This document shows positions 1-64,000 of a stretch of DNA of 64,000 bases, one piece after another. Source of the stretch: an uncultured archaeon (GTDB lineage Archaea; Halobacteriota; Methanosarcinia; Methanosarcinales; Methanoperedenaceae); the NCBI GenBank assembly GCA_902384525.1, contig CABMCA010000002.1, forward strand, positions 312-64,311. Reading direction: 5' to 3'. Position numbers and translations under genes: made by a program. How positions within the stretch are numbered: the stretch's first letter is position 1; each line of letters opens with the position of its first letter. The notes under the pieces are model-generated. The model had not been told where the DNA came from. It saw nothing but the letters and a program-made list of their open reading frames with translations, and ran no database searches.

Positions 1-2223
1 CCGATTTAGAACTCCACCTTTCAGGAGCTCGATCATTACATACGCTCCTGGATCGCCGGTATAATCCCATCGAATCGTCCTTGATCCTCCTCTTACCCAG
101 TTCTCCGAGCCATTGGGAGAGGTGACCTTAATGCTTGAGATACGCCTCAAGCCAGGTAAAACTTTTCCATCAGACTTTGACATTGAAAAGCCAAGCAGGT
201 CTGCGAGAGTCTTTGCCATGTCAATGCTTCTTGCAGGCGTTGGATCAGTTTCGCCTTTTCTTATTGTTGGTCCGGAAAAAATTAATGGTATGTATGATTC
301 ATCCGGGTTGAGACCTCCATGTTCACCGAGTAACAGTTGGTCGGGTGTGGGAAATGCGGCCGGATCATCGAAATAATAGCCATCTGAAGTTTTAGCTAAT
401 AGAATTATATCTCCACTCCTTTCCGAATCTAAACTTTTGATTCGATTAACTGCATCAACATAATCAGCTTTTCCTGCGAAAAAGGTTTCCAGAGATTCCA
501 TACCCGCTCCCATTCCACCAGTATAAACCAAATATCTTGATGTAAGTCTGAATAAGACTACATCAACATATGGTTCAGACTTGAATGCAACTAAAGCTGG
601 TTCCAGATCTGAATACCCCACACTATTCCAATCATTTGTACTTATGTTTCCTATATAAATCTGTCCCATGCCACCGTTGGATGCCGCGACAGCATTATAT
701 CCCCCTTCAAGCAAGCCCTGATCGTCAATATCATATCCTACACTCAATAATTTCTGTTCGAGTATATCTTTTGTTATTCGAAATTCGGGAGCAAATTTAA
801 CAGGAGTCTGGCCATGATCTGACACAATAACTATTACTGTTTCAATCATTAAACCATTATTTTTCAAGCCGGGATATTCGATGGAACAAACACCTAAAAG
901 ATTTTGTAATGCACATCCTCCATTGATAAGACGACCAATTTGTTCATCAACATTATGTATTAAATAATATTCTTGATTATAAGGGTCTACTCCGTTTGGT
1001 CCAAGCCAGTGACTATATCCATCTAATCCTGGAAGATAAATTGTCGTAATTTTTCTGTCAGCATTATAATAAAGCTGGAACAAAGCATGTTCCATCGCAT
1101 TTGAATCTATTTTTGGGAAATCATGACTAATATAATTTGCCTCATATTCTGATGCTCCAGGCGTTATCCACTGCGTAGAACCTCTACTAAACTGATTAAA
1201 TATGACGGTGCTATCTATATTTCTGTCTCTTTTTGCGGCTTCATATATTGTATCTACATTAGTACTTAAATCACTATTTTGCTCCCCACCTCCAAGATAG
1301 GTCCACAATCCATATTTTCGCCATTCAACTGTACTCCTGTCAAACCATGAATTTCCAGCAATTTTATGATTTTTTGGATAATTGCCAGTGAAAATTGAAG
1401 CTTGTGCCGCTAAAGTTATAGAAGGAAAAACCGTTGTTGCGTCAGTAAACCTAACACCGTTATTAGCTATTTCCGACATGTTTGGCATAGCGTTAAGAGA
1501 ATTATAAAGAGCATCACGCTTCATACCATCGATGTCTATTATAATCGCTCTCTTGGGAATGGGGTTTGAAGTAACATTTAGAGATATAATTGTAGAAAAA
1601 GTCTGTGTTGATGCTGACGTTGTGGAATATGCTACATTAACTGGAATTGTCAGAGCTGTACCTTCAGGGAAATCTTTTGGAACAGGAACATCAATATACA
1701 TAAGATCTATTCCATCACTTATTTTTGTTTTTAAATCATCTTCTGATCTGATATATGATTTAATCTCCTCGTCTGAAAGTTTTTCAGTTTTAATTATATT
1801 ACTAAATTCCATATTTAGTTCTTCTCTTTGCTTAAGTGCATTACCAATTGGAGAAAGTTTCTTATTCACACTTTTTTTCTCTTGTTTTGGTTTAGAGTTA
1901 GATGAAATCGTTGAAACCTGCTGAGAAACAGTTGTTTTTTCAGTAAGCTGAAATGGATTATCGTAACTTATTTCATTAATTGTAACTTTCTTTTCATCCT
2001 GCTGAACTTGAGGAGTTGCTTGAGGCGTTGAAATCTCCTCTAATTGTGAATTTATTATCGATACTTGAATATGTAATACAGTCCCCGGTATGACTTGAGA
2101 TGGAGAATTGACTTTTATCTCTATTGGTTCAGTTGCGGCGTATGCAGGTATAGTTAAAATCAATACAAGTGCAAATGCAATTGAACATATTTTTATGTTA
2201 AAAAAATTTAATTTTTCTTTCAT
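1..2223 (-). CDS. Secreted alkaline-phosphatase-superfamily (nucleotide pyrophosphatase/phosphodiesterase-like) protein, 3' end runs off the window
   Basis: Not in the ORF track; translated by hand from ATG at 2223 (RBS-like GAGGA upstream). MKEKLNFFNIKICSIAFALVLILTIPAYA signal peptide, then IIIDIDG, TTVFPSITLAAQASIFTG (Thr nucleophile region), LPGLDGYSH, IVSDHG and GEHGG motifs. An Ig-like 'VTSPNGSENWVRG' module begins near the window edge. Confidence 0.8.
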   Translation of the reverse strand, partial: MKEKLNFFNIKICSIAFALVLILTIPAYAATEPIEIKVNSPSQVIPGTVLHIQVSIINSQLEEISTPQATPQVQQDEKKVTINEISYDNPFQLTEKTTVSQQVSTISSNSKPKQEKKSVNKKLSPIGNALKQREELNMEFSNIIKTEKLSDEEIKSYIRSEDDLKTKISDGIDLMYIDVPVPKDFPEGTALTIPVNVAYSTTSASTQTFSTIISLNVTSNPIPKRAIIIDIDGMKRDALYNSLNAMPNMSEIANNGVRFTDATTVFPSITLAAQASIFTGNYPKNHKIAGNSWFDRSTVEWRKYGLWTYLGGGEQNSDLSTNVDTIYEAAKRDRNIDSTVIFNQFSRGSTQWITPGASEYEANYISHDFPKIDSNAMEHALFQLYYNADRKITTIYLPGLDGYSHWLGPNGVDPYNQEYYLIHNVDEQIGRLINGGCALQNLLGVCSIEYPGLKNNGLMIETVIVIVSDHGQTPVKFAPEFRITKDILEQKLLSVGYDIDDQGLLEGGYNAVAASNGGMGQIYIGNISTNDWNSVGYSDLEPALVAFKSEPYVDVVLFRLTSRYLVYTGGMGAGMESLETFFAGKADYVDAVNRIKSLDSERSGDIILLAKTSDGYYFDDPAAFPTPDQLLLGEHGGLNPDESYIPLIFSGPTIRKGETDPTPARSIDMAKTLADLLGFSMSKSDGKVLPGLRRISSIKVTSPNGSENWVRGGSRTIRWDYTGDPGAYVMIELLKGGVLNR

Positions 2224-2249
2224 ATTTATTCCTCTTATTTAATTTTATT

Positions 2250-2591
2250 TTATGTTATTGTATATCCTAAAGATAACAAAGTTATAAACCAAATTAGATA
2301 CAAGATAATTGTTAATATTCCAACACCAGGTGCTTTAGTAAACTTTTTTGTAACTATAGTATATGCGATTGCCGAAGTTAAACCTGGTAATAATATCATA
2401 AGATAGAAACTGCGAGATACATAATCAGGCATCAGACTTACCATCTTTGTACCGAAAAAATTATATAATACAATCGTACCGATAATAATTATAATTTCAA
2501 TTCTATTTTCAGTTAATTTTTCAGTTAATTTATATTTTTCTAAAATTTGCATAAACCAAGCCTCCTTAATTGTCTGCAATACTATTGTCAC
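2250..2591 (-). CDS. Small membrane protein (about 3 TM), possible start at MQILEK
   Basis: ORF with three hydrophobic segments, directly upstream of and co-oriented with the phosphodiesterase gene. Confidence 0.6.
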   Translation of the reverse strand: MTIVLQTIKEAWFMQILEKYKLTEKLTENRIEIIIIIGTIVLYNFFGTKMVSLMPDYVSRSFYLMILLPGLTSAIAYTIVTKKFTKAPGVGILTIILYLIWFITLLSLGYTIT

Positions 2592-2909
2592 CAGGATCGC
2601 AACATAATACGATTATTGTCATATGAGAACAGCATGAACTCTCTCTTAATTGGCGCCACCATCCTCTGTCAGCGCGGCCCAGCATGTGAACGATACAAAG
2701 CCAGTCGTCATTAATCCACCCTTACAGAGAGCATCCACTCTCTACATATAATTATCAGATACCATTTTTTCCACCTGTCCCTGAATTCTAGGGCGAGCGC
2801 CTCAAACTCAGGTGAAAAGAATCCACGACCATAAACTATTTAACCTCCACCCTCATTCTAGCATTGTTCGTAATATTACGAATAATCCCAAAGAGGAAAA
2901 ATAATAAAA

Positions 2910-3431
2910 ATGACCCCAGAAAATTTCAAACCAAAGAAAGACTTCAATACCCGCCTTGAAAACACAAAGAGCCTGCCAGACATATTTGAAGTGGTGAAAG
3001 CCGCTGTCTGGGAATGCCAGAGAAAAAGCCGTGGAGGTCTGATGCTGGGACTTGCCAATCTCGGAAACCATCCTGAGGGATTTCTGGGTGCTTTCTATCC
3101 GGTCGGTTCAAATGTCATTGTGATGAATAAGATCCCTCTTGAGAGAATAAAAGAGACAAGGCTTGAGCTTTACAAACCTTATGCTTTCCATGTCCTTCTC
3201 CATGAATACCTGCACACTCTGGGCTATATGGACGAAAGCGGTGTAAGGCAGATGGCCCATCAGATCACAAAAGAAGTATTCGGGGAAGAGCATCTTGCGA
3301 CAAAGATTGCTGCAAATACGGCGCACTTCTTCCATAATCTTGTTTATCCGGGTGCAACATGGCAGGCAGACGAGATGAAAATGGAACTTGTGGGTGGTTT
3401 TGACAGGGGAAGCACGAGTTATATTTGTTAA
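2910..3431 (+). CDS. Zincin-like metallopeptidase (HExxH), conserved hypothetical
   Basis: HVLLHEYLHTLGY motif. Confidence 0.7.
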   Translation: MTPENFKPKKDFNTRLENTKSLPDIFEVVKAAVWECQRKSRGGLMLGLANLGNHPEGFLGAFYPVGSNVIVMNKIPLERIKETRLELYKPYAFHVLLHEYLHTLGYMDESGVRQMAHQITKEVFGEEHLATKIAANTAHFFHNLVYPGATWQADEMKMELVGGFDRGSTSYIC

Positions 3432-3435
3432 GTTT

Positions 3436-3573
3436 TCAAGATATTTTCGGGAATTCATGACCGCAATTAGGACATAATACCAGATTGCATTTCATGAACC
3501 TCGGACATGCCCTGCATCCCTGGTTATCCTTATCATCGAACCTGGCTCCGCAAAGAGGACACTGTGTTTTCAT
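3436..3573 (-). CDS. 45-aa Cys-rich FeoB-associated protein (FeoC-like / zinc ribbon)
   Basis: MKTQCPLCGARFDDKDNQGCRACPRFMKCNLVLCPNCGHEFPKIS; its ATG overlaps the feoB stop (ATGA at 3570-3573). Confidence 0.75.
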   Translation of the reverse strand: MKTQCPLCGARFDDKDNQGCRACPRFMKCNLVLCPNCGHEFPKIS

Positions 3574-5576
3574 AACAGGTGGTAATATCCTATGATCCTG
3601 GAAGCTATCCCGCCGATAAGTATTGCAAGCGTAATAGTGAAGGCCATGATGCCAAAAGCTCTTTTCCAGCCAAGCTCCCTTCCAAGTACGGCGATAGTTG
3701 CAACGCATGGGATATAGATCGTATTCACAAGCGCGTAAACGAATAATTGTGCGGGTGTCATGAATAGCAGGAGGTTCTTTGCGCCTCCTCCGTACATGAC
3801 CAATGCAAGAGTAACAAGCAGTTGGAGCGCAAGTTCCTTTCGCAGTACCGCGAAGATCAAAGTAAGACCGGCAACAGCAGGAAGACCCAGCCATCCTTCA
3901 ACTACAGGAGAGAGCGGTGAGGCCAGTTTCCATAGATATCCGGTTTCATAAAGCCCGCCAAGTACCATAGACCCTACAAGCACTATCGGAAAAGCCACGA
4001 ATACGAAGTCTTTGAACCTGTACCAGGTCTTTTTCAATATGTTTGATATCATTGGCATCCTGAATGGGAACATTTCCATGACAAGCCCTGTTGATTTTCC
4101 GGGCATTATTTTGTTAAGTCCTGCTCCCACAAGGAACACAAGAGCAAATACTATAAGATAAATTGCAACAGCTGGTTTCCATCCCACGAACAGGGAAACG
4201 GCGCCAAGGATAACGGCTGTTCTCGCGCTGCATGGGATAAGGGTGATAAGGGTACTTGCAATCGTTCGCTCCCGCATCGTGGTCAAAACGCGTGTACCGA
4301 TTATTGCGGGTACATTGCAGCCTGCGCCTGCAACAAGCGGGATGATCGCGCGCCCGTGAAGCCCGAACTTATGCATCAGCCTGTCTGTAAGGAATGCCAC
4401 AGAGTTCAGGTATCCTGAATCCTCAAGAAAAGCCAGCATGAAATAGAATGTAAGTACGTATGGTATACCCACAGCAAGAGCTGCAAGGATACCATCGTCA
4501 AAACCCCATATGAGAATTTTACCGATAATGCCGCTTCCAAAAACATAGTGAACAGCGTCATTAATGACAGGCGAAACATATGTTGCCCATTGATCACTGA
4601 AAAACGTGGAAAGCCAGTTCCCGCCATAAAAAAGAAAGGAAAAAATTATAGCAAGAACTCCGATAAGCAGTGGTATGCCGGTAAGCGGTGAAGTGGTATA
4701 AGCCCATATCTTATCCAATGGTATGGGTTTTACGTCCCCCTGTACCTGGGATGCTATCGAACCTGCAAGCCCATGTCGCTCACGTGCGATCCTTAATGGG
4801 GTTTTCTCTCTGTGTAATTCTTCTATCTCCCTGCTTATCTTGTTTGCTTCATCGATTATGGATTTGCCATTTTCATGTTTTCCGACAAGTTCAATAAACT
4901 CGGGATCATTTTCAAGAAGCATGATCGAAAGAGCCCTTGGATTTATCCCGAAATTATAAGGCATAAGAATTTTTTCAAGTTTTTTGATATTGGTTTCAAT
5001 ATCATCTCCATAATGCAATGAATAACTGATCCCGGTTTTATTTTTTGCAGTATCCACTGCCTGCTGTATCAGTTCATCAAGACCGCTGCCTGTCGTGGCT
5101 ATCGTCTTCACGACAGGGATACCAAGAAGCCGGGATAATTCCCCTGAATCGATCAGGATATTCCGTTTCTCGGCTTCATCTATCAGGTTCAAAGCAGCCA
5201 CGATCGGTATGCCAAGATCGATGAACTGGATAAGCATGTAGAGATTCCTTGCAAGGTTTGTGGCATCAAGGATCATTATTGCCACATCCGGTTTACAGTC
5301 AAAGATTGCCCTTCGCGCCACCCACTGGTCTTCCGAGACCGCGCCAAGGGCGTAGCTGCCGGGAAGGTCGATTATACCTATCCGCTGGTCTTTGAAATTC
5401 GTAGTTGCAAGATTGAGTTCCACGGTTTTTCCGGGATAGTTGGCAGTGACCACACCCATCCCGGTCAGGCGGTTAAATATGCTTGATTTTCCCACATTGG
5501 GATTTCCGGCAAGTGCAAATGTGAACTCAGTGCTGCCCTTTATTTCCTTGAGGGCGCTATGACATGAAAGAGCCAT
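3570..5576 (-). CDS. feoB: Ferrous iron transporter B
   Basis: G1 GNPNVGKS, G2 NYPGKTVE, G3 DLPG; C-terminal membrane/gate domains (GCNVPA, IPCSAR, YIPCVAT). Confidence 0.95.
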   Translation of the reverse strand: MALSCHSALKEIKGSTEFTFALAGNPNVGKSSIFNRLTGMGVVTANYPGKTVELNLATTNFKDQRIGIIDLPGSYALGAVSEDQWVARRAIFDCKPDVAIMILDATNLARNLYMLIQFIDLGIPIVAALNLIDEAEKRNILIDSGELSRLLGIPVVKTIATTGSGLDELIQQAVDTAKNKTGISYSLHYGDDIETNIKKLEKILMPYNFGINPRALSIMLLENDPEFIELVGKHENGKSIIDEANKISREIEELHREKTPLRIARERHGLAGSIASQVQGDVKPIPLDKIWAYTTSPLTGIPLLIGVLAIIFSFLFYGGNWLSTFFSDQWATYVSPVINDAVHYVFGSGIIGKILIWGFDDGILAALAVGIPYVLTFYFMLAFLEDSGYLNSVAFLTDRLMHKFGLHGRAIIPLVAGAGCNVPAIIGTRVLTTMRERTIASTLITLIPCSARTAVILGAVSLFVGWKPAVAIYLIVFALVFLVGAGLNKIMPGKSTGLVMEMFPFRMPMISNILKKTWYRFKDFVFVAFPIVLVGSMVLGGLYETGYLWKLASPLSPVVEGWLGLPAVAGLTLIFAVLRKELALQLLVTLALVMYGGGAKNLLLFMTPAQLFVYALVNTIYIPCVATIAVLGRELGWKRAFGIMAFTITLAILIGGIASRIIGYYHLL

Positions 5577-5607
5577 TATTTTATCCTATCCTATTTATCC
5601 TGATAAC

Positions 5608-6258
5608 TTATTTTACCTTTATTTTTGATGCTATTTCTCTTCCCAGCGCGTACCGTGAGCCTGAAACACATACTATCAATGGCCCCCCGAACGGCGCCAC
5701 TTCCTCGACACGGACACAAATATCAGGGATCAATCCAAGTGATGCAAGATACTGGAGCATTTTCGGGTCTTCTTCGAATACATTGACAATGATCGCCTTT
5801 TCATTGGCTTTTAATTCCGAAAGCGGCCTTACATTTTCTTTTATGAACGAGCCGTCCTTATCCGGGATGGGATGGCCATGAGGACAGGTTTTGGGATTTC
5901 CCAGGCTCTGGGCGATCCTGTCTTCCATCTCAGGGCTTATGGCATGTTCAAGCCTGCACGCTTCCTCGTGAACCTCATCCCATTTGAAACCCAGGATATC
6001 TGTAAGCAGCCGCTCGGAGAGGCGGTGTCTGCGAACGACTTTTTTGGCCATTCTTCCACCTTCTTCTGTAAGGCATACGCCTTTTCCGGTGTGATTTATG
6101 AGACCCTTATTTGCGAGTTTTTTTACCATCTCAGATACGGATGGAGGAGATAATTTCAGGTGCTCTGCAAGGCGCGATGTGCTTACCGGATGCTGTTCCA
6201 GTTGCAATTTGTATATCGATTCAAGATATTCTTCAATCCTGGGGGTATCTGCTTTCAT
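5608..6258 (-). CDS. DtxR/IdeR-family metal-dependent repressor with C-terminal FeoA domain
   Basis: EEYLESIY, SPPSVSEMVKKL HTH, RRHRLSE, EACRLEH, CPHGHPIP, FeoA-like tail (APFGGP). Confidence 0.92.
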   Translation of the reverse strand: MKADTPRIEEYLESIYKLQLEQHPVSTSRLAEHLKLSPPSVSEMVKKLANKGLINHTGKGVCLTEEGGRMAKKVVRRHRLSERLLTDILGFKWDEVHEEACRLEHAISPEMEDRIAQSLGNPKTCPHGHPIPDKDGSFIKENVRPLSELKANEKAIIVNVFEEDPKMLQYLASLGLIPDICVRVEEVAPFGGPLIVCVSGSRYALGREIASKIKVK

Positions 6259-7096
6259 TTTTCACCGTCGTTCCTGCTTTGTAAGTCCTGTATACAAAAA
6301 TTCCTATTATTATCCAGTAACCAATGTATGCCATAACTTCTGTAAGTGAGGGATTTCCATTATAACCTATCAGGGCTTTCAAGCTTCCTCCTATCAATCC
6401 ATTTTCATGAAGTGGGGGATAAGAACCATCTGGATTCAGAGGCGGGTTTATATCCCAGATATGCTCTACGATTTCCGGTATTATGCCTGCTTCATTGAAT
6501 TCATGAACTGCTGTTGCCACAAGACCTGCTGAGAACAATATCAGCAATATGCTTGTATATCTGAAGAACCTGCTTACGTCAAGCCTGTAAATCCCTTTGA
6601 ACATTATGAATGACAGGACGATCACAAGTGCAAGACCAAGTATGAAACCCGCAATGGTATCAGTCGGAGACTGGATCGCAAGTGTTCCAAGGAAGAGAAC
6701 GGTCTCAACCCCTTCCCTGAATACTGCAATAAACGACAGGGCTGCTATCCCGAACATCTGGCCCTTTGAAATGGACAGGTCTATTTTTTCCTGGACTTCA
6801 CCTTTTATCTGTTTTGAATTTTGCGCCATCCAGAAGATCATATAGGTAAGCACGATCGCTGCAGTGAGAGCGGCTGCGCCCTCGAAAAGCTGTTCTGCTG
6901 TACCCTGGAGTTCGCCGTAAACTACTTTGAATAAAAAAGCCACTGCTAAACTTGCGACGAGAGCGCTTATAATTCCTATATTTATATAGCGGTTGAGATC
7001 TTTTCGTCCCAGCTTTGCGACATACGCCACAATTATTCCGATTATCAGGGCTGCTTCAAGCGCTTCCCTGAATGTTATTAAAAAGCTTGCTAACAT
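6233..7096 (-). CDS. FTR1/EfeU-family high-affinity iron permease
   Basis: Two RExxE motifs (FREALEA, FREGVET); ATG at 7096 preceded by a GGTGA RBS. Confidence 0.92.
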   Translation of the reverse strand: MLASFLITFREALEAALIIGIIVAYVAKLGRKDLNRYINIGIISALVASLAVAFLFKVVYGELQGTAEQLFEGAAALTAAIVLTYMIFWMAQNSKQIKGEVQEKIDLSISKGQMFGIAALSFIAVFREGVETVLFLGTLAIQSPTDTIAGFILGLALVIVLSFIMFKGIYRLDVSRFFRYTSILLILFSAGLVATAVHEFNEAGIIPEIVEHIWDINPPLNPDGSYPPLHENGLIGGSLKALIGYNGNPSLTEVMAYIGYWIIIGIFVYRTYKAGTTVKNESRYPQD

Positions 7097-7113
7097 AGTT
7101 TTCACCGTTATTA

Positions 7114-7169
7114 TTAGGTATACCTAACTAAATGTTATTGCATACCTATATACCCTTCGGTTAACCTAA
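7114..7169. promoter_or_regulatory. Tandem DtxR-type operator boxes upstream of the ftr1-dtxR-feoB operon
   Basis: Perfect 14-bp palindrome TTAGGTATACCTAA (7114-7127), near-perfect TTCGGTTAACCTAA (7156-7169) and a degenerate copy between them (7136-7149). Confidence 0.85.
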
Positions 7170-7241
7170 TAAAATGGTTAGGATCATAAATATCAGGATC
7201 ACAGAAAATTATAATTAATAATCCTGCATGTTGTGTGCTGC

Positions 7242-8219
7242 ATGGACCTCCAGAAAATCGCAAAGGAAATCAGGGAATTCGAGGGCGTAACGAGAAAAAA
7301 GCCCATAGCAGACCTAATAAATATATTCCAGACCGTCCGCTCTGAATATTCCAGTTCCGTGGTGGATTTTGGCGATGACGCAGCCGTTATTGATATAGGC
7401 GGGGACGATTACATACTTTTTGCGGCAGATGGCATATGGGGTCGCCTCGTAAATGCAAGTCCCTGGTGGGCAGGATATACTTCTGTGCTTGTGAATGTCA
7501 ATGATATTGCTGCCATGGGCGGGAAACCTGTTGCTATGGTCAATGTCCTATCTTCGGATAATAAAAATGCCTGCAAGGAACTTCTCAGGGGCATCAGGGA
7601 CGGGATAGCGAAATTCGGAGTCCCGATGGTTGGAGGGGATCTTCATCCCGATACCCCATATAGTTCACTATCAGTAGCCATCATTGGTATGGTAAAAAAA
7701 GGGTGTGAAATAAAACGCGGCACTGCAAAGGCAGGGGATGTTGTAATATCCGCATACGATCTGGATGGGAAAGTGGGCCCGAATTCTCCTTATAGTTTTG
7801 ACACAACGACTGCAAAAGAGCCGGAAGAAGTGCGCAGGAAATACAGGGTGATCCGGGAAATAGGTGAGAAGAAGCTTGTCACCGCAGGGAAGGATATCAG
7901 CAATCCAGGGCTTATCGGGACACTTGGGATGCTTCTTGAGACAAGCAGAAAAGGGGCTCGCGTTGACCTGGGGAAAATACAGGCGCCAGAGGGCATTGAT
8001 TTTACCCAGTGGTTGAAGGTTCATCCGGCAACGGGTTTTATAGTCACGGCTTTACCGGAAAATGAAGCGGAAGTAATTGGCCTTTTTGAAAAAGCAGGAT
8101 ACGCGGTTGCAAATATTGGTATAGTGGATGATACATCTAAGCTTGATATTTGTTATGGCGATAAGTGTGTTACTGTTTTTGATTTCAAGAAAGATGTGGT
8201 GACGGGGATTACGCAATAA
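7242..8219 (+). CDS. AIR-synthase-related protein, methanogenesis marker protein 2
   Basis: DFGDDAAV, NVNDIAAMGG, VGGDLHPD, KDISNPG; PurM/ThiL fold motifs. Confidence 0.85.
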   Translation: MDLQKIAKEIREFEGVTRKKPIADLINIFQTVRSEYSSSVVDFGDDAAVIDIGGDDYILFAADGIWGRLVNASPWWAGYTSVLVNVNDIAAMGGKPVAMVNVLSSDNKNACKELLRGIRDGIAKFGVPMVGGDLHPDTPYSSLSVAIIGMVKKGCEIKRGTAKAGDVVISAYDLDGKVGPNSPYSFDTTTAKEPEEVRRKYRVIREIGEKKLVTAGKDISNPGLIGTLGMLLETSRKGARVDLGKIQAPEGIDFTQWLKVHPATGFIVTALPENEAEVIGLFEKAGYAVANIGIVDDTSKLDICYGDKCVTVFDFKKDVVTGITQ

Positions 8220-8257
8220 TCTGTAGAACTTTAAAATTAGTTTTTTTCTTGTAAAAG

Positions 8258-8570
8258 TAGCGGGCACACCTCAGGTCGCAGCCCCTTCCACTGCACGGTT
8301 GACCACAAACTCGCCTCCGCCCCGCGCCCCCATGAGCGATAGTTGTTCGCGGCTGGTTTGCTCCCTTCCGGGCCTAGACCGTTTTCCGCAACTAAGGCAC
8401 AAAAACCTTCCTTCAGGAAAGCCCTTGTACCAACACCAGCCCCATAGGACGGGGTTTCACAGTAGAATCTGTGGGCCATGCAATAGTCAGAACTTCTTCC
8501 TCTGGCTTCGCCCCCCGCTATCGACGGTTTCGGGTTACAGGTAACGCCGAGTTACCCGGGCTAGCCCGCC
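8258..8570 (-). ncRNA. ffs: Archaeal signal recognition particle (7S) RNA
   Basis: Minus strand begins GGCGGGCTAG...GGCGTTACCTGTAACCCGAAACCG (Alu domain); helix-8 GGCCCGGAAGGGAGCA; 3' GCCCGCTA pairs with the 5' end; about 313 nt. Confidence 0.93.
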
Positions 8571-8647
8571 GATGTTGTAATGTTTCTCGAATGCAATAAA
8601 GTTATCTCAAAAGAAGTCCAATATAGGAGAAAGGAGATGAAAAATTA

Positions 8648-8881
8648 ATGGAAGAATTGATCGGTTACGTTGCAAGCAATCATAAAGCTAGCAAGATCCT
8701 TGCAGTGCTGGATTCAAAAGGCGCAATGGATGGAGAAAACATAGCAAAGACGGTGAGGATCGTGGGGGCGGAAAAAACAATCGAAGAATTGACCGAAAAA
8801 AACCTCATAGCACGCGAAGGCGCCAAATTTGCTCTGACGGATCTGGGAAAGCAGGTCTCACACAAGCTTCGAAGCGTATAA
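8648..8881 (+). CDS. Small winged-helix protein
   Basis: 77 aa, wHTH-like pattern ending in FALTDLGK; GGAGA RBS. Confidence 0.7.
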   Translation: MEELIGYVASNHKASKILAVLDSKGAMDGENIAKTVRIVGAEKTIEELTEKNLIAREGAKFALTDLGKQVSHKLRSV

Positions 8882-8912
8882 CTCGATGAATTGGTTTTAG
8901 CCAATTCTTTTT

Positions 8913-9060
8913 TATATTGAGGATCTGAACAATATTGGTGTGGCTTCGATCAAAAATGCCATGGATTCGGATTTGATCGTTATCGATGAATTTGAAGTTT
9001 TTACTGCGACGCTGGAGAACAGGGAGGTCATAGTCTCAACGATATCCCAAAAAATAACTA
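8913..9060 (+). pseudogene. Remnant of an NTPase_1-family (THEP1-like) NTPase
   Basis: Startless frame YIEDLNNIGVASIKNAMDSDLIVIDE-FEVFTATLENRE; Walker-B region joined directly to a C-terminal-like motif; in-frame TAG at 8898-8900 upstream. Confidence 0.5.
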
Positions 9061-9525
9061 TAGGGCTTCAATAACACCTTTCTTGCCCTTTTTCTTTAAA
9101 TTCCTTATAAGTTCCTGGTTCTCACGAATAAAGGATGTTGCATCGGATTCGATTTTCTTTTTATCGATCTTCTTACCCTGGCCCACCCCGGGGCAATCCA
9201 CAACAGGTTTTAGTTTCATTAAAGGTTCATCGGAATATGAGACTTCGATGATCTTAAATGGAAGCAAACGGCACACAAGCGGCTCGTTATTACGTATCGT
9301 GCATTCAAGTTTCAAACCATTAAAAAAGCACTTTCCTTCTTTTCCCCTGATCTTGAATATGTTTTCTTTTTCATCAAAATCAAGAAAATCCTCCGGTGAA
9401 TATCCCAGGTCTTTGATTCTTTTTATATCCTCAATTGTAAGCTGGATGCCTTCTGAGCAGCATTTAGCGCCGCATTTTTTATATTCACATTTCCACTTAT
9501 CGATATTTTCAAGGATATGTATCAT
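9058..9525 (-). CDS. YkgJ/CxxCxxCC-family putative Fe-S/zinc cluster protein
   Basis: CEYKKCGAKCC, C-FF, C-I, P-VCRLLPF, CPGVG. Confidence 0.8.
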   Translation of the reverse strand: MIHILENIDKWKCEYKKCGAKCCSEGIQLTIEDIKRIKDLGYSPEDFLDFDEKENIFKIRGKEGKCFFNGLKLECTIRNNEPLVCRLLPFKIIEVSYSDEPLMKLKPVVDCPGVGQGKKIDKKKIESDATSFIRENQELIRNLKKKGKKGVIEAL

Positions 9526-9668
9526 AAACCTTAATTGATTTTCTTATAATTTAAGGATACCCATATCTGGCGAGCATAAAATGACTATTGAATAATTACT
9601 GAATGAGCATTAGAAAATGCAGTAAGACATATATCTTTAAATAATATATAATCTATAAAAAATATATT

Positions 9669-10514
9669 ATGAAACAATATGCAATAATTCTTTTTGTACA
9701 TAGTGATGATGAAATTTGTGCACATTATAAACATTTAAAACAAAATGGGGTTGTAGAATGGGGAGTTTATGTTCCTATAAAAGCTGATGAACTTAAAAAA
9801 CAAAAAACCTTCTATGCATATACTTATATTTCCGGAGGAAAAGGTATTAAATATAGATTTCTGGTTGATGATTTTAAAAGTAATGATGATGGTCAGAAAA
9901 CAATTCCTCCTTTTGATTTAAAAAATGTCCCAATGCACTATGAAGCAGAGTACAATAATAAAAATGTTCACAAATCTTGGTTGAAAATTAAAAAAATTGA
10001 AAAACTTAATAAAATTATATCATTAAATGATTTTAAAAATCGGAATGGTGAGTATTGTAGCGATAAACCTAGTCGGGGCGGTTATTGGTTAGTTATTGAT
10101 AATCAATTTGAAACATTAAACTACACTGAAAACGATTGCCCTATTAAAAAGTTGAATCTTCCCTTGAAAGAAAACCATACTGAAGAGGATTTAGAGGCTT
10201 TTTTATATAAAAATCCAAAAAAATTAGGTGACAATAGTCTTGAAGTTGTAGATAGACAATATAAATATATAGATTTGTTATTAAAAGAAGATAAAAACTA
10301 TATTGTTGTAGAACTTAAAAAATATGCAAAATCTGAAACCTTAGCACAAATAATAGATTATATTGATATTATCGAAGAAGAATTTTGCGAATCGACTCGC
10401 GGTTTAATTATTTGTAATGATTATGATCCGAGATTAAAAAATTCTATAGATTGGCTAAAGAAAAATCATCATGTTAATATTGAGCTTATAACTTATGGCG
10501 TGAAAAACAAATAA
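9669..10514 (+). CDS. NucS/DUF91-like PD-(D/E)xK endonuclease with unassigned N-terminal domain
   Basis: C-terminal EEDLEAFLYKNP...RQY..IDLLLKEDKNYIVVELKK...LAQIIDY; very AT-rich relative to neighbours. Confidence 0.7.
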   Translation: MKQYAIILFVHSDDEICAHYKHLKQNGVVEWGVYVPIKADELKKQKTFYAYTYISGGKGIKYRFLVDDFKSNDDGQKTIPPFDLKNVPMHYEAEYNNKNVHKSWLKIKKIEKLNKIISLNDFKNRNGEYCSDKPSRGGYWLVIDNQFETLNYTENDCPIKKLNLPLKENHTEEDLEAFLYKNPKKLGDNSLEVVDRQYKYIDLLLKEDKNYIVVELKKYAKSETLAQIIDYIDIIEEEFCESTRGLIICNDYDPRLKNSIDWLKKNHHVNIELITYGVKNK

Positions 10515-10564
10515 TTTCAATTTTTAATGGCTAATGATATTGTTTATTTTTTATTGAGAGTGAC

Positions 10565-11389
10565 TTATCTTATATCCTCCATAAACAGGTACTCCTGCGC
10601 ATATCCGCAATATTTTCCAAAATAGCTCCTGGCAAATTCAGCCATTTCATCTCTCTTTTTGCTCTTCGGACCTTTAAAACTGGACCCATAATACCTTTCC
10701 ATTATCTGTTCGATATGCGTATCCACCGGGAAAGATTCAAGCTTCCCGAATGCAAAAAGCAGCACGCAATCCGCGATCTTATTTCCAACGCCTTCTATTT
10801 TCACAAGTTCTTCCCGCCCTTTCCTGTAGGATAAGTCCTTGATCCTGTACAGGTCAAATTCGCGATTTGCCACAATATTTGCTAATTTTAATATCCTGGG
10901 GGCACGAAAACCAAGCCTGCACTGCGACATATCGCAAAGCCTGGCATCTGAAAGTGCATCTGGTGTGGGGAAGGAATAATAGCCTTTTTCGATCTCATTC
11001 CCGAAACATTCACACATGCGCCTGATGGAATTAGTGATGTTCCTGATAGTGTTGTTGCTTGAGCACATATATGATACAAGGCATTCCCACGGGTCCTGCC
11101 GGATAAGGCGCAGACCTCTGTATTTGTTGATCAATGATGTAATTTTTTCATCCCGGCTAATGAAAACGTAAATTTGTTCGAGATCATCGTCAAGCCTGAA
11201 ATAATCGATAATTAATTCCTTATCAAGAGATGATTCGACTATCAGTTCCTGATTTTCCTGTTTAGCCCTGATGATAGCTCCCTTGACTATCCCAATCCAC
11301 CAATCCTTTTTTTCCCACCTGAATACCTGGCCGCATGAAAGGGAATGATCGAGGTTAAAATCATTTATTTTAATTTTAATCCGGTTCAC
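10565..11389 (-). CDS. 8-oxoguanine DNA glycosylase (Ogg1-like, HhH-GPD superfamily)
   Basis: SLSCGQVFRW, LRLIRQDPWECL, HhH LVKIEGVGNKIADC, FPVDTH. Confidence 0.9.
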   Translation of the reverse strand: MNRIKIKINDFNLDHSLSCGQVFRWEKKDWWIGIVKGAIIRAKQENQELIVESSLDKELIIDYFRLDDDLEQIYVFISRDEKITSLINKYRGLRLIRQDPWECLVSYMCSSNNTIRNITNSIRRMCECFGNEIEKGYYSFPTPDALSDARLCDMSQCRLGFRAPRILKLANIVANREFDLYRIKDLSYRKGREELVKIEGVGNKIADCVLLFAFGKLESFPVDTHIEQIMERYYGSSFKGPKSKKRDEMAEFARSYFGKYCGYAQEYLFMEDIR

Positions 11390-11458
11390 ACTCAGGGATA
11401 TATCACAGGGATGAAATACATTACGGTTCAGATATTTATTTTATTTTAATTCTATTAA

Positions 11459-11626
11459 CTACGGCGCCCTTGCCTTGATATTCTTTGATCCGCAGCTCAG
11501 GCATTCTGTTGCCCCTTTCTTCATGAAAGTCTTCTTGCATGAAATGCACCAGAACATGGAGCTTCCTTTCTTCATCTCTTCAAGATCATCAGGCATCATG
11601 GAGAATCCGGTATATGTACTGCACAT
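11459..11626 (-). CDS. 55-aa zinc-ribbon protein
   Basis: Below the ORF-track cutoff: MCSTYTGFSMMPDDLEEMKKGSSMFWCISCKKTFMKKGATECLSCGSKNIKARAP; GGAGG RBS; two CxxC pairs. Confidence 0.7.
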   Translation of the reverse strand: MCSTYTGFSMMPDDLEEMKKGSSMFWCISCKKTFMKKGATECLSCGSKNIKARAP

Positions 11627-11760
11627 AATTTAACCTCCGTTAACCAATTGCATTATGATTATATGTTTTGTTGCTCTCGATATTAAAAGGTTTGGTTGAC
11701 ATTTTATCTGTTTTTTCTGGATATCCCTTTATACTTTCACCTCAATTAAGTAAGAAATAG

Positions 11761-12720
11761 ATGCCAGATAAAAACAACAAATATTTTGCAGCCCATAAAG
11801 AAATAACATCCGTAGCAAGACTTTCGATTTATTCCAATTCCCTGTTACTTATAATAAAGCTTGCAGTGGGCTTTTTCATGGGTTCGATAAGCGTAATGTC
11901 AGAAGCCCTTCATTCGGGCATCGATCTTCTGGCTGCTGTCATAGCAAATTATTCTGTCAAAAAAGCAGGACAGCCGGCTGATGACGAACACAAGTTCGGG
12001 CATGGCAAATTCGAAAATGTTTCCGGAACAGTAGAAGCAATTCTCATTTTCGTTGTAGCAATAATAATACTGTATAAATCAAGCGTAAAGATCCTGGGTA
12101 ATGAAACAATTGAAATCGATTCGAGCTTAATTGGAATTGGTATCGTTATCATGGGTATCTCGACAATTATAAATTTTTATGTATCAACAAGGATAATGAA
12201 AGTTGCAAAGAAAGCCGAATCAATTGCTCTTGAAGCAGACGCATATCATCTTACTACAGATGTTTATACATCGATTGGTGTTTTAATTGGCCTTATATTA
12301 ATTAAGATCACAGGTAATCCTGTATTTGACCCGTTAATGGCTATAATCGTGGCTCTCATTATTCTCAAAGCATCGTATGACCTGACAAAACGCTCAGTAT
12401 CAGGGATCATGGACGTGAAACTTTCAGATAAAGAAGAGGATACTATTAAATCAATAATCCATGAGCATTATTCCCAGTATGCGGAATATCATAACCTGCG
12501 CTCACGAATGTCCGGAGCTGAAAGATTCGTGGATCTGCATCTTGTCGTACCCAAAAACCAGAATGTTGTAGATGCACATGATTTCTGCGATCATCTTGAG
12601 AAGGAAATTAAGGAGAAAATCCCAAATCTTTCGATATTGATCCATATCGAACCATGCCAGACAGATTGCGAAATATGTCAAAAACTGGATGTCTGTACGA
12701 AGCCGGATATTGTGCGATAA
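11761..12720 (+). CDS. Cation diffusion facilitator (FieF-like) transporter
   Basis: SEALHSGID, HKFGHGKFE, ADAYHLTTD, IHIEP; Cys-rich tail CQTDCEIC. Confidence 0.92.
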   Translation: MPDKNNKYFAAHKEITSVARLSIYSNSLLLIIKLAVGFFMGSISVMSEALHSGIDLLAAVIANYSVKKAGQPADDEHKFGHGKFENVSGTVEAILIFVVAIIILYKSSVKILGNETIEIDSSLIGIGIVIMGISTIINFYVSTRIMKVAKKAESIALEADAYHLTTDVYTSIGVLIGLILIKITGNPVFDPLMAIIVALIILKASYDLTKRSVSGIMDVKLSDKEEDTIKSIIHEHYSQYAEYHNLRSRMSGAERFVDLHLVVPKNQNVVDAHDFCDHLEKEIKEKIPNLSILIHIEPCQTDCEICQKLDVCTKPDIVR

Positions 12721-12738
12721 TTTCACTTTTTCTCATGG

Positions 12739-13035
12739 CTAACCCCAGATGGGGAATATCGGAATGACAATTCCGAGTCCGATACGCCTGTTAAAGTGAA
12801 TTCCTACGGAGAATACGATAAAACCCATTCTACCAATTGCGATACCAGGAGTAAAAGTAAATCCGAAAGTCTTAAAGATGCCAAAAGTCCAACCAAGCAT
12901 TAATGCCAGGTCGATACCAAATGGCGCAATAAGTCCACTACCGCCCTTTTCTTTATCTTTTCCGCCTCCAAGATTGCCTACGATCAAACCGATAGCTGGA
13001 GCAGAAAAGAAATTTGAGCTACTTTGATCATTCAT
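12739..13035 (-). CDS. Gly/Phe/Ile-rich hypothetical protein
   Basis: 98-aa ORF with AAGGA RBS-like and upstream TATA-like sequence; no family recognised. Confidence 0.4.
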   Translation of the reverse strand: MNDQSSSNFFSAPAIGLIVGNLGGGKDKEKGGSGLIAPFGIDLALMLGWTFGIFKTFGFTFTPGIAIGRMGFIVFSVGIHFNRRIGLGIVIPIFPIWG

Positions 13036-13166
13036 GATAGTCCTTATACTTCTTTTATCATAATAAATATGCGCAATAAAATTATTCTGACTCTTTTTAT
13101 CTCAGATTAGCAGATGAAACGTTTTTATGAACAGACTTTAATATGAATATGAAGTGTGGCAATAAT

Positions 13167-13412
13167 ATGGCATCAGAAAAATTGAGCTTTGAAGATATGA
13201 AGAAAAGGATCAGGGAACACTTAAAAATGACGCTAAATATTGAAGAGTTTTCAATTAACTCCGCAAAACAAGATAGTGATGTCTGGAAGGTTAGTATAGA
13301 GTTCAAAGAGAAGACTGGCGCTATAGAATTGCCTACTACAGCGTTATTTATTATAGATTCAATGACTGGAGAAGTGAAAGAATTCAAGAAGGGTTATGCA
13401 TGGACATTTTGA
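13167..13412 (+). CDS. Small hypothetical protein (PepSY-like pattern)
   Basis: MASEKLSF...WKVSIEF...FIIDSMTGEVKEF. Confidence 0.55.
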   Translation: MASEKLSFEDMKKRIREHLKMTLNIEEFSINSAKQDSDVWKVSIEFKEKTGAIELPTTALFIIDSMTGEVKEFKKGYAWTF

Positions 13413-13753
13413 ACGAATTTCTTAGAGCAGATAAAGAAAAAGCCATAGTAGCTGGCGCTATTCTTATAATATCAATAGTTTGCATAATTATAGGTCTTTA
13501 TGGAGGGGATAATTATCCAATTTTACGCATATTTTTTATTTCTGTATATTCTTTTTATCTTCCGGTTTTCTTTGTTCTGGAGATAATGTATTCCATCTTT
13601 TCTTCGATGCGCCCGGATATGGATACAATGACAACTTTACAATTTTATTTACATTTTGGTTTAATGTTTGTTCTTGGTTGTGTTTATGTATATCTTGTGT
13701 CGTCTATTATCGTTTTTGTTCATAGAAGAAAAAATTCCAGGCTTCATGCTTAA
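13400..13753 (+). CDS. Small membrane protein
   Basis: Three hydrophobic segments; overlaps the end of the previous ORF. Confidence 0.55.
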   Translation: MDILNEFLRADKEKAIVAGAILIISIVCIIIGLYGGDNYPILRIFFISVYSFYLPVFFVLEIMYSIFSSMRPDMDTMTTLQFYLHFGLMFVLGCVYVYLVSSIIVFVHRRKNSRLHA

Positions 13754-13876
13754 AAGTGGTGGAAAATCGCTATAATCTTTCAGGGAGGGGCTTTCTATGA
13801 TATGTAATCCATAAATTGTGTCTATTATAATTGCATGACCGTTACTTTTACCTATTCCATCTTTCATACTATATCC

Positions 13877-13925
13877 TGCAGGGACTGATAAAATGCCTTT
13901 CATCAACTTTTTTTCAGTCCCTGCA
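13877..13925. repeat. Inverted repeat (12-bp perfect arms) downstream of the Fic gene
   Basis: TGCAGGGACTGA (13877-13888) and TCAGTCCCTGCA (13914-13925). Confidence 0.7.
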
Positions 13926-13936
13926 ACCTCTATGAA

Positions 13937-15040
13937 TCAAGGTCTATAGAACCTTGCGTTAACCTTTGCGTTAACCTTTGCGTTAACATATTTGATAACA
14001 TAATATATAGCTCTACCAGTGCCTTTTGGTTCGATCAAGTTTTGTTCAATTAGCTTTTTAATTTCCTTGTATGCTGCAGGACGTGATATTTTAAACATCT
14101 TTTGGATTTCACCACTTGTTATTCGTCCATTTGAAATCATATGCTCAATAACCTTAGTCTGTTTTTCTGTAAGAGCCAACTGTCCTTTTGCATCTTTTTT
14201 ATGTTTTTCCAGAGAAAGCTGCAATACCTTCTCCTTTACTTTTGTGAGGGAGAGAAGAACGCCATCTGTAAAGTATTCAATCCATTCTGTGAGATCAAGG
14301 GTTTTCTGATCAATGGAATTTAAAACGCGGTAATATGCCAGTCTGTCGCTGTCGTAATAATCATCTAATGCAAAGAATTTCTTAATGTCAAATTCCTTGA
14401 GATAAAGGATCAGGGTCGCTAACGCCCTCGCAGTCCTGCCATTACCATCTACAAAAGGATGAATCCTTACAAATTCGTAATGTGATATTCCAGCAATAAG
14501 GACAGGATTAAGTTGAGATGAGTCGTTTGAATTGAGCCATGCTACGAACTCGCCCATCATTGTTGGCACTTTTTCGGGAGAAGGGGGCATAAAAATAATT
14601 TCGCCTGTTATCCTGTTGCCAACATATACCTGAAGTTCTCTGTATCTGCCTTCATGCTCAGGATTTTCTAAAATGTCTTTTGTTATATCTTTATGTAAAC
14701 TTAAGATAATTTTTTCAGTTATTTTATCCTGTTCCTGATAATTTTCTATATCCTCTAAAACCCTGAGATAATTGAGCACTTCCTACTGTGCTTTTCTTGT
14801 AGCCGTTATTTTTCTACCCTGTGCAAGCTGGCTAACCTCTTCTAATGTGAGTGGATTTCCTTCAATTGCAGTGGATGCATGCGCTGCCTTTATAAGTGCA
14901 TCTCTCCTGAGTGTTATTTCCCATTTTGGCACAAGATAAGCATTGAGAATGATTTCTCTTGCCGAAGCTATATCCACGAGATTTTTTACTATTTTGTGAG
15001 TGTATTTAAAGTTAGGGTTGAACATTATTTTGTCATCCAT
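13937..15040 (-). pseudogene. Fic-family protein with C-terminal wHTH, interrupted by one in-frame TAG
   Basis: The two track ORFs are in the same frame (KAQ-TAG-EVLNY, stop at 14783-14785). The N part has the STAIEGN inhibitory motif; the C part has HPFVDGNGRTAR; 12-bp tandem repeat (VNAK) at the 3' end. Confidence 0.85.
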
Positions 15041-15061
15041 CTATTAATTCTCGTATGAATA

Positions 15062-15463
15062 TCAGACATGATAGCCTACTTTATTGCCTTCTGCAATGAT
15101 AGGTCTTATATTCTCTACAATATTTTTGCACCTGATCAGTATATCTGTGCCATAAAGAAGCCTGCTTCCATGGTATATTTCATAAAGGAAGGGAGACGAA
15201 TATTCAAGGTCATCCATGTCAATGAGCAATATCTCAATAGGTCTTTTTATTTTTCCAAGAAGGGAATATCTTATTCCGGCTATTTTATCTAAATCATTTT
15301 CGGGATATTCTCTTACTATTACAGCAATATCATAATCGCTTTTTTCGTTCTCATTTCCTTTTGCGATGCTGCCAAATAGATATATAGCTTCGATGGTGCT
15401 TATTTCATTTAATGTTGCGTTGACTATTTTTTCAAGGTCTGTTTTTTCATCAGCGTCTACCAT
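15062..15463 (-). CDS. Minimal nucleotidyltransferase (MNT) domain protein
   Basis: IYLFGSIAKG...SDYDIAVI; no HEPN partner adjacent. Confidence 0.85.
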   Translation of the reverse strand: MVDADEKTDLEKIVNATLNEISTIEAIYLFGSIAKGNENEKSDYDIAVIVREYPENDLDKIAGIRYSLLGKIKRPIEILLIDMDDLEYSSPFLYEIYHGSRLLYGTDILIRCKNIVENIRPIIAEGNKVGYHV

Positions 15464-15519
15464 TTTATCTCTTATTGTATAAATAAAATTTCAATTGTCT
15501 TATAAAGGCGTTTGGTGTT

Positions 15520-16533
15520 TCATGTGTAGTCGAACAATGTAGTGTTAGAGTCCTTCTTTTTGATTTTTAATTTAGTTTCAATATTTAGAATATTTTTTTC
15601 TGATTGTGACCTTTTTACATCCTCAACCCATTTATCCGATTCAACTTTATTATAGCCCAGAAAGGCAGCATCTTTATCGTGATGCATATATCGATCATCT
15701 GCAACTTTTTTATTGATATTTGCATAACAATATATGCATCCATGAGGGCATGTATCATAAGTGCCAATATCAGCGCTATCGGTGCACCCACAGTCTTTTC
15801 TGGTAGGTTTTTCGCCGAATTTAAATCCATTCTTATAGTATAACTCTTCGATTATTTTTCCATCAACACAATGCGCTTTTCTAATTTTTTGACTTAGGAG
15901 AAAATCGTCACAACATGTAAGCATTTTAATACCATGCTTTGATGCGATATCTGCTAAATTATTTGCGAGCTTAATTCTCAAATTTTTATCTGGATCGATA
16001 ATTTTTAAACAATTTTCATTCTCAAATTTTTCAAAAATTCTCTTTACTTTACCATACTGAATGGCATAACTAAAATAACAACGTTCAACATATCCTTCTA
16101 GTTCTTTAGCTATATTTTCAAAATTTTTAATATGAAAATCGTAATCCGTAATATCTGATATTATGATAGGATCATATCTCCAATTAATATGCTTTGGTGT
16201 GTATAAACTGCTCAACTTTTTTAAGGAATCTATAGATATTTCCTTTTTTACTAAATTGCATTCAAAAAGATTTGGTAGACCCGTAATCGTGTAATTGAAA
16301 TAGAATTTATGACCCATGTTCTCAATGCTCTTCAAATTGTCGAGGAATGGCGTATAATTCTTTGACCAAAAGACGAAGCATATAACATCCTCTGGTTTAA
16401 GAGAGAGGATATATTTTTGTCCACCGAATGGATTGACATAACCTGCAAACCCTTCTTTTAATCGGTTCATGAACCAACCTCCATAGAATGCTGGAATATC
16501 GGTTCGACGAGAAACTGATATGATTTTCATCAT
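15520..16533 (-). CDS. DUF1848-family protein (radical-SAM-like Cys cluster at the C-terminus)
   Basis: IISVSRRTDIPAFY, VFWSKN, WRYDPII, CGCTDSADIGTYDTCPHGCIYCYAN. Confidence 0.85.
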   Translation of the reverse strand: MMKIISVSRRTDIPAFYGGWFMNRLKEGFAGYVNPFGGQKYILSLKPEDVICFVFWSKNYTPFLDNLKSIENMGHKFYFNYTITGLPNLFECNLVKKEISIDSLKKLSSLYTPKHINWRYDPIIISDITDYDFHIKNFENIAKELEGYVERCYFSYAIQYGKVKRIFEKFENENCLKIIDPDKNLRIKLANNLADIASKHGIKMLTCCDDFLLSQKIRKAHCVDGKIIEELYYKNGFKFGEKPTRKDCGCTDSADIGTYDTCPHGCIYCYANINKKVADDRYMHHDKDAAFLGYNKVESDKWVEDVKRSQSEKNILNIETKLKIKKKDSNTTLFDYT

Positions 16534-17639
16534 TTTTTCAACTCCAATAGCAAGGACTTTGAATTTACATAGGGTCTACAAATGTTTTTTTTTGTTTTAT
16601 AAAATTTACAACGAAGTATTTTATCTTCATTCATTTGCGTGTTTTTTGACATTTCAGGCGACTCGATAATTTTTAAATCAGGAAAACCAATTTTTTCTAT
16701 TTGTTTCAAGTATTTTGTAGATTTAAAAAAAGTTTCTTTATTTCCTTCAATAATTGTCAACAAAATCTTAGAATCGTTATTTCCATTAAGTAACCTCTCG
16801 GAAACAAATTTGTTAATAATCATATTGACATCTTTATATGATTTTCCGCACCCAATTGAAGATATAGTATTTGCAATTATTATCCAATCAATTTTAAAAT
16901 TTTTGTCAATTTTTAATCTATCATCTGGAAAATTATATTTCAAATTATCGACAATTTCAATACCTTCGGTTTTTAATTCTTTAAAACTAGAAATCATTTT
17001 ATCAAATTGATCATGAGGTTCAATTGTAATAATTTTTTTATCTCTTTTATCATTTTGTCTCAGCAAAGCAAGTGATACTGTTGCTGGTCCACTACCAATA
17101 TCTAATATATTAATTGTAGATTTATCAAAAAAAATATCGCTTTGTAAAATGCTTTTCAAAACATGCTCAATCTGTGGTAGATGAAATGGTGTATATTGAT
17201 GTAGATATTCAATGCAATCATATTTATCAAAAACAGGGTATTTTTTTTGATATAAACCTATATTCTGATTAACAGTATATTGCCAAATAAATGCATCAAA
17301 ATTTTCTTCCAAACTTTTATTTAGTTGTATTACTCCATTATTTTTTCGACTAAGAGTCAGAATATTTTCATAATGAGTAATCTTAATACATTCATTTCCA
17401 ATTTTTCTTACTTTTGCTTGAGATACCCATTTAATGCTAAATTCTTCTATTAAATAATTTTTGAGACTTTTAACATGTTCCTGATTTTCTGGAATTTCAT
17501 TCCAGTTACACACAAACTTTAGATCAAAAAGCCCACTTTTATATAAATAAGCTTCATTTGCGCCCATTCTCACCATTGCATGATGTACATTTTTGTTGCA
17601 AAAGCCATCAGTGATATTTTCACATACTACATCATTCAT
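16530..17639 (-). CDS. Class I SAM-dependent methyltransferase-like protein with an inserted N-terminal module
   Basis: ILDIGSGPATVSLAL motif I, DWIIIANTIS; stop overlaps the DUF1848 start (ATGA). Confidence 0.65.
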   Translation of the reverse strand: MNDVVCENITDGFCNKNVHHAMVRMGANEAYLYKSGLFDLKFVCNWNEIPENQEHVKSLKNYLIEEFSIKWVSQAKVRKIGNECIKITHYENILTLSRKNNGVIQLNKSLEENFDAFIWQYTVNQNIGLYQKKYPVFDKYDCIEYLHQYTPFHLPQIEHVLKSILQSDIFFDKSTINILDIGSGPATVSLALLRQNDKRDKKIITIEPHDQFDKMISSFKELKTEGIEIVDNLKYNFPDDRLKIDKNFKIDWIIIANTISSIGCGKSYKDVNMIINKFVSERLLNGNNDSKILLTIIEGNKETFFKSTKYLKQIEKIGFPDLKIIESPEMSKNTQMNEDKILRCKFYKTKKNICRPYVNSKSLLLELKK

Positions 17640-17690
17640 TTTATTCGAACCACCATGTGAATAAATTTAATAAAAAGGTAGGATTTTCTC

Positions 17691-18266
17691 CTACCGTGCC
17701 CTCATCGACCCCAGCGCCATTGCCACCATCGCCTTGTACTGCTCCACATTCGTAGAATAATGTTCCCTTGCCTTCACTGCATCAGGCTCATTACCCTGCA
17801 ATTTTACAAGCCTCTTTGTGGTCAGGTCTGCGGTCTCAACCACCCATCTGTCCCTTGTTGCGCCATCCACCACATGCATGGACTCAGCCCTGATAGATAC
17901 AAGGACATTTCCTTCTTTGGTTGTAAAGGTCGTGGGTTTCCCTATAACAGCTATGAATTCCGGGGGTGCGGACTTTGCAAGCACCTGCGCGGCTTCGGGC
18001 TGGTACTGCCCTGCTGATACGAAGAATGCGCCAGTGGGGTCAACGATGCGCCCGCGCCAGAATTCGGAATCTGTTCCGATGTCTTCTTTTTCCGTGAGCG
18101 TGCCAACGATGAAGACGCGATTTGCTTTTGCGCCAGTCGGGGTAATAAGATATTGCGGTGAATACTGGTCTTGCCCTTCCTTTGCCTGGAGGTTTGATTC
18201 TTTTAGCTCTGCTGCGAATACGCGGTGCGCTATTTCACGTACGAATCCTGATCCGTTTTCAGCCAT
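17691..18266 (-). CDS. RPA-associated OB-fold protein (RPA2/RPAP-like)
   Basis: REIAHRVFAAE, TPTGAKANRVFIVGTL, RGRIVDPTG; directly downstream of rpa. Confidence 0.85.
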   Translation of the reverse strand: MAENGSGFVREIAHRVFAAELKESNLQAKEGQDQYSPQYLITPTGAKANRVFIVGTLTEKEDIGTDSEFWRGRIVDPTGAFFVSAGQYQPEAAQVLAKSAPPEFIAVIGKPTTFTTKEGNVLVSIRAESMHVVDGATRDRWVVETADLTTKRLVKLQGNEPDAVKAREHYSTNVEQYKAMVAMALGSMRAR

Positions 18267-18267
18267 G

Positions 18268-19221
18268 TTACGCCTCCAGTGCTACAGGCGCTGCAGTTGC
18301 TGCCAGTACCCTCTTAATGTCTTCTTCTATGGGTTTTACATCCTGCTTTATACTGTTAACGAGTATGAACCTGTCAAGCTTTGTTCCGGTTACAACATAA
18401 TAGCGTCCCACGAGCTTGCTCTTGATAACATCAAGCACAACAGCCTGGTCAAGCGCTTCTGTTGCCATTTCCTTTGCTTTATCAAGGATGATGCCGGTAA
18501 AAGCTTCCGTCACTTCCCTGTTCATCAGGATATCCTGCACTTTTTCCCCGTTATCCATGACAGCTTTGACTCTCAGGTCATATATTCCATCGACCTTCCC
18601 GTGTTCGCCGCATGCGCCTTTTATTAGCGCCCTCTTGCATTCCGGGCACCGCTTTATCAGGCCTGAGCCGCTCTGGATATCAACGATCGCGCCCTGGAAT
18701 TCGACAAGAGTGTTTCCTACCTTGATATCTTCAGGTATAGGGATAATTTCAGTAGTCTTGTTCAGGCTGATGCTAAAACGCCCCTGCCATTCGGAAGTTG
18801 CAACATTCTTGAATATATAGCTTTTTCCTTCCTCGACCTGGGGAAGGTTTGCCTTTGTCCATTTCTTGAATGCCACTGTTCCTGATTCATCACCCAGCAA
18901 TCCTGTCTGGGAAAGAGATTCATGGTTTGTCTCCCACAACTGCACCACTTTGCAGCGAAGAGTCACCCACTTTCCATCCTCTTTTATATCTGATGCTTTA
19001 ACCTGCGGCGTTTCACGCTGCGTGAAAAATTCAGTCTTCGGGATATTATATTTCTTTAAAAAGTGATTTGTTACGTTTCGACGAGCTTCTTCAGGCGGGA
19101 CCTTGAACTTGTTGATCAATTGATCCAGCATTGTATTGATTTCACTTGTCTCTACTTTAACGCCCAGTTCCAAGAATCGGGCTTCTATCTGTTTTGCTAT
19201 TTCTATCATATCTTTCCTCAA
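18268..19221 (-). CDS. rpa: Replication protein A (OB folds plus zinc finger)
   Basis: SQTGLLGDESG OB fold; CPEC...CGEH zinc finger; YDLRVKAVMDNG. Confidence 0.85.
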   Translation of the reverse strand: MRKDMIEIAKQIEARFLELGVKVETSEINTMLDQLINKFKVPPEEARRNVTNHFLKKYNIPKTEFFTQRETPQVKASDIKEDGKWVTLRCKVVQLWETNHESLSQTGLLGDESGTVAFKKWTKANLPQVEEGKSYIFKNVATSEWQGRFSISLNKTTEIIPIPEDIKVGNTLVEFQGAIVDIQSGSGLIKRCPECKRALIKGACGEHGKVDGIYDLRVKAVMDNGEKVQDILMNREVTEAFTGIILDKAKEMATEALDQAVVLDVIKSKLVGRYYVVTGTKLDRFILVNSIKQDVKPIEEDIKRVLAATAAPVALEA

Positions 19222-19339
19222 GCCTCTTGTTTAATTTTTGTGTTTGAGAGGCAATTCTAACTTATCCTGTGAGCATATAAACCTTACCGGAGCGGGGTGA
19301 AAGTAATATATTAATATGCTGAAATTTCATTAAAAAGAG

Positions 19340-20125
19340 ATGAAAAATATAAGTTATCCTGAAATAAAAGATAAAATTGTTGCTTTCATAAACTCCAGAG
19401 TCACAGGATCAGGAGCAAAGGGGGCTGTTATCGGTTTAAGCGGGGGTATTGATTCCGCATTGACAGTATTTCTCACAGTTTCCGCCCTTGGCAAGGAAAA
19501 TGTACTGGGCTTGATGCTTCCGGAAAAAGGTATCTCATCAAAGCAGGATGTTGATGATGCTATTGAAGTCGCCAATATCCTTGGCATTGAATATAAAATA
19601 ATCGAAATATCGCCTGTTCTTGCTTCATTTTCATCCGCAATTCCCATTTTTGACAGCAAGGCAAAGACCGCTAACGGAAACCTGAAAGCGCGAATACGTA
19701 TGTGCATTCTGTACTATCATGCGAATCTCATGGGCCGCATGGTGGTCGGTACCGGGAATAAAACCGAACTGCTTCTTGGATATTTTACAAAATACGGCGA
19801 TGGTGGCGTTGATATCGAGCCAACTGGGGATCTTTATAAAACCCAGGTGCGCAGCCTGTCAAAATATATGGGTATTCCTACCCGAATTATTGAAAAAACA
19901 CCCACCGCAGGACTATGGCCCGGGCAAACCGATGAAAGTGAACTGGGTGTGTCCTATGATATGGCCGATCAGATACTCACCATGCTTGTCGATGAAAAAA
20001 AGAATATTTCCGAGATAAAGGCCAGATTCCCGCCTGAAATAGTGGATAAACTGGCAGCACGCATCTCGGCAAGCGGGCACAAGAGAATGCCCCCGCCGGT
20101 GATTGAAATAGGCACAAATCTGTGA
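19340..20125 (+). CDS. nadE: NH3-dependent NAD+ synthetase
   Basis: GLSGGIDS, NLKARIRM, YFTKYGDG, PTAGLWPGQTDE. Confidence 0.95.
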   Translation: MKNISYPEIKDKIVAFINSRVTGSGAKGAVIGLSGGIDSALTVFLTVSALGKENVLGLMLPEKGISSKQDVDDAIEVANILGIEYKIIEISPVLASFSSAIPIFDSKAKTANGNLKARIRMCILYYHANLMGRMVVGTGNKTELLLGYFTKYGDGGVDIEPTGDLYKTQVRSLSKYMGIPTRIIEKTPTAGLWPGQTDESELGVSYDMADQILTMLVDEKKNISEIKARFPPEIVDKLAARISASGHKRMPPPVIEIGTNL

Positions 20126-20322
20126 AAATCCGTGGCATCCGTGTTCAAAAAATGTGCGGCGCTACCTCCATCTGTCCTGAGCGAACAGAAGCCTCAACAC
20201 TGAGTGAATATTTGATCTTAAAGTTGATGTCCTTTGACTGTTGGGGTAATATAGAATTCTCACCGAAAATAACGCAAGTGTCGCAAGGATTTTGCTGCTA
20301 AACTTTGACCTTTGCGGTGAAT

Positions 20323-21588
20323 TTAGTTTAACTCTTTAGAAAATCTTACAAGCGGCTTTGACAGGTGCCGCCTTGCGCATGGCGGGACTTCATAGAATCC
20401 CGGCAAAATATTTCTCTGTATGGTCTCTATTACCTGTTCTTTTCTAATTGAACCACATTTCCCGCATCTATAACCCTGTTCTTTTCCCATTGATTTCATT
20501 CGTTTATCGCAACATACCGGATTTCGCAATTCCTGCATATTCAATCGATCGATCCTGATCTTTTCAAGGTTCAGCGTCCTGTCTTTAACACTTCCGAAGA
20601 CTTTTACCTCATCTCCTGCCCTGAGTTCCCTGATAATGCGCCTGAAACCCTTTGTAGGCTCAAAGGCCGCGCACTCAATGGATGTGCCGTTCTCTGAAAT
20701 TTCAACGATGATGTGCCCCCCGGTTATCGTTTTAGGGGGTTTGATGACAACGCCTTCAAGAATATACGAGCGGTCCTCCTTAACCTCCTGGATTTTTGCC
20801 CTGATAAGATGCATATCAGTATTCTGGTTCGTTTTAAAAACAACATGCCTTTCAACAGGTTCGCTTCTGATGAGCGAAAATGCACGTCTTACGGCTTCTT
20901 CGCTGTTTCCCCGTATTCCAAAAAGAATAGGATCAGGCGAGTGCGGCGCAAACACGATTCGCTCATTTTCTATATCAACCGTATCCCATGTATCAGGATG
21001 CGTTGCAGCATCTGCTGCAAATACCGATCCGGGGTCAATTTCACGCAATGAGCCCCAGCTTTTTTGTTCACGGTATGCAATAAGCTCATATGTATAATCA
21101 GGAAGGCCGCATAATGCAAAACCAGCCGCTGCGAGTGCCCCAATTAAACCTCTTTCATTCTTATATCCTTTGTGTGCAATATCATGGCGACTTAATATCT
21201 CCTTTGCTTCACGGATTTCCAATACATCCTGAACAGCTCGCATGGAAAATACGGAAAGGTCATTTGTCATACTCTGCGTTGAATTCTCGATAAAAACGAT
21301 TCCTGGGTTTGTGTTTTCTTCGGAAAAAACCGCCATTCTTTCAACTGTATCGATGACCAGTTCCTTGACTTTTTCTGAATCATTCCGGTCATTAAATTCA
21401 ATATCTATGGCCAAAGCTGCATTGCCTCGTGTTTTATATTTAATATTAGGATTAAGACGGATCAGGAGCGGGTAGTCTTTCAATTTGCCGTAAGGGATTA
21501 GTTTACTGATCAGCACCGCCATAAGATAGGTCGTGCACATGCCATCTCTTGAATCAGTGTCATCGAGTCCAATAATCATAAGCCTCAC
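20323..21588 (-). CDS. tiaS: tRNA(Ile2) agmatidine synthetase
   Basis: IGLDDTDSRDGMCTT, LIRLNPNIKYKTRGN, FAPHSPDPILFGIRG, FEPT, C-terminal zinc ribbon, EVPPCARRHLSKP. Confidence 0.93.
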   Translation of the reverse strand: MRLMIIGLDDTDSRDGMCTTYLMAVLISKLIPYGKLKDYPLLIRLNPNIKYKTRGNAALAIDIEFNDRNDSEKVKELVIDTVERMAVFSEENTNPGIVFIENSTQSMTNDLSVFSMRAVQDVLEIREAKEILSRHDIAHKGYKNERGLIGALAAAGFALCGLPDYTYELIAYREQKSWGSLREIDPGSVFAADAATHPDTWDTVDIENERIVFAPHSPDPILFGIRGNSEEAVRRAFSLIRSEPVERHVVFKTNQNTDMHLIRAKIQEVKEDRSYILEGVVIKPPKTITGGHIIVEISENGTSIECAAFEPTKGFRRIIRELRAGDEVKVFGSVKDRTLNLEKIRIDRLNMQELRNPVCCDKRMKSMGKEQGYRCGKCGSIRKEQVIETIQRNILPGFYEVPPCARRHLSKPLVRFSKELN

Positions 21589-21650
21589 ACATACATACCT
21601 GTATAAAAATTATTGGCAACCTTTTATATAGATGAAGAAACAATCAAAAT

Positions 21651-22619
21651 TTGATGAATAAAGAGTCGCTCATAAATCGGGCTTTTGTCATTTTGACACG
21701 TGCGGGTTTTATCATTTCAGAACGCTGTGACACCCGCCCCAGAAGTTTTGATATAGCAGTAAGAAGAGATAACCTATTGCTATTGATAAAAGTAATTTCC
21801 AATATTGATGGCCTGAACGAAGAAACTACAAGGGAAATGCAGATCCTTTCGAAACAACTGCATGGATATCCAATAGTCATTGGTGAAAAAACCCGTGACC
21901 ATTCATTGGAAACAGGTGTAGTATACTTCAGGTATGGTGTTCCCGCATTTGACATAAAAACAATGCAGGATTATTTTATTGATGATCTGCCGCCCCTGAT
22001 ATATGCTGAACATGGCGGTTTGTATGTAAATATTGAGGGAAATATCCTTAAAGAGGAACGCATCAGGAAAAACATTTCACTTGGTGCTCTTGCATCCATG
22101 CTTGGCGTTTCGCGAAGAACGATAAGCAAGTATGAAGATGGGGAAATGGCAGCAAGTGTTGATGTAGCTATCAAGCTTGAAGAATTAATGGACCGGGGAT
22201 TTACAGTTTCAGTCAATTTATTTGACAAACTTCATCGTGAGGATACGCAAAAACAGGAGACGGCACTGGAACATTCAAATGTATTCTCCATCCTGCAGGA
22301 TATGGGTTTTAATGTCATGCCTATTTCACAGGCGCCATTTGATGCAGTATCACAATCCTCAACCCGAAGGGATGAAGATGCCACGATATTGACAGGGGTA
22401 GCTGAATATTCACGGACCATGGTGAAGAAAGCGCATCTGATGAGCAGTATATCAGAAGTCGCCGGTACACAGTCGCTATTAATTATCCAGGGAGTGAGCA
22501 AAACAAAGAATATTGAAGGAACTGTTGTTATTGATAATAAAGAGCTTGAAAAATTCAATGATAAAGACGATTTTATAGACCTGCTGCAGGAAAGAAGGCC
22601 AAAGATCAAAGTTTCCTAA
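21651..22619 (+). CDS. Conserved archaeal HTH transcriptional regulator (MJ1164-like)
   Basis: N-terminal PD-(D/E)xK-like FDIAVRR..LLIKV; central Cro/C1 HTH SLGALASMLGVSRRTISKYE. Confidence 0.8.
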   Translation: MMNKESLINRAFVILTRAGFIISERCDTRPRSFDIAVRRDNLLLLIKVISNIDGLNEETTREMQILSKQLHGYPIVIGEKTRDHSLETGVVYFRYGVPAFDIKTMQDYFIDDLPPLIYAEHGGLYVNIEGNILKEERIRKNISLGALASMLGVSRRTISKYEDGEMAASVDVAIKLEELMDRGFTVSVNLFDKLHREDTQKQETALEHSNVFSILQDMGFNVMPISQAPFDAVSQSSTRRDEDATILTGVAEYSRTMVKKAHLMSSISEVAGTQSLLIIQGVSKTKNIEGTVVIDNKELEKFNDKDDFIDLLQERRPKIKVS

Positions 22620-22762
22620 ATAAGTGATGAAATCGTGTACAGTGTTGATATATTTTTCTTTCTTCTTTCATAAAAAATCAAGAAAATCAATGCTTTTTAC
22701 ACGCAAATTATTTATAGAACTACAAACACTTAGAAACATCTTCATTCTGGAGGTAACTCATT

Positions 22763-24406
22763 ATGGCAGGACAGTTAAACGGACAGCCTATTATCATATT
22801 AGACAGAGACAGCACAAGAACACAGGGAAAAGATGCTCTGGGGTTTAATATCTCAGCAGCAAAAGCGGTAGCAGATGCAGTAAGAACAACACTTGGCCCG
22901 AAAGGCATGGACAAAATGCTTGTTGATGCGGTAGGGGATGTCGTAATCACCAATGACGGCGCCACAATATTGCGAAAAATGGATATAAAGCACCCGGCTG
23001 CAAAAATGATGGTTGAAATTGCCCGCACACAGGAAGATAAGGCAGGCGATGGAACAACAAGCGTAGTCGTTCTTGCAGGTGAGCTTTTAAACAAAGCCCA
23101 TACTCTTGTTGAACAGGGCGTTCATCCCACAATGATCACAAGAGGTTACAGTCTTGCGTCAATAAAAGCTCTTGAGATCCTTGATGAGATCGCTATTGAT
23201 GCTTCTGATGAAGTGCTTGAAAACATCGCAAGAACAGCTCTTACCGGAAAAAGTGCAGACCTTGCTCTTGATTCACTTGTAAGGTTATGTGTTGAGACTG
23301 CCAGATCGATTAAAGAAGGCGGAAAAGTTAACATAAAGGAAAATATCAATATTATACACCAGCGCGGCGGCAGCATAAAAGATACAAAATTCATCCATGG
23401 GCTTGTTATTGACAAAGCAAGGGCGCATAAGAATATGCCAAAGCGTGTTGAGAATGCAAAGATAGCGGTACTTGACACCGGAATAGAAGTAGAGAAGACA
23501 CAGGTGAAATCAACGCTCAAGATAACGTCTCCGGAACTCATTTCCGAAGCAAGGCTTGAAGAGAGTAAGCTTATAGAAGAGAAAATTGAAGCGTTTGCAA
23601 AAAGCGGCGCAAACGTCATATTCACTGAAAAAGGCATAGACGATATCGGCATGCATTACCTTGCAAAGAAGGGTATCTTCGCAGTAAGAAGATGCAACAC
23701 TGAAGAGCTTAAAAAACTTGTAAAAGCCACAGGAGCCCGCGTAGTCTCAAAACTGGACGGCGTTGAAGCAACGGATCTTGGAAAAGCAGCTCTTGTGGAA
23801 GAGCGTGGCGTTGGCAATTATAAGATGGTCTATGTAGAGGGTTGCGAGAATCCAAAAGCAGTATCTATTTTGATCTACAGCGGCGCAGAACATGTTGCTG
23901 ATGAAGTGGAGCGAGCCCTTGATGATGCCCTGCGCGTTGTAGGTGTTGTCATAGAAGATGGCAAAATCGTAGCAGGCGGCGGCTCACCGGAAATAGAGAT
24001 CGCCACAAAACTCCGGAAATACGCAACAACGTATGGAGGAAGGGAGCAATTAGCGATAATGGCATATGCGGATGCGCTTGAGGAAATACCCAAAGCCATA
24101 GCGGAAAATGCAGGTCTTGATGCGATTGATATTATAGTTGATCTCAGGAATAAACATGATAAAGGCGTAAAGAACGTGGGATTGAATGTCTTTTCAGGGA
24201 AAGCAGCAGACATGCTCAAAATCGGTGTAATTGAACCCCTTCGTGTCAAGACCCAGGAAATCAAGTCGGCAACTGACGCGGCAGTGATGATCCTGAGGAT
24301 CAACGATATCCTGACAGCAAAAGAAACAGGCATGATGGATGTCAAACCCGAACATACGGCAGACTATTATGATGGTATCCAGGCCCCTGATGTGGGGGAA
24401 GACTAA
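22763..24406 (+). CDS. Thermosome (group II chaperonin) subunit
   Basis: [32 protein letters not shown]. Confidence 0.95.
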
Positions 24407-24513
24407 CATTATATAGAATGAATTTCAAACTAATATAATATATTCAGGGAAAGTGGTGTTGTATTGTATGAATCTGAAATTTAATTTTTTAATTCTGAAT
24501 GGAGTCGTCATAA

Positions 24514-25122
24514 TTGAAAACAAGTGAAAACAATAATAAAGAGGATGGTGGAGAAACAGAATTGGAGCTCCCGGAAGCGCAAGAGGAGATAACTGAAACT
24601 GAAACAACAGAAGAAAAACTCGAGAAAGAATTAAGTATCGCAAAAAAAAAACTCGAAGAAGAAAAAGACAGGTGTCTTCGCCTGAATGCAGAATTCGATA
24701 ATCTCCGAAAGAGGAATATCAAAGAGAGGGATGAATTCATAAAATATGCAAATGAAAAGCTTATACAGGAATTCATAGATGTATTTGAGAGTCTTGAGCG
24801 GGGAATTGAAAATGCCAAAAAAGCTGATAATAAGGATAAATTGATCGAAGGCATGGAACTTGTATATAAGCAATTTAAAGTCGTCCTTGAAAAAAACGGT
24901 CTTGTCCCCATCAAAGCGCTGGGTGAGAAATTCGATCATCGTAAGCATGAAGCGATGATGCAAACGCTTACGGATGAACAGGAAGAGGATACAATACTCG
25001 AAGAATTTGCAAAAGGCTATATGCTAAATGGGAAAGTCATTCGTTATTCTAAAGTCAGAGTATCGAAAAGGAAAGGATCAGAAAAAGAACCTGATACTGA
25101 AATAGAAAATGAGGTGAAATAA
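24514..25122 (+). CDS. grpE: Nucleotide exchange factor GrpE
   Basis: [31 protein letters not shown]; the track uses a TTG start. Confidence 0.93.
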
Positions 25123-26999
25123 TGGCAAAAATAATTGGAATCGATCTGGGTACAAGTAATTCAGCGGCTGCAGTAATGCAGGGGAACAGACCTGTAATAA
25201 TACCGAGTGCTGAGGGGACATCCCTTGGTGGTAAAGCATTTCCGTCATATGTGGCATTCACAAAAGACGGGCAAAGACTGGTGGGGGAGGCTGCAAGAAG
25301 GCAGGCAGTAACAAATCCGGAAGGTACAGCGTATGCGTTCAAGAGAAAGATGGGTACAGATTATAAGTATAATCTTCGCAGTAAGGAATACAGGCCGCAG
25401 GAGCTTTCAGCTTTTTTGCTCCAGAAAATAAAACAGGATGCTGAGGCGTTCCTTGGTGATAAGGTAGAAAAAGCTGTAATTACCGTGCCCGCATATTTTA
25501 ATGATAACCAGAGGCAGGCAACCAAGGACGCCGGGGAGATAGCCGGACTTGAGGTCGTAAGGATTATTAATGAACCCACAGCAGCGGCGCTTGCATACGG
25601 TCTTGATAAAACAGGCGACCAGAAGATCATGGTATTTGACCTGGGCGGAGGGACTCTTGATGTAACAATAATGGAACTGGGCGGCGGCGTATTTGAAGTC
25701 AAGTCCACAGCAGGCGATACACAGCTTGGCGGCACTGATATGGATAACAGGCTTGTGGATTACATCGCAGAGGAATTCAAGAAGGAACACGGCATTGACC
25801 TTCGAAAGGACAGGGTTGCAAACCAGAGATTGAGAGATGCAGCCGAGAAAGCAAAAATCGAGCTCTCATCAACCCTGACAACCGAGATAAACCAGCCATT
25901 CATTACGGCGGATGCAAGCGGCCCCAAACACCTGACAATGACGCTGACACGTTCAAAACTTGAGGAAGTTATACGTCCTGAAATAGACAGGTGCCGCGCG
26001 CCAATGGAGCAGGCATTATCGGATGCGAAACTTACAAAGGATGACGTTAAAAGAGTCATCCTTGTTGGCGGACCTACAAGGATGCCAATAGTGCAGAAAT
26101 TCGTAGAGGACTATGTTGGTAAGAAAGTGGAAGGAGGCGTTGATCCCATGGAATGCGTGGCAATGGGCGCAGCTATCCAGGCAGGTGTGCTTGCAGGCGA
26201 AGTCAAGGACATCCTTCTTCTTGACGTTACACCTCTGACGCTTGGTATTGAAACGCTGGGTCATGTAATGACAAAGCTCATTGACAGGAACACCACGATC
26301 CCGACGCGAAAGAGCCAGATATTCTCAACAGCGGCTGATACCCAGACAACCGTTGAAATCCATGTTCTGCAAGGGGAGAGGGCTATGTCATACGATAACG
26401 TTACACTTGGCAGGTTCAATCTCGTAGGTATTCCGCCGGCACCACGCGGGATCCCGCAGATAGAGGTTACTTTTGATATTGATGCTAACGGCATCCTTCA
26501 TGTAACCGCAAAAGATCTTGGAACAGGTAAAGAGCAGAAGATGACAATAACAGCGCCCCTTAAAATGGCTTCTGATGAGATAGACAGGAAGATAAAAGAC
26601 GCTGAGAAATTTGCTGATGAAGACAAACAGAGAAAAGAAAAGGTGGAAACGCTTAACCAGGCTGATACGCTTGTATACACTACAGAGAAGACCCTTAAGG
26701 AGCTAGGGGATAAAGTCAGCGGCGACCAGAAACAGAAAGTCGAAAAAGCTCTTGAGATTATAAAGGATGCGATCAAGAGCGATGATGTGAACAGGATAAA
26801 ATCAGCCATAGAAGACCTTACAAAAGAGATGCACGCGATCAGTACCATATTGTACCAGCAGCAGGCTCAGCAACAACAGGGGCAACAACAGGGACAGCAA
26901 GAACCACAGGGTGAGCAGCAGACAGGTCAACAGGAAGAGAAGAAGGATGAGAAAGTTACGGATGCTGAATATAAGGTAGTGGATGAGGATAAGAAGTAG
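25122..26999 (+). CDS. dnaK: Chaperone DnaK (Hsp70)
   Basis: [27 protein letters not shown], Gln-rich acidic tail. Confidence 0.97.
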
Positions 27000-27145
27000 A
27001 GATATTTCAGTATTCGCTGGAATAAAAGGAGTTAATATAAACACTCCTTTTATTTTTTAATTTTCTTCGAACTGTTTTATTTAGCTTCTCACCAATTGGC
27101 AATCCTTATATTTACATATCGCATCTTGGGGTTCGGAGAATTTTA

Positions 27146-28045
27146 TTGACCACTACATGCGCAGCCCCGGGCAAAATATACCTGTTTGGTGAGCATGCCG
27201 TGGTATATGGTGAACCCGCGATCGCCTGCGCAGTGGAACTTCGAACCCGCGTTGCAGTAAAAAGATCAAATGATATTTCGATCTCATCAAATATCGGGAC
27301 AACAGGGCTTGATTTCCATATCCATCCTTATGTTTCGTCAGCTATACAGAAACTGGATTCTCCTGACGTTTCAATAGAAATAACCTCCCGGATCCCTGTA
27401 GGCTCAGGCCTTGGCTCATCTGCTGCGGTAACAGTAGCAACACTTGAGGCTATCAATATCGAATGCGGCCTTGGATATGATAAAACCAATATTGCAAAAA
27501 TGGCGCATGAGATAGAACGGAAAGTGCAGGGAGCTGCAAGTCCTACTGATACATTTGTTTCGACTTTTGGCGGGGTAGTTGAAATACCTTCCAGAAAAAA
27601 GCTTGACCTCCTTGATTGCGGTATCGTTATCGGTAATACCAATAAAGGCGCTTCGCCCAAAAAAACCGCACAACTTGTAAAACAGGTAGCCCAACTTAAG
27701 AAAGAATACCCTGATTTCATTGATCCTATAATCAAAATCATCGGTTCATTTGCAAGACACGGAGAGATCATGGTAATGCAAAAAAATTATAGAGATCTGG
27801 GTAAACTGATGAATGTCAATCATGGATTGCTTGATGCGCTTGGCGTGTGCACGATGGAATTATCCGCCCTTGTTTATGCTGCACGTAATGCCGGCGCATA
27901 CGGGGCAAAACTAACAGGCGCCGGAGGCGGCGGATGCATGGTAGCGCTTACTGATTCTCCGGAGAAAGTAGCTAACGCGATTGAGAAAGCCGGAGGTAGC
28001 GCAATTATTTCAAGTTTTACTCCTGATGGGGTGTTACAGGTTTGA
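27146..28045 (+). CDS. mvk: Mevalonate kinase
   Basis: PGKIYLFGEHAVVYG, PVGSGLGSSAA, KLTGAGGGG. Confidence 0.93.
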   Translation: MTTTCAAPGKIYLFGEHAVVYGEPAIACAVELRTRVAVKRSNDISISSNIGTTGLDFHIHPYVSSAIQKLDSPDVSIEITSRIPVGSGLGSSAAVTVATLEAINIECGLGYDKTNIAKMAHEIERKVQGAASPTDTFVSTFGGVVEIPSRKKLDLLDCGIVIGNTNKGASPKKTAQLVKQVAQLKKEYPDFIDPIIKIIGSFARHGEIMVMQKNYRDLGKLMNVNHGLLDALGVCTMELSALVYAARNAGAYGAKLTGAGGGGCMVALTDSPEKVANAIEKAGGSAIISSFTPDGVLQV

Positions 28046-28809
28046 GCCTTATCATACTGAAGATCGGTGGAAGTGTAATTACTGAAAAAAGTTCAATATC
28101 AAGAGCAAAAGACGCTGAAATTGACAGGATATCAAATGAGATCGTTTCATTTAAAAAAGATTCGGATTCACAGCTTATCCTTGTTCATGGGGCAGGTTCA
28201 TTCGGTCATCCGCAGGCCATGAAATACAGGTTGAACGAAGGATTTGATGCAAAAGGCGCATATCTTACCCATGTTTCTGTGAAAGAATTGAATTCAAAAG
28301 TTTTGGAATCATTGAATAATGCAGGTGCTCATGCCCTGCCAGTTCATCCTTTAAGCTCATGCCTTCTGGAGAATGGGAAGATAATTGATTTCCAGGTCGG
28401 GCATATAAAAGTGATGATTGAAAAAGGCATTATTCCTGTACTTCACGGAGATGTGGTTATGGACAGGATCAAAGGCGCTTTGGTTCTTTCAGGTGACAGG
28501 ATAATCCCGCATCTTGCAATCGCTTTGAATGCTTCGCAAATCGGTGCGGGAAGCGATGTTGATGGAGTACTCGATAACAATGATGCGGTTATTAAAAAAA
28601 TAACGCAGTACAGTTTTGTTGACATGAGAAAAAATATCAAGGGTTCAGGTTCAACAGACGTGACAGGCGGAATGCTCGGAAAAGTATCGGAGCTGCTGGA
28701 ACTTGCCAATAAAGGAATAAGCTCCAGGATATTCAATGCTTCCCGGAAAGGTGTAGTATCAAGATTTTTATATGGAGAAGATGTTGGAACCTTGATCTCA
28801 GACAAATGA
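28042..28809 (+). CDS. ipk: Isopentenyl phosphate kinase
   Basis: KIGGSVIT, VHGAGSFGH, DVTGGMLGK. Confidence 0.92.
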   Translation: MSLIILKIGGSVITEKSSISRAKDAEIDRISNEIVSFKKDSDSQLILVHGAGSFGHPQAMKYRLNEGFDAKGAYLTHVSVKELNSKVLESLNNAGAHALPVHPLSSCLLENGKIIDFQVGHIKVMIEKGIIPVLHGDVVMDRIKGALVLSGDRIIPHLAIALNASQIGAGSDVDGVLDNNDAVIKKITQYSFVDMRKNIKGSGSTDVTGGMLGKVSELLELANKGISSRIFNASRKGVVSRFLYGEDVGTLISDK

Positions 28810-28842
28810 GTTATATATAGTGAATTTAATAAGGGATATGAA

Positions 28843-29949
28843 ATGAGTACGTCGGAAAGGAAGATAGAACATTTATTATTATGCGTTGAAAAAGATGTTG
28901 AAGCGCATAAGAGTAATACGGGTCTTCGGGCATCAGGTTTTGATGATATAGACCTTGTTCATAATTGTCTTCCGGAAATAAATAAAAATAATCTTTATCT
29001 TGAAACCGAATTCCTGGATAAGAAATTACGCGCACCCATATTGATAGCATCAATGACGGGAGGCCATCCGGACACTAAAGCTGTGAATGCAGCACTTGCC
29101 AGCGCAGCAGAAGAGCTTGGTATAGGTATCGGTGTGGGCAGCCAGAGAGCAGCGATCGAGGACCCCAGCATGGAGGATTCATTCAGGGTAGTAAGGGATA
29201 AAGCGCCCAATGCATTCATTTATGGAAATGTGGGCGCAGCACAGCTAAACGAATTCGGGATCGATGGACTTGAAAGGGCAGTCGAGATGATAGGTGCGGA
29301 TGCCATGGCCATTCACCTGAATTTTCTCCAGGAAGCTATACAACCTGAAGGAAATGTTGACGCCACAGGATGCCTTACAGCCATAAAGAAAGTCTGTGAG
29401 GAGCTATCTGTTCCTGTAATTGTAAAAGAAACAGGCGCGGGTATCGCTCATAATCAGGCTCTTGCAATATCCGAAGCAGGAGCATCTGCCATTGATGTAG
29501 GAGGTCGTGGAGGAACAAGCTGGGCAGGTGTTGAAACATATCGCGCACAAAAACGCGGAGACCTATTATCCGAACATCTTGGCAAAGAATTCTGGAATTG
29601 GGGAATACCCACAGCAGTAAGTATTGTGGAATCCAGTATTTCAATACCTGTAATTGCAACAGGCGGCATACGTTCAGGTATAGATGTGGCAAAATCCATC
29701 GCACTGGGTGCATCCCTTTGCGGAATTGCATTGCCTCTGGTAGCTCCTGCTTTAAAGGGACATAAGGATGTAGCAGACAGGTTGAATCTTATTATTGAAG
29801 AATTGCGGGTAGCTATGTTCTTGTGCGGATGCAGTACAATTGAAGAACTGGGCAACGTCGCTTTAGTGATACGCGGAAGCACGAAAGAGTTCCTGGGGCA
29901 GAGAGGATTTGAGACTGGTAAATTTGCAACAAAAAGATATAAGACATAG
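28843..29949 (+). CDS. fni: Type 2 isopentenyl-diphosphate isomerase
   Basis: RKIEH, SMTGG, GSQR, IHLNFLQE..QPEG, GGTSW. Confidence 0.95.
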   Translation: MSTSERKIEHLLLCVEKDVEAHKSNTGLRASGFDDIDLVHNCLPEINKNNLYLETEFLDKKLRAPILIASMTGGHPDTKAVNAALASAAEELGIGIGVGSQRAAIEDPSMEDSFRVVRDKAPNAFIYGNVGAAQLNEFGIDGLERAVEMIGADAMAIHLNFLQEAIQPEGNVDATGCLTAIKKVCEELSVPVIVKETGAGIAHNQALAISEAGASAIDVGGRGGTSWAGVETYRAQKRGDLLSEHLGKEFWNWGIPTAVSIVESSISIPVIATGGIRSGIDVAKSIALGASLCGIALPLVAPALKGHKDVADRLNLIIEELRVAMFLCGCSTIEELGNVALVIRGSTKEFLGQRGFETGKFATKRYKT

Positions 29950-30004
29950 TATAATAAATTATATTATAATAAAATACTATAATAGTAATTATGGAGTAAT
30001 TTAA

Positions 30005-31342
30005 ATGACAGAAATAGGAATTATTGCGGTCGGCGGCTATAATGAAATGGGCCGGAACATGACCGGTGTAAGAGTAGGCAGTGACATTATTGTCCTTGAT
30101 ATGGGACTACAGCTGGACAGGGTCCAGATACATGAAGATGTCGAAATAGACAAAATGCATTCAATGGATCTTATAAAAATGGGGGCAATCCCGGATGATA
30201 CCATCATGAAGGATGCAGGCGGAAGCGTAAAAGCTATAGTCTGCACACACGGTCATCTTGACCATATCGGAGCTATTCCAAAGCTCGCCCACAGGTATAA
30301 GGCACCTATAATAGCCACACCATATACCGCAGAGCTTGTTAAGCATGAAATATCAGATGAAAAGAAATTCAGGGTAAATAATGAAGTTATTCCCTTAAAG
30401 ATCGGTGGAAGATATAATCTTACACCGGATATCCAGATCGAGTTCATACGTATCCAGCACAGCATAGTGGATTCAGCTTTTGCAGCGATCCATACTCCCG
30501 AAGGAATTGTACTGTATGCAAGCGATTTCAAACTGGACAGGACACCGACTATCGGCGAAGCTCCGGATTTCGCAAGGCTAAAAAAAATTGGTAAAGATGG
30601 CGTCAGGGCTATGATAACCGAAAGCACAAATTCGGGACTATCCGGGAAAACACCATCCGAACAAATAGCAAAAGACCTTGTTCGTGATGTACTTCTGGGC
30701 ACGGAAGAAACAGAATCGGGCGTAATTATTACTACATTCTCATCACATGTTGCGCGTATCAATGCAATTATTCAGGCGGCAGAAGAGATGGACAGGATCC
30801 CTGTATTGCTGGGGAGGTCAATGGAACGCTATCTTTCAATAGCCCAGAAGATGGATTATATAAAATTCCCTAAAAATCTTGAAATATACGGTAACAGGAA
30901 CTCAGTTGATAAGTTCCTGAAACGCATATCACAGGAAGGAAAGAAAAAATATCTACCTATAGTTACCGGTCATCAGGGAGAGCCCGATGCCATCCTGACA
31001 AGGATTGCAAATGGAGAAACACAATTCAGGATCGAGCCAGGAGATAAAGTCATATTCTCTGCAAATACCATTCCCAGCCCTATGACTATGGCGAACAGGC
31101 ATGCACTTGAAATAAAACTGAAAATGGCGGGAGCTCGCATTTATGAAAATGTCCACGTATCCGGTCATGCTTCTAGGGAAGATCACTGGGAACTACTGCG
31201 TATGCTGAATCCGGAACAGGTCATCCCATCACATGGGAATATGGTAATGCATTCCCATTATGTTGAACTGGCTGAGGATGCTGGATACCACTTCGGCGAT
31301 ACGGTCCATATCATGAGAAATGGAGAGGAACTGTTATTATGA
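30005..31342 (+). CDS. rnj: Ribonuclease J (beta-CASP)
   Basis: GGYNEMGRNM, THGHLDHIG, SDFK, HVSGH. Confidence 0.92.
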   Translation: MTEIGIIAVGGYNEMGRNMTGVRVGSDIIVLDMGLQLDRVQIHEDVEIDKMHSMDLIKMGAIPDDTIMKDAGGSVKAIVCTHGHLDHIGAIPKLAHRYKAPIIATPYTAELVKHEISDEKKFRVNNEVIPLKIGGRYNLTPDIQIEFIRIQHSIVDSAFAAIHTPEGIVLYASDFKLDRTPTIGEAPDFARLKKIGKDGVRAMITESTNSGLSGKTPSEQIAKDLVRDVLLGTEETESGVIITTFSSHVARINAIIQAAEEMDRIPVLLGRSMERYLSIAQKMDYIKFPKNLEIYGNRNSVDKFLKRISQEGKKKYLPIVTGHQGEPDAILTRIANGETQFRIEPGDKVIFSANTIPSPMTMANRHALEIKLKMAGARIYENVHVSGHASREDHWELLRMLNPEQVIPSHGNMVMHSHYVELAEDAGYHFGDTVHIMRNGEELLL

Positions 31343-31357
31343 AAATCTTTATGATAT

Positions 31358-32347
31358 ATGCTAAAAAACGGAGATAAAAAATATATGATCGAAGAGATCC
31401 TCCAGAAAAAAGCTAAATTGGTTGATGAATCTATTCCGAAATTCCTTCCAATTACTCCGCCGGATGAACTGTATAAAGCCATGCGCCATCTTCTTGATGC
31501 CGGAGGAAAAAGACTTCGGCCATCTGCGTTGTTGCTGGCATCTGAAGCGGTGGGCGGAAAGCCCGATGATGTTCTTCCTGCTGCAGTCGCTGTTGAACTT
31601 GTCCATAATTTTACCCTGATACACGATGATATCATGGATGAAGCGGATTTGAGGAGAGGACTTACAACTGTTCATAAGAAATGGGGTGTTCCAAGAGCGA
31701 TCATTGCCGGGGATGCTCTTTATTCAAAGGCTTTTGAGATACTTTCATGTACAAAAAGCGAGCCACAAAGACTTGTTGAAAGTCTTGAACTCCTGTCAAA
31801 GACATGCACCGATATATGCGAAGGCCAGTGGATGGATATGAATTTCCAGACACGTAAGGATGTAACTGAAGAAGAGTATATGCGAATGGTCGAGAAAAAA
31901 ACGGCTGTACTTTTTGCAACAGCACTAAAATTAGGAGCAGTGTTATCCGGTGCAAACCGTGAGCATGTCAGGGCTTTATGGGATTTTGGCAGGCTGACAG
32001 GTGTTGGATTCCAGATATATGATGATGTGATAGATTTGATCACTCCTGAGGAAATACTTGGAAAAGCGCAGGGTGGGGATATAATCGAAGGAAAACGTAC
32101 TCTTATTATTATCCATGCACTTTCAAAAGGAATAAGTATTGATGCTCTTGGGAAATGCAACGCAACCAGAAGCGAGATTTCCTCAGCGCTCACGACTCTT
32201 AAGGAATCAGGTTCCATCGATTACGCTATGAACAAGGCGCTTAGTTTTGTAGATGAAGGTAAAGCCGCACTTGTTGTGCTCCCTGAATCAGAAGCAAAGA
32301 GGATACTTATTGGACTTGGTGATTATATGATAGAGCGGAAGTATTAG
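31358..32347 (+). CDS. idsA: Geranylgeranyl diphosphate synthase
   Basis: GGKRLRP, HDDIMD..RRG (FARM), FQIYDD (SARM). Confidence 0.9.
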   Translation: MLKNGDKKYMIEEILQKKAKLVDESIPKFLPITPPDELYKAMRHLLDAGGKRLRPSALLLASEAVGGKPDDVLPAAVAVELVHNFTLIHDDIMDEADLRRGLTTVHKKWGVPRAIIAGDALYSKAFEILSCTKSEPQRLVESLELLSKTCTDICEGQWMDMNFQTRKDVTEEEYMRMVEKKTAVLFATALKLGAVLSGANREHVRALWDFGRLTGVGFQIYDDVIDLITPEEILGKAQGGDIIEGKRTLIIIHALSKGISIDALGKCNATRSEISSALTTLKESGSIDYAMNKALSFVDEGKAALVVLPESEAKRILIGLGDYMIERKY

Positions 32348-32443
32348 ACCACTTTTTTTCAATTAAAAAATAATAATAAAAAATTAAAAAAATATTAATA
32401 TTAGCGCCTGGATAATAAATATCCAGATCGCTATATCTAAAGA

Positions 32444-32875
32444 TTATTTTCTGCTCTTTGGTCTTTCCTTTTCCTTCTTTGCTTCTTCGCCTTCTTTCTT
32501 AACGAAGATTTCGTTCAAAGGTTTTTGTCCATATTCCAGGATGACAGTGTTGATCTGTGAAATATCTGATGAAATCTCTTGTCCCCTCATGGATTTTCGC
32601 TTCTTTACCCCATCTGCCTTTGGAATATAACCAACGCCGCCTGCCACTAATATCTTTCGTCTTGCAGGTCCTGGTAAATCCCCTCTCATAGCGAACCCAT
32701 CCTTATCGGTTCCGCCAGTTACCTTAAGTGTGTATCCTGCCATATTTGCAACATCGCCGCTTACAACGTCCCCGATTTTTTTTCCGATCATTTTGTTGGC
32801 TGCCGGGCCTGTTACAGCTACCTGGTAAGCCAGTTTACTTTTACTGTCCGAAATGGTTACTCTGAAATCTGCCAT
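32444..32875 (-). CDS. rps6e: 30S ribosomal protein S6e
   Basis: GYTLKVTGGTDKDGFAMR, RKKSMRG. Confidence 0.93.
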   Translation of the reverse strand: MADFRVTISDSKSKLAYQVAVTGPAANKMIGKKIGDVVSGDVANMAGYTLKVTGGTDKDGFAMRGDLPGPARRKILVAGGVGYIPKADGVKKRKSMRGQEISSDISQINTVILEYGQKPLNEIFVKKEGEEAKKEKERPKSRK

Positions 32876-33045
32876 TATTTTTATTCTCCTATATATATAT
32901 ATAATAATCTATCCCTTTAATAGGAATATTATAATTCTTGACCTAACTTGCAGTTAATCTACTTAAATATATTGATTACACACTTCATCAATTCCTGTAA
33001 TTACAGCCGTGAATCCTGGAAAATTTCAGCGAATATTTATGGACA

Positions 33046-35637
33046 TTACACTTTCCTGAATATAAGCTCATCGCCTTTTGCATCCACTTCTATCGAATCT
33101 CCCTCGCCGAATTCCTTATCAAGTATCTTCATTGCCAGGGGGTCAAGTATCTTGTGCTGGATTGTCCTCTTTAAGGGTCTTGCGCCGTATGATGGGTCAT
33201 AACCTGTTCTTGCAATGAGGTCTCTTGCTGATTCAGTAAGATTTATTTCTATTTTCCTTTCAGTAAGGCGCTTTTTCAGGATATTGAACTGGATATCCAC
33301 TATTTTCATGATCTCCGGAAGCCGAAGCGGATGGAAGATAATGATCTCATCAAGTCGGTTCAGGAATTCAGGCTTGAATGTGCTTCGAACAACTTCCATC
33401 ACTTTTCTCCTCATTTCATCTTCCTTGTCAAACAGTTCAAAAATCCACTGGCTCCCGATATTGGAAGTCATTATTATGACCGTATTCTTGAAATCTACAG
33501 TGCTGCCGTGACCGTCTGTGAGCCTCCCGTCATCGAGTATCTGGAGCAAGACATTAAAAACATCAGGATGCGCCTTTTCTATCTCATCTAATAAAACGAC
33601 TGCATATGGCCGCCGCCTGATGGCTTCTGTGAGTTGTCCCCCTTCTTCATAACCCACATATCCAGGCGGCGCGCCGATAAGTCTTGCTACCGTGTGCTTT
33701 TCCATATATTCGCTCATGTCAAGCCTGATCATTGCAGCCTCATCGTCGAACATGAACTCGGCAAGCGCCCTTCCCAGTTCTGTCTTTCCCACGCCCGTTG
33801 GACCAAGGAACATAAACGATCCAATTGGACGCTTCGGATCTGAAATTCCGGCACGGCCGCGTCTCACGGCATTGGCAACCGCAACAATTGCTTCCTCCTG
33901 CCCGATAACGCGAACTCTGATGCGCTCTTCCATGCGAACGAGTTTTTGCATCTCACCTTCGAGCATTTTGCTGACAGGAATGTGCGTCCATTTCGATACT
34001 ACTTCTGCGATATCTTCTTCATCAACCTCTTCTTTGAGCATTTTCTGGTCTTTCTGGAGTTTGACAAGTTTTTTATTTTCTTCATCCAGCTGCTTCTGAA
34101 GTCCTATTAGAACCCCGTAACGAAGTTCTGAGGCACGTTCAAGATTCCCTTCAACCTCAGCCTTCTCAGAGTCCATGCGGGTTTTTTCGATATCTCCCTT
34201 GATCTTTCGTATCTTCTGGATTGCATTTTTTTCAAGCTGCCAGTGGGTTTTCATCTGACTGCTTTTTTCTTTCAGGTCTGAAAGTTCCTTATCAATTTTC
34301 ACAAGGCGATCCTTTGAATATTCATCTTTTTCTTTTTTGACCGCCTGTTTCTCAATCTCAAGCTGCCGTTTCTTTCTCTCAATGTCATCAAGCTCAGAAG
34401 GCATGCTGTCTATCTCTATCCTGAGTTTTGAGGCAGCTTCATCGATAAGGTCAATAGCTTTGTCCGGAAGGAACCTGTCTGTTATGTACCTGTTTGATAG
34501 AATAGCAGCTGCCACAAGCGCAGCATCCTGTATCCTCACGCCATGATGCACTTCGTATTTTTCTTTCAGGCCGCGCAATATGGAAATAGTTTCATCAACT
34601 GTGGGTTCATCCACAAGCACAGGCTGGAAACGGCGTTCAAGCGCAGCATCCTTTTCGATGTGTTTCCGATATTCATCAAGCGTTGTGGCGCCGATTACAT
34701 GCAGTTCTCCGCGGGCTAGAGCAGGTTTGAGCAGATTCGATGCATCCATTGCCCCTTCAGCTGCCCATGCGCCCACGAGGGTATGTAGTTCGTCTATGAA
34801 AAGTATGACCTCTCCTTGTGAATCCTGCACTTCTTTTATCACAGCCTTCAGCCGTTCTTCGAATTCGCCCCTGAACTTAGCGCCTGCCACAAGCGCGCCC
34901 ATATCAAGCGCCACTACTTTCTTGTCCTTAATATTCTCAGGAACATCACCCGCGAATATTCGAAGCGCCAGACCTTCCGCAATGGCTGTTTTTCCCACAC
35001 CTGGCTCCCCGATGAGAACAGGATTGTTCTTTGTGCGCCGCGAGAGCACCTGTAGCACACGCCGGATCTCGTTGTCACGGCCTATCACAGGGTCAAGCTT
35101 CCCGAGCTGGGCAAGTTCTGTCAGGTCGCGGCCATATTTTTTGAGCGCCTCGTATTTTGCTTCAGGGTTCTGGTCTGTAACGGTTGATGATCCGCGTACT
35201 TCCTTCAGGGATTTCATGAGAGCATTCTTTGACACTCCGTTCTCTTTCAAAATGCGCGCAGAGATGCCATTTTTTTCATCAGCGATAGCAAGCAGGAGGT
35301 GTTCTGTGCTCAGGTATTCATCACGAAGGTTCTTCATTTCGGAAAACGCGGCCTCTGCGACATTGTTCAATCGTGTGGACATGTAAACCTGGCCTGCTCC
35401 TGCTCCTTCCACGCGCGGGAGCTTGCTGATCTCGTCTTCGAGCCGTGAGATTATTCCGGTAGTATTCGCGACTAGTTTTTGAAGGAGCTGAAGTGTCAGC
35501 CCTTCTTTCTGGTTGATGAGTGCAAGCAAAAGATGATCGACTTCAAGCTGCTGCTGGTTCCTGTCAAGTGCTATGGTCTGTGCGTCCTGGAATGCTTCCT
35601 GGGCTTTAATTGTAAATCTGTCAAATCTGATGGGCAT
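33046..35637 (-). CDS. clpB: ATP-dependent disaggregase ClpB
   Basis: Two AAA+ domains (GEPGVGKT; GPTGVGKT), middle coiled coil, GYVGYEEGG pore loop. Confidence 0.96.
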
Positions 35638-35899
35638 AAGTAGTTTCTCCCTAGGAGTTTATTGGTGCGGAAAGGATTAAAATGTTGGCTTGACGTCTTT
35701 TGAATGCTGTTGCTCCTGAAGTTCCTGAGCTATTACCCAGATGGATTCCAGCCTTTGATAAAAAGTGATATTTATGTGGAAGCGGTTTTAGTATGATTTT
35801 TGAACATCTGATAATGTCGATGCATATCAGTCAAAATAGCACAAATAAGTATTCTTTCTGGCGCGCTGATATTGATTCTTATGTTTAATCCGGCAAAGT

Positions 35900-36060
35900 A
35901 ACCGCAGATGAACGCAAATAAACGCAGATATGCATCGTGATTTTCGGGCGCGCCGGAATTTTATTGTTTTGATTTAATAATTAGGGTTATGAACCATTTT
36001 TAAATTAAATTTCAATAAGCATAGCAATTAATCTGCGTTCATCTGTGTTTATCAGCGGTT
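35900..36060. repeat. MITE-like element with 30-bp imperfect terminal inverted repeats made of 10-bp subunits
   Basis: AACCGCAGATGAACGCAAATAAACGCAGAT (35900-35929) versus ATCTGCGTTCATCTGTGTTTATCAGCGGTT (36031-36060); 25/30 match. Confidence 0.7.
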
Positions 36061-36297
36061 TGTTATTCAATTATCCCATGCTCTTCTATCGTTATTCGGT
36101 TTTCCGCATCCTCCAGCCCAAATCATCCCTGCGCTCCTCCCTGTCGCTGACTAAGCGCCCGGATTTGGAGCGAGGCCCCAATTGCCTGAAAATACATCCA
36201 TTTACTCAGGTTACTATTTTATATCTCATCAGCCAAATACAATATTATAATTCAGGAGCCTAATCCCTGCTAAATTTCCTCCAAGCCTTTCGACTAC

Positions 36298-36363
36298 ATA
36301 CCGTAACGGGATATATACATAAATTGCGTAACGCGAAACAGATCAAAAAATTGCGTAACGTAT
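36298..36363. repeat. Triple CGTAACG box array
   Basis: Cores at 36302, 36327 and 36354; two have the AATTGCGTAACG context. Confidence 0.8.
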
Positions 36364-36421
36364 TCTCTTATTTGCGGTTTTTTTCAAAATGTTTATCCGT
36401 TCCCGCTGTAATTTTGCGCCT

Positions 36422-36928
36422 ATGTTATCCCATGACGAATTGATCTCCCTCATCAATGAAAAGCCCCCCCTAGTCGAAAAAATGATCGACCCGGATATCC
36501 AGGTACAGCCCAACGGTGTCGAACTAACCCTTCAGCGCGTAGAATTTCATGACGGTCCGGGTTCTATCGCTTTTGACAACTCGCAAAGGGAACTCCCCCA
36601 GACAAAAAATCTTGATTTCGATAAGGACGGGTGGCTGCATTTACCGCAGGGAAGCTATAAAATTGTATTCAACGAGATCGTGAATATCCCTAAAAACCTC
36701 GCAGCTATCGCAAAACCGCGCTCAAGCTTACTCCGCTGTGGCGTGACCGTGGAAACTGCTGTATGGGATGCGGGTTACAGCGGAAGATCCGAGAGCCTTC
36801 TTGTTGTATATAATGAGAAAGGATTCAGGGTAAAAAAAGATGCTCGTGTTCTGCAGCTTTTGTTTTTCAGGCTTGGGGAAGAAGTCGGAAAAGGATATTC
36901 CGGCGTTTACCAGAATGAGAATGTCTGA
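36422..36928 (+). CDS. dut: Archaeal dUTPase (dCTP deaminase/dUTPase superfamily)
   Basis: QPNGVELTL, PRSSLLRCG, WDAGYSGRS, YSGVYQ. Confidence 0.85.
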   Translation: MLSHDELISLINEKPPLVEKMIDPDIQVQPNGVELTLQRVEFHDGPGSIAFDNSQRELPQTKNLDFDKDGWLHLPQGSYKIVFNEIVNIPKNLAAIAKPRSSLLRCGVTVETAVWDAGYSGRSESLLVVYNEKGFRVKKDARVLQLLFFRLGEEVGKGYSGVYQNENV

Positions 36929-36980
36929 AAAAAAGCTTTAATTTATATTTATGAAAGTCATATGGGCAGTGGCGAAATCT

Positions 36981-37118
36981 ATGAATATACTTGATGTTAC
37001 GGAAGATAAAATCTTCAAAACTTTGGGCAAAGGCAAAGCTCCTGAATCTAAACCAAAACAAAAAACCAGTCTGAAAAAAGAAGTTGAACCTTTCGATTTC
37101 AGCAGTCTTTTAGAATGA
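36981..37118 (+). CDS. Possible 45-aa hypothetical protein
   Basis: MNILDVTEDKIFKTLGKGKAPESKPKQKTSLKKEVEPFDFSSLLE fills the gap; an alternative in-frame ATG at 36951. Confidence 0.35.
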   Translation: MNILDVTEDKIFKTLGKGKAPESKPKQKTSLKKEVEPFDFSSLLE

Positions 37119-37144
37119 ACATTGGGCTATGATCGAGATATGCT

Positions 37145-37729
37145 TCAATGCATTGTCGATCTTTTTGCCATATCTAAATAGTACTTCATTTTACAACTCT
37201 GTTCCACCAGTGCAGTAACAAAATAAGCTTCCTCCAGCGTTTTTCCAGCAGAAAATGTCCCGTGGCCAAAAACAATAACGCCTTTATGGCTACGAAGCGC
37301 CTGCGAGGTTTTATCTGCAAGTCCTGGCGATCCTGTAGCGCCTTTCACTACTGGTATTTCCTGAAGGAAATATTCACCTTCAATGTTTATCGGAACAATG
37401 GTTTCATTTTCAACAAGCATTGACTCAATAACTGCAAATATCGGGTGTGCATGGATGACCGAAAGCGCCGGAGTATTTTTGTATACAGTCCTGTGGACTA
37501 TGGTTTCTGATGAAGCAATGGTATCAAGATTTGAGGGTTTATCAATATCCAATTCCACAACACTGTTCTTGTTTATCTCATCAAGATGAACTCCGGTTCT
37601 GGTGATAAGCATCTTATCGCCATTACGGATACTGATATTTCCGAATTGCGATTCCACAAGCCCGCTGTCGATGAGTTTTTTCCCGAATTTTGTAAACTCC
37701 CTTATTTCCTGGTATTTCGAAAGAGCCAT
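37145..37729 (-). CDS. Class II aldolase/adducin-family protein
   Basis: FGNISIR, SSETIVH, IHAHP, VFGHGTF. Confidence 0.88.
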   Translation of the reverse strand: MALSKYQEIREFTKFGKKLIDSGLVESQFGNISIRNGDKMLITRTGVHLDEINKNSVVELDIDKPSNLDTIASSETIVHRTVYKNTPALSVIHAHPIFAVIESMLVENETIVPINIEGEYFLQEIPVVKGATGSPGLADKTSQALRSHKGVIVFGHGTFSAGKTLEEAYFVTALVEQSCKMKYYLDMAKRSTMH

Positions 37730-37733
37730 GTTC

Positions 37734-38369
37734 TCATCCAAAAGTAAAAGCACTTTTGCATAGTTTATTCAATATGCATTCCCCGCACAGCGGTTTCCTG
37801 GCCGTGCATATTTTTCGCCCATGGTGTATCAGAAGAAGTGTTAAAATAGCCCAATCATTCTCAGGGATGATCTTCATCAGGTCTTTTTCAATTTTTTCCG
37901 GACTCGTGTTTGCAGTAAATCCCAGCCTGAAGGCAATCCTTTGCACATGTGTATCAACAGCTATCCCTTCAATTTTCCCGAACCCACCTGATAATACAAT
38001 ATTTGCAGTCTTTCGTCCCACACCAGGGAGCGTAAGGAGAGCTTCCATGGTATCAGGGACTTTTGAATTAAAATCATTAACAAGAATTTTAGATAATTCC
38101 TTTATATTTTTTGCCTTGTTCCTGTAGAATCCCGTAGAATAAATGTCCTTTTCAAGTTCTTCCTGGGAGGTTTTGATATAATCCTGTGGTGTCCTGTACT
38201 TCTTAAAGAGTATTTTTGTGACCCCATTTACCTGCTTATCCGTGCATTGTGCGGATAGAATTGTAGCGATCAATAATTCCAGGGGGTCTGAATAATGAAG
38301 TGCGATCTTTACTCCAGGATATTCTTTTTTCAATAAGGCGATTATTTCATTAGCCGTATCATCCGCCAT
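37734..38369 (-). CDS. nth: Endonuclease III
   Basis: LSAQCTD, LPGVGRKTAN, IAVDTH, CTARKPLCGECILNKLC Fe-S motif. Confidence 0.95.
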   Translation of the reverse strand: MADDTANEIIALLKKEYPGVKIALHYSDPLELLIATILSAQCTDKQVNGVTKILFKKYRTPQDYIKTSQEELEKDIYSTGFYRNKAKNIKELSKILVNDFNSKVPDTMEALLTLPGVGRKTANIVLSGGFGKIEGIAVDTHVQRIAFRLGFTANTSPEKIEKDLMKIIPENDWAILTLLLIHHGRKICTARKPLCGECILNKLCKSAFTFG

Positions 38370-38474
38370 ATTCTCTAATATTTGCTGCAACATAGTTAAG
38401 AGTTTTGACAGACCGATATGTATAAATGCTAGCATTGCTTAATTATTAATCATAAGGAATGGAGGTAAAATTTT

Positions 38475-38729
38475 ATGGCCAAAGAAAGTGCATCAAAACC
38501 TACCACATCGTCTGCGTCTTCGTGGTGGAGTGAAAGAGGTAAAATAACATCAAGGAAATCCGGAACAGCAGCTGCAAAACCAAAAAAGAAAGTGAGGACA
38601 AAGAAAGCCGCCAAAGCAGAATCAGGGCAAACATATTATTGTGAGATTTGCGGATGTGAAATGGTCTGCGCTTCAGATAGCGCAGGTGAAATTATCTGCT
38701 GCGAAGAACCGATGTGTCTTGTCATCTGA
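38475..38729 (+). CDS. Lys/Ala-rich N-terminus fused to a desulforedoxin-like domain
   Basis: AKPKKKVRTKKAAK followed by YYCEICG...GEIICCEEPM; GGAGG RBS. Confidence 0.7.
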   Translation: MAKESASKPTTSSASSWWSERGKITSRKSGTAAAKPKKKVRTKKAAKAESGQTYYCEICGCEMVCASDSAGEIICCEEPMCLVI

Positions 38730-38754
38730 TTTTACATTTTTTTCTTTTTGATTT

Positions 38755-39855
38755 TCATTTCAAGGATTGACGGGACGGGAACTTCAAACCCGATAATTCC
38801 GCACGCTTGACTCCTTTTTTCTGTATCATGACTTTGAATGTCTCGCCCATATCCATTATCAGCGATTTTATGGGAAGCATTTTCTTATAATAATCCATTG
38901 GACTTTTTTCCTGCAAATCTTTCAGGTATTCGTCGATCCCAAGCCCCATTAGAAAATGCGCCTGGTCTGTGAAACCGCTCAATTCAAGCCCGGATTTTTG
39001 TCCCCAGTGATCCAATGCCGAGAAATTGACATGAGATGTCATATCCTGTTCCCCGATATGCTCAAACGGCGACTCATTCACCGAATGGTTATAATAGCAC
39101 ATGAGAGTGCCGCAGTTCCTGTATTCCTGGTAAAGCTCACTGGATGGATAACCGTAATCTATCGTTATGACAAAACCTTTTTCTAAGGCTGAACTGATCT
39201 CCCGGACCCATTTTATGGCATCAAGGTTTATCTCGGTGCGATATCCAGAAGGCAATGTTATATTCAGTTCTTTGAAATAATCCTTTAGTTGAGTAGAAGC
39301 AGGTTTTAATACCTCAATGAAATTTTTTTCATACCCCACAAAGACCTCCATGAGTTCATTTTCCATTACTACCGCATGCACGGGAAATGCATCCGGAAGT
39401 TCATTGGAATAAATACAACCCTCCATTCCCTTAAGATCGTTTATCGAATCGAGCCAATTTACATTTTCATTACTCAATCGTTTTTTTTGTTCTTTTCGCA
39501 AAGAAGGGCTTTTTTCCACGATGCAGTAATTTAATTTCCGGATAAATTCATGATTTCTTTTTAGATATGATAAGACATCTCCTGAAAGAATACCCATGCC
39601 AGCGCCCATTTCCACAACAGTGAACTCTTTTTCTCCAAGTATATGCCACATATCTTCGATTTGTCTTCCCAGCAGTTCACCAAATGCGGGGGTGAGATTT
39701 GAACTTGTATAATAATCTCCTGCTCGTCCTATTTTCTCTTTATCTGATGTGTAAAACCCAAGCCCGGGGTAATACAATGCCATTTCCATGAAATCATGAA
39801 AAGAAATCAGTCCTTGCTGTCTGATCTTCCGGATTATAAGCCTGGGTAATGTCAT
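38755..39855 (-). CDS. MidA/NDUFAF7-family SAM-dependent methyltransferase
   Basis: FHDFMEMALYYP, GDYYTS, VEMGAGMG, SNELPDAFP, IDYG, QDMTSHVNF. Confidence 0.9.
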   Translation of the reverse strand: MTLPRLIIRKIRQQGLISFHDFMEMALYYPGLGFYTSDKEKIGRAGDYYTSSNLTPAFGELLGRQIEDMWHILGEKEFTVVEMGAGMGILSGDVLSYLKRNHEFIRKLNYCIVEKSPSLRKEQKKRLSNENVNWLDSINDLKGMEGCIYSNELPDAFPVHAVVMENELMEVFVGYEKNFIEVLKPASTQLKDYFKELNITLPSGYRTEINLDAIKWVREISSALEKGFVITIDYGYPSSELYQEYRNCGTLMCYYNHSVNESPFEHIGEQDMTSHVNFSALDHWGQKSGLELSGFTDQAHFLMGLGIDEYLKDLQEKSPMDYYKKMLPIKSLIMDMGETFKVMIQKKGVKRAELSGLKFPSRQSLK

Positions 39856-39885
39856 AGCGATTAAAAGCAATTAAAAATGAATGGC

Positions 39886-40266
39886 TCAGTATTTGTATGA
39901 ATCAACCTCTTCCAATGCTTTTGTCTCTTTTTTCAGAGGCTGGTCTTTGACATCCACATCATGAAAATCTGTTTTCTGTATTTCTTTAACCGTTCCAATA
40001 TTCGCGGCAATTTTTCGAAGTGATTCCATACTTTCTTTCGTCTGCGGCTTAGGCTGTGGTTTTGCTTTTCTTTTTTTCAATTTATAACCCAGCGGCTTTA
40101 ATTCCGATTTTAAAAGTCCAAGCTCGACTTTTCGTTTATTTATCAGGTCAAGGATCGGCTTTTTTGCATTTTCAGGCAATTTCTCAAGCATCCGCTCAAG
40201 ATTTTCAAGTGACTTATCTTTTTCAGGCTTCTTTTCCAATTCTTTATTTGTGGTATCATTATCCAT
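39886..40266 (-). CDS. Hypothetical charged protein
   Basis: 126-aa ORF between purD and the methyltransferase, co-oriented. Confidence 0.6.
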   Translation of the reverse strand: MDNDTTNKELEKKPEKDKSLENLERMLEKLPENAKKPILDLINKRKVELGLLKSELKPLGYKLKKRKAKPQPKPQTKESMESLRKIAANIGTVKEIQKTDFHDVDVKDQPLKKETKALEEVDSYKY

Positions 40267-40284
40267 AATAATATTCTATATGTT

Positions 40285-41586
40285 TTAGTTAGCCCTTAAC
40301 TCTTTCATATGCTGAATTCTTTTCATGATGAGCTCATCTGTTCCGATATCACGCCTGCTGTGCAATTCTCCTTTCAAACATGACAGGCCGTCCTGGGCCT
40401 TCTTTTCTGCATCCCTGATAGTATCAGCAATCCCAAGGACAGCAAGAGCTCTTGAACCAGTCGTATATATTTTATTATCTTTCTCATACACGCTTGAATA
40501 GAAAAGAAGAGAATCTTTCATTTTATCAATTTCCACCACAGAATCCTTCACCGGATTATCAGGATAGCCAGAAGGTACTGCATACTTGCACACCGTTGCC
40601 TGTTTTTTAAATTTGACATTGATCTTATCAAGTGTCTCGTTAACGATATTTGAACAGACCTCAAGGAAATCATTTTCAAGAAGAGGCAGAACATTCATTG
40701 CTTCCGGGTCGCCAAAACGCGCATTGAATTCTATGACCGATATACCATAAGCCGTTGCCATGAACTGGCCATACAGGATGCCCTGGTAAGGAACACCTGT
40801 TTCTTTTTGGATTGCCCTCACTGTATCGTTCATGATTTTTTTGGCATCGATGTAATCGGATTCTTTCATAAAAGGCAAAATATCTTTTGAATCATTGTAT
40901 GAGCCCATCCCGCCTGTATTGGGCCCTTTATCGCCATCGAACGCCCGTTTATGATCCTGGACAGAAGGAGCAAATGCAAGGGTTTTACCATCCACGAATG
41001 CCTGTACCGTAAATTCCTCGCCAATCAACCGCTCTTCGATCACAACATCGTCATTTTTCAGGACTTCTTTTGCATAGTCCTTCGCGCCTTGAATGCCAAA
41101 ATGGTCTCCCATCACCCTGACGCCTTTTCCGCCTGTGAGGCCTGCTGGTTTTATCACGACATCACCCAGATCGTCGATAAATTCATCTGTGCCGCTTTCT
41201 CCCTTCCTGAAAACTTTAAAACCCGGACATCCCGGAATTCCGTATTTTGTCATAAAATCGCGGGTCCATGCCTTATCAAATTCGATCCGGGCTGCCAGGC
41301 GGCGCGGTCCTACGACCGGGATCCCGGCATTCCATAACCTATCCGAAATACCAGCCTCAAGAGGAGCTTCAGGACCGATTATGGCAAGTTCAATATTGTT
41401 TTTTATAGCAAAATCTACAACTGCCGGGTCTGTCTCCTTTATAAGCAGGAAATCTTTACATAAACGTGCTATACCGGGATTTTTCTTGCTCATAACGGCA
41501 AAAAGCTGTGGATTCTTAGAACTTCGGGCAACGGATTCTGCGATGGCGTGTTCCCTTCCTCCGCCTCCGATCAAAAGGACTTTCAT
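40285..41586 (-). CDS. purD: Phosphoribosylamine--glycine ligase
   Basis: [37 protein letters not shown]. Confidence 0.97.
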
Positions 41587-41634
41587 AGGTATCCCCAGAA
41601 CGTGTCTAAAAATAAAAGAAACTTGAATATTGGT

Positions 41635-42201
41635 CTATAACAGACCCAATCCGTCAAGTTCAAGTACTATCTTTTCAACTGCTGCTTCAGCGTCTTCAGG
41701 TTTCTTTCCACCAGTTACTACAAGTTTACCTGATCCGAATAAAAGCATGACAACTTTCGGGACTGACAGCCTGTAAACAAGACCAGGGAACTGTTCAGGT
41801 TCATATTCGATATTCTCAAGTCCAAGGCCAATGGCTATGGCGTTAAGGTTCAGCACTCTTCCGAGATCGGCTGAGGCCACGATATTCTGTATCACTATTT
41901 CCGGTTTTGCTGGTATATCAACACCCATTGTCTTTAATTTATCAAACACCTTGTTAAGACCCACACCCACATCAGCAATACTTTTTGCTCCTGTGCAGAC
42001 GATCTTTCCGCTTCCGAAGATCAAAGCTGCGGTTTTAGGGTTTGCAGTCCTGTAAACAACACCGGGGAATCTCTCCTTATTATAATCCGCTCCTTCAAGG
42101 ACCCTGATAACCTCATTGAGGTCAAGTTTTGCCCCGATAGCTGTCGATGCAACCACATTTTCAATTTTTATAGTTTTCTTTGGTTCCGTAGTATTTACCA
42201 T
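41635..42201 (-). CDS. tbp: TATA-box-binding protein
   Basis: [31 protein letters not shown], two direct repeats. Confidence 0.96.
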
Positions 42202-42329
42202 ATTCTCACGTTTATATAGGGTATTTAAAGCTTTATATAGGTTGGGGTACAATTCACCATATTATATTATAGATGCTCATATAATATTAAAATCTAAGAT
42301 ATCTTTAACTACAATGAACTTCTTAAAGG

Positions 42330-42405
42330 CAAGAAGTGGCGGGAGAAAATCCCGCAGGGATGTGGCCTGATAAGGCTGAACCGTAAAACTACACTGGAGA
42401 AAACA
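42330..42405 (+). ncRNA. Candidate structured leader of rpl15e (eL15-type ribosomal leader)
   Basis: Hairpins GCGGGA-gaaaa-TCCCGC (42339-42355) and GCCT-gata-AGGC (42365-42376) in the 5' UTR. Confidence 0.5.
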
Positions 42406-42993
42406 ATGAAATCAATGTACGCGTACATCAGGGACGCATGGAAAAAACCCGACGAATCGGATGTCGGTGAACTCTTATGGGAAAGGATGCAGGTTTGGAG
42501 ACGCGAACCGGCAGTAACAAGGCTGGACCATCCGACAAGACTTGACAGGGCAAGAGCCCTTGGTTTTAAGGCAAAACAGGGTATTGCAGTCGCACGCGTG
42601 AGAATAAGACGCGGTGGCAGGCGAAAATCAAGATGGCAGCGCGGAAGACGAACCAAGCACATGGGCGTCAATAAGATCACACCTGGAAAGAGCATCCAAA
42701 GTATTGGTGAAGAGCGTGTTGCACGCAGATTCCCAAATATGCAGGTATTGAACAGTTATTGGGTAGGCCAGGACGGCAAACACAAATGGTATGAGGTAAT
42801 AGTCGTTGACCCGAACCATCCTTCGATAAAGGTTGATAAGAACCTTAAATGGATGTGCAGTAATACTCAGAAAGGCCGCGTATTCAGAGGAAAGACAAGC
42901 GCAGGCAGAAAGGGCAGAGGCCAGAGGCACAAGGGCATAGGAACAGAGAAAACAAGACCCAGCCTCAGATCTCACGACAATACTGGTAAATGA
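42406..42993 (+). CDS. rpl15e: 50S ribosomal protein L15e
   Basis: [30 protein letters not shown]. Confidence 0.96.
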
Positions 42994-43409
42994 GTATACA
43001 TTATATCACTTTTCGGGCAAGCGTTCATGCAACCGAAAGTGATGACAGGGTAAAAACTGCCCTGTCACTTTTTCTTTTTGATAATAAAATTAATGAAACA
43101 CAGACCGAAGGTCATTTTGGCAATCCGATCACCTTACTTCAGGGACAGATCAAAGGTAAAGACTGCGCTCGTTTTATCGATATTTTAAAATCAAGTTTGC
43201 CAGAATATGAACTTGAAAAGTTAAGGAATGAACGGTGCGAGAGGATCGATGACGAATGCTGTTTTCATATCAGGTTCGATAAGCAGGCTGCTTTTGAAGG
43301 AAGGGTAAGGCTTGCAACAACTGCTGATACGATCATTGCAAAAATAAAGCTGAAAGCATATCCGGCTAATTATGAAAATGCAGTGGTTGCGGCGGAAGAG
43401 CTTTTCTGA
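42990..43409 (+). CDS. DUF54/COG1325-type predicted RNA-binding protein
   Basis: [26 protein letters not shown]; coupled to rpl15e. Confidence 0.8.
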
Positions 43410-43644
43410 TTTGGCTGCATTCGATCGTGCACACCGCAAAGGGCTCAAAGATCGCAAAGCGAAGCTTGAAAATTTATATTAAATAGTTATGCTGCTAATT
43501 GGATCTAATTTTATTCATCAATAAGAATTGTAACTGTCTCTTTAATACACAAATAGCATACTCTTGTATCAAAAAGAAAAAGAGCAAGAAGCACCGCTCA
43601 AATAGATTATTATAACATTAATGACAAGAATAGTGGGAATAAAA

Positions 43645-45417
43645 ATGGAAAAGGGAATTGTAAAATTTAAAGATTTAATTATTGGGGATAGAATTTTCCA
43701 GATACCCGTTTATCAGCGTAATTTTTCATGGGATAAAAAACAATTGGAAGACTTATGGGACGACCTTCTTTATTTAGATCCCTACAAAAAACATTATTTT
43801 GGAACGATTCTAATGAAAAAGGCTAAAGAAGAGAAGCATGGATTGAAGACTTATGAAATCTACGATATAATAGATGGGCAGCAGAGAATAACTACTGTGC
43901 TAATACTTCTGAGAGAAATTATATCACACTTAAATAGCCTTGGCGATGAAACTGATGAAACCAAGGAAGAGCTAACCAAATTAGAAGAAGAATATTTAAA
44001 ATACAAAACCATCTATAAATTAGAATTGCTTGGGGATGACAACGTTTTTTTTCGCAGCTATGTTATAGATGATACGGAATATCCTGATGCAACATTAACA
44101 TCCTCGCAGAGAAGATTAAAAGAGGCTAAATTTTTATTTAGAAAGAAACTGGAGAAAATTGAGAAATCGGAAGCAAAGAAATTTGGAGATTTCCTCGGTC
44201 AATTTATAGACAAGATAGGCAATTTGGAAATAATAATATATCCAGTTGAAAATGATGCCGATGCAGCACGGATTTTTGAAACTGTCAATGATAGAGGCAA
44301 GCAGTTAACCAATTTGGAAAAGACAAAAAGTTTCTTGATGCAAATGGTATATTTAACTGTACCTAAAGAATCTGGAGATTCGACATCCTATTTAAGACAG
44401 ATAAATGATGGTTTTTCCAGAATATTCAGAGATTTTGAGGAAATAAGAACTACAGTAAGAGGAAAGGACTTAAACGAAGATGATATACAAAGATATCATT
44501 TTATCGTTTATGTATCGAGCGATATCAAGACTTCTTACAGATATTTGGACTTTTTGAAGGAAAAAATTAGAGGCTTTTACAGAGAAAATAAAGAGAAATG
44601 TTTAAACTTTGTTCTGGAATATACGAAAGATTTAGAAAAAGCATTCTTTGCATTAAAAGAAATAATAATTTACAAAAAAGATGACGAAATAGGAATTTTA
44701 TTCGATAAAATATATATTTTAGGAAGAGTAGCAAATTTTTATCCTCTCCTAATCGCTTCTTGGATTCGATTTAAAGACGAGCAAGAAAAAATAGAGAAGC
44801 TTTTAATGATAATAGAAATTTTTTCGTTCAGAGTATACAGCATAGGCAGGAAAAGGTCGGATGCGGGGATAAATTCAATCTACTCATTAGCATATGAAGT
44901 TCGAAGCAATAAGACGATGCATATTGAATTAATAAAAAAACTTATGAATATTATACATGAGTATCAAGGCAATAAAGAATTTAATATAAACCTAACCACC
45001 GAAGATTTTTATAATAGGGTTGATACCGCTGATAAAAAATATTTACTTTTTGAGTACGAGAAGTTTTTGAGGGAAGAGGCAAAAGAACCATTAGACATAC
45101 ATCTGAAAAACATTCTATCTGAAAAATTTGAAATAGAGCATATATGGGCTACAGACACATCAAAACTAAAATTAAGCGATGAATTAGAGGATATTCATGA
45201 ACAGTATAAAGATAAGCTAGGAAATCTAACACTTGCCTCTGACTCGTGGAATTCTAAATGGCGCAACAGTCCTTTTGTTGACAAAAAGGAAGACTACAAA
45301 GATTCTAATTTAAGAGTTCAGAGAGAACTTGCCAGTTCATCAGAGTGGGATGAAAAACAGATACAAGCAAGAGAGAAACGAATCATAGAGTTTATCTTCA
45401 AAAGATGGGAAGTTTAG
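43645..45417 (+). CDS. GmrSD-family (DUF262 + DUF1524/HNH) type IV restriction endonuclease
   Basis: IPVYQRNFSW, IIDGQQRITT, IFETVNDRG; C-terminal EIEHIWA...LGNLTL; AT-rich. Confidence 0.88.
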   Translation: MEKGIVKFKDLIIGDRIFQIPVYQRNFSWDKKQLEDLWDDLLYLDPYKKHYFGTILMKKAKEEKHGLKTYEIYDIIDGQQRITTVLILLREIISHLNSLGDETDETKEELTKLEEEYLKYKTIYKLELLGDDNVFFRSYVIDDTEYPDATLTSSQRRLKEAKFLFRKKLEKIEKSEAKKFGDFLGQFIDKIGNLEIIIYPVENDADAARIFETVNDRGKQLTNLEKTKSFLMQMVYLTVPKESGDSTSYLRQINDGFSRIFRDFEEIRTTVRGKDLNEDDIQRYHFIVYVSSDIKTSYRYLDFLKEKIRGFYRENKEKCLNFVLEYTKDLEKAFFALKEIIIYKKDDEIGILFDKIYILGRVANFYPLLIASWIRFKDEQEKIEKLLMIIEIFSFRVYSIGRKRSDAGINSIYSLAYEVRSNKTMHIELIKKLMNIIHEYQGNKEFNINLTTEDFYNRVDTADKKYLLFEYEKFLREEAKEPLDIHLKNILSEKFEIEHIWATDTSKLKLSDELEDIHEQYKDKLGNLTLASDSWNSKWRNSPFVDKKEDYKDSNLRVQRELASSSEWDEKQIQAREKRIIEFIFKRWEV

Positions 45418-45582
45418 CATCCACTGGCATCAAAGAATCAGCATTATACCATTATTATAATATTACTTCACTAGATATTTAGATAAATTGCCTCGTTAAT
45501 TTTTGATTTTTAAAGTTCATTTTCTTCATTCAATATATACTCTCTGAGCAAGGCATTATTTTCCCATTATTTTCGTAGTAGT

Positions 45583-45945
45583 TTAAAGGGTGGTTTGTTT
45601 AGACTTGATGCGTTCCGTTTCAGATTTTGTCTTCATTGATTGTATATTCTTCCTAATAATAGAAGTTCCATTTTTGAATGATAACGTCAATTCATCCAAT
45701 TTCTGTTCTATCTCATTGAGCCGTTCGTTTTCATCTTTTTTCTTCAGTAAAAACCATTCTTCAATTATAGCCTCAACCAAAGCACCCATATTAGTGTTCT
45801 GTTCGATTGCGGTTTTCTTCAAACGTTTTACCAAATTTGGTTTTGGAGAAACCATAATAATGTTTAGACTGTTTTTGTTACCTTTTTTCTTTTTAAATTG
45901 TTCTATTGGAATTGTAGATTCCTTTTTCACTAAATCACCATTCAT
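45583..45945 (-). CDS. Ribbon-helix-helix-like protein with coiled-coil tail
   Basis: IIMVSPKPNLVKRLKKTAIEQNTNMGALVEAIIEEW. Confidence 0.6.
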   Translation of the reverse strand: MNGDLVKKESTIPIEQFKKKKGNKNSLNIIMVSPKPNLVKRLKKTAIEQNTNMGALVEAIIEEWFLLKKKDENERLNEIEQKLDELTLSFKNGTSIIRKNIQSMKTKSETERIKSKQTTL

Positions 45946-45951
45946 ATGCTA

Positions 45952-46758
45952 TCACCCCAATAGTCCCTTTTTATCTAAGTGACCAACGACAAGAGTGTTA
46001 ACAAATACTTCTGGCTCCTCTCCTCTCTTAGAACATTCCTCCGTTATTGCTTGTGAAACCTTTGGAGAAAAGGTTAGGACAATACTTAGACCTTCGTTTT
46101 CAGTTTCACTAGGACCCGTAAGCAATTCATCTATATCATCAACTGTAGCTTCTGGATTTGCCTTGATAAACGCTAATACATCCTTTCTTATCGCAGGTAT
46201 CATCGTCGATAATTTCTCTGCAATATTAACCATTTCATCTTCAGATACCCTACTCCAAAGTAAATCGGTTGCCGCACCTTTTGGGAGCTTCTTTTCAGAA
46301 ACCATATCCTTGATTTTTTCTGGAATTGCATCGTACCCTGCCCAATTTCTGATAGTTATTAGATTCTTATGTAATTTCTTAGCAACAGCATCCCAAGTTC
46401 CATAAATACTCTTTAGATGTATTACTGCATTAGCTTTGTCCTGTGGGTCAATATCTTGGCGCTCTATATTTTCAATTAAGGAACGAATAACATCTTCGCC
46501 CTCATTCTCCTCTGTGATAAACGCTGGAATAGTTGGCCACCCAAGCTTCTTTGCAGCAATTGTTCTTCTCTGACCTGCAATAATTTGGTAGCGTTCTCCA
46601 ATCTTTCTGGCTTCAACAGGGTGTAATAGACCAATTTCTCGTAGGCTTTCCATTAAGCTATCTATTTCATCTTCAATATTCAGTTTTCTCACGTTAGAAT
46701 CGCTAATTATTACTTTACTCAGATCAATATCCTCAAGTTTTCTCATCTTGTTTACCAT
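45952..46758 (-). CDS. ParB/Srx-family protein (no adjacent ParA)
   Basis: SNVRK, GLLHPV, IIAGQRRTIAA, ENIER, central HTH. Confidence 0.85.
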   Translation of the reverse strand: MVNKMRKLEDIDLSKVIISDSNVRKLNIEDEIDSLMESLREIGLLHPVEARKIGERYQIIAGQRRTIAAKKLGWPTIPAFITEENEGEDVIRSLIENIERQDIDPQDKANAVIHLKSIYGTWDAVAKKLHKNLITIRNWAGYDAIPEKIKDMVSEKKLPKGAATDLLWSRVSEDEMVNIAEKLSTMIPAIRKDVLAFIKANPEATVDDIDELLTGPSETENEGLSIVLTFSPKVSQAITEECSKRGEEPEVFVNTLVVGHLDKKGLLG

Positions 46759-46823
46759 GAAAACAATACCTCCTTGTTTCTATACTTTCATTATTTAAAT
46801 ATTTTGTGGATAAAAAATATTTT

Positions 46824-47868
46824 TGTAGAGTCCTGAAATTATTTCGTCAGGATTTTTCTGCGAATTACAAGTCATCAGAGCCCATGGTGAAGATGACTAA
46901 CCGGAAGATCAAGTTAGGAATCGATTGGGTAATCAAAAAGGGTGAAACCGTTGATGAGGTAGCCAATACATTTGATGTCTCTTCAAGACGAATAGAGCAA
47001 TTAGTGAAAATCTTCAAAGAAACCGGGAAATATCCGATTTTGAATCCAAAAAGACGACCTAAAGTGCACCTTACAGAAGAACAGAAAAAAATAATAAAAC
47101 AAGCATACAGCGAATCATTTTTTGGTGCAAGAATGCTCAGGCACCATATACTAAAAAGATATAAACAAAACATTCCTCAAAATAAAATTCATGAATATCT
47201 TTTGGAAATCGGAATAGCGAAACCTGACCCTAAAAAACAGAAAAAAAGAAACCGATGCAGGTATGAGCGGAAGCATAGATTATCGTTGCTTCATGCGGAT
47301 TATATGGAAAATGAAGGAATTCATGTGATCGCCTTTGAAGATGATGCTTCCAGGAAGATCCTTTCAATTGGAGAATTCAATAATGCAACGACTGATAATG
47401 CTTTAGAGATATTGAAAGTTGCGGAACAAGAAGCTTTGGAGGCCAACGGGTTGATTCAGGCTATCAATATGGATAGAGGTTCACAATTTTATCCAAATAA
47501 AAAAGACAAGAATGGTGAAGCGGATTCTGTTTTTCGAGATTATCTTGAATCAAAAGGAATTAAACATATACCATCACGAAGAAACAATCCACAAACCAAT
47601 GGCAAGATTGAAAGGTGGTTTCAAGAATATCTCAAGCATAGAAATAAATTTAATTCAGCAAATGAATTCAAGGATTGGTATAATGATAGAATTCATGGTT
47701 CTTTGAAACTTGAATGGGGTGAAACTCCAAATGAAGCTTTTGTTCGAAAAATGCAGCCTGAAACAATCTTAGGACAATTTTTTAAGACTTTTGGATGGTG
47801 AAACAAAATATGAATGTGGAATCAAGGAATAACAAAAAAAATCAGCGAAAAAATATCCGGACTCTACA
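46824..47868 (+). mobile_element. IS481-family insertion sequence with a 15-bp target-site duplication
   Basis: TGTAGAGTCC...GGACTCTACA imperfect terminal IRs (5'-TGT...ACA-3'); GATAAAAAATATTTT at 46809-46823 and 47869-47883. Confidence 0.92.
46884..47801 (+). CDS. IS481-family DDE transposase
   Basis: N-terminal HTH, LHAD, MDRGSQF, PQTNGKIERW. Confidence 0.92.
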   Translation: MVKMTNRKIKLGIDWVIKKGETVDEVANTFDVSSRRIEQLVKIFKETGKYPILNPKRRPKVHLTEEQKKIIKQAYSESFFGARMLRHHILKRYKQNIPQNKIHEYLLEIGIAKPDPKKQKKRNRCRYERKHRLSLLHADYMENEGIHVIAFEDDASRKILSIGEFNNATTDNALEILKVAEQEALEANGLIQAINMDRGSQFYPNKKDKNGEADSVFRDYLESKGIKHIPSRRNNPQTNGKIERWFQEYLKHRNKFNSANEFKDWYNDRIHGSLKLEWGETPNEAFVRKMQPETILGQFFKTFGW

Positions 47869-48089
47869 GATAAAAAATATTTTTATCATTTCCCAAAAAA
47901 ATTTTCTACGTCTAAATATGAATAGCCTATACATCACGATTATTGAGTAAGAAACTTTATCCCATCCAAACCACCGATACAAATCGAAACCTTACCTAAT
48001 CTCCCATAATTCAAAAATGACCATTATGGAACAAAACCTTTATCATTTACCGATACAATTACGGGATGCCCCCATCAATGAATCAATGT

Positions 48090-48162
48090 GCCTGGGTGGG
48101 GTAGCTGGTTATCCTATGGGACTGTGGATCCTACGACCCGGGTTCGAATCCCGGCCCGGGCC
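48090..48162 (+). tRNA. tRNA-His (GTG)
   Basis: Acceptor GCCTGGG/CCCGGGC, anticodon loop CTGTGGA, T-arm CCGGG-TTCGAAT-CCCGG, discriminator C; CCA not encoded. Confidence 0.95.
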
Positions 48163-48265
48163 TCATTGTTTTTATTTAGAGCCCTGCATACTTTTTTTCA
48201 TTATCTGGTGTAGTTAAATAAATATTGTTCTCAATATCCTCTGAGAAGAGTAAAATCAGGACATA

Positions 48266-48343
48266 GAACACGGATTGGGCGGATTACGCGGATACGCGCG
48301 GATTATCCGTGTAAATCTGCATAATCAGCGTCATCCGCGTTCT
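48266..48343. repeat. Short palindromic element of about 9-bp CGGAT/ATCCG subunits
   Basis: AGAACACGGAT...GGAT repeats facing ATCCGTG...ATCCGCGTTCT. Confidence 0.6.
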
Positions 48344-48382
48344 GAGACTGATTGGAGATTTTATAGAAAATTAAGGCCTACA

Positions 48383-48455
48383 AATCCCGTTACGCAATTT
48401 ATCCTGTAAATTCCCGTTACGCAATTCCCTCATTTACTTTCCGTTACGGGAATTA
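48383..48455. repeat. Triple CGTTACG box array, exact 27-bp period
   Basis: Cores at 48388, 48415 and 48442; two read CCCGTTACGCAATT. Confidence 0.85.
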
Positions 48456-48637
48456 GATACAATATTTTTATTTAAACCTCTTATTTTAATTTATAGGGCA
48501 CGTTCTATAATCAGGCAAAGGTCATCTATCTCAGACAGCAATTACCAATCAGATATTTTTTTGCTTAAAAATATATTATGCGTTTTTGATGCAAAAATAC
48601 GGAAAAAGGGCAAAATTCAGCTAAAACTGCGTATAAT

Positions 48638-49525
48638 GTGGATTATACGCAGTTTTTATATACCCGAAATGCTAAAAATAGGGATATTATGCAAGATGAA
48701 CTTCCATTATCATTGAAGAAACTTGAAACCGAGTTAAAGCTTAGAGGATTTTCCAAGCAGACCTCGAAGATGTATCTCTTCTACAATCATAAGTTCCTTG
48801 AATTCATTAAAAAGAATCCGGAAGATATAAAGGACGATGATATCAAGGAGTTCCTGGCATCAAAAATGTCAGATGATTCGTTATCAAATTCCTCGATCGC
48901 CCTCATAAAAGCAGCCATTAAATTTTTCTATTCTGATATGCTCGGGAAAAACATGTCTTTGATAAAGACGCCAAAAGCAACAAAAGAACTGCCAGTGGTA
49001 CTGAGCCGCGATGAAATAAGAAAACTTATTGACAATACAAAAAACATAAAGCACAAGCTTTTAATTGAACTCCTTTACTCCACAGGCTTAAGGCTTTCGG
49101 AATGCAGCAACTTGCAATACTCAAACCTTGACCTGAATGACGGTATCGGCTGGGTGCGCCTGGGAAAAGGATCAAAGGACAGGATATTCATTATTTCAGA
49201 ATTGTTCAGGAAAGACCTTCTGACCTATATGGAAAAAACGGGCACCAATGGTAAAGGATACATTTTTTCTGTAAATGGCAGGAAAATGTCTCCGCGCGGT
49301 CTTCAGCACGCTATAAAAGTATCTGCTGTGCGCGCCGGCATCGAGAAACCCGTGCATGTGCACACGCTCCGGCATTCTTTTGCCACACATCTTCTTGAGA
49401 ACGGCGTGGATATAAGGAAGATACAAAAGCTGCTTGGGCACTCGAATTTACAGACTACGCAGATATATACTCAGGTTTCAAGTGATGAGATTAAGAAAAT
49501 CAAAAGCCCTCTGGATATGCTTTGA
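48638..49525 (+). CDS. XerA/XerD-like tyrosine recombinase with N-terminal SAM-like domain
   Basis: STGLRLSE, GKGSKDR, HTLRHSFATHLL, LLGHSNLQTTQIY (all catalytic residues present); the ATG at MQDEL may be the true start. Confidence 0.92.
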   Translation: MDYTQFLYTRNAKNRDIMQDELPLSLKKLETELKLRGFSKQTSKMYLFYNHKFLEFIKKNPEDIKDDDIKEFLASKMSDDSLSNSSIALIKAAIKFFYSDMLGKNMSLIKTPKATKELPVVLSRDEIRKLIDNTKNIKHKLLIELLYSTGLRLSECSNLQYSNLDLNDGIGWVRLGKGSKDRIFIISELFRKDLLTYMEKTGTNGKGYIFSVNGRKMSPRGLQHAIKVSAVRAGIEKPVHVHTLRHSFATHLLENGVDIRKIQKLLGHSNLQTTQIYTQVSSDEIKKIKSPLDML

Positions 49526-49562
49526 GGTTATAAATAAATATACAATAATATATAATTTATTA

Positions 49563-49850
49563 CTATTTTATTTCGCTATGATGTTGTTCATACATCAGTC
49601 TTTCTTTTTCTTTCTTGAGTTCCATTTCCTTGCGAGCAATTGCTTTCATAGCTTCAGTAGGTTTATATTTCAAATTGATCCTGTGTTTTTGCTCCCTGGT
49701 ATATACAACATAACCATATAACAGGAATGCGAATGCTGCGATTGGGATCAGAAATACCCATCCGACAGTAAAACCTATAAACGCTAACCCTATCAATGAG
49801 GCAACTCCAAGTCCTAACTTCCTATTCTTAAATATTTCATTCGTATTCAT
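49563..49850 (-). CDS. Small membrane protein with charged coiled-coil tail
   Basis: Hydrophobic residues 12-50, then EMELKKEKERL; AAGGGGG RBS-like. Confidence 0.55.
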   Translation of the reverse strand: MNTNEIFKNRKLGLGVASLIGLAFIGFTVGWVFLIPIAAFAFLLYGYVVYTREQKHRINLKYKPTEAMKAIARKEMELKKEKERLMYEQHHSEIK

Positions 49851-49904
49851 ATCGAAGACCCCCTTTTATCACATTTCATATTTCTACTCGGAGGTAATAA
49901 TTGT

Positions 49905-50276
49905 TTCGTATGAGAACGAACTAACTATGTAATTTAATTTACATTTAATTGCGTAACGCGATTTTTTGGATTTATTCGCGTAACGGATTTAAAAAAATAT
50001 CCTTGAAAGAATCAGTTAGATAATATTTCCCATTTCAAATATGATAAGTAAGTGGGCAGAAAGGGGGATTATGGTGGTATATAAAAAATTTCTCTGCCCA
50101 CTACAATTCGTATATATACGAACAATAGTATTTATAGATTACGGTTGTTGTAAACATGAGTATTTATTCTGAATAGGAGGTAGTGGGCTTTTGGGATTTA
50201 TGGTGTGTAGATTGAAAAAAAATTTTTCTCGGCCCACTACAATTCGTACATATGCGAACTAAAGTATTTATAGTTT
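49905..50276. promoter_or_regulatory. Three TTCG-N8-CGAA boxes, two within a 136-bp-period duplicated promoter-like unit; plus a CGTAACG pair
   Basis: Boxes at 49905-49920, 50107-50122 (perfect TTCGTATATATACGAA) and 50243-50258; TATTTATA 6 nt after the last two; CGTAACG at 49952 and 49979. Confidence 0.75.
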
Positions 50277-50385
50277 ACTGTCATAATAATGATGAGCATT
50301 AATATATACACTGAATATCTGACCGGAACAAGCTAACATACCGTGACGGCATCTATATATATTCCCGTAACGCAATCAGTATAAT

Positions 50386-50634
50386 ATGACTGAACGTAAA
50401 TATACCCGCTGGAAAAAATGCCTGATATGCGACGATTTTGTGAAACTCATGTTCCCAGAGGATGCAAGGGATATACTCATAATTTACGAACCCGTAGAAG
50501 GAATGAGCGATGAATCCGGCAACTGGAAGAAAAAACAAATGGGATATATACACCGATCCTGTCTTTTAAAAGCTGCATCATTGAAGCCAAAAAATAATGA
50601 AGAAAGAAACATCAGTATTTCAGAGGGCGTATAG
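50386..50634 (+). CDS. Small putative zinc-binding protein (CxxC...HxxC)
   Basis: CLIC and HRSC motifs; stop overlaps the ubiD start. Confidence 0.5.
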   Translation: MTERKYTRWKKCLICDDFVKLMFPEDARDILIIYEPVEGMSDESGNWKKKQMGYIHRSCLLKAASLKPKNNEERNISISEGV

Positions 50635-52076
50635 TGGCATATAAGGATTTACGGGAGTTCATTGGAATTCTCGAAAAACGAGGACTTCTGAAGCGGATAA
50701 AAACAGAAGTAAGCGCAGAGCTTGAGATCACTGAAATTCTTGACCGATGTGTTAAAAATAAAGGCCCTGCACTTCTTTTTGAAAACATAAAAGGCTATAA
50801 GATGCCTGTATTTGCCAATGCTTTCGGTACAATGGAACGAATGTGTCTTGCACTTGATGTAAATGATCTTGATGACATCGGAGCAAGGATACGCAAACTC
50901 ATGGAATTTGAAGCCCCATCCGGGTTATGGGAAGGAATAAAGAAGCTTCCCGAGGTCGTTGAACTTACATCATTTGCCCCAAAATATGTAAAATCAGGCC
51001 CCTGCAAAGAAATAATTATTAAAGAAGGTTTTTCACTTGATGACCTTCCCATATTGAAATGCTGGCCGGAAGACGGGGGACGCTTTATAACGCTTCCTCT
51101 TGTATTCACAAAAAACCCAAAAACCCAGAAGCAGAATGTAGGGATGTACAGGATGCAGGTCTATGACGGAAAAACCACAGGTATGCACTGGCATATCCAT
51201 AAACACGGGGCGAGAGATTATGCGGATTCGGCAGGCAACGGAAAAATCGAGGTTGCCGTCGCTATCGGGGCAGATCCTTCTGTTGTATATTCGGCAACTG
51301 CGCCGCTTCCCGATAATATCGATGAGATGATGTTTGCAGGATTCCTGCGTAAAAAGAACGTGGAGCTCGTTAAATGCGAAACAGTTGACCTTTATGTTCC
51401 CTCACATGCTGAAATTATCCTTGAAGGATATGTTGATGAAAAAGAGCGCCGCACAGAAGGACCTTTTGGCGACCACACAGGATATTATTCACTTGCAGAT
51501 GAATTCCCGGTGTTCCATGTAACATGCATTACACACCGCAGGAACCCCATTTATCATGCGACCATTGTAGGTATACCGCCGATGGAAGATGCATATCTGG
51601 GGAAAGCAACTGAAAGGATCTTCCTTCCTCTCATGAAAGCGCAGCTTCCTGAAATTGTCGATGTCAACCTGCCTGTTGAAGCCGTTTTCCATAACCTGTG
51701 CATTGTATCAATAAAAAAACGGTATCCTGGGCATGCTAAAAAAGTCATGTTCGCACTATGGGGAATGGGGCAGATGATGTTCGCAAAGACCATAATCGTG
51801 CTTGATGATGATGTAAATGTGCAGGATATGAGGGAAGTTCTCTGGGCAGCGACAACGCGAATGGATCCTTCCAGGGATGTCACGATCATTGATAATGCGC
51901 CGACAGATACGCTTGATCATGCTTCGAAAATGGCCAACCTCGGTTCCAAAATGGGAATTGACGCCACGAGAAAAGGACCGAACGAAGGATTCAACCGGGA
52001 ATGGCCTGATGCTTTGAAAATGGATACTGGAGTAAAAACACGAGTGGATAATATATGGAAAGAGCTTGGACTATAA
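50634..52076 (+). CDS. UbiD-family decarboxylase (menaquinone-biosynthesis type)
   Basis: DLREFI, PALLFEN, NVGMYRMQ, EGPFGDHTGYY, DHAS...SKMGIDAT. Confidence 0.9.
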   Translation: MAYKDLREFIGILEKRGLLKRIKTEVSAELEITEILDRCVKNKGPALLFENIKGYKMPVFANAFGTMERMCLALDVNDLDDIGARIRKLMEFEAPSGLWEGIKKLPEVVELTSFAPKYVKSGPCKEIIIKEGFSLDDLPILKCWPEDGGRFITLPLVFTKNPKTQKQNVGMYRMQVYDGKTTGMHWHIHKHGARDYADSAGNGKIEVAVAIGADPSVVYSATAPLPDNIDEMMFAGFLRKKNVELVKCETVDLYVPSHAEIILEGYVDEKERRTEGPFGDHTGYYSLADEFPVFHVTCITHRRNPIYHATIVGIPPMEDAYLGKATERIFLPLMKAQLPEIVDVNLPVEAVFHNLCIVSIKKRYPGHAKKVMFALWGMGQMMFAKTIIVLDDDVNVQDMREVLWAATTRMDPSRDVTIIDNAPTDTLDHASKMANLGSKMGIDATRKGPNEGFNREWPDALKMDTGVKTRVDNIWKELGL

Positions 52077-52841
52077 TCAGTCCTTGCCCAGGTCTTCTCC
52101 TCCATAATATATCTGCTGCACTGTATTGTATATATCTTCCATGCCTGATCCATAAGTCGATGAGACCGGAATAATATTCTGGCTTGCCCCAAATGATTTG
52201 AGCGCCGAAAGGAATTCAATACTTAGCTGGCTTTGCATCGTAGGTACCTCATTATGGATATCATCTTCAAGATCCATAATATTCCTGCTCCAGTTAATTA
52301 TTTTCTCGCGTTCATCATCTTTTAGCAGATCTGATTTTGGAAGGATATTTAAGAAAGGGACGTTGAACCGCATCTGAACAGATGCCGCCTGGAGCATTAA
52401 TGAAATAAATCCCGATGGGGTTTTTGAGATTATTGGGTCATAGAGAAAACCGATAATCGACTGATCGGCGCCAAGGGTGTCAATGAGGAATTTTCCCGAT
52501 TGTCTAAGGACAAATAGTTCCATCTGCCCGGGCGTGTCAAAAATAACATAATCGGGTTCATAGCTTTCAATTATCTCTTTCATCTCATCGATATTTAAAG
52601 CAAGAAGGTCCGCTGCTATGATCTGTGCTCCGTTTGGCCCAACTCCATATTCCTTCATTACATCGTCCAATTTTACCCAGTCACGGATATCCACATCAGG
52701 GACATAAGGAGCATTTTCGATGCCGGGGTCAAGGTTTACCGTAATTGCATCATATCTCTGATTTTCCATCCATCCAAAAAAAGCATTTGTAAGTGAAGAT
52801 TTGCCACTTCCAGCCGAGCCGATAAAATAAAGATTGATCAT
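52077..52841 (-). CDS. GPN-loop GTPase
   Basis: GSAGSGKS, NLDPG, GVGPNGA, DTPGQME; true start MINLYF at 52841. Confidence 0.9.
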   Translation of the reverse strand: MINLYFIGSAGSGKSSLTNAFFGWMENQRYDAITVNLDPGIENAPYVPDVDIRDWVKLDDVMKEYGVGPNGAQIIAADLLALNIDEMKEIIESYEPDYVIFDTPGQMELFVLRQSGKFLIDTLGADQSIIGFLYDPIISKTPSGFISLMLQAASVQMRFNVPFLNILPKSDLLKDDEREKIINWSRNIMDLEDDIHNEVPTMQSQLSIEFLSALKSFGASQNIIPVSSTYGSGMEDIYNTVQQIYYGGEDLGKD

Positions 52842-52885
52842 TGCTATCAGGTAGTAAATATCGGTCAAGAGAGAAAAGATTTTTG

Positions 52886-53761
52886 ATGTTAAAAAAATTG
52901 AAATTATATGCAGATTTTGTTGTGCTGAAGCATACGCTTTTTGCCATCCCTTTTGCTTATCTTGGGGCAATCCTGGCAAGTAAGGGTGTTCCTGAACTTC
53001 GGGTTTTGTTCTGGGTCGGGCTTGCATTCCTGGGGGCGCGAAGCGCTGCGATGGCGCTGAATAATCTTATTGATAAGGATATCGATGCAAAAAACCCGAG
53101 GACAGCAAATCGCGAGCTGCCTGCTGGTAAGATAACATTATCCGAAGTATGGGGATTAATACTCATCTCTTATTTTTTCCTGTTTTACTCTGCCTACAAA
53201 CTGAATCCGCTATGCCTTGTGCTTGCGCCAGTCATTCCGGTTACGTCAATAATATATCCGTATCTTAAAAGGTCTCTTCCCATATCGCATTTTGTCCTGG
53301 GGATGAACCTTGGTTATGCTCCTGTGGGAGGATGGCTTGCAGTAACGGGGACATTTAATTTTCCATTCAGCGAAGCAGAAATTGCCATGCTTCTGCTTCT
53401 TTTTGCTGTTACATTATGGGTAGCGGGTTTTGATATTATTTATTCGCTTCAGGACATTGATTTTGATATCAAGAATAAGTTGTATTCTGTGCCATCTGTT
53501 TTCGGTGTAAAGAGGGCGCTTGATGTGTCGTTTGTGTCGCATATATTGATGCTTATACTCCTGGTAGGCTTGATGTTCGTGATGAAGCTTGGGATTATTT
53601 TCAAGGTGGGGCTGATTGTTATTGCTGCTCTTATATGGTATGAGCATACGCTTGTTAAAGCCGATAATTTCACAAATGTTCCTGTGGCGTTCTTTAATGT
53701 GAATGCGGCTGTGAGTTTGAGCATGCTGATGTTTGCTGTTCTGGATATTTTGTTGGGCTGA
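52886..53761 (+). CDS. UbiA-family prenyltransferase (4-hydroxybenzoate/MqnP-like)
   Basis: KHTLFAIPFAY, NNLIDKDIDAKNPRT, YPYLKR, FDIIYSLQDIDFD. Confidence 0.9.
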   Translation: MLKKLKLYADFVVLKHTLFAIPFAYLGAILASKGVPELRVLFWVGLAFLGARSAAMALNNLIDKDIDAKNPRTANRELPAGKITLSEVWGLILISYFFLFYSAYKLNPLCLVLAPVIPVTSIIYPYLKRSLPISHFVLGMNLGYAPVGGWLAVTGTFNFPFSEAEIAMLLLLFAVTLWVAGFDIIYSLQDIDFDIKNKLYSVPSVFGVKRALDVSFVSHILMLILLVGLMFVMKLGIIFKVGLIVIAALIWYEHTLVKADNFTNVPVAFFNVNAAVSLSMLMFAVLDILLG

Positions 53762-53835
53762 AGATTAAATAAAAGGAAATCTGGGATTAATTTTTTCTGC
53801 GAACATTATTTGTAATCCACCGCCAATTACCACCC

Positions 53836-54135
53836 ATGCGCAAAAAACAAAAAGACTGGTCAAAAGACATGGCATTTCAGCGTATGATCCGGCTTTTTGA
53901 ACTGGCTCACATTGAATTTGAAAAATATCCCGCTCGCAGCAACCGTTATGTACAGCTTGCGCGAAAAATCGGGATGAGATACAGGGTCAGGATGCCGCAA
54001 GAGTTCAAGAGGCAAATATGCAAGCACTGCCATGCTTATTTAGTTCAGGGCGTTACTGCGCGTACAAGGCTTCAGGGCACTCACATATCCACTACATGCA
54101 CATCATGCGGAAAGCAGATGAGGCTGCCTTATTAG
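53836..54135 (+). CDS. rnp4: RNase P protein component 4 (Rpp21)
   Basis: RYVQLARKIGMR, CKHC...CTSCG, RLPY. Confidence 0.9.
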   Translation: MRKKQKDWSKDMAFQRMIRLFELAHIEFEKYPARSNRYVQLARKIGMRYRVRMPQEFKRQICKHCHAYLVQGVTARTRLQGTHISTTCTSCGKQMRLPY

Positions 54136-54175
54136 TTGGGTTCAGATTATATAGTTGGAAAGACGATTATTATTA

Positions 54176-56236
54176 ATGGCCGGAAAAATCAAGAGGCAAC
54201 CTAACAAGCTGATTTCGGAAAAAAGTCCCTACCTTCTGCAGCATGCATATAACCCTGTGAATTGGTACCCGTGGGGGGAAGAAGCTTTTGATAAAGCCAG
54301 AACCGAAGATAAACCTGTTTTTCTCTCTATTGGATATTCCACATGCCACTGGTGTCATGTGATGGAAAAGGAATCCTTTGAGGATGATGATGTTGCAGCA
54401 TTGATGAATGATACCTTTGTGAGCATCAAAGTTGACCGGGAAGAAAGGCCCGATATTGATAGCATCTATATGGCAGTCTGCCAGGCAATGACAGGAAGCG
54501 GGGGCTGGCCGCTTAATTTATTACTGACACCCGACAGGAGACCATTTCACGCTTTGACCTATATACCGAAAGAAAGAAGGTTCGGTAGGATTGGTATGTT
54601 AGACCTGATACCCCATATCAAAGAACTCTGGAAATCACACAGAGATGAAGTTGAAAAAGCCGCGAGCCATAATGTAAACGCTCTCAAGCCTGCGTCAGAA
54701 TATCTTGCAGGAGAAAGACTGACTGAAGAGATACTTCACATTGCCTACGAACAGCTTCTGGGAATGTTCGATGAAGAACACGGCGGGTTTGGTCATGCGC
54801 CTAAATTCCCGGCGCCTCACAACCTCATGTTCCTTCTTCGCTACTGGAAACGCACCGGAGACAGGATGGCTCTTATGATGGTCGAAAAGACACTTTACGC
54901 CATGCGTATGGGAGGAATTTATGACCATGTAGGATTTGGTTTTCACCGCTATTCTGTTGATCAAAGATGGCTTGTTCCGCATTTTGAAAAAATGCTTTAT
55001 GACCAGGCTTTGCTGGCAATGGCCTACACTGAAACTTACCAGGCTACAGGAAAAGAAGATTTCGAAAAGACATGCAGGGAAATTTTTACCTATGTATTAA
55101 GGGATATGACATCACCTGAGGGAGGATTTTTTTCAGGTGAAGACGCTGACAGCGAAGGAGAAGAAGGGAAATTTTATCTCTGGACCGAAAATGAGTTACA
55201 TCAGATACTCCCGGATGAAGAGTATATATTAGTTAAGAAGTTATTCAATATCAAGGTAAACGGAAATTTCCAGGAAGGAAATGGACAAAATATTTTTTAT
55301 TTATCAAAACCCGTCATTGAAGTTCCTGATCTTCCAGCAAATATTGAAAAGATAATTGAGTCCTCACGAAATAAATTATTCGAAGCACGTGAAAAACGTA
55401 TCCATCCTGGCAAGGATGACAAGATACTGACAGACTGGAATGGACTGATGATAGCAGCCCTGGCTAAGGCTTCCCAGGCATTTGACGAACCAGAATATGC
55501 AAAAGCCGCTCAAAATGCTGCGGATTTTATTCTTTCCAAAATGCGTAGCGTAAATGACGGACTTTATCACCGTTACAGGGAAAGTGAAGCCGCAATTAAG
55601 GGTTTTTTAGATGATTATGCGTTTTTGGTCTGGGGATTACTCGAACTTTATGAGGCGACCTTCGAGATCCGTTACCTGAAGGCAGCTCTTGAATTCAATG
55701 AATATTTACTTGCGCATTTCCGGGATACGGAGGCTGGTGGATTTTTCCTTACATCAGATAATGTCGAGAATATTCTCATAAAGAAAAAAGATATTTATGA
55801 CGGAGCCATTCCGTCAGGTAACTCAATAGCGATGCTGAATCTTATTCGGCTTTCCAGGATCACAGCTGATCCGGAACTTGAACGAAAAGCTGATGCTATC
55901 GGGCAGGCATTCTCTCTGAAAGTTGGACAGGCACCTGCTGGTTATACCATGCTTATGTCTGCGCTTGATTTTACTCTGGGGCCATCGAGTGAAGTTATAA
56001 TTGCAGGGGATCTGCAGGCAGATGATACGATGGATATGCTAAAGGCACTCCGGAAAGAATTTATTCCGAATAAGGTTGTAATTTTGCGGCCTGATGAAGA
56101 AAGTGAGATCATGCGAATTTCGGATTATACAAAAAGCCTTTCAAGCAAGGGAGGAAAAGCAACTGCGTATGTATGCCGGAATTTCAGCTGCAGATTACCT
56201 GTAACTGAGCCGGGGGAAATGCTGGAATTGTTGTGA
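54176..56236 (+). CDS. YyaL/SSP411-family thioredoxin-domain protein
   Basis: [40 protein letters not shown]. Confidence 0.92.
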
Positions 56237-56256
56237 AACCTCGTAGAGAAACGCAT

Positions 56257-57117
56257 CTATTTTTTCACCCATAAGAAGTACAATGCAACTATAATAATAT
56301 TCATAATTAATACGATCGATATTATAGACAATGTCGAGACCCATGACGATCCAATTCGGGTAATGACCGCTGTTTCAGCAGGCTGTTGTGGGGTTTCAAG
56401 AGCAGCGGATACATTGGCATTGGCAGTAGGTTTCGCTCCACTTATCTTCGCAATTATAGCAAACGGTGAGAATGTAATTGTTTTTCCTTCAAAGAATGTG
56501 TTTGTGTCATCTTTTGACAATACGTTGGTTTCAAGTTCTATCCAGCTATTCCCGTTCCATTTCACAAATACGATATCGCTGCTTGTAACATTGTTAGCGC
56601 TCATCCAGGAGTTTTCAACCCTGAATTTGATGGAGGCTTCCTTTATGTTCCTTGATGTTGCAAAGCCCGGTGTTCCCACCCAGATGTTGACATTTTTATA
56701 AACAAGACCCTCCGGCGGTGTCTTAACAAGGGTAGAAGTACCTTTCAATACTTGCGCTAAGGCCGTTATTATATCCATACTGGTGTTGCCCGTTATATTG
56801 ACGAACATTACAGGATTCTTCACATGTGTAAAACTGTAGAATGTGGTCACATTTCTGTATATTGGCAGCTCACATTTTTCAATCAACTCAATATTAGATA
56901 AGTTCTCTCTAAATGAAACCTCTCCGCCGCCGCTGCTTATGGATGTATTGTCTGGCAGAGAATATGTAACATTCACTGATTCGGCAAGAGTAACTGAATT
57001 CACTGACCAGGAGGCACTCACGGGGGATGCTAAAACAAGAAGGATGGTCAATAGAATTATTTTAAATGTAACAGAGATTTTACCTGGAAATTTATTTTTA
57101 ATTATTTCACTGTTCAT
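56257..57117 (-). CDS. PGF-pre-PGF-domain surface protein
   Basis: Signal peptide, VYKNVNIWVG, IKFRVENSW, FSPFAI, C-terminal TM. Confidence 0.85.
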   Translation of the reverse strand: MNSEIIKNKFPGKISVTFKIILLTILLVLASPVSASWSVNSVTLAESVNVTYSLPDNTSISSGGGEVSFRENLSNIELIEKCELPIYRNVTTFYSFTHVKNPVMFVNITGNTSMDIITALAQVLKGTSTLVKTPPEGLVYKNVNIWVGTPGFATSRNIKEASIKFRVENSWMSANNVTSSDIVFVKWNGNSWIELETNVLSKDDTNTFFEGKTITFSPFAIIAKISGAKPTANANVSAALETPQQPAETAVITRIGSSWVSTLSIISIVLIMNIIIVALYFLWVKK

Positions 57118-57150
57118 ATCAGCAACCCTTTATTGAAGCAAACACTCTTA

Positions 57151-58359
57151 TTATCTGCGGCTATTATTTTTTGATACTGATTTAACAGAAACTTTGCAAC
57201 AAACCTTATCCAGATACGACTCTATCCGTCCCAATGCCTCAACAAGCTGCTCGCGCGATGTTGCATATGAACACCGCAGATGTCCCTCGCCGCAATCCCC
57301 GAATACATTTCCGGGAACTACCGCAACTTTCTCTTCTCTCAGGAGCCCGCCTGCGAACTCCTCAGATGTCATGCCTGTGCTTTTGATGCTGGGGAATGCA
57401 TAAAATGCGCCTTTGGGCTCAAAACAATCAAGACCAAGTTTATTTAACCCATCCACGATGAGGCGGCGCCTGCGGTCATATTCCCGGATCATCTTTTCCA
57501 TTTCGTCGTTTCCGTTCTTCAGGGCCTCAATTGCGCCCATTTGCGCGGTTATCGGCGCGCAAAGCATTGCATACTGGTGTATCCTGGTCATAGCCCCGAT
57601 CAAATCTTCGCAACCTGTCGCAAAACCGAGGCGCAAACCAGTCATGGCATGGGATTTTGAAAATCCGTTCAATATTATCGTTCTTTCTTTCATTCCCTGA
57701 ATTGATGAAAAACACGTATGTGAGCCGCCATATGTTAATTTGCAATATACTTCATCAGAGATCACGGCAAGGTCGTATTCATTGACCAGCACAGCTATTT
57801 CCTCAAGGTCTTTCCTCCTCAGGACCGAACCTGTAGGATTATTTGGATAGCTCAGCACAAGAGCTTTTGTTTTCTTTGTTACGCTCTTTTCTATCTGCTC
57901 TGCTGTGACCCTGAACTCATTTTCCCTGTTCGTCCGTACAGGAACGGGTATCCCTCCTGCAAGGGAAACGCTTGGTTTATAGGAAACATAACTCGGTTCC
58001 GGGACGATCACTTCATCCCCCGGATTTATTATTGCCCTGAAAGCAAGATCTGCGGCCTCACTAACCCCTGTTGTGACCAGGATCTGGTTTTGGGGATTGT
58101 AATCAACATTATAATCTTTCTTATAACTTTTCGAGATCAATTCCCTTAATTCAAGAAGGCCAAGATTAGAAGTATAGGATGTGAATCCTTTCTCAAGAGA
58201 ATATATGCACGCCTCCCTGATATGCCAGGGTGTGACGAAATCAGGCTCACCTACCCCAAGTGATATTACTCCTTCCATCTCAAGCACAAGGTCAAAGAAT
58301 TTCCTGATACCTGAGGGAGGGATATTCCTTACTACTTCCGCGACGAATTTATCAGGCAT
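57151..58359 (-). CDS. Class I/II PLP-dependent aminotransferase
   Basis: ISLGVGEPDF, SYPNNPTG, SDEVY, NGFSKSHAMTGLRLG. Confidence 0.92.
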   Translation of the reverse strand: MPDKFVAEVVRNIPPSGIRKFFDLVLEMEGVISLGVGEPDFVTPWHIREACIYSLEKGFTSYTSNLGLLELRELISKSYKKDYNVDYNPQNQILVTTGVSEAADLAFRAIINPGDEVIVPEPSYVSYKPSVSLAGGIPVPVRTNRENEFRVTAEQIEKSVTKKTKALVLSYPNNPTGSVLRRKDLEEIAVLVNEYDLAVISDEVYCKLTYGGSHTCFSSIQGMKERTIILNGFSKSHAMTGLRLGFATGCEDLIGAMTRIHQYAMLCAPITAQMGAIEALKNGNDEMEKMIREYDRRRRLIVDGLNKLGLDCFEPKGAFYAFPSIKSTGMTSEEFAGGLLREEKVAVVPGNVFGDCGEGHLRCSYATSREQLVEALGRIESYLDKVCCKVSVKSVSKNNSRR

Positions 58360-58366
58360 AAGATCA

Positions 58367-58846
58367 CTACGGCGACACCGGCAGTCTCTCAGAACGCTCT
58401 TTCTCGAACAGGATATCCCCATCCTGCTTGTATGTTCTCAACACAAAATGCGTGACAGTTCCCTGCACCTGTTCAAGTGTAGCTATTTTTTCAGCAACGA
58501 AAAACGCAACTTCTTTCATGGACTTACCGCGCACGGTAAGCGACAGGTCATGTCCTCCTGAGATAAGGCGGACCGATACAACTTCCGGGAATTTGGCTAT
58601 CCGCTCTGCAATAGCATCATAGCCCGTCCTTGAACGTAAAAGAACTTTTAGCTCGATAATAGCATATACATATTCTTCCCCTGCTTTTTCCCAATCAATT
58701 ACCGTCTTGTATTTCCTGATAATTCCCTTTTTTTCCATTTCCTTTATCTTTGAGGCAACCTGTGCTTCCGTAAGCCCTGTCATTGTTGCTATTTCTTCTG
58801 GCTGTATTTTAGGGTCATTTTCAAGGATATCAAGTATTTCTTTCAT
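58367..58846 (-). CDS. Lrp/AsnC-family transcriptional regulator
   Basis: N-terminal HTH, ISGGHDL RAM domain; upstream of the aminotransferase. Confidence 0.9.
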   Translation of the reverse strand: MKEILDILENDPKIQPEEIATMTGLTEAQVASKIKEMEKKGIIRKYKTVIDWEKAGEEYVYAIIELKVLLRSRTGYDAIAERIAKFPEVVSVRLISGGHDLSLTVRGKSMKEVAFFVAEKIATLEQVQGTVTHFVLRTYKQDGDILFEKERSERLPVSP

Positions 58847-58993
58847 TGTCTTGCCTCGCGGGGGTTTTTATTGTTCTGGGAGGTAATAGGTTTTGTGTTC
58901 AAGTATGATACTTTTCACTAATTTCCGGCTTGAAAAAGTCCCATAGATAATTTCCAAAGCTTTTTATTGATATACCTTGTCTTTTGAGGGAAT

Positions 58994-59623
58994 ATGCGAG
59001 CCGTCATTCCATTCAGGAAAAGTAATGCAAAGTCAAGGTTAAGCTCATTGCTATCTGAAAAAGAGCGCGAGGAGCTTGCGATGGCTATGCTGAATGACGT
59101 GGCTGGAACGCTTGTAAGATCAGGATGTTTTGACGTGATCGATATTTTATCCACATCAATGATCGAAGTCGAAGGTGTAAATATTGTTCTGACGGAGATG
59201 GGTTTGAATGAAGCCCTGAATGAATACCTTGGCAAGATGTCCTCACATAAAATAAATGAGCCAGTCCTTATAATTATGGCGGATATACCCCTTGTCTCAA
59301 CAAAGAACATAATAGATATTGTTTCATCCAATGCCGATATCGTGATCGCGCCAGGGAGAATGGGAGGCACGAATGCAATATTTATCCGCGACCCGGCAAG
59401 TTTCCATGTGGATTATTACGGCGCAAGTTTCCTTAAACACCTTAAGATCGCTTCAGGCCTTCATACAGAGGTCTTTGACTCTTTTAATATCAGTACTGAC
59501 ATAGATGAAGTTCCTGACCTTATAGAAGTCCTGCTTCATGGGAAAGGGTATTCGCAGAAATACTTAAAGAAGATCGGCATAGATGTATTAGCGAACGGTG
59601 GTCGTGTGGGAGTTAAAAGGTAG
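58994..59623 (+). CDS. cofC: 2-phospho-L-lactate guanylyltransferase (F420 biosynthesis)
   Basis: AKSRLS, GLNEAL, MADIP, GGTNA, YGASFLKH, DIDEVPDL. Confidence 0.92.
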   Translation: MRAVIPFRKSNAKSRLSSLLSEKEREELAMAMLNDVAGTLVRSGCFDVIDILSTSMIEVEGVNIVLTEMGLNEALNEYLGKMSSHKINEPVLIIMADIPLVSTKNIIDIVSSNADIVIAPGRMGGTNAIFIRDPASFHVDYYGASFLKHLKIASGLHTEVFDSFNISTDIDEVPDLIEVLLHGKGYSQKYLKKIGIDVLANGGRVGVKR

Positions 59624-59726
59624 AATCTTATTAATAAAATTAAACTGTATTATTTTCAGTTTAATGATAATAGCCTGGATGATCCACAGCGGTAATCTTT
59701 CTTTTCTGGCTATACTGAATCGGAAT

Positions 59727-59981
59727 TTATCTATCATAGATATTTTTCCTGTGACCAACTTTTAAAATTAATATTTTAAATTTGTTGTTTTCAATATCCA
59801 TTATAACTCTATAATCACCCACACGCAACTTATAACCGGGATCTTCCACAATTTTAGTCACATAAGCTTCAGGTCTTATTCTGATTCGTTCTAATACTGC
59901 AATTATTCTTTCCTGGATGTTTTTTTCCAGTTTCTTAAGCTGTCTGAAAGCTTTATCTGAAAAAATAATTTCATATGTCAT
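59727..59981 (-). CDS. RelE/ParE-family toxin
   Basis: FSDKAFRQLKKL, YKLRVGDYRVI, VGHRKNIY. Confidence 0.9.
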   Translation of the reverse strand: MTYEIIFSDKAFRQLKKLEKNIQERIIAVLERIRIRPEAYVTKIVEDPGYKLRVGDYRVIMDIENNKFKILILKVGHRKNIYDR

Positions 59982-60196
59982 ATTCCAAGCTCTTTCTTTA
60001 CCTCAGCTAAGGTATGAAAATTGCCAGCTTCTATCTCGGCACGGGCATGAGCGATTTCTTCTTTTGTTTCTTTACTGAGTTCCTGGAAATCCTCTACCAG
60101 ATCCCATATCACTTCCTCATAGGTCTCTTTTTCAAATAACTTCCTTTTTACAAGCTCTTTCTGTAGATCTTCACTTATCTGAATTGAAGTTGCCAT
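59978..60196 (-). CDS. Cognate antitoxin (archaeal RelB-like)
   Basis: MATSIQIS...ETYEEVI...TLAEVKKELG; ATGA overlap with the toxin. Confidence 0.85.
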   Translation of the reverse strand: MATSIQISEDLQKELVKRKLFEKETYEEVIWDLVEDFQELSKETKEEIAHARAEIEAGNFHTLAEVKKELGI

Positions 60197-60463
60197 TGAT
60201 AATCACTATAACCTATTATAATCTATTATAGTAATAAACATTTCTTAGCACCATTTCAAGCTTTTCGTGCGCTTTTATTCCACTAGTTGTTTGAACTGTT
60301 TGGGTTTGAGGTTGGTTCGGGAACTACATAGCTGATTTCTAGTTTTGGCGTTTCTTGTAGTGTTACTGGTTATATCTAATTTCTGTCTGCTTTTCTACAC
60401 ATCTGGAGAGGGAAATTACAAAAGTAAGAACCCCGATAAAAAAACATTTCTCAGCATAGCGGT

Positions 60464-60703
60464 TCACTCATTTTTTCTTTGACTTTGATATTCTTTACCA
60501 GGGCTTTCAGCCACCGCCATGCCTGAGTCCTGGGATGGTTTAACATAAACCTTTCGTGCAAGTGGCTTTTCATCCTCAATTAATTGCTGAAGGGCAAATT
60601 CGATAGCATGAGTTCTATTTGCAAATCGCCTTTTTTCAATCTGTGTATCCACCCATTTTAATAAATCCTCATCAAGAGCAATACTCGTTTTGATTTTAGC
60701 CAT
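60464..60703 (-). CDS. CopG/RHH DNA-binding protein
   Basis: KTSIALDEDLLKWVD...NRTHAIEFAL. Confidence 0.8.
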   Translation of the reverse strand: MAKIKTSIALDEDLLKWVDTQIEKRRFANRTHAIEFALQQLIEDEKPLARKVYVKPSQDSGMAVAESPGKEYQSQRKNE

Positions 60704-60803
60704 ACTATACTTTATCCATAATACCGCAAAGTATTTAGTGATTCATTACCCTATTATACCTAATTATACCTTATTGGGGTACAATTTGAGGGAAGTGATC
60801 GAC

Positions 60804-61031
60804 ATGGCAATACTTGAATCCAGAAATGAGAGGGTAAAATTACTCAAAAAAGGGTTTTCAGGTAAGCAAATAGAGATGCTGTATGTGATTCTCAATTCCC
60901 TTGATGTCGTGAGTGTAGACTGGCAGGATAATGAAATTCCTGGTCGGAGTTATCAAGAAATCTCTGGTTTTATTGAAAATAAAAAGTCTGTAAAAACAAG
61001 CTTGCAATCAAGCCGACCAAGATCGCAATAG
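60804..61031 (+). CDS. Small hypothetical protein
   Basis: MAILESRNERVKLLKKGFSGKQIEMLY; GGAAGTGA RBS-like; 3' end overlaps DUF3307 on the opposite strand. Confidence 0.45.
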   Translation: MAILESRNERVKLLKKGFSGKQIEMLYVILNSLDVVSVDWQDNEIPGRSYQEISGFIENKKSVKTSLQSSRPRSQ

Positions 61032-61710
61032 AGAAACTAAGTAGAGTTCCGATTAAAACGTATTCTCCCACTCTCCTTGTTTCGCTGAATCTGAAAATGG
61101 ATTTTGCTGCTACCAATAAACCTATCGCTTCATATTGTTCTAAAAGAACAAAAGTAAGAATTAAAAAGCGTTCCAACCAGCCAATCCATCTTCCAGCTTT
61201 TTCTAAGCTCTCATCTTTAGGGTCTTTATTTTCGGTATCCTCTCTCCACTTTTCTGTTATTTTGCTGATTAATTTACTACTTGGCCAAAGTATGATGAGA
61301 TAAGCTGCTATGATAACCCATATTTTTATTCCTGGCAGAAAGATTTGTTCTAAAAAGTCTATATCCTCTGATTTTGGATTAACAATCAATATCCAGATAA
61401 CCAGAAGAATCATGAAATGCCCAAGCTGATCTAATAAGAAGGAGTGGATATTATTTTCATACTTTGCTTTTATTCCATCGATCAAAATGTGTGTGATGGC
61501 GACAACAATAGGAATCCAGATTAAACTCCACAGTCCGGTGAAAAAATATGCAAGGGTTCCAGCAATTATCCCATGTAAATAGAGATGTTTTGAGTGCCAA
61601 CCATCCTTAAACCTCTGGTTTACCCATGAATCGCTTTGAAATACAAAATCAGTAAGCAGATGTGCAATTATTAAACGAATAAGTAATGATATTTCCATTT
61701 GCGTGACCAT
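60970..61710 (-). CDS. DUF3307-family membrane protein
   Basis: AHLLTDFVFQ, HG, HILIDG.K, DQLGH, AGRWIGWLER, EYVLIGTLLS. Confidence 0.85.
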   Translation of the reverse strand: MVTQMEISLLIRLIIAHLLTDFVFQSDSWVNQRFKDGWHSKHLYLHGIIAGTLAYFFTGLWSLIWIPIVVAITHILIDGIKAKYENNIHSFLLDQLGHFMILLVIWILIVNPKSEDIDFLEQIFLPGIKIWVIIAAYLIILWPSSKLISKITEKWREDTENKDPKDESLEKAGRWIGWLERFLILTFVLLEQYEAIGLLVAAKSIFRFSETRRVGEYVLIGTLLSFSIAILVGLIASLFLQTFYFQ

Positions 61711-61759
61711 TATAAGCCCGTACCCTTATTTTGCATGATTATAAGACTCCAACCTTATA
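61711..61759. promoter_or_regulatory. Pair of TATAAG-N8-CTTAT palindromes between satD and DUF3307
   Basis: TATAAGCCCGTACCCTTATT (61711-61730) and TATAAGACTCCAACCTTATA (61740-61759). Confidence 0.8.
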
Positions 61760-62440
61760 TCGGATAATTACTTTAAAACGCTCTAAAAATCCCTGAACCG
61801 CCCGAAAGCCACCGGTTTTTAAACGCTGAGATAATGCTGGCTGGCTTATCTTCAGGATTTTAGCGATTATTTCTTGGGTTATTTCCTGTATTATAACTGG
61901 ATCTTGTGCGAGGAATTCTCTTTTCGGCAATTGATATGCAATTGCTTCAGCTTGTTCCTTTGTCCATCGTTGAATCAGCGCATCAAGTAGGGCACATTCT
62001 GTTCGTAATTCTTCATTTATCTCGGCCCATGGCGTCCTTACGATTATATTTTGTTCCCCTTTTTTCATTCTGTCAAGTTCCGGACCCGAATTTCTAAAAG
62101 CTTCACCGTCACCCTCTCCCACCTGATCTCTGGGTAGATAATCAATCGTTCCTATGCCAATGGCAATCCTGGCATCCAGATGTGTTCGTTTCCCCTTAAA
62201 CTTGGATAGTAAACTGGCACGAATAATTAATGCAGCCTTGAGAGCTTCCTCAGGGCTGGCTAATACTCCCTGAAAGCTATCTCCCCTAAAAACCACAAAG
62301 GGCGATTCAATAATTTCAGGTGAGATTTCTTGGAATGAATCTTTGAGATTTGATAGAACTTCCTCTCGTTGTTGTATTCTAAATCTTGAAGAACCAATTA
62401 AATCGCCGGTCAGAACCGCATATATTTTTCCAGTTTCCAT
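61739..62440 (-). CDS. SatD-family protein (cyclase-like palm domain plus C-terminal HTH)
   Basis: VLTGDLIGS, FRGDSFQ, RIAIGIG, GEAFRNSG; TQEIIAKILKISQPALSQRL HTH. Confidence 0.85.
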   Translation of the reverse strand: METGKIYAVLTGDLIGSSRFRIQQREEVLSNLKDSFQEISPEIIESPFVVFRGDSFQGVLASPEEALKAALIIRASLLSKFKGKRTHLDARIAIGIGTIDYLPRDQVGEGDGEAFRNSGPELDRMKKGEQNIIVRTPWAEINEELRTECALLDALIQRWTKEQAEAIAYQLPKREFLAQDPVIIQEITQEIIAKILKISQPALSQRLKTGGFRAVQGFLERFKVIIRYKVGVL

Positions 62441-62461
62441 AAGGACACCATGTGATTATAA

Positions 62462-62510
62462 TATAAGGCTACAACCTTATAATACCATATTATAAGTCTA
62501 TGGCCTTATA
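62462..62510. promoter_or_regulatory. Pair of TATAAG-N8-CTTAT palindromes upstream of satD
   Basis: TATAAGGCTACAACCTTATA (62462-62481) and TATAAGTCTATGGCCTTATA (62491-62510). Confidence 0.8.
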
Positions 62511-62644
62511 TTAACCTTTTCATCCTTTGGGCTTTTGAAAAAAAATAGTCCTGCAACACGTTAAGGAAAGTGATCGAGATGAAAATATCTGCAATTTAAA
62601 AACGGCGCAAAGTATATCTTATATAATTAAGCAGTTAAGACGTT

Positions 62645-63541
62645 ATGCAACTTGAAAATCTCAGACACGGCACTGAACTTTTAAAACGCGGTTTTGCAAA
62701 AATGCAAAAAGGCGGCGTCATTATGGATGTTACAACACCCGAAGAAGCAATTATTGCAGAAAAAGCCGGCGCTGTGGCTGTCATGGCGCTGCACCAGGTT
62801 CCTGCGGATATACGAAAATCCGGGGGAGTTGCCAGGATGGCTGACCCACAGGTTATTGCGGCAATTATTGATGCTGTGACCATACCTGTTATGGCAAAGG
62901 CAAGGATAGGGCATTTTGTTGAGGCCGAGATAATTGAAGCGCTGGGCGTTGACATGGTAGATGAGTCTGAGGTCCTGACACCGGCAGATGAGATGTACCA
63001 TATCGATAAAACAAAATTCACAATACCTTTCGTTTGCGGAGCCCGGGACCTCGGAGAAGCGCTTCGAAGGATCAACGAAGGCGCAGCGATGATAAGAACA
63101 AAAGGTGAAGCTGGAACTGGCGATGTGAAAGAAGCAGTCCGGCATATGCGTGCCATCATGGGTACTGTGCGGGAGCTAAAAGGCAAAGACTCAGAGGAAT
63201 TGATAGCAGTTGCCCGGAAAATAGAAGCGCCAATTGAGCTTGTAAAAGAGACTGCACAGCTCCAGAGACTTCCTGTCGTGAACTTCGCAGCTGGCGGAAT
63301 AGCTACGCCGGCAGATGCGGCTCTAATGATGCGCCTCGGGGCAGACGGTGTTTTTGTGGGTTCAGGGATCTTTAAGGCAGAAAATCCCGAAAAGATGGCT
63401 TCTGCAATTGTCGAAGCTGTGAATAATTATGATAACGCTTCCGAGCTTGCCAGGATATCAAAGGGGCTTGGCGGTGTAATGAAAGGTATTGATATAAGGA
63501 GTTTATCTGATAAGGAAGTTCTCCAGTCAAGAGGATGGTAA
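62645..63541 (+). CDS. pdxS: Pyridoxal 5'-phosphate synthase lyase subunit
   Basis: [49 protein letters not shown]. Confidence 0.96.
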
Positions 63542-63796
63542 AGTCTTCCAGAAAAGCTTTATTCATTTATTGTAATATATCTTATTTATCAAGCTGCTTT
63601 TTGCCAGGATAATTGTATCAATGGGTGCAGACTTTATTGTTGCATCCTTATAGAAGAAATTGGGTTTCTCATGCTTTTATGCAGCAGCATTGTCATTATA
63701 ATAATCATTTTATTTACCAAATATGTATATAAATGATTATGATCATACTAATTATTGATAAGTCCGAGAAAAAGATAATAAAATCCAGAGGAGATC

Positions 63797-63913
63797 ATGA
63801 CCCAAAACAATAACGAAAAGATAACAGAGAAGACTGAAAGAATGACTGAGGAGCAGGAACATAATAAGGAAAGAACAGGAAGATTTTTACCTATCTTTTT
63901 CTGGACAGATTGA
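63797..63913 (+). CDS. Possible 38-aa peptide
   Basis: GAGGAG RBS; MTQNNNEKITEKTERMTEEQEHNKERTGRFLPIFFWTD. Confidence 0.4.
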   Translation: MTQNNNEKITEKTERMTEEQEHNKERTGRFLPIFFWTD

Positions 63914-63936
63914 GTTGATAAACGAAGGAGATTCAT

Positions 63937-64000
63937 ATGAATGAAAACAAAATACAAAAAACCGATCAACAAGATATGAATCTGAGGATTGCCCCGAAAT
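63937..64000 (+). CDS. Start of an ORF running off the window
   Basis: AAGGAGA RBS; MNENKIQKTDQQDMNLRIAPK... Confidence 0.45.
   Translation, partial: MNENKIQKTDQQDMNLRIAPK

Follow-up and report, generated by a model that had tools for sequence, protein, structure and literature searches.

Phased palindromic boxes flanking dif-xerA in Methanoperedenaceae: putative operators of a lineage-specific DNA-binding protein

RESULTS AND DISCUSSION

A palindromic box recurs in phased arrays around xerA

In a 64-kb window of chromosomal DNA of Candidatus Methanoperedens (the window being the whole stretch of 64,000 nt that we analysed) a short palindromic box recurs in four intergenic clusters, and across Methanoperedenaceae arrays of this box bracket the gene of the tyrosine recombinase XerA and its dif site, an arrangement for which nothing comparable has been described previously. 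Our preferred explanation, which we hold with about as much confidence as doubt, is that the boxes are operators or upstream sites of a lineage-specific DNA-binding protein that would control xerA, dut and neighbouring genes.

The box (consensus wwTyCCGTWACGGrAww; TTGCGTAACGCAA is a frequent form in the present strain) is a palindrome of 13 bp centred on a single base. Ten boxes were found at the cores listed in an earlier note on this DNA (36302/36327/36354, 48388/48415/48442, 49952/49979 and 50342/50366), the core at 50342 reading CGTGACG, and every array of the window lies between genes. The exact heptamer CGTWACG occurs 11 times in the 64-kb window (1.78 expected), a number reached in none of 100 shuffles of the window; the two of these copies that are not among the ten boxes (7286 and 34116) are isolated and lie inside coding sequence. 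A 17-nt weight matrix trained exclusively on boxes from other species picked the same ten sites (12.9–23.7 bits) plus one weak coding singleton, at a threshold of 8 bits for which shuffled windows yield 0–8 matches.

Three boxes make up the dut-proximal array (36296–36366; centred at 36305, 36330 and 36357, spaced 25 and 27 bp; 19.7, 19.0 and 13.8 bits), three the array upstream of dif-xerA (48383–48453; centred at 48391, 48418 and 48445, spaced exactly 27 bp; central T; 20.6–23.7 bits) and two the array downstream of xerA (49947–49990; centred at 49955 and 49982, spaced 27 bp; central A). The layout described earlier was borne out: the 48.4- and 49.95-kb arrays mirror each other around xerA, the 36.3-kb array, when reverse-complemented, shows the architecture of the 48.4-kb array (CGTTACGCAATT-15-CGTTACGCAATT-13 or 15-CGTTACGG), and the ACATACCGTRACGG context, followed by a TATA run, is common to 36.3 and 50.34 kb. 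The 36.3- and 48.4-kb arrays are the longest inverted repeats within 35.6–50.7 kb.

The boxes and their phase are conserved

In 31 Methanoperedenaceae genomes all three-box arrays map to the locus of xerA and flank the gene on either side, and the link between box and recombinase gene that the note had drawn is real and strongly conserved. Such confinement to dif-xerA counts against operators, as a classical regulon would be expected to be dispersed. Array size ranges from 2 to 13 boxes, with 3–13 in each orthologue of the array upstream of dif-xerA; arrays of 7–13 sites far exceed what an operator needs. The 27-bp spacing is exact in 177 of 223 cases, and within 340 kb of DNA from Methanoperedens the heptamer CGTWACG occurs 308 times, 293 of them inside arrays. 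The 276 boxes compared, taken from more than 30 species, carry information at 11 central positions, and their spacers are near random. Boxes and phase are kept among species whose XerA proteins are 78–96% identical, with a spacer identity of merely 25–60%. Judged from this sequence pattern, selection acts on the boxes and their phase, not on the spacers.

The same pattern bears on the idea that the boxes are non-functional repeats, i.e. a chance cluster, a recent tandem duplication or the remnants of mobile elements. MITE-like repeats, an IS481 element and a repeated hairpin element do lie nearby. However, the clustering is far beyond chance, conserved boxes with divergent spacers are the opposite of what a recent tandem duplication leaves behind, and no arrays were found in viral contigs. 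The conservation pattern refutes this idea, to which we assign next to no likelihood.

The unit array-block-dif-xerA-array is constant, whereas the flanking genes vary among species; xerA is the sole invariant neighbour of the arrays. In many species the downstream array begins 5–13 bp past the xerA stop, and many arrays placed just past this stop show no fixed relation to a downstream promoter, which is not what is expected of operators. The central base is T upstream of xerA in 22 of 25 loci and A downstream in 20 of 22, and on both flanks the G-type half-box points toward dif. Box polarity tracks position relative to dif-xerA and not the direction of the adjacent gene, again a point against operators.

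XerA has its own canonical dif site

The recombinase is a housekeeping XerA (48689–49525, + strand; 278 aa; Pfam Phage_integrase and SAM_4) that scores over the cutoff of NCBIfam recomb_XerA_Arch (equivalog NF040815, 263.6 bits versus a cutoff of 220), and its role is archaeal chromosome-dimer resolution. We moved its start from the previously given 48638 to 48689, most likely the correct position, since a length of 278 aa matches nearly all homologues listed. Directly 5' of the gene lies a canonical dif site that the earlier note lacked (ACTGCGTATAA-TGTGGA-TTATACGCAGT, 48626–48653; perfect 11-bp inverted arms, 6-bp spacer), which occurs once in the window (0 expected by chance), is immediately followed by TTTTATATACC (48654–48664) and stops 35 bp short of the xerA start codon. 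Archaeal dif sites feature TAA-N6-8-TTA (PMC11840125). Between species the arms vary symmetrically (ACTGCG, ACTGTA, AGTACG, ATGTCG).

This site bears directly on the proposal that the boxes are accessory (arm-type) or crossover sites of XerA, delimiting invertible segments of ~12 kb and ~1.6 kb or forming the ends of an Xer-type mobile unit. The arrays being the region's longest inverted repeats with xerA as sole invariant neighbour, the resemblance of the half-box ATTGCGTA of this strain to the outer dif arm ACTGCGTA and a dut-xerA gene order that varies among species all speak for it. However, a housekeeping XerA with a proper dif of 11-6-11 geometry beside its gene is hard to reconcile with segment or unit ends, and the boxes are without the geometry of a core site (two 11-bp arms, 6–8-bp spacer): their 1-bp centre leaves no room for strand exchange. 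As the dif arms change and the boxes stay CGTWACG, XerA does not read the boxes like dif. The differences in gene order among species do not amount to a simple flip between the arrays, because the genes downstream of dut also differ; the 12 kb between the arrays hold the housekeeping genes purD, TBP and eL15 and a strain-specific island. No strand-switching or inversion joints were present in the contigs of eight runs, a contig-level result with which rare switching is compatible. Xer accessory sequences (cer and psi with PepA, ArgR or ArcA) and the arm-type sites of lambda-family integrases likewise place additional protein-binding DNA, putative in the present case, next to the core site of a tyrosine recombinase. 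Unlike these, the present arrays lie on both sides, at distances from dif of ~180 bp and of ~900 bp or more, the boxes do not change together with the dif arms and also occur at promoters far from dif, and XerA, in contrast to lambda-family integrases, lacks an additional arm-binding domain (two Pfam domains in 278 aa). The proposal is thus largely refuted and, in our estimation, very improbable.

Boxes are found at promoters, also away from xerA

Downstream of the 48.4-kb array, by 16 nt, lies an invariant AT-rich block (ATTTTTATTYAAACCTCTTATTTTAATTTATRG...TTC, 48464–48505, + strand), which the earlier note also lacked. It is present as a single copy per locus, has 31 invariant columns across 18 species and follows the last upstream box at a constant 15–16 nt in these species. 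With its TATA-like elements and a conserved TTC ~25 nt downstream, the block looks like a promoter.

The dut gene (36389–36928, + strand; archaeal dUTPase/dCTP-deaminase fold; Pfam DCD/dUTPase; NCBIfam NF002598, 207 bits versus a cutoff of 130) begins 32 bp past the final box of its array, and an ATATATA run (36311–36317) sits between boxes 1 and 2. In many other species dut adjoins xerA and is divergent from it, with box arrays in between; here it is 12 kb from xerA, yet the three-box array is kept. The distance from array to dut promoter varies by species, which counts against operators.

As at dut in this strain, a TATA box is flanked by two boxes in the promoter module of F4 (50336–50377; box centre 50345, TATATATA at 50354–50361, box centre 50369; box spacing 24 bp), with the F4 ATG 14 bp past the second core. 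F4 (50386–50634, + strand) encodes a basic orphan protein of 82 aa with CxxC...HxxC, and its stop overlaps the start of a UbiD-family (menaquinone biosynthesis) decarboxylase gene (50634–52076, + strand; Pfam UbiD; NCBIfam TIGR03701, 654 bits) that is co-transcribed with F4. The box-TATA-box module is visible at 8 of the 9 F4 loci examined, and we also found the F4 module in L017, L080, L011, L040, L107 and L238, the last with no xerA within 10 kb. In BLZ1-type genomes F4-UbiD follows xseAB, xerA is not within 10 kb, and the module is retained. Since F4 in these genomes and dut in the window keep their modules away from xerA, the boxes travel with promoters.

Speculatively, F4 could itself be a candidate box-binding or autoregulated factor. 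It is restricted to Methanoperedens (59 clusters; every organism name given is Methanoperedens, 'Euryarchaeota archaeon' or 'uncultured archaeon'), no relatives were found among 1.84 billion representatives, and this distribution, as narrow as that of the arrays, was counted in favour of operators; the low-confidence predicted model (pLDDT 63), with no fold match, was counted against them.

Between xerA and the downstream array lies F16 (49563–49850, − strand; small membrane protein, 95 aa), with the array ~100 bp upstream of it; in strains that lack F16 the array directly abuts the xerA stop (joint 49525->49946). On L102, F16 reached a depth of 1135 compared to ~6 for xerA in one metatranscriptome (unstranded contigs, carrying no start-site position), and such very high transcription beside an array was counted as support for operators.

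Possible architectural and replication functions

The main rival explanation puts a protein coat, or a roadblock, on the flanks of dif: a box-binding protein would cover both flanks of dif-xerA through the convergent arrays, with a chromosomal main job and secondary effects on promoters. Possible jobs are the stalling or unloading of SMC at dif, the pairing of the two dif copies of a dimer, or a polar terminus barrier. We regard this as possible but rather doubtful. It would account for the three-box arrays lying exclusively at dif-xerA on both sides (31 genomes), for up to 13 boxes per array, for the orientation mirrored about dif-xerA with the G-type half-box toward dif, and for the constancy of the unit despite differing flanking genes. 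There are also precedents: in Thermococcus kodakarensis an SMC-dependent boundary is made by the sequence surrounding dif via a TrmBL2 filament, not by dif/XerA, in other euryarchaea boundaries adjoin dif, and in bacteria XerD at XDS and MatP at matS exclude SMC complexes from the dif region (PMC11840125). As in these systems, array-like protein roadblocks would lie beside a dimer-resolution site, and as at the T. kodakarensis boundary (PMC11840125) the non-dif DNA on both sides of an archaeal dif would recruit a DNA-coating protein. However, TrmBL2 binds AT-rich DNA with little sequence specificity (PMC11840125), in contrast to the present box, which is a sharply defined palindrome repeated in a strict phase of 27 bp; dif adjoins xerA here but not in Thermococcales, and some boxes are clearly on promoters, unlike at the TrmBL2 boundary. 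Further points against a chiefly chromosomal role are the box modules retained at promoters now distant from dif (that of F4 in BLZ1-type genomes, that of dut 12 kb off in the window), the TATA boxes between boxes, the dut array in the window, which points away from dif, and a GC skew that within the window merely tracks gene strand.

We also considered the arrays as replication-origin iterons, ORB-like elements or a centromere-like partition site, which we judge improbable. Phased, oriented repeats surround an AT-rich invariant block, and in several species polB and dut are neighbours. Many phased short repeats are likewise found in plasmid iterons and in the centromere repeats parC and sopC, where they nucleate a higher-order nucleoprotein complex; here, by contrast, the repeats are chromosomal and bracket dif-xerA, and no linked partition or Rep gene was seen. 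ORB consensus sequences differ from the box motif. Against an origin or partition site, neither the DNA within 10 kb of xerA in three relatives, nor the family-checked genes at 33–58 kb of the window (14 ORFs fell outside this check), nor the inspected ORF families adjoining arrays showed an Orc1/Cdc6, ParA or SegA gene. The sole ParB-like gene (45952–46758) belongs to the strain-specific island, and related strains have arrays without the island. Formally, a palindrome of 13 bp built on one central base resembles the SegB sites near segAB, whose high-affinity members also cluster at one locus (PMC12284271). However, the SegB motif TCTAGA-S-TCTAGA is unlike the box, SegB sites also occur genome-wide, mostly intragenic and without strict phasing (PMC12284271), and segAB genes were not seen here. 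Finally, a dif site is part of the locus, and in archaea with a single origin dif is located away from oriC (PMC2958812).

Proposed operators of one binding protein

Operators thus remain our preferred reading of the boxes. Of the three options raised in the earlier note, an unknown regulon including dut and xerA fits best, given boxes that flank TATA and travel with moved genes. One sequence-specific protein, probably a dimer and apparently confined to Methanoperedenaceae, would bind all boxes; with sites 27 bp apart, neighbouring dimers could therefore bind cooperatively and fill arrays of 2–13 sites. Archaeal multi-operator factors are known: the control region of Ss-LrpB itself holds three such boxes of 15 bp, and others are the Lrp/FL11-type assemblies and Ptr2 with its upstream activating sites. 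Like their sites, the boxes are palindromes (13–17 bp) at regular centre-to-centre spacing with a proposed cooperative filling, and overlap or lie just upstream of BRE/TATA, with autoregulation a speculative further likeness. Unlike them, up to 13 sites occur, nearly all at one chromosomal locus, and the period is 27 bp (~2.6 helical turns) instead of 2, 3 or 4 whole turns.

At dut and F4 the boxes sandwich TATA, so that occupancy should exclude TBP/TFB and hence repress. At xerA the array ends ~60 bp before the inferred start site, where archaeal activators are usually placed, and xerA would be controlled through the rigidly spaced promoter-like block. Further targets may be dut, F16 and the F4-UbiD operon, to which other species would add polB, DUF3147 and a MarR gene. 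In Methanoperedenaceae, the arrays would in this way control a small group of transcription units, most of them clustered around dif-xerA.

Box arrays in the window and in other genomes

The earlier note had placed ten cores of a CGTWACG-centred palindrome (hereafter box) in four clusters, at 36.3, 48.4, 49.95 and 50.34 kb of the window, and we located every one of them exactly where it had been reported. Nine exact CGTWACG copies and one CGTGACG make up these clusters, all of which are intergenic, with spacings of 25/27, 27/27, 27 and 24 bp, respectively. The whole window holds 11 exact CGTWACG heptamers (1.78 expected), a count that 0 shuffles reached. The 36.3-kb and 48.4-kb arrays do share their architecture in opposite orientation, as had been claimed; no inverted repeats in the region are longer than those made by these two and the 49.95-kb array. 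Each box is a 13–17-bp palindrome with a single central base (consensus wwTyCCGTWACGGrAww). When a 17-nt weight matrix trained only on boxes from other species was run over the full 64 kb, it returned the ten sites and one weak coding singleton.

The same boxes are found in the same relative places at the orthologous xerA loci of three other species. When the three-box pattern CGTWACG-N20-CGTWACG-N20-CGTWACG was run over 185,579 species, each represented by a single genome, it yielded 104 blocks, including 32 from 31 Methanoperedenaceae assemblies. All of these 32 blocks belong to the xerA locus: 26 contain xerA itself, and the remaining 6 either include the dif site, the conserved block described below or both, or are the adjoining 8-kb block on the same contig. 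Three-box arrays are confined to the xerA locus in these 31 genomes. Blocks from outside the Methanoperedenaceae are mostly near-perfect GC-rich tandem repeats of a different nature; the two haloarchaeal matches are perfect tandem repeats of another kind, and the matches on viral contigs are coding 27-nt tandem repeats only. In a two-box scan of metagenomes, gut-bacterial genes dominate among the matches listed, and the few Methanoperedens-like ones with recognisable genes lie beside xerA, dut, polB with its neighbouring ORF family F30, or an HSP20-CDC48 operon. Two-box modules more than 10 kb from xerA were found at F4 (an orphan gene heading a UbiD operon) in locus L238 and at dut in the window.

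Among 90 arrays of 2–9 boxes (up to 13 on metagenome contigs), the 27-bp spacing is exact in 177 of 223 cases, and 293 of the 308 CGTWACG heptamers in 340 kb fall inside arrays. The spacers are unconserved, both inside arrays and across species, and selection therefore targets the box and its phase, which, judged from the sequences, is the signature of cooperative protein binding and not of recent duplication. A simple tandem repeat or a Borg-like recent duplication would show near-identical head-to-tail units; spacer identity is 25–60% in the Methanoperedens arrays, and most unrelated matches, from bacteria and viruses, reach at least 80%. That the arrays are non-functional repeats is extremely unlikely. 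Taken together, they are real, conserved, phased and putatively protein-binding, are linked to the dif-xerA locus and are specific to the Methanoperedenaceae.

The dif site and the region upstream of xerA

By aligning the regions upstream of xerA (48689-49525 (+)) we found two further elements, a dif site and a conserved block. The dif site (48626-48653; ACTGCGTATAA-TGTGGA-TTATACGCAGT), overlooked in the earlier note, is a perfect 11-6-11 inverted repeat, of which the window has a single copy where chance predicts 0; TTTTATATACC follows it directly, and its end lies 35 bp ahead of the xerA ATG. Archaeal dif sites have a TAA-N6-TTA core (PMC11840125), which 48626-48653 carries, and we predict it to be dif from its sequence and its linkage to Xer. 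The arms vary across species (ACTGCG, ACTGTA, AGTACG, ATGTCG), both always changing symmetrically, as expected if one recombinase alone reads the site. The 11-6-11 layout, the core, uniqueness, co-evolving arms and a linked Xer gene are thus all present in the sequence at 48626-48653, which also resembles E. coli dif. The recombinase scored 263.6 bits against the XerA equivalog model of NCBIfam (NF040815; cutoff 220) and contains the Pfam domains PF00589 (Phage_integrase) and PF13495 (SAM-like N-terminal), identifying it as a XerA; its nearest homologues, up to 96% identical, all come from Candidatus Methanoperedens (ANME-2d). Exact-protein look-ups gave no record for the XerA and dut sequences of the window.

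The conserved block (48464-48505) is an AT-rich, invariant stretch of ~40 nt, which occurs once per locus, 15–16 nt past the last upstream box. It contains TATA-like elements, with a conserved TTC ~25 nt downstream, and we infer from these elements a putative promoter directed at dif and xerA. The constant unit opens with an array and the block; a variable stretch follows, ~120–150 nt long at most loci and longer at those with inserted DNA, and then come dif, TATA, xerA and another array. Both flanks vary by species: one holds rpS8e, DUF3147/dut, CDC48, polB or an eL15 block, and the other F16 (encoding a membrane protein), MarR, a GTPase or F4-UbiD. The dif site is located immediately upstream of the xerA TATA box, and XerA bound to dif would probably also repress the xerA promoter. 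The literature searched contained neither a description of this arrangement nor a paper that connects Methanoperedens with xerA or dif, and a full-text search for the box motif returned chance primer matches only.

In several lineages, small HNH-nuclease genes sit between dif (or the block) and xerA (family F8 in loci L012, L016, L040, L058 and L076; family F34 in L001 and L041); they may be selfish elements exploiting the neighbourhood of dif. In L008, L080 and L084 the xerA locus adjoins rpS8e, ThrRS, a CdrS-like RHH gene and ftsZ, and dimer resolution is there placed beside a cell-division regulator cluster.

Recombination sites and replication origins

From the inverted arrays around xerA, the earlier note had proposed, as one of several readings, that the boxes are accessory or arm sites of the recombinase and define invertible segments. 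A Xer core site requires two arms of ~11 bp and a central exchange region of 6–8 bp; the boxes are inverted repeats that lack this layout and show no co-variation with the dif arms. XerA was rejected as an unlikely box reader because the dif arms differ across species whereas the boxes stay CGTWACG; XerA also has no arm-binding domain. The 12 kb between the arrays contain housekeeping genes and a strain-specific island, and the synteny differences seen across species are no simple flip, which speaks against invertible segments. An inversion switch would show both orientations in a population or between close strains, with junctions at the inverted repeats. Contigs of eight runs (assembled contigs, from strains ~90–96% identical) contained no inversion or strand-changing joints, although rare switching could escape such contigs. 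We consider XerA accessory sites or invertible segments very unlikely. A joint 35929->48263, tried as a deletion form, was rejected as a multi-copy MITE-like repeat with other genomic copies; such repeats occupy 35880-36060 (inverted arms 35899-35922 and 36028-36051) and 48263-48343.

The island is a stretch of ~33% GC (43621-46758), which has zero depth in the contigs of related strains; it encodes a restriction endonuclease of the GmrSD type (43621-45417) as well as a ParB/Noc-like protein (45952-46758) and looks like a strain-specific defence island. The ParB-like gene was rejected as the source of a box binder, since it lies inside this island, which is missing from relatives. A transposase gene of the IS481 family (46806-47801), with terminal inverted repeats of 23 nt (46824-46846 and 47846-47868), lies just upstream of tRNA-His (48090-48162). 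The window, an archaeal chromosome, also contains an archaeal SRP RNA and an eL15 leader. Short direct repeats just past tRNA-His (48164-48188) resemble the start of the conserved block (48460-48481) and the island edge (43769-43786), and may be traces of past insertions beside the array.

Repeated palindromes could also mark a replication origin or a centromere, a reading that we regard as quite unlikely. An ORB-type origin would combine a neighbouring orc1/cdc6 gene with ORB repeats around a DNA-unwinding element, a constellation not seen among the genes checked near xerA. Orc1/Cdc6 is neither listed for the genes called up to 10 kb from xerA in three relatives nor found among the family-checked genes of the window between 33 and 58 kb (14 ORFs there are without a family check), and the box motif is not known to resemble ORB sequences.

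Boxes at promoters and candidate binding proteins

An operator array is expected to be intergenic and palindromic, to be conserved at orthologous promoters and to overlap or flank BRE/TATA elements, and the boxes at F4 and dut match this pattern. In the promoter of F4 (82 aa; 50386-50634 (+)), the TATA box (50354-50361 in the window) lies between two boxes 24 bp apart, and the ATG follows 14–37 bp on. This box-TATA-box module was seen in 8 of the 9 F4 promoters examined, the exception (L004) having three boxes with 27-bp spacing, and it is retained in BLZ1-type genomes, in which F4-UbiD follows xseAB and any xerA is more than 10 kb away. Many species have dut divergent from xerA with the arrays between them; the dut gene of the window (36389-36928 (+)) has retained its three boxes though it lies 12 kb from xerA, in a ACATACCGTRACGG-TATA-box layout as at F4 (TATA run at 36311-36317). 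Boxes travel with relocated promoters, and a cis-regulatory function is therefore favoured. Operators or upstream sites of a lineage-specific factor controlling xerA, dut, F16 and F4-UbiD are the most likely reading of the arrays, one that we hold with evenly balanced confidence. F16 (95 aa; 49563-49850 (-)) is missing in some strains, where the xerA stop codon abuts the array. It lies next to an array and is very highly expressed in one bioreactor metatranscriptome, where its RNA contig depth (gene at L102 5114-5404; unstranded contigs) was 1135 versus ~6 for xerA (~200-fold); the RNA contigs are too sparse for placing start sites.

Two tandem copies of another, conserved element (50040-50160 and 50180-50300; 85-nt core 80% identical) consist, in this order, of a hairpin GTGGGCAGA...TCTGCCCAC, a 16-bp palindrome TTCGTATATATACGAA (50107-50122; 50243-50258) and TATTTATAG. 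The hairpin element is found downstream of xerA in most Methanoperedens loci, with raised DNA and RNA contig depth, and a related TTCGT-N6-ACGAA palindrome lies upstream of F16 (~49893-49912). The element could serve as another operator or as the promoter of a small RNA. Rfam gave no match at the arrays, at the conserved block or at this element. The dut array is preceded by a chaperone cluster (thermosome, DnaK, ClpB; 22763-35637); in other species the xerA array borders directly on an HSP20-CDC48 operon, and on metagenome contig L200 a two-box site precedes this operon.

Which protein might read the boxes? The F4 protein is a candidate: it is basic, contains a CxxC...HxxC motif and is an orphan restricted to Methanoperedens (59 clusters), with no relatives among 1.84 billion representatives, and its promoter is always embedded in boxes. 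Its structure model is of low confidence (pLDDT 63) and gave no match to a known fold. MarR, HTH_5/TrmB-like, CdrS-like RHH and small HNH genes were rejected, as they lie near arrays in some species only and are absent from the window; the text and supplements of the CdrS paper do not state a CdrS motif.

Arrays on both sides of dif

The main rival to the operator reading, possible but on balance unlikely, is that protein coats dif from both sides in convergent orientation or forms a roadblock there; both readings could hold at once. An SMC boundary of this type would consist of non-dif DNA beside dif to which a coating protein binds and which insulates chromosomal contacts. Its support comes from the confinement of three-box arrays to the xerA locus, from their size (up to 13 boxes), from their location on both sides of dif and from the many arrays that begin 5–13 bp past the xerA stop codon. 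Moreover, the boxes are slightly asymmetric, and their orientation is mirrored about dif-xerA: of 25 loci, 22 have T as the central base on the upstream side, and of 22 loci, 20 have A on the downstream side (91:44 versus 31:92 when pooled, Fisher p = 9e-12, the loci not being phylogenetically independent). This bias survives despite randomised spacers and is therefore probably selected. Box polarity tracks the position relative to dif, not the direction of the adjacent gene; GC skew in the window follows gene strand only. The nearest precedent is Thermococcus kodakarensis, in which the sequence surrounding dif, and not dif/XerA, makes an SMC-dependent boundary via a TrmBL2 filament; other euryarchaea also have dif-adjacent boundaries (PMC11840125).

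As a speculative and rather doubtful extension, convergent sequence-specific arrays that bind protein would mark the dimer-resolution site of Methanoperedens and so be the archaeal equivalent of CTCF-like, XDS or matS devices. On either flank of dif, SMC complexes or replication forks would be stalled or unloaded by a dedicated protein, and this state would be coupled to the expression of xerA and dut; the lineage-specific orphan F4 could read the arrays.

The locus bears on how Xer recombination is controlled in space and time in archaea. XerA is active on dif in vitro without accessory factors, and archaea are not known to have FtsK. The locus offers a sharply defined, synthesisable motif arrayed around dif in an environmentally important methane-oxidising archaeon, and supplies the predicted dif site and the putative layout of the xerA promoter for Methanoperedens. 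The motif could be used as bait to fish for the binder and to probe recombination, chromosome folding and transcription. If arrays of this kind do mark the dimer-resolution site, they would give archaea their first boundary or terminus element with a defined sequence.

What the first reader, a model, noticed from the sequence alone, without database searches (positions are those of the whole stretch)
60970..62510. SatD-DUF3307 module with four identically spaced palindromes: candidate cyclase plus membrane-effector system
Seen: a two-gene operon. Each gene is preceded by two 20-bp TATAAG-N8-CTTAT palindromes whose starts are exactly 29 bp apart (62462/62491 and 61711/61740). One box encodes the last SatD codons (RYKVGVL*) and one abuts the DUF3307 ATG, which suggests selection on the boxes. 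SatD shows the residue pattern of nucleotide-cyclase/palm domains (TGDLIGS, RGDSFQ, RIAIGIG, compare class III cyclase D...GD...RIG) plus a C-terminal HTH. DUF3307 is multi-TM with H-xxx-D, H-xxx-D-xx-K and DQxxH motifs that could bind metal. Inference: a self-regulated cyclase-plus-TM-effector pair resembling Pycsar/CBASS architecture, located in an accessory patch with RelBE and RHH genes. Alternative: the paired sites are recombination sites flanking satD.
Basis: partly seen in the sequence, partly recalled or inferred. Interest (0 to 1): 0.8.

Follow-up and report, generated by a model that had tools for sequence, protein, structure and literature searches.

The report
SatD repressor–DUF3307 membrane-protein cassette
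A small two-gene cassette in a Methanoperedens-like archaeon pairs a DNA-binding protein, whose sensor half has the fold of a nucleotide cyclase, with an uncharacterised membrane protein. It is wired by 20-bp palindromes spaced exactly 29 bp apart, and the same layout turns up next to this gene pair across bacteria, archaea and small plasmids, where nobody seems to have described it.

Summary
Four ATAAG-N8-CTTAT boxes lie at the stated coordinates, in two pairs 29 bp apart (5 matches in the window against 0.14 expected).

They are not a local oddity. In 65 of 80 satD loci from other genomes, arrays of 2-7 palindromes (6-N8-6, 20 bp) with a 29-bp period flank satD. Only 7 of 245 control windows show this. 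The arm sequence changes by clade (TATAAG, TATAAC, TATAGC, TTTAAG, GTTCGC) and tracks the SatD recognition helix, so the boxes are most likely SatD operators.

The SatD N-terminal domain models confidently as a class III cyclase/GGDEF-type palm. Both metal-binding Asp are 99-100% conserved, but the canonical Asn/Arg pair is not. The C-terminal domain is a sigma-70 region-4-like HTH. DUF3307 follows satD almost everywhere.

The module is a discrete cassette. It is inverted and relocated in a close relative, and it is the only cargo of 3.77-kb enterobacterial plasmids. In S. pyogenes, satD is reported as an accessory yet essential gene.

Best reading: a cyclase-fold repressor that silences a possibly harmful membrane protein. 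Pycsar/CBASS membership is not supported, and the recombination-site alternative is rejected. Enzymatic activity and the function of DUF3307 remain unknown.

The parts
62491..62510 (-). Box 1 (TATAAGGCCATAGACTTATA), the distal operator upstream of satD. Its left arm overlaps a TTAATATA element that looks like the archaeal TATA box.
   Evidence: Equivalent boxes lie at about -70 from the satD ATG in L001-L017.
62462..62481 (-). Box 2 (TATAAGGTTGTAGCCTTATA), the proximal operator, 29 bp after box 1 and 41 nt before the satD ATG.
   Evidence: A conserved box lies at about -41 in relatives.
62507..62525 (-). Putative archaeal core promoter: a purine-rich BRE-like stretch plus TTAATATA (62514-62507) that overlaps box 1. 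This is an inference only.
   Evidence: The motif (TTCGGAAG)-GTTAATATAAG is conserved upstream of box 1 in Methanoperedens and ANME-2 loci. No transcript data were usable.
61739..62440 (-). satD, 233 aa. Residues 1 to about 160 form a class III cyclase/GGDEF-like palm domain. Residues about 172-188 are a low-confidence linker. Residues about 186-233 form a sigma-70 region-4-like HTH.
   Evidence: Pfam SatD. AF2 model with pLDDT 88 and pTM 0.88. Foldseek against PDB gives class III cyclases at E 1e-4 to 1e-3. Profile against PDB sequences hits 3mr7, Ma1120 and sigma/HTH proteins.
61740..61759 (-). Box 3 (TATAAGGTTGGAGTCTTATA). It lies inside the last six satD codons and overlaps the stop codon.
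   Evidence: The same box position, starting 20 nt before the end of the stop codon and in the same reading frame, recurs in L004, L012, L014-L016, L019, L024, L027, L028 and L044. The encoded residues change with the arm: Y-K, Y-R or Y-N.
61711..61730 (-). Box 4 (AATAAGGGTACGGGCTTATA). It abuts the DUF3307 ATG. In relatives its centre carries GGAG or GAGG, the ribosome-binding site.
   Evidence: The distance from the satD stop to the DUF3307 ATG is 29 nt in the window and 12 related loci.
60970..61710 (-). DUF3307 gene, 246 aa, about 10 helices. The N-terminal half is the Pfam DUF3307 domain with invariant H17, D21, Q25, H46, H74, D78, D94, Q95 and H98. The C-terminal half has no annotation but carries invariant E180, R181, K203, S204, R207, E216 and Y217.
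   Evidence: No PDB fold match.
60968..62534 (-). The whole cassette: promoter and operators, satD, then DUF3307. It behaves as one movable unit.
   Evidence: blastn against L005: the flanks are 93-96% identical and colinear, while this segment is 87% identical, inverted, and sits on the other side of the RHH/orf113 pair.

Best explanation
SatD-DUF3307 is a self-contained two-gene cassette controlled by its own first gene.

SatD is a DNA-binding regulator. Its N-terminal palm domain has the class III cyclase/GGDEF fold. That fold normally works as a two-fold symmetric dimer, which would present two sigma-70 region-4-like HTHs to a 20-bp palindrome. Several dimers then occupy boxes spaced 29 bp apart.

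In the window, one pair of boxes covers the satD promoter. The other pair covers the satD stop codon, the intergenic 28 nt, the ribosome-binding site and the start of DUF3307. Bound SatD would therefore limit its own synthesis and keep the membrane protein DUF3307 silent.

The palm domain keeps both metal-binding aspartates and a set of invariant Arg/Gln/Gly residues, so it most likely binds a nucleotide and may turn it over. I infer that this is the switch that releases DNA.

I also infer that DUF3307 is harmful or growth-arresting when derepressed. That would make the cassette behave like a toxin-antitoxin or abortive-type module in which the 'antitoxin' acts by transcription.

Supported by comparative evidence here: the boxes, their family-wide conservation and co-variation with the HTH, the fold, the gene linkage, and the cassette behaviour.
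Inferred: repression rather than activation (about 0.65), a nucleotide as the signal (about 0.5), toxicity of DUF3307 (about 0.4).
For: (1) Boxes are real and non-random.

(2) Chains of at least two 6-N8-6 palindromes at 28-30 bp lie near satD in 65/80 loci, against 7/245 control windows. With perfect arms the counts are 26/80 against 0/245. The spacing histogram peaks at 29 bp (93 pairs) and 58 bp (28), against about 5 at other spacings.

(3) Arms differ by clade but keep the 20-bp/29-bp geometry:
- TATAAG in Methanoperedens, ANME-2, Brocadia, Marivirga
- TATAAC in Bacteroidales, up to 6 perfect-armed copies (L036)
- TATAGC and TATAGG
- TTTAAG in Balneolaceae
- GTTCGC in a Haloplanus plasmid
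- ATCAAR in a Segatella plasmid

(4) Arm base 6 tracks the recognition helix. In the loci with arrays, xQRL goes with TATAAG, xKR[ILV] with TATAAC or TATAGC, NER with TATAGG, and HYRV with TTTAAG. L038 and L044, which carry K, have mixed arms.

(5) Arm mismatches show no G:U bias (7 G:T-type against 9 A:C-type of 73) and fall at the arm edges. This fits protein-DNA contact, not an RNA hairpin.

(6) In Brocadia pituitae the first box fills the spacer of a TTGATT-18-TATACT promoter-like site. In L079 the -10 TATAAT is formed by the box end plus AT.

(7) Fold: AF2 pLDDT 88. Foldseek hits CyaC, Rv1264, Ma1120, sGC, GGDEF and cUMP synthase. The profile hits cyclase 3mr7 and aligns D13, G53-D54 and R91.

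(8) Across 142 representatives of 50% clusters, D13 is 99%, D54 100%, R52 98%, Q57 100% and R91 96% conserved.

(9) DUF3307 lies directly downstream of satD in most loci, in 14 plasmid records, and in haloarchaeal and Salinivibrio plasmids.

(10) The 3.77-kb plasmid pEC34A carries only rop, mobA, a SatD homologue and DUF3307.

(11) The cassette is relocated and inverted between close relatives.

(12) In S. pyogenes, satD is the single accessory gene that scores essential in all strains tested (PMC11323703). That is the pattern expected for a repressor or antidote of a harmful partner.
Against: - No binding, expression or toxicity data exist for this protein pair. Public RNA runs do not cover the locus.
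- Sampled neighbours in ten other genomes are ordinary housekeeping genes, not defence islands. In 13 Bacteroidota loci the synteny with an upstream ABC-F gene is stable. Both fit a physiological role as well as a selfish one.
- I could not check that the S. pyogenes satD has a DUF3307 neighbour, and Tn-seq essentiality of a short gene can be an artefact.
- The canonical class III Asn/Arg pair is not conserved (R116 56%, N117 23%), so what the palm domain binds or makes is unknown.
- The Methanoculleus loci have DUF3307 upstream of satD and only imperfect boxes.
- The DUF3307 model is only moderate (pLDDT 74.5) and has no fold match.
Confidence: 0.55

Rival explanations
1. SatD is an active nucleotide cyclase whose product directly activates DUF3307 as a membrane effector, as in Pycsar or CBASS. 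The HTH and boxes only set expression levels.
For: The fold is cyclase-like and includes similarity to the Pycsar cUMP synthases 7r65 and 8jsz. Both metal-binding Asp are invariant. The effector is a multi-pass membrane protein. The module is a small cassette found on plasmids.
Against: No PADLOC model matches either protein. DUF3307 has no detectable cNMP-binding, SAVED, CARF or other sensor domain. Known Pycsar and CBASS cyclases are not fused to DNA-binding domains (my own knowledge). The Asn/Arg transition-state pair is not conserved. The sampled genomic contexts are not defence islands. There are no phage homologues, and a single IMG/VR locus.
Confidence: 0.15
2. This is an ordinary local regulator paired with a membrane enzyme or transporter. 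SatD senses a metabolite or nucleotide pool and adjusts expression of DUF3307, a metal-binding intramembrane hydrolase or ion transporter that serves envelope or ion homeostasis. It is neither toxic nor selfish.
For: DUF3307 has invariant His/Asp/Gln in its helices (H17xxxD21, H74xxxD78G, D94QxxH98), typical of an intramembrane metal site. Neighbours are housekeeping genes. Synteny with ABC-F genes is stable in Bacteroidota and also occurs in Salinivibrio. The family is very large and uniform: 3987 clusters, nearly all 210-240 aa.
Against: A 3.77-kb mobilisable plasmid whose only cargo is this pair. Cassette relocation between near-identical genomes, among toxin-antitoxin cassettes. The 'accessory but essential' status of satD in S. 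pyogenes. Internal deletion or truncation of DUF3307 with satD kept intact in L011, L027, L052 and L062.
Confidence: 0.25
3. The palindromes are not operators. They are recombination or integration sites that flank satD, or RNA hairpins that act on the transcript.
For: The cassette has clearly moved. Box 4 includes the ribosome-binding site, and boxes 3 and 4 lie in transcribed sequence if the two genes are co-transcribed.
Against: The cassette ends do not coincide with boxes, and I saw no target duplication and no recombinase. The arm sequence, not just pairing, is conserved, and it co-varies with the HTH. Mismatches show no G:U bias. Boxes sit in promoter spacers upstream of the likely transcription start.
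Confidence: 0.03

Closest known systems
Pfam SatD (PF16264) and DUF3307 (PF11750), named after satD of the Streptococcus mutans sat operon
   Same: Both window proteins pass the curated Pfam thresholds. NCBI already names close homologues 'SatD family protein' and 'DUF3307 domain-containing protein'.
   Different: The families are names without a mechanism. In the searchable literature I found no description of the operator arrays, the cyclase-like fold, or the function of the pair. The original sat operon paper (PMC95171) could not be read.
Class III adenylyl/guanylyl cyclase catalytic domains (CyaC, Rv1264, Ma1120, sGC) and GGDEF domains
   Same: Same fold over about 150-165 residues. The two metal-binding Asp and the R-I-x-I-G strand align.
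   Different: No Pfam Guanylate_cyc or GGDEF hit. The Asn/Arg pair of helix alpha-4 is not conserved, while R52, Q57 and S118-G119 are invariant. The domain is fused directly to an HTH. Activity is untested.
Mycobacterial cyclase-ATPase-LuxR-HTH proteins (Rv0386 type) - recalled from my own knowledge, not tested here
   Same: A class III cyclase domain and a sigma-r4/LuxR-like HTH sit in one polypeptide. A few SatD relatives add TPR repeats, as those proteins do.
   Different: Those proteins are about 1000 aa with a STAND ATPase between the two domains. SatD is a minimal 220-aa version with a dedicated membrane-protein partner and a defined operator array.
Pycsar (pyrimidine cyclase anti-phage systems)
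   Same: A cyclase-fold protein next to a membrane protein in a two-gene unit. Structural similarity to cUMP synthases.
   Different: No PADLOC hit. The effector lacks a cNMP-binding domain. The cyclase-like protein is a DNA-binding regulator of the operon.
Type II toxin-antitoxin modules and repressor-guarded toxic genes
   Same: A small autoregulated pair with palindromic operators, carried on small plasmids and in a patch with ParE and RHH cassettes, and mobile as a unit. The regulator is reported as essential yet accessory in S. pyogenes.
   Different: The first gene is 233 aa with an enzyme-like sensor domain. Nothing shows protein-protein neutralisation. The toxicity of DUF3307 is unproven.

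Membership tests
SatD family (PF16264) | Match to the family HMM above the curated threshold | tested here: met
   38.8 bits against a cut-off of 29, covering residues 7-213. Homologues are named SatD family protein.
DUF3307 (PF11750) | Match to the family HMM above the curated threshold | tested here: met
   74.9 bits against a cut-off of 23, covering residues 9-112. All 35 aligned homologues match.
Class III nucleotidyl cyclase | Cyclase homology domain (palm) fold | tested here: met
   AF2 pLDDT 88. The top 50 Foldseek PDB hits are class III cyclases, GGDEF domains and Pycsar cyclases, at probability 1.00 (0.99 for one) and E from 1.6e-4.
Class III nucleotidyl cyclase | Two metal-binding aspartates (strand beta-1 and the GD motif) | tested here: met
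   D13 and D54 align with the Asp of 3mr7. They are 99% and 100% conserved in 142 cluster representatives.
Class III nucleotidyl cyclase | Transition-state Asn and Arg in helix alpha-4, and substrate-specifying residues | tested here: inconclusive
   The profile alignments stop at residue about 104. By motif position, R116 is 56% and N117 23% conserved. No residue-level structural superposition was available.
Class III nucleotidyl cyclase | Match to Pfam Guanylate_cyc or GGDEF | tested here: not met
   No such hit at E <= 0.1.
Class III nucleotidyl cyclase | Cyclase activity | not testable with these tools
   Needs an enzyme assay.
Pycsar | Cyclase and effector recognised by defence-system models | tested here: not met
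   PADLOC gives 0 families for either protein at E <= 1.
Pycsar | Effector carries a cyclic-nucleotide-binding domain | tested here: not met
   Only the DUF3307 domain is found. No cNMP_binding or other sensor domain appears in 35 homologues.
CBASS | CD-NTase (Pol-beta-like) nucleotidyltransferase | tested here: not met
   SatD has the palm/cyclase-homology fold, not the CD-NTase fold. No PADLOC hit.
Toxin-antitoxin-like module | Adjacent small genes with palindromic operators at their own promoter | tested here: met
   Binding itself is inferred from co-variation.
Toxin-antitoxin-like module | Second gene is toxic and the first gene is needed only when the second is present | not testable with these tools
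   Only indirect support: satD is accessory but essential in S. pyogenes, and DUF3307 is degraded with satD intact in L011.
Toxin-antitoxin-like module | Occurrence on plasmids or as a mobile cassette | tested here: met
   pEC34A and five identical-size Klebsiella plasmids. Relocated and inverted cassette relative to L005.
Site-specific recombination sites | Sites coincide with the ends of the mobile segment, with a recombinase nearby | tested here: not met
   The ends lie at 62534 and 60968, outside the boxes. There is no recombinase between cofC and pdxS.

The most novel reading that the evidence does not exclude
SatD-DUF3307 is a previously unrecognised, very widespread class of conditional-toxicity or abortive-type module. 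An enzyme-like, cyclase-fold repressor forms a regular filament on a 29-bp-periodic operator array and releases a membrane-damaging protein when a nucleotide signal changes. In many lineages the operator is built from TATA-like half-sites. These coincide with the -10 element in bacteria and the TATA box in archaea. That may explain how the same cassette works after transfer between the two domains, for example Methanoperedens and anammox bacteria sharing TATAAG boxes.
Probability: 0.25. Interest if true: 0.85.

Novelty: new variant of a known kind. Interest (0 to 1): 0.68.

Why it matters
The pair is common: about 4000 protein clusters at 50% identity, in bacteria, archaea and plasmids. Yet it has no assigned function.

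This analysis turns it into a testable system:
- a defined operator (20-bp palindrome, 29-bp period)
- a predicted specificity code (residue 205 of the helix against arm base 6)
- a predicted ligand site (D13, D54, R52, Q57, R91)
- a simple genetic prediction: satD is dispensable only without DUF3307

A 3.77-kb E. coli plasmid that carries nothing else offers an easy experimental entry. If the palm domain proves to be a sensor or enzyme that gates DNA binding, it would be a compact new way of linking nucleotide chemistry to transcription. It would also explain why satD scores as essential in a pathogen where it is only an accessory gene.

Tried and rejected
- **Literature.** Searches for SatD, DUF3307, PF16264, mCpol and cyclase found nothing on mechanism. 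The S. mutans sat operon paper is not held.
- **Structure prediction with locus translations.** I repeated it with database homologues.
- **DUF3307 fold search.** No PDB match below E = 1. No second Pfam family appears in 35 homologues. No NCBIfam model matches.
- **Defence annotation.** PADLOC was negative.
- **Phage carriage.** There were no tblastn hits for either protein, and only one IMG/VR locus.
- **Transcript mapping.** No public run holds the locus well enough: word share is at most 0.38 for DNA runs and at most 0.09 for RNA runs.
- **Other SatD targets in the window.** There are no further box pairs.
- **Target-site duplication at the cassette ends.** None seen.
- **RNA-hairpin reading.** There is no G:U bias among arm mismatches.
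- **Fusions of SatD to DUF3307.** None were found. The longer relatives carry TPR repeats instead.
- **pEC34A.** Palindromes upstream of its SatD homologue are about 27-29 bp apart but imperfect, so I did not count them as support.
Full report
**What is in the window**

Read on the minus strand, the region holds a promoter-like stretch, two boxes, satD (61739-62440), two more boxes, then the DUF3307 gene (60970-61710).

All four boxes contain a perfect ATAAG-N8-CTTAT core, and the two boxes of each pair start 29 bp apart. The pattern occurs 5 times in 64 kb against 0.14 expected. The fifth copy, inside the ParE gene, lacks the outer bases and a partner, so I treat it as chance.

Box 3 is the last six codons of satD and overlaps the stop codon. 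Box 4 ends one base before the DUF3307 ATG.

The closest SatD homologues (91% identity) come from Candidatus Methanoperedens, so the host is an archaeon of that group.

**The boxes are a property of the whole family**

I fetched 80 satD loci from species-representative genomes and located satD and DUF3307 in each. DUF3307 lies directly downstream of satD in most of them. In the Methanoculleus-type loci it lies upstream.

- The exact TATAAG-type box recurs upstream of satD, 29 bp apart. It is found in Methanoperedens, ANME-2 and Methanoregulaceae, and also in anammox Planctomycetota, Marivirga, Roseivirgaceae and Balneolaceae.
- A search for any 6-N8-6 palindrome showed the same 20-bp/29-bp design with different arms: TATAAC in Bacteroidales (up to six perfect-armed copies, all 29 bp apart, in L036), TATAGC, TATAGG, TATAGT and TTTAAG.
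- Plasmid copies extend this further. A Haloplanus plasmid has GTTCGC-N8-GCGAAC at 1664/1693 and 1740/1769. A Segatella plasmid has ATCAAR-N8-YTTGAT at 3895/3924.
- Near satD the spacing histogram has 93 pairs at 29 bp and 28 at 58 bp, against about 5 elsewhere. Away from satD it is flat.
- Chains of boxes occur in 65 of 80 loci, against 7 of 245 control windows of the same geometry. With perfect arms the counts are 26 of 80 against 0 of 245.

**The boxes are most likely SatD operators**

- In the loci with arrays, the arm sequence follows the HTH recognition helix (window residues 199-206, SQPALSQR). Helices ending xQRL go with TATAAG. Those with xKR[ILV] go with TATAAC or TATAGC; L038 and L044, which carry K, have mixed arms. 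NER goes with TATAGG, and HYRV with TTTAAG. These clades are not independent samples, so this is supporting evidence, not proof.
- Mismatches in the arms fall at the outer and inner edges. They show no G:U bias (7 against 9 of 73), which argues against a selected RNA hairpin.
- The box consensus is a full palindrome, TATAAGGCTATAGCCTTATA, usually followed by AT.
- In Brocadia pituitae the first box fills the spacer of a TTGATT-18-TATACT site. In L079 the box end plus AT forms TATAAT.
- In Methanoperedens and ANME-2 a conserved GTTAATATAAG overlaps the left arm of box 1, which looks like BRE/TATA. A GGTG lies 6-9 nt before the satD ATG.

These placements suit a repressor. The promoter assignments are consensus matches only, and I had no transcript data.

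**A conserved double coding**

In many lineages the first downstream box begins 20 nt before the end of the satD stop codon, in the same reading frame. The protein therefore ends Y-K-x-x-x-L, Y-R-x-x-x-L or Y-N-x-x-x-L, depending on the arm (TATAAG, TATAGG, TATAAC).

The second box carries GGAG or GAGG at its centre and abuts the ATG. This fixes the satD stop-to-ATG distance at 29 nt in the window and 12 related loci.

**What SatD is**

- The model is confident: pLDDT 88.4, pTM 0.88, with a disordered linker at residues 175-184.
- Its first 150-165 residues superpose on class III adenylyl and guanylyl cyclases, GGDEF domains and Pycsar uridylate cyclases, at probability about 1.00 and E from 1.6e-4.
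- A sequence profile independently finds the cyclase 3mr7 (E 6e-4) and Ma1120. It aligns D13, G53-D54 and R91-I-x-I-G with the metal-binding and strand motifs.
- The C-terminal part aligns with sigma-factor region 4, GerE, MarR-type and other HTH proteins. Homologues carry precomputed Sigma70_r4 hits.
- An exhaustive search finds 3987 clusters at E <= 1e-3, nearly all 210-240 aa. A few carry added TPR repeats, and none is fused to DUF3307.
- In 142 representatives the best-conserved positions are in the palm domain, not the HTH. D13 is 99%, R52 98%, G53 99%, D54 100%, Q57 100% and R91 96%; G95, G97, G112, S118 and G119 are 99-100%. The positions where class III enzymes carry the catalytic Asn/Arg are variable (R116 56%, N117 23%).

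I therefore call it a cyclase-fold, probably nucleotide-binding domain of unknown activity, not a cyclase.

**What DUF3307 is**

It is an all-helical membrane protein. Invariant H17xxxD21, Q25, H46, H74xxxD78-G79 and D94-Q95-xx-H98 suggest an intramembrane metal site. A second, unannotated half carries E180, R181, K203, S204, R207, E216 and Y217.

It has no PDB fold match, no second Pfam family, and no NCBIfam or PADLOC model. I cannot say what it does biochemically.

**How the pair behaves in genomes**

- Compared with the close relative L005, the flanks (cofC, RHH/orf113, pdxS) are 93-96% identical and colinear. The segment 60968-62534 is 87% identical, inverted, and sits on the other side of RHH/orf113. 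I saw no target duplication, and the ends lie outside the boxes.
- In the window the same intergenic patch also holds a ParE/antitoxin pair that L005 and L003 lack.
- The pair occurs on plasmids of Proteobacteria, Bacteroidota and haloarchaea, always adjacent and in the same order.
- In the 3.77-kb mobilisable plasmid pEC34A and identical-size Klebsiella plasmids, it is the only cargo besides rop and mobA.
- It is absent from the phage collection and nearly absent from IMG/VR.
- In ten sampled genomes the neighbours are unrelated housekeeping genes. In 13 Bacteroidota loci an ABC-F gene always precedes satD.
- A published meta-analysis reports satD as the one accessory gene of S. pyogenes that is essential in every strain tested (PMC11323703). 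I could not verify that a DUF3307 gene is next to it there.

**Verdict**

The fold inference and the self-regulation idea are supported.

The Pycsar/CBASS analogy fails the membership tests I could run. The recombination-site alternative is rejected.

The best-supported mechanism is a dimeric, cyclase-fold repressor. It polymerises on a 29-bp-periodic operator array and keeps a membrane protein silent until a nucleotide-linked signal intervenes. A toxin-antitoxin-like logic is plausible but unproven.

The families are already named in databases. Their wiring, fold and likely logic appear to be undescribed in the literature I could search.

Noticed in passing
window 59623-60463: A ParE/RelE toxin gene (59727-59981) and its antitoxin (59978-60196) form an insertion that is absent from the otherwise syntenic loci L005 and L003. 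The cofC-pdxS gap seems to collect small cassettes.
   Followed up: partly
window 60464-61031: An RHH gene (60464-60703, minus strand) overlaps a divergent 113-aa ORF (60690-61031, plus strand) with no Pfam hit. Both are 95% conserved in L005, but there only the first 82 aa of the ORF match. In the window its end runs into the SatD cassette.
   Followed up: partly
window 59861-59880: A fifth ATAAG-N8-CTTAT lies inside the ParE gene. It has no outer T/A and no partner 29 bp away, so it is probably chance.
   Followed up: yes
L026, L028, L032, L035, L037, L043, L044, L046, L047, L051, L055, L057, L071; L085 1-1325: An ABC-F ATPase gene lies upstream of satD in 13 Bacteroidota loci. A different ABC-F (26-30% identical) does the same on a Salinivibrio plasmid. 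A functional link to translation factors is possible but untested.
   Followed up: partly
L052 3729-4034; L062 3109-3438; L011 3695-3846; L027 1987-2163: After satD, some genomes keep only part of DUF3307. The two Methanoregulaceae loci (L052, L062) keep the C-terminal half, and L027 keeps a C-terminal fragment. M. nitroreducens Mnv1 (L011) has an internal deletion (residues about 22-208) with satD and its boxes intact.
   Followed up: no
L081 (NC_019077.1) 1792-3481: The 3.77-kb ColE1-type plasmid pEC34A and five identical-size Klebsiella plasmids carry a SatD homologue and a 332-aa DUF3307 protein as their only cargo. This is a convenient laboratory model.
   Followed up: partly
L084 1664-1788: A Haloplanus plasmid has GC-rich boxes (GTTCGC-N8-GCGAAC) in two pairs, each 29 bp apart. 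The last box ends 2 nt before the SatD ATG. The geometry is therefore conserved even where the TATA-like arms are not.
   Followed up: yes
P0317, P0318, P0321: A few SatD relatives (420-577 aa) carry C-terminal TPR repeats after the HTH.
   Followed up: partly
window 61877-61927 (SatD residues about 172-188): The linker between the palm domain and the HTH varies in length among close Methanoperedens relatives and is modelled with low confidence. More distant homologues lack the insertion.
   Followed up: no
L030 2739-2932: The upstream region holds two identical pairs of boxes 144 bp apart, which looks like a local duplication of the operator pair.
   Followed up: no
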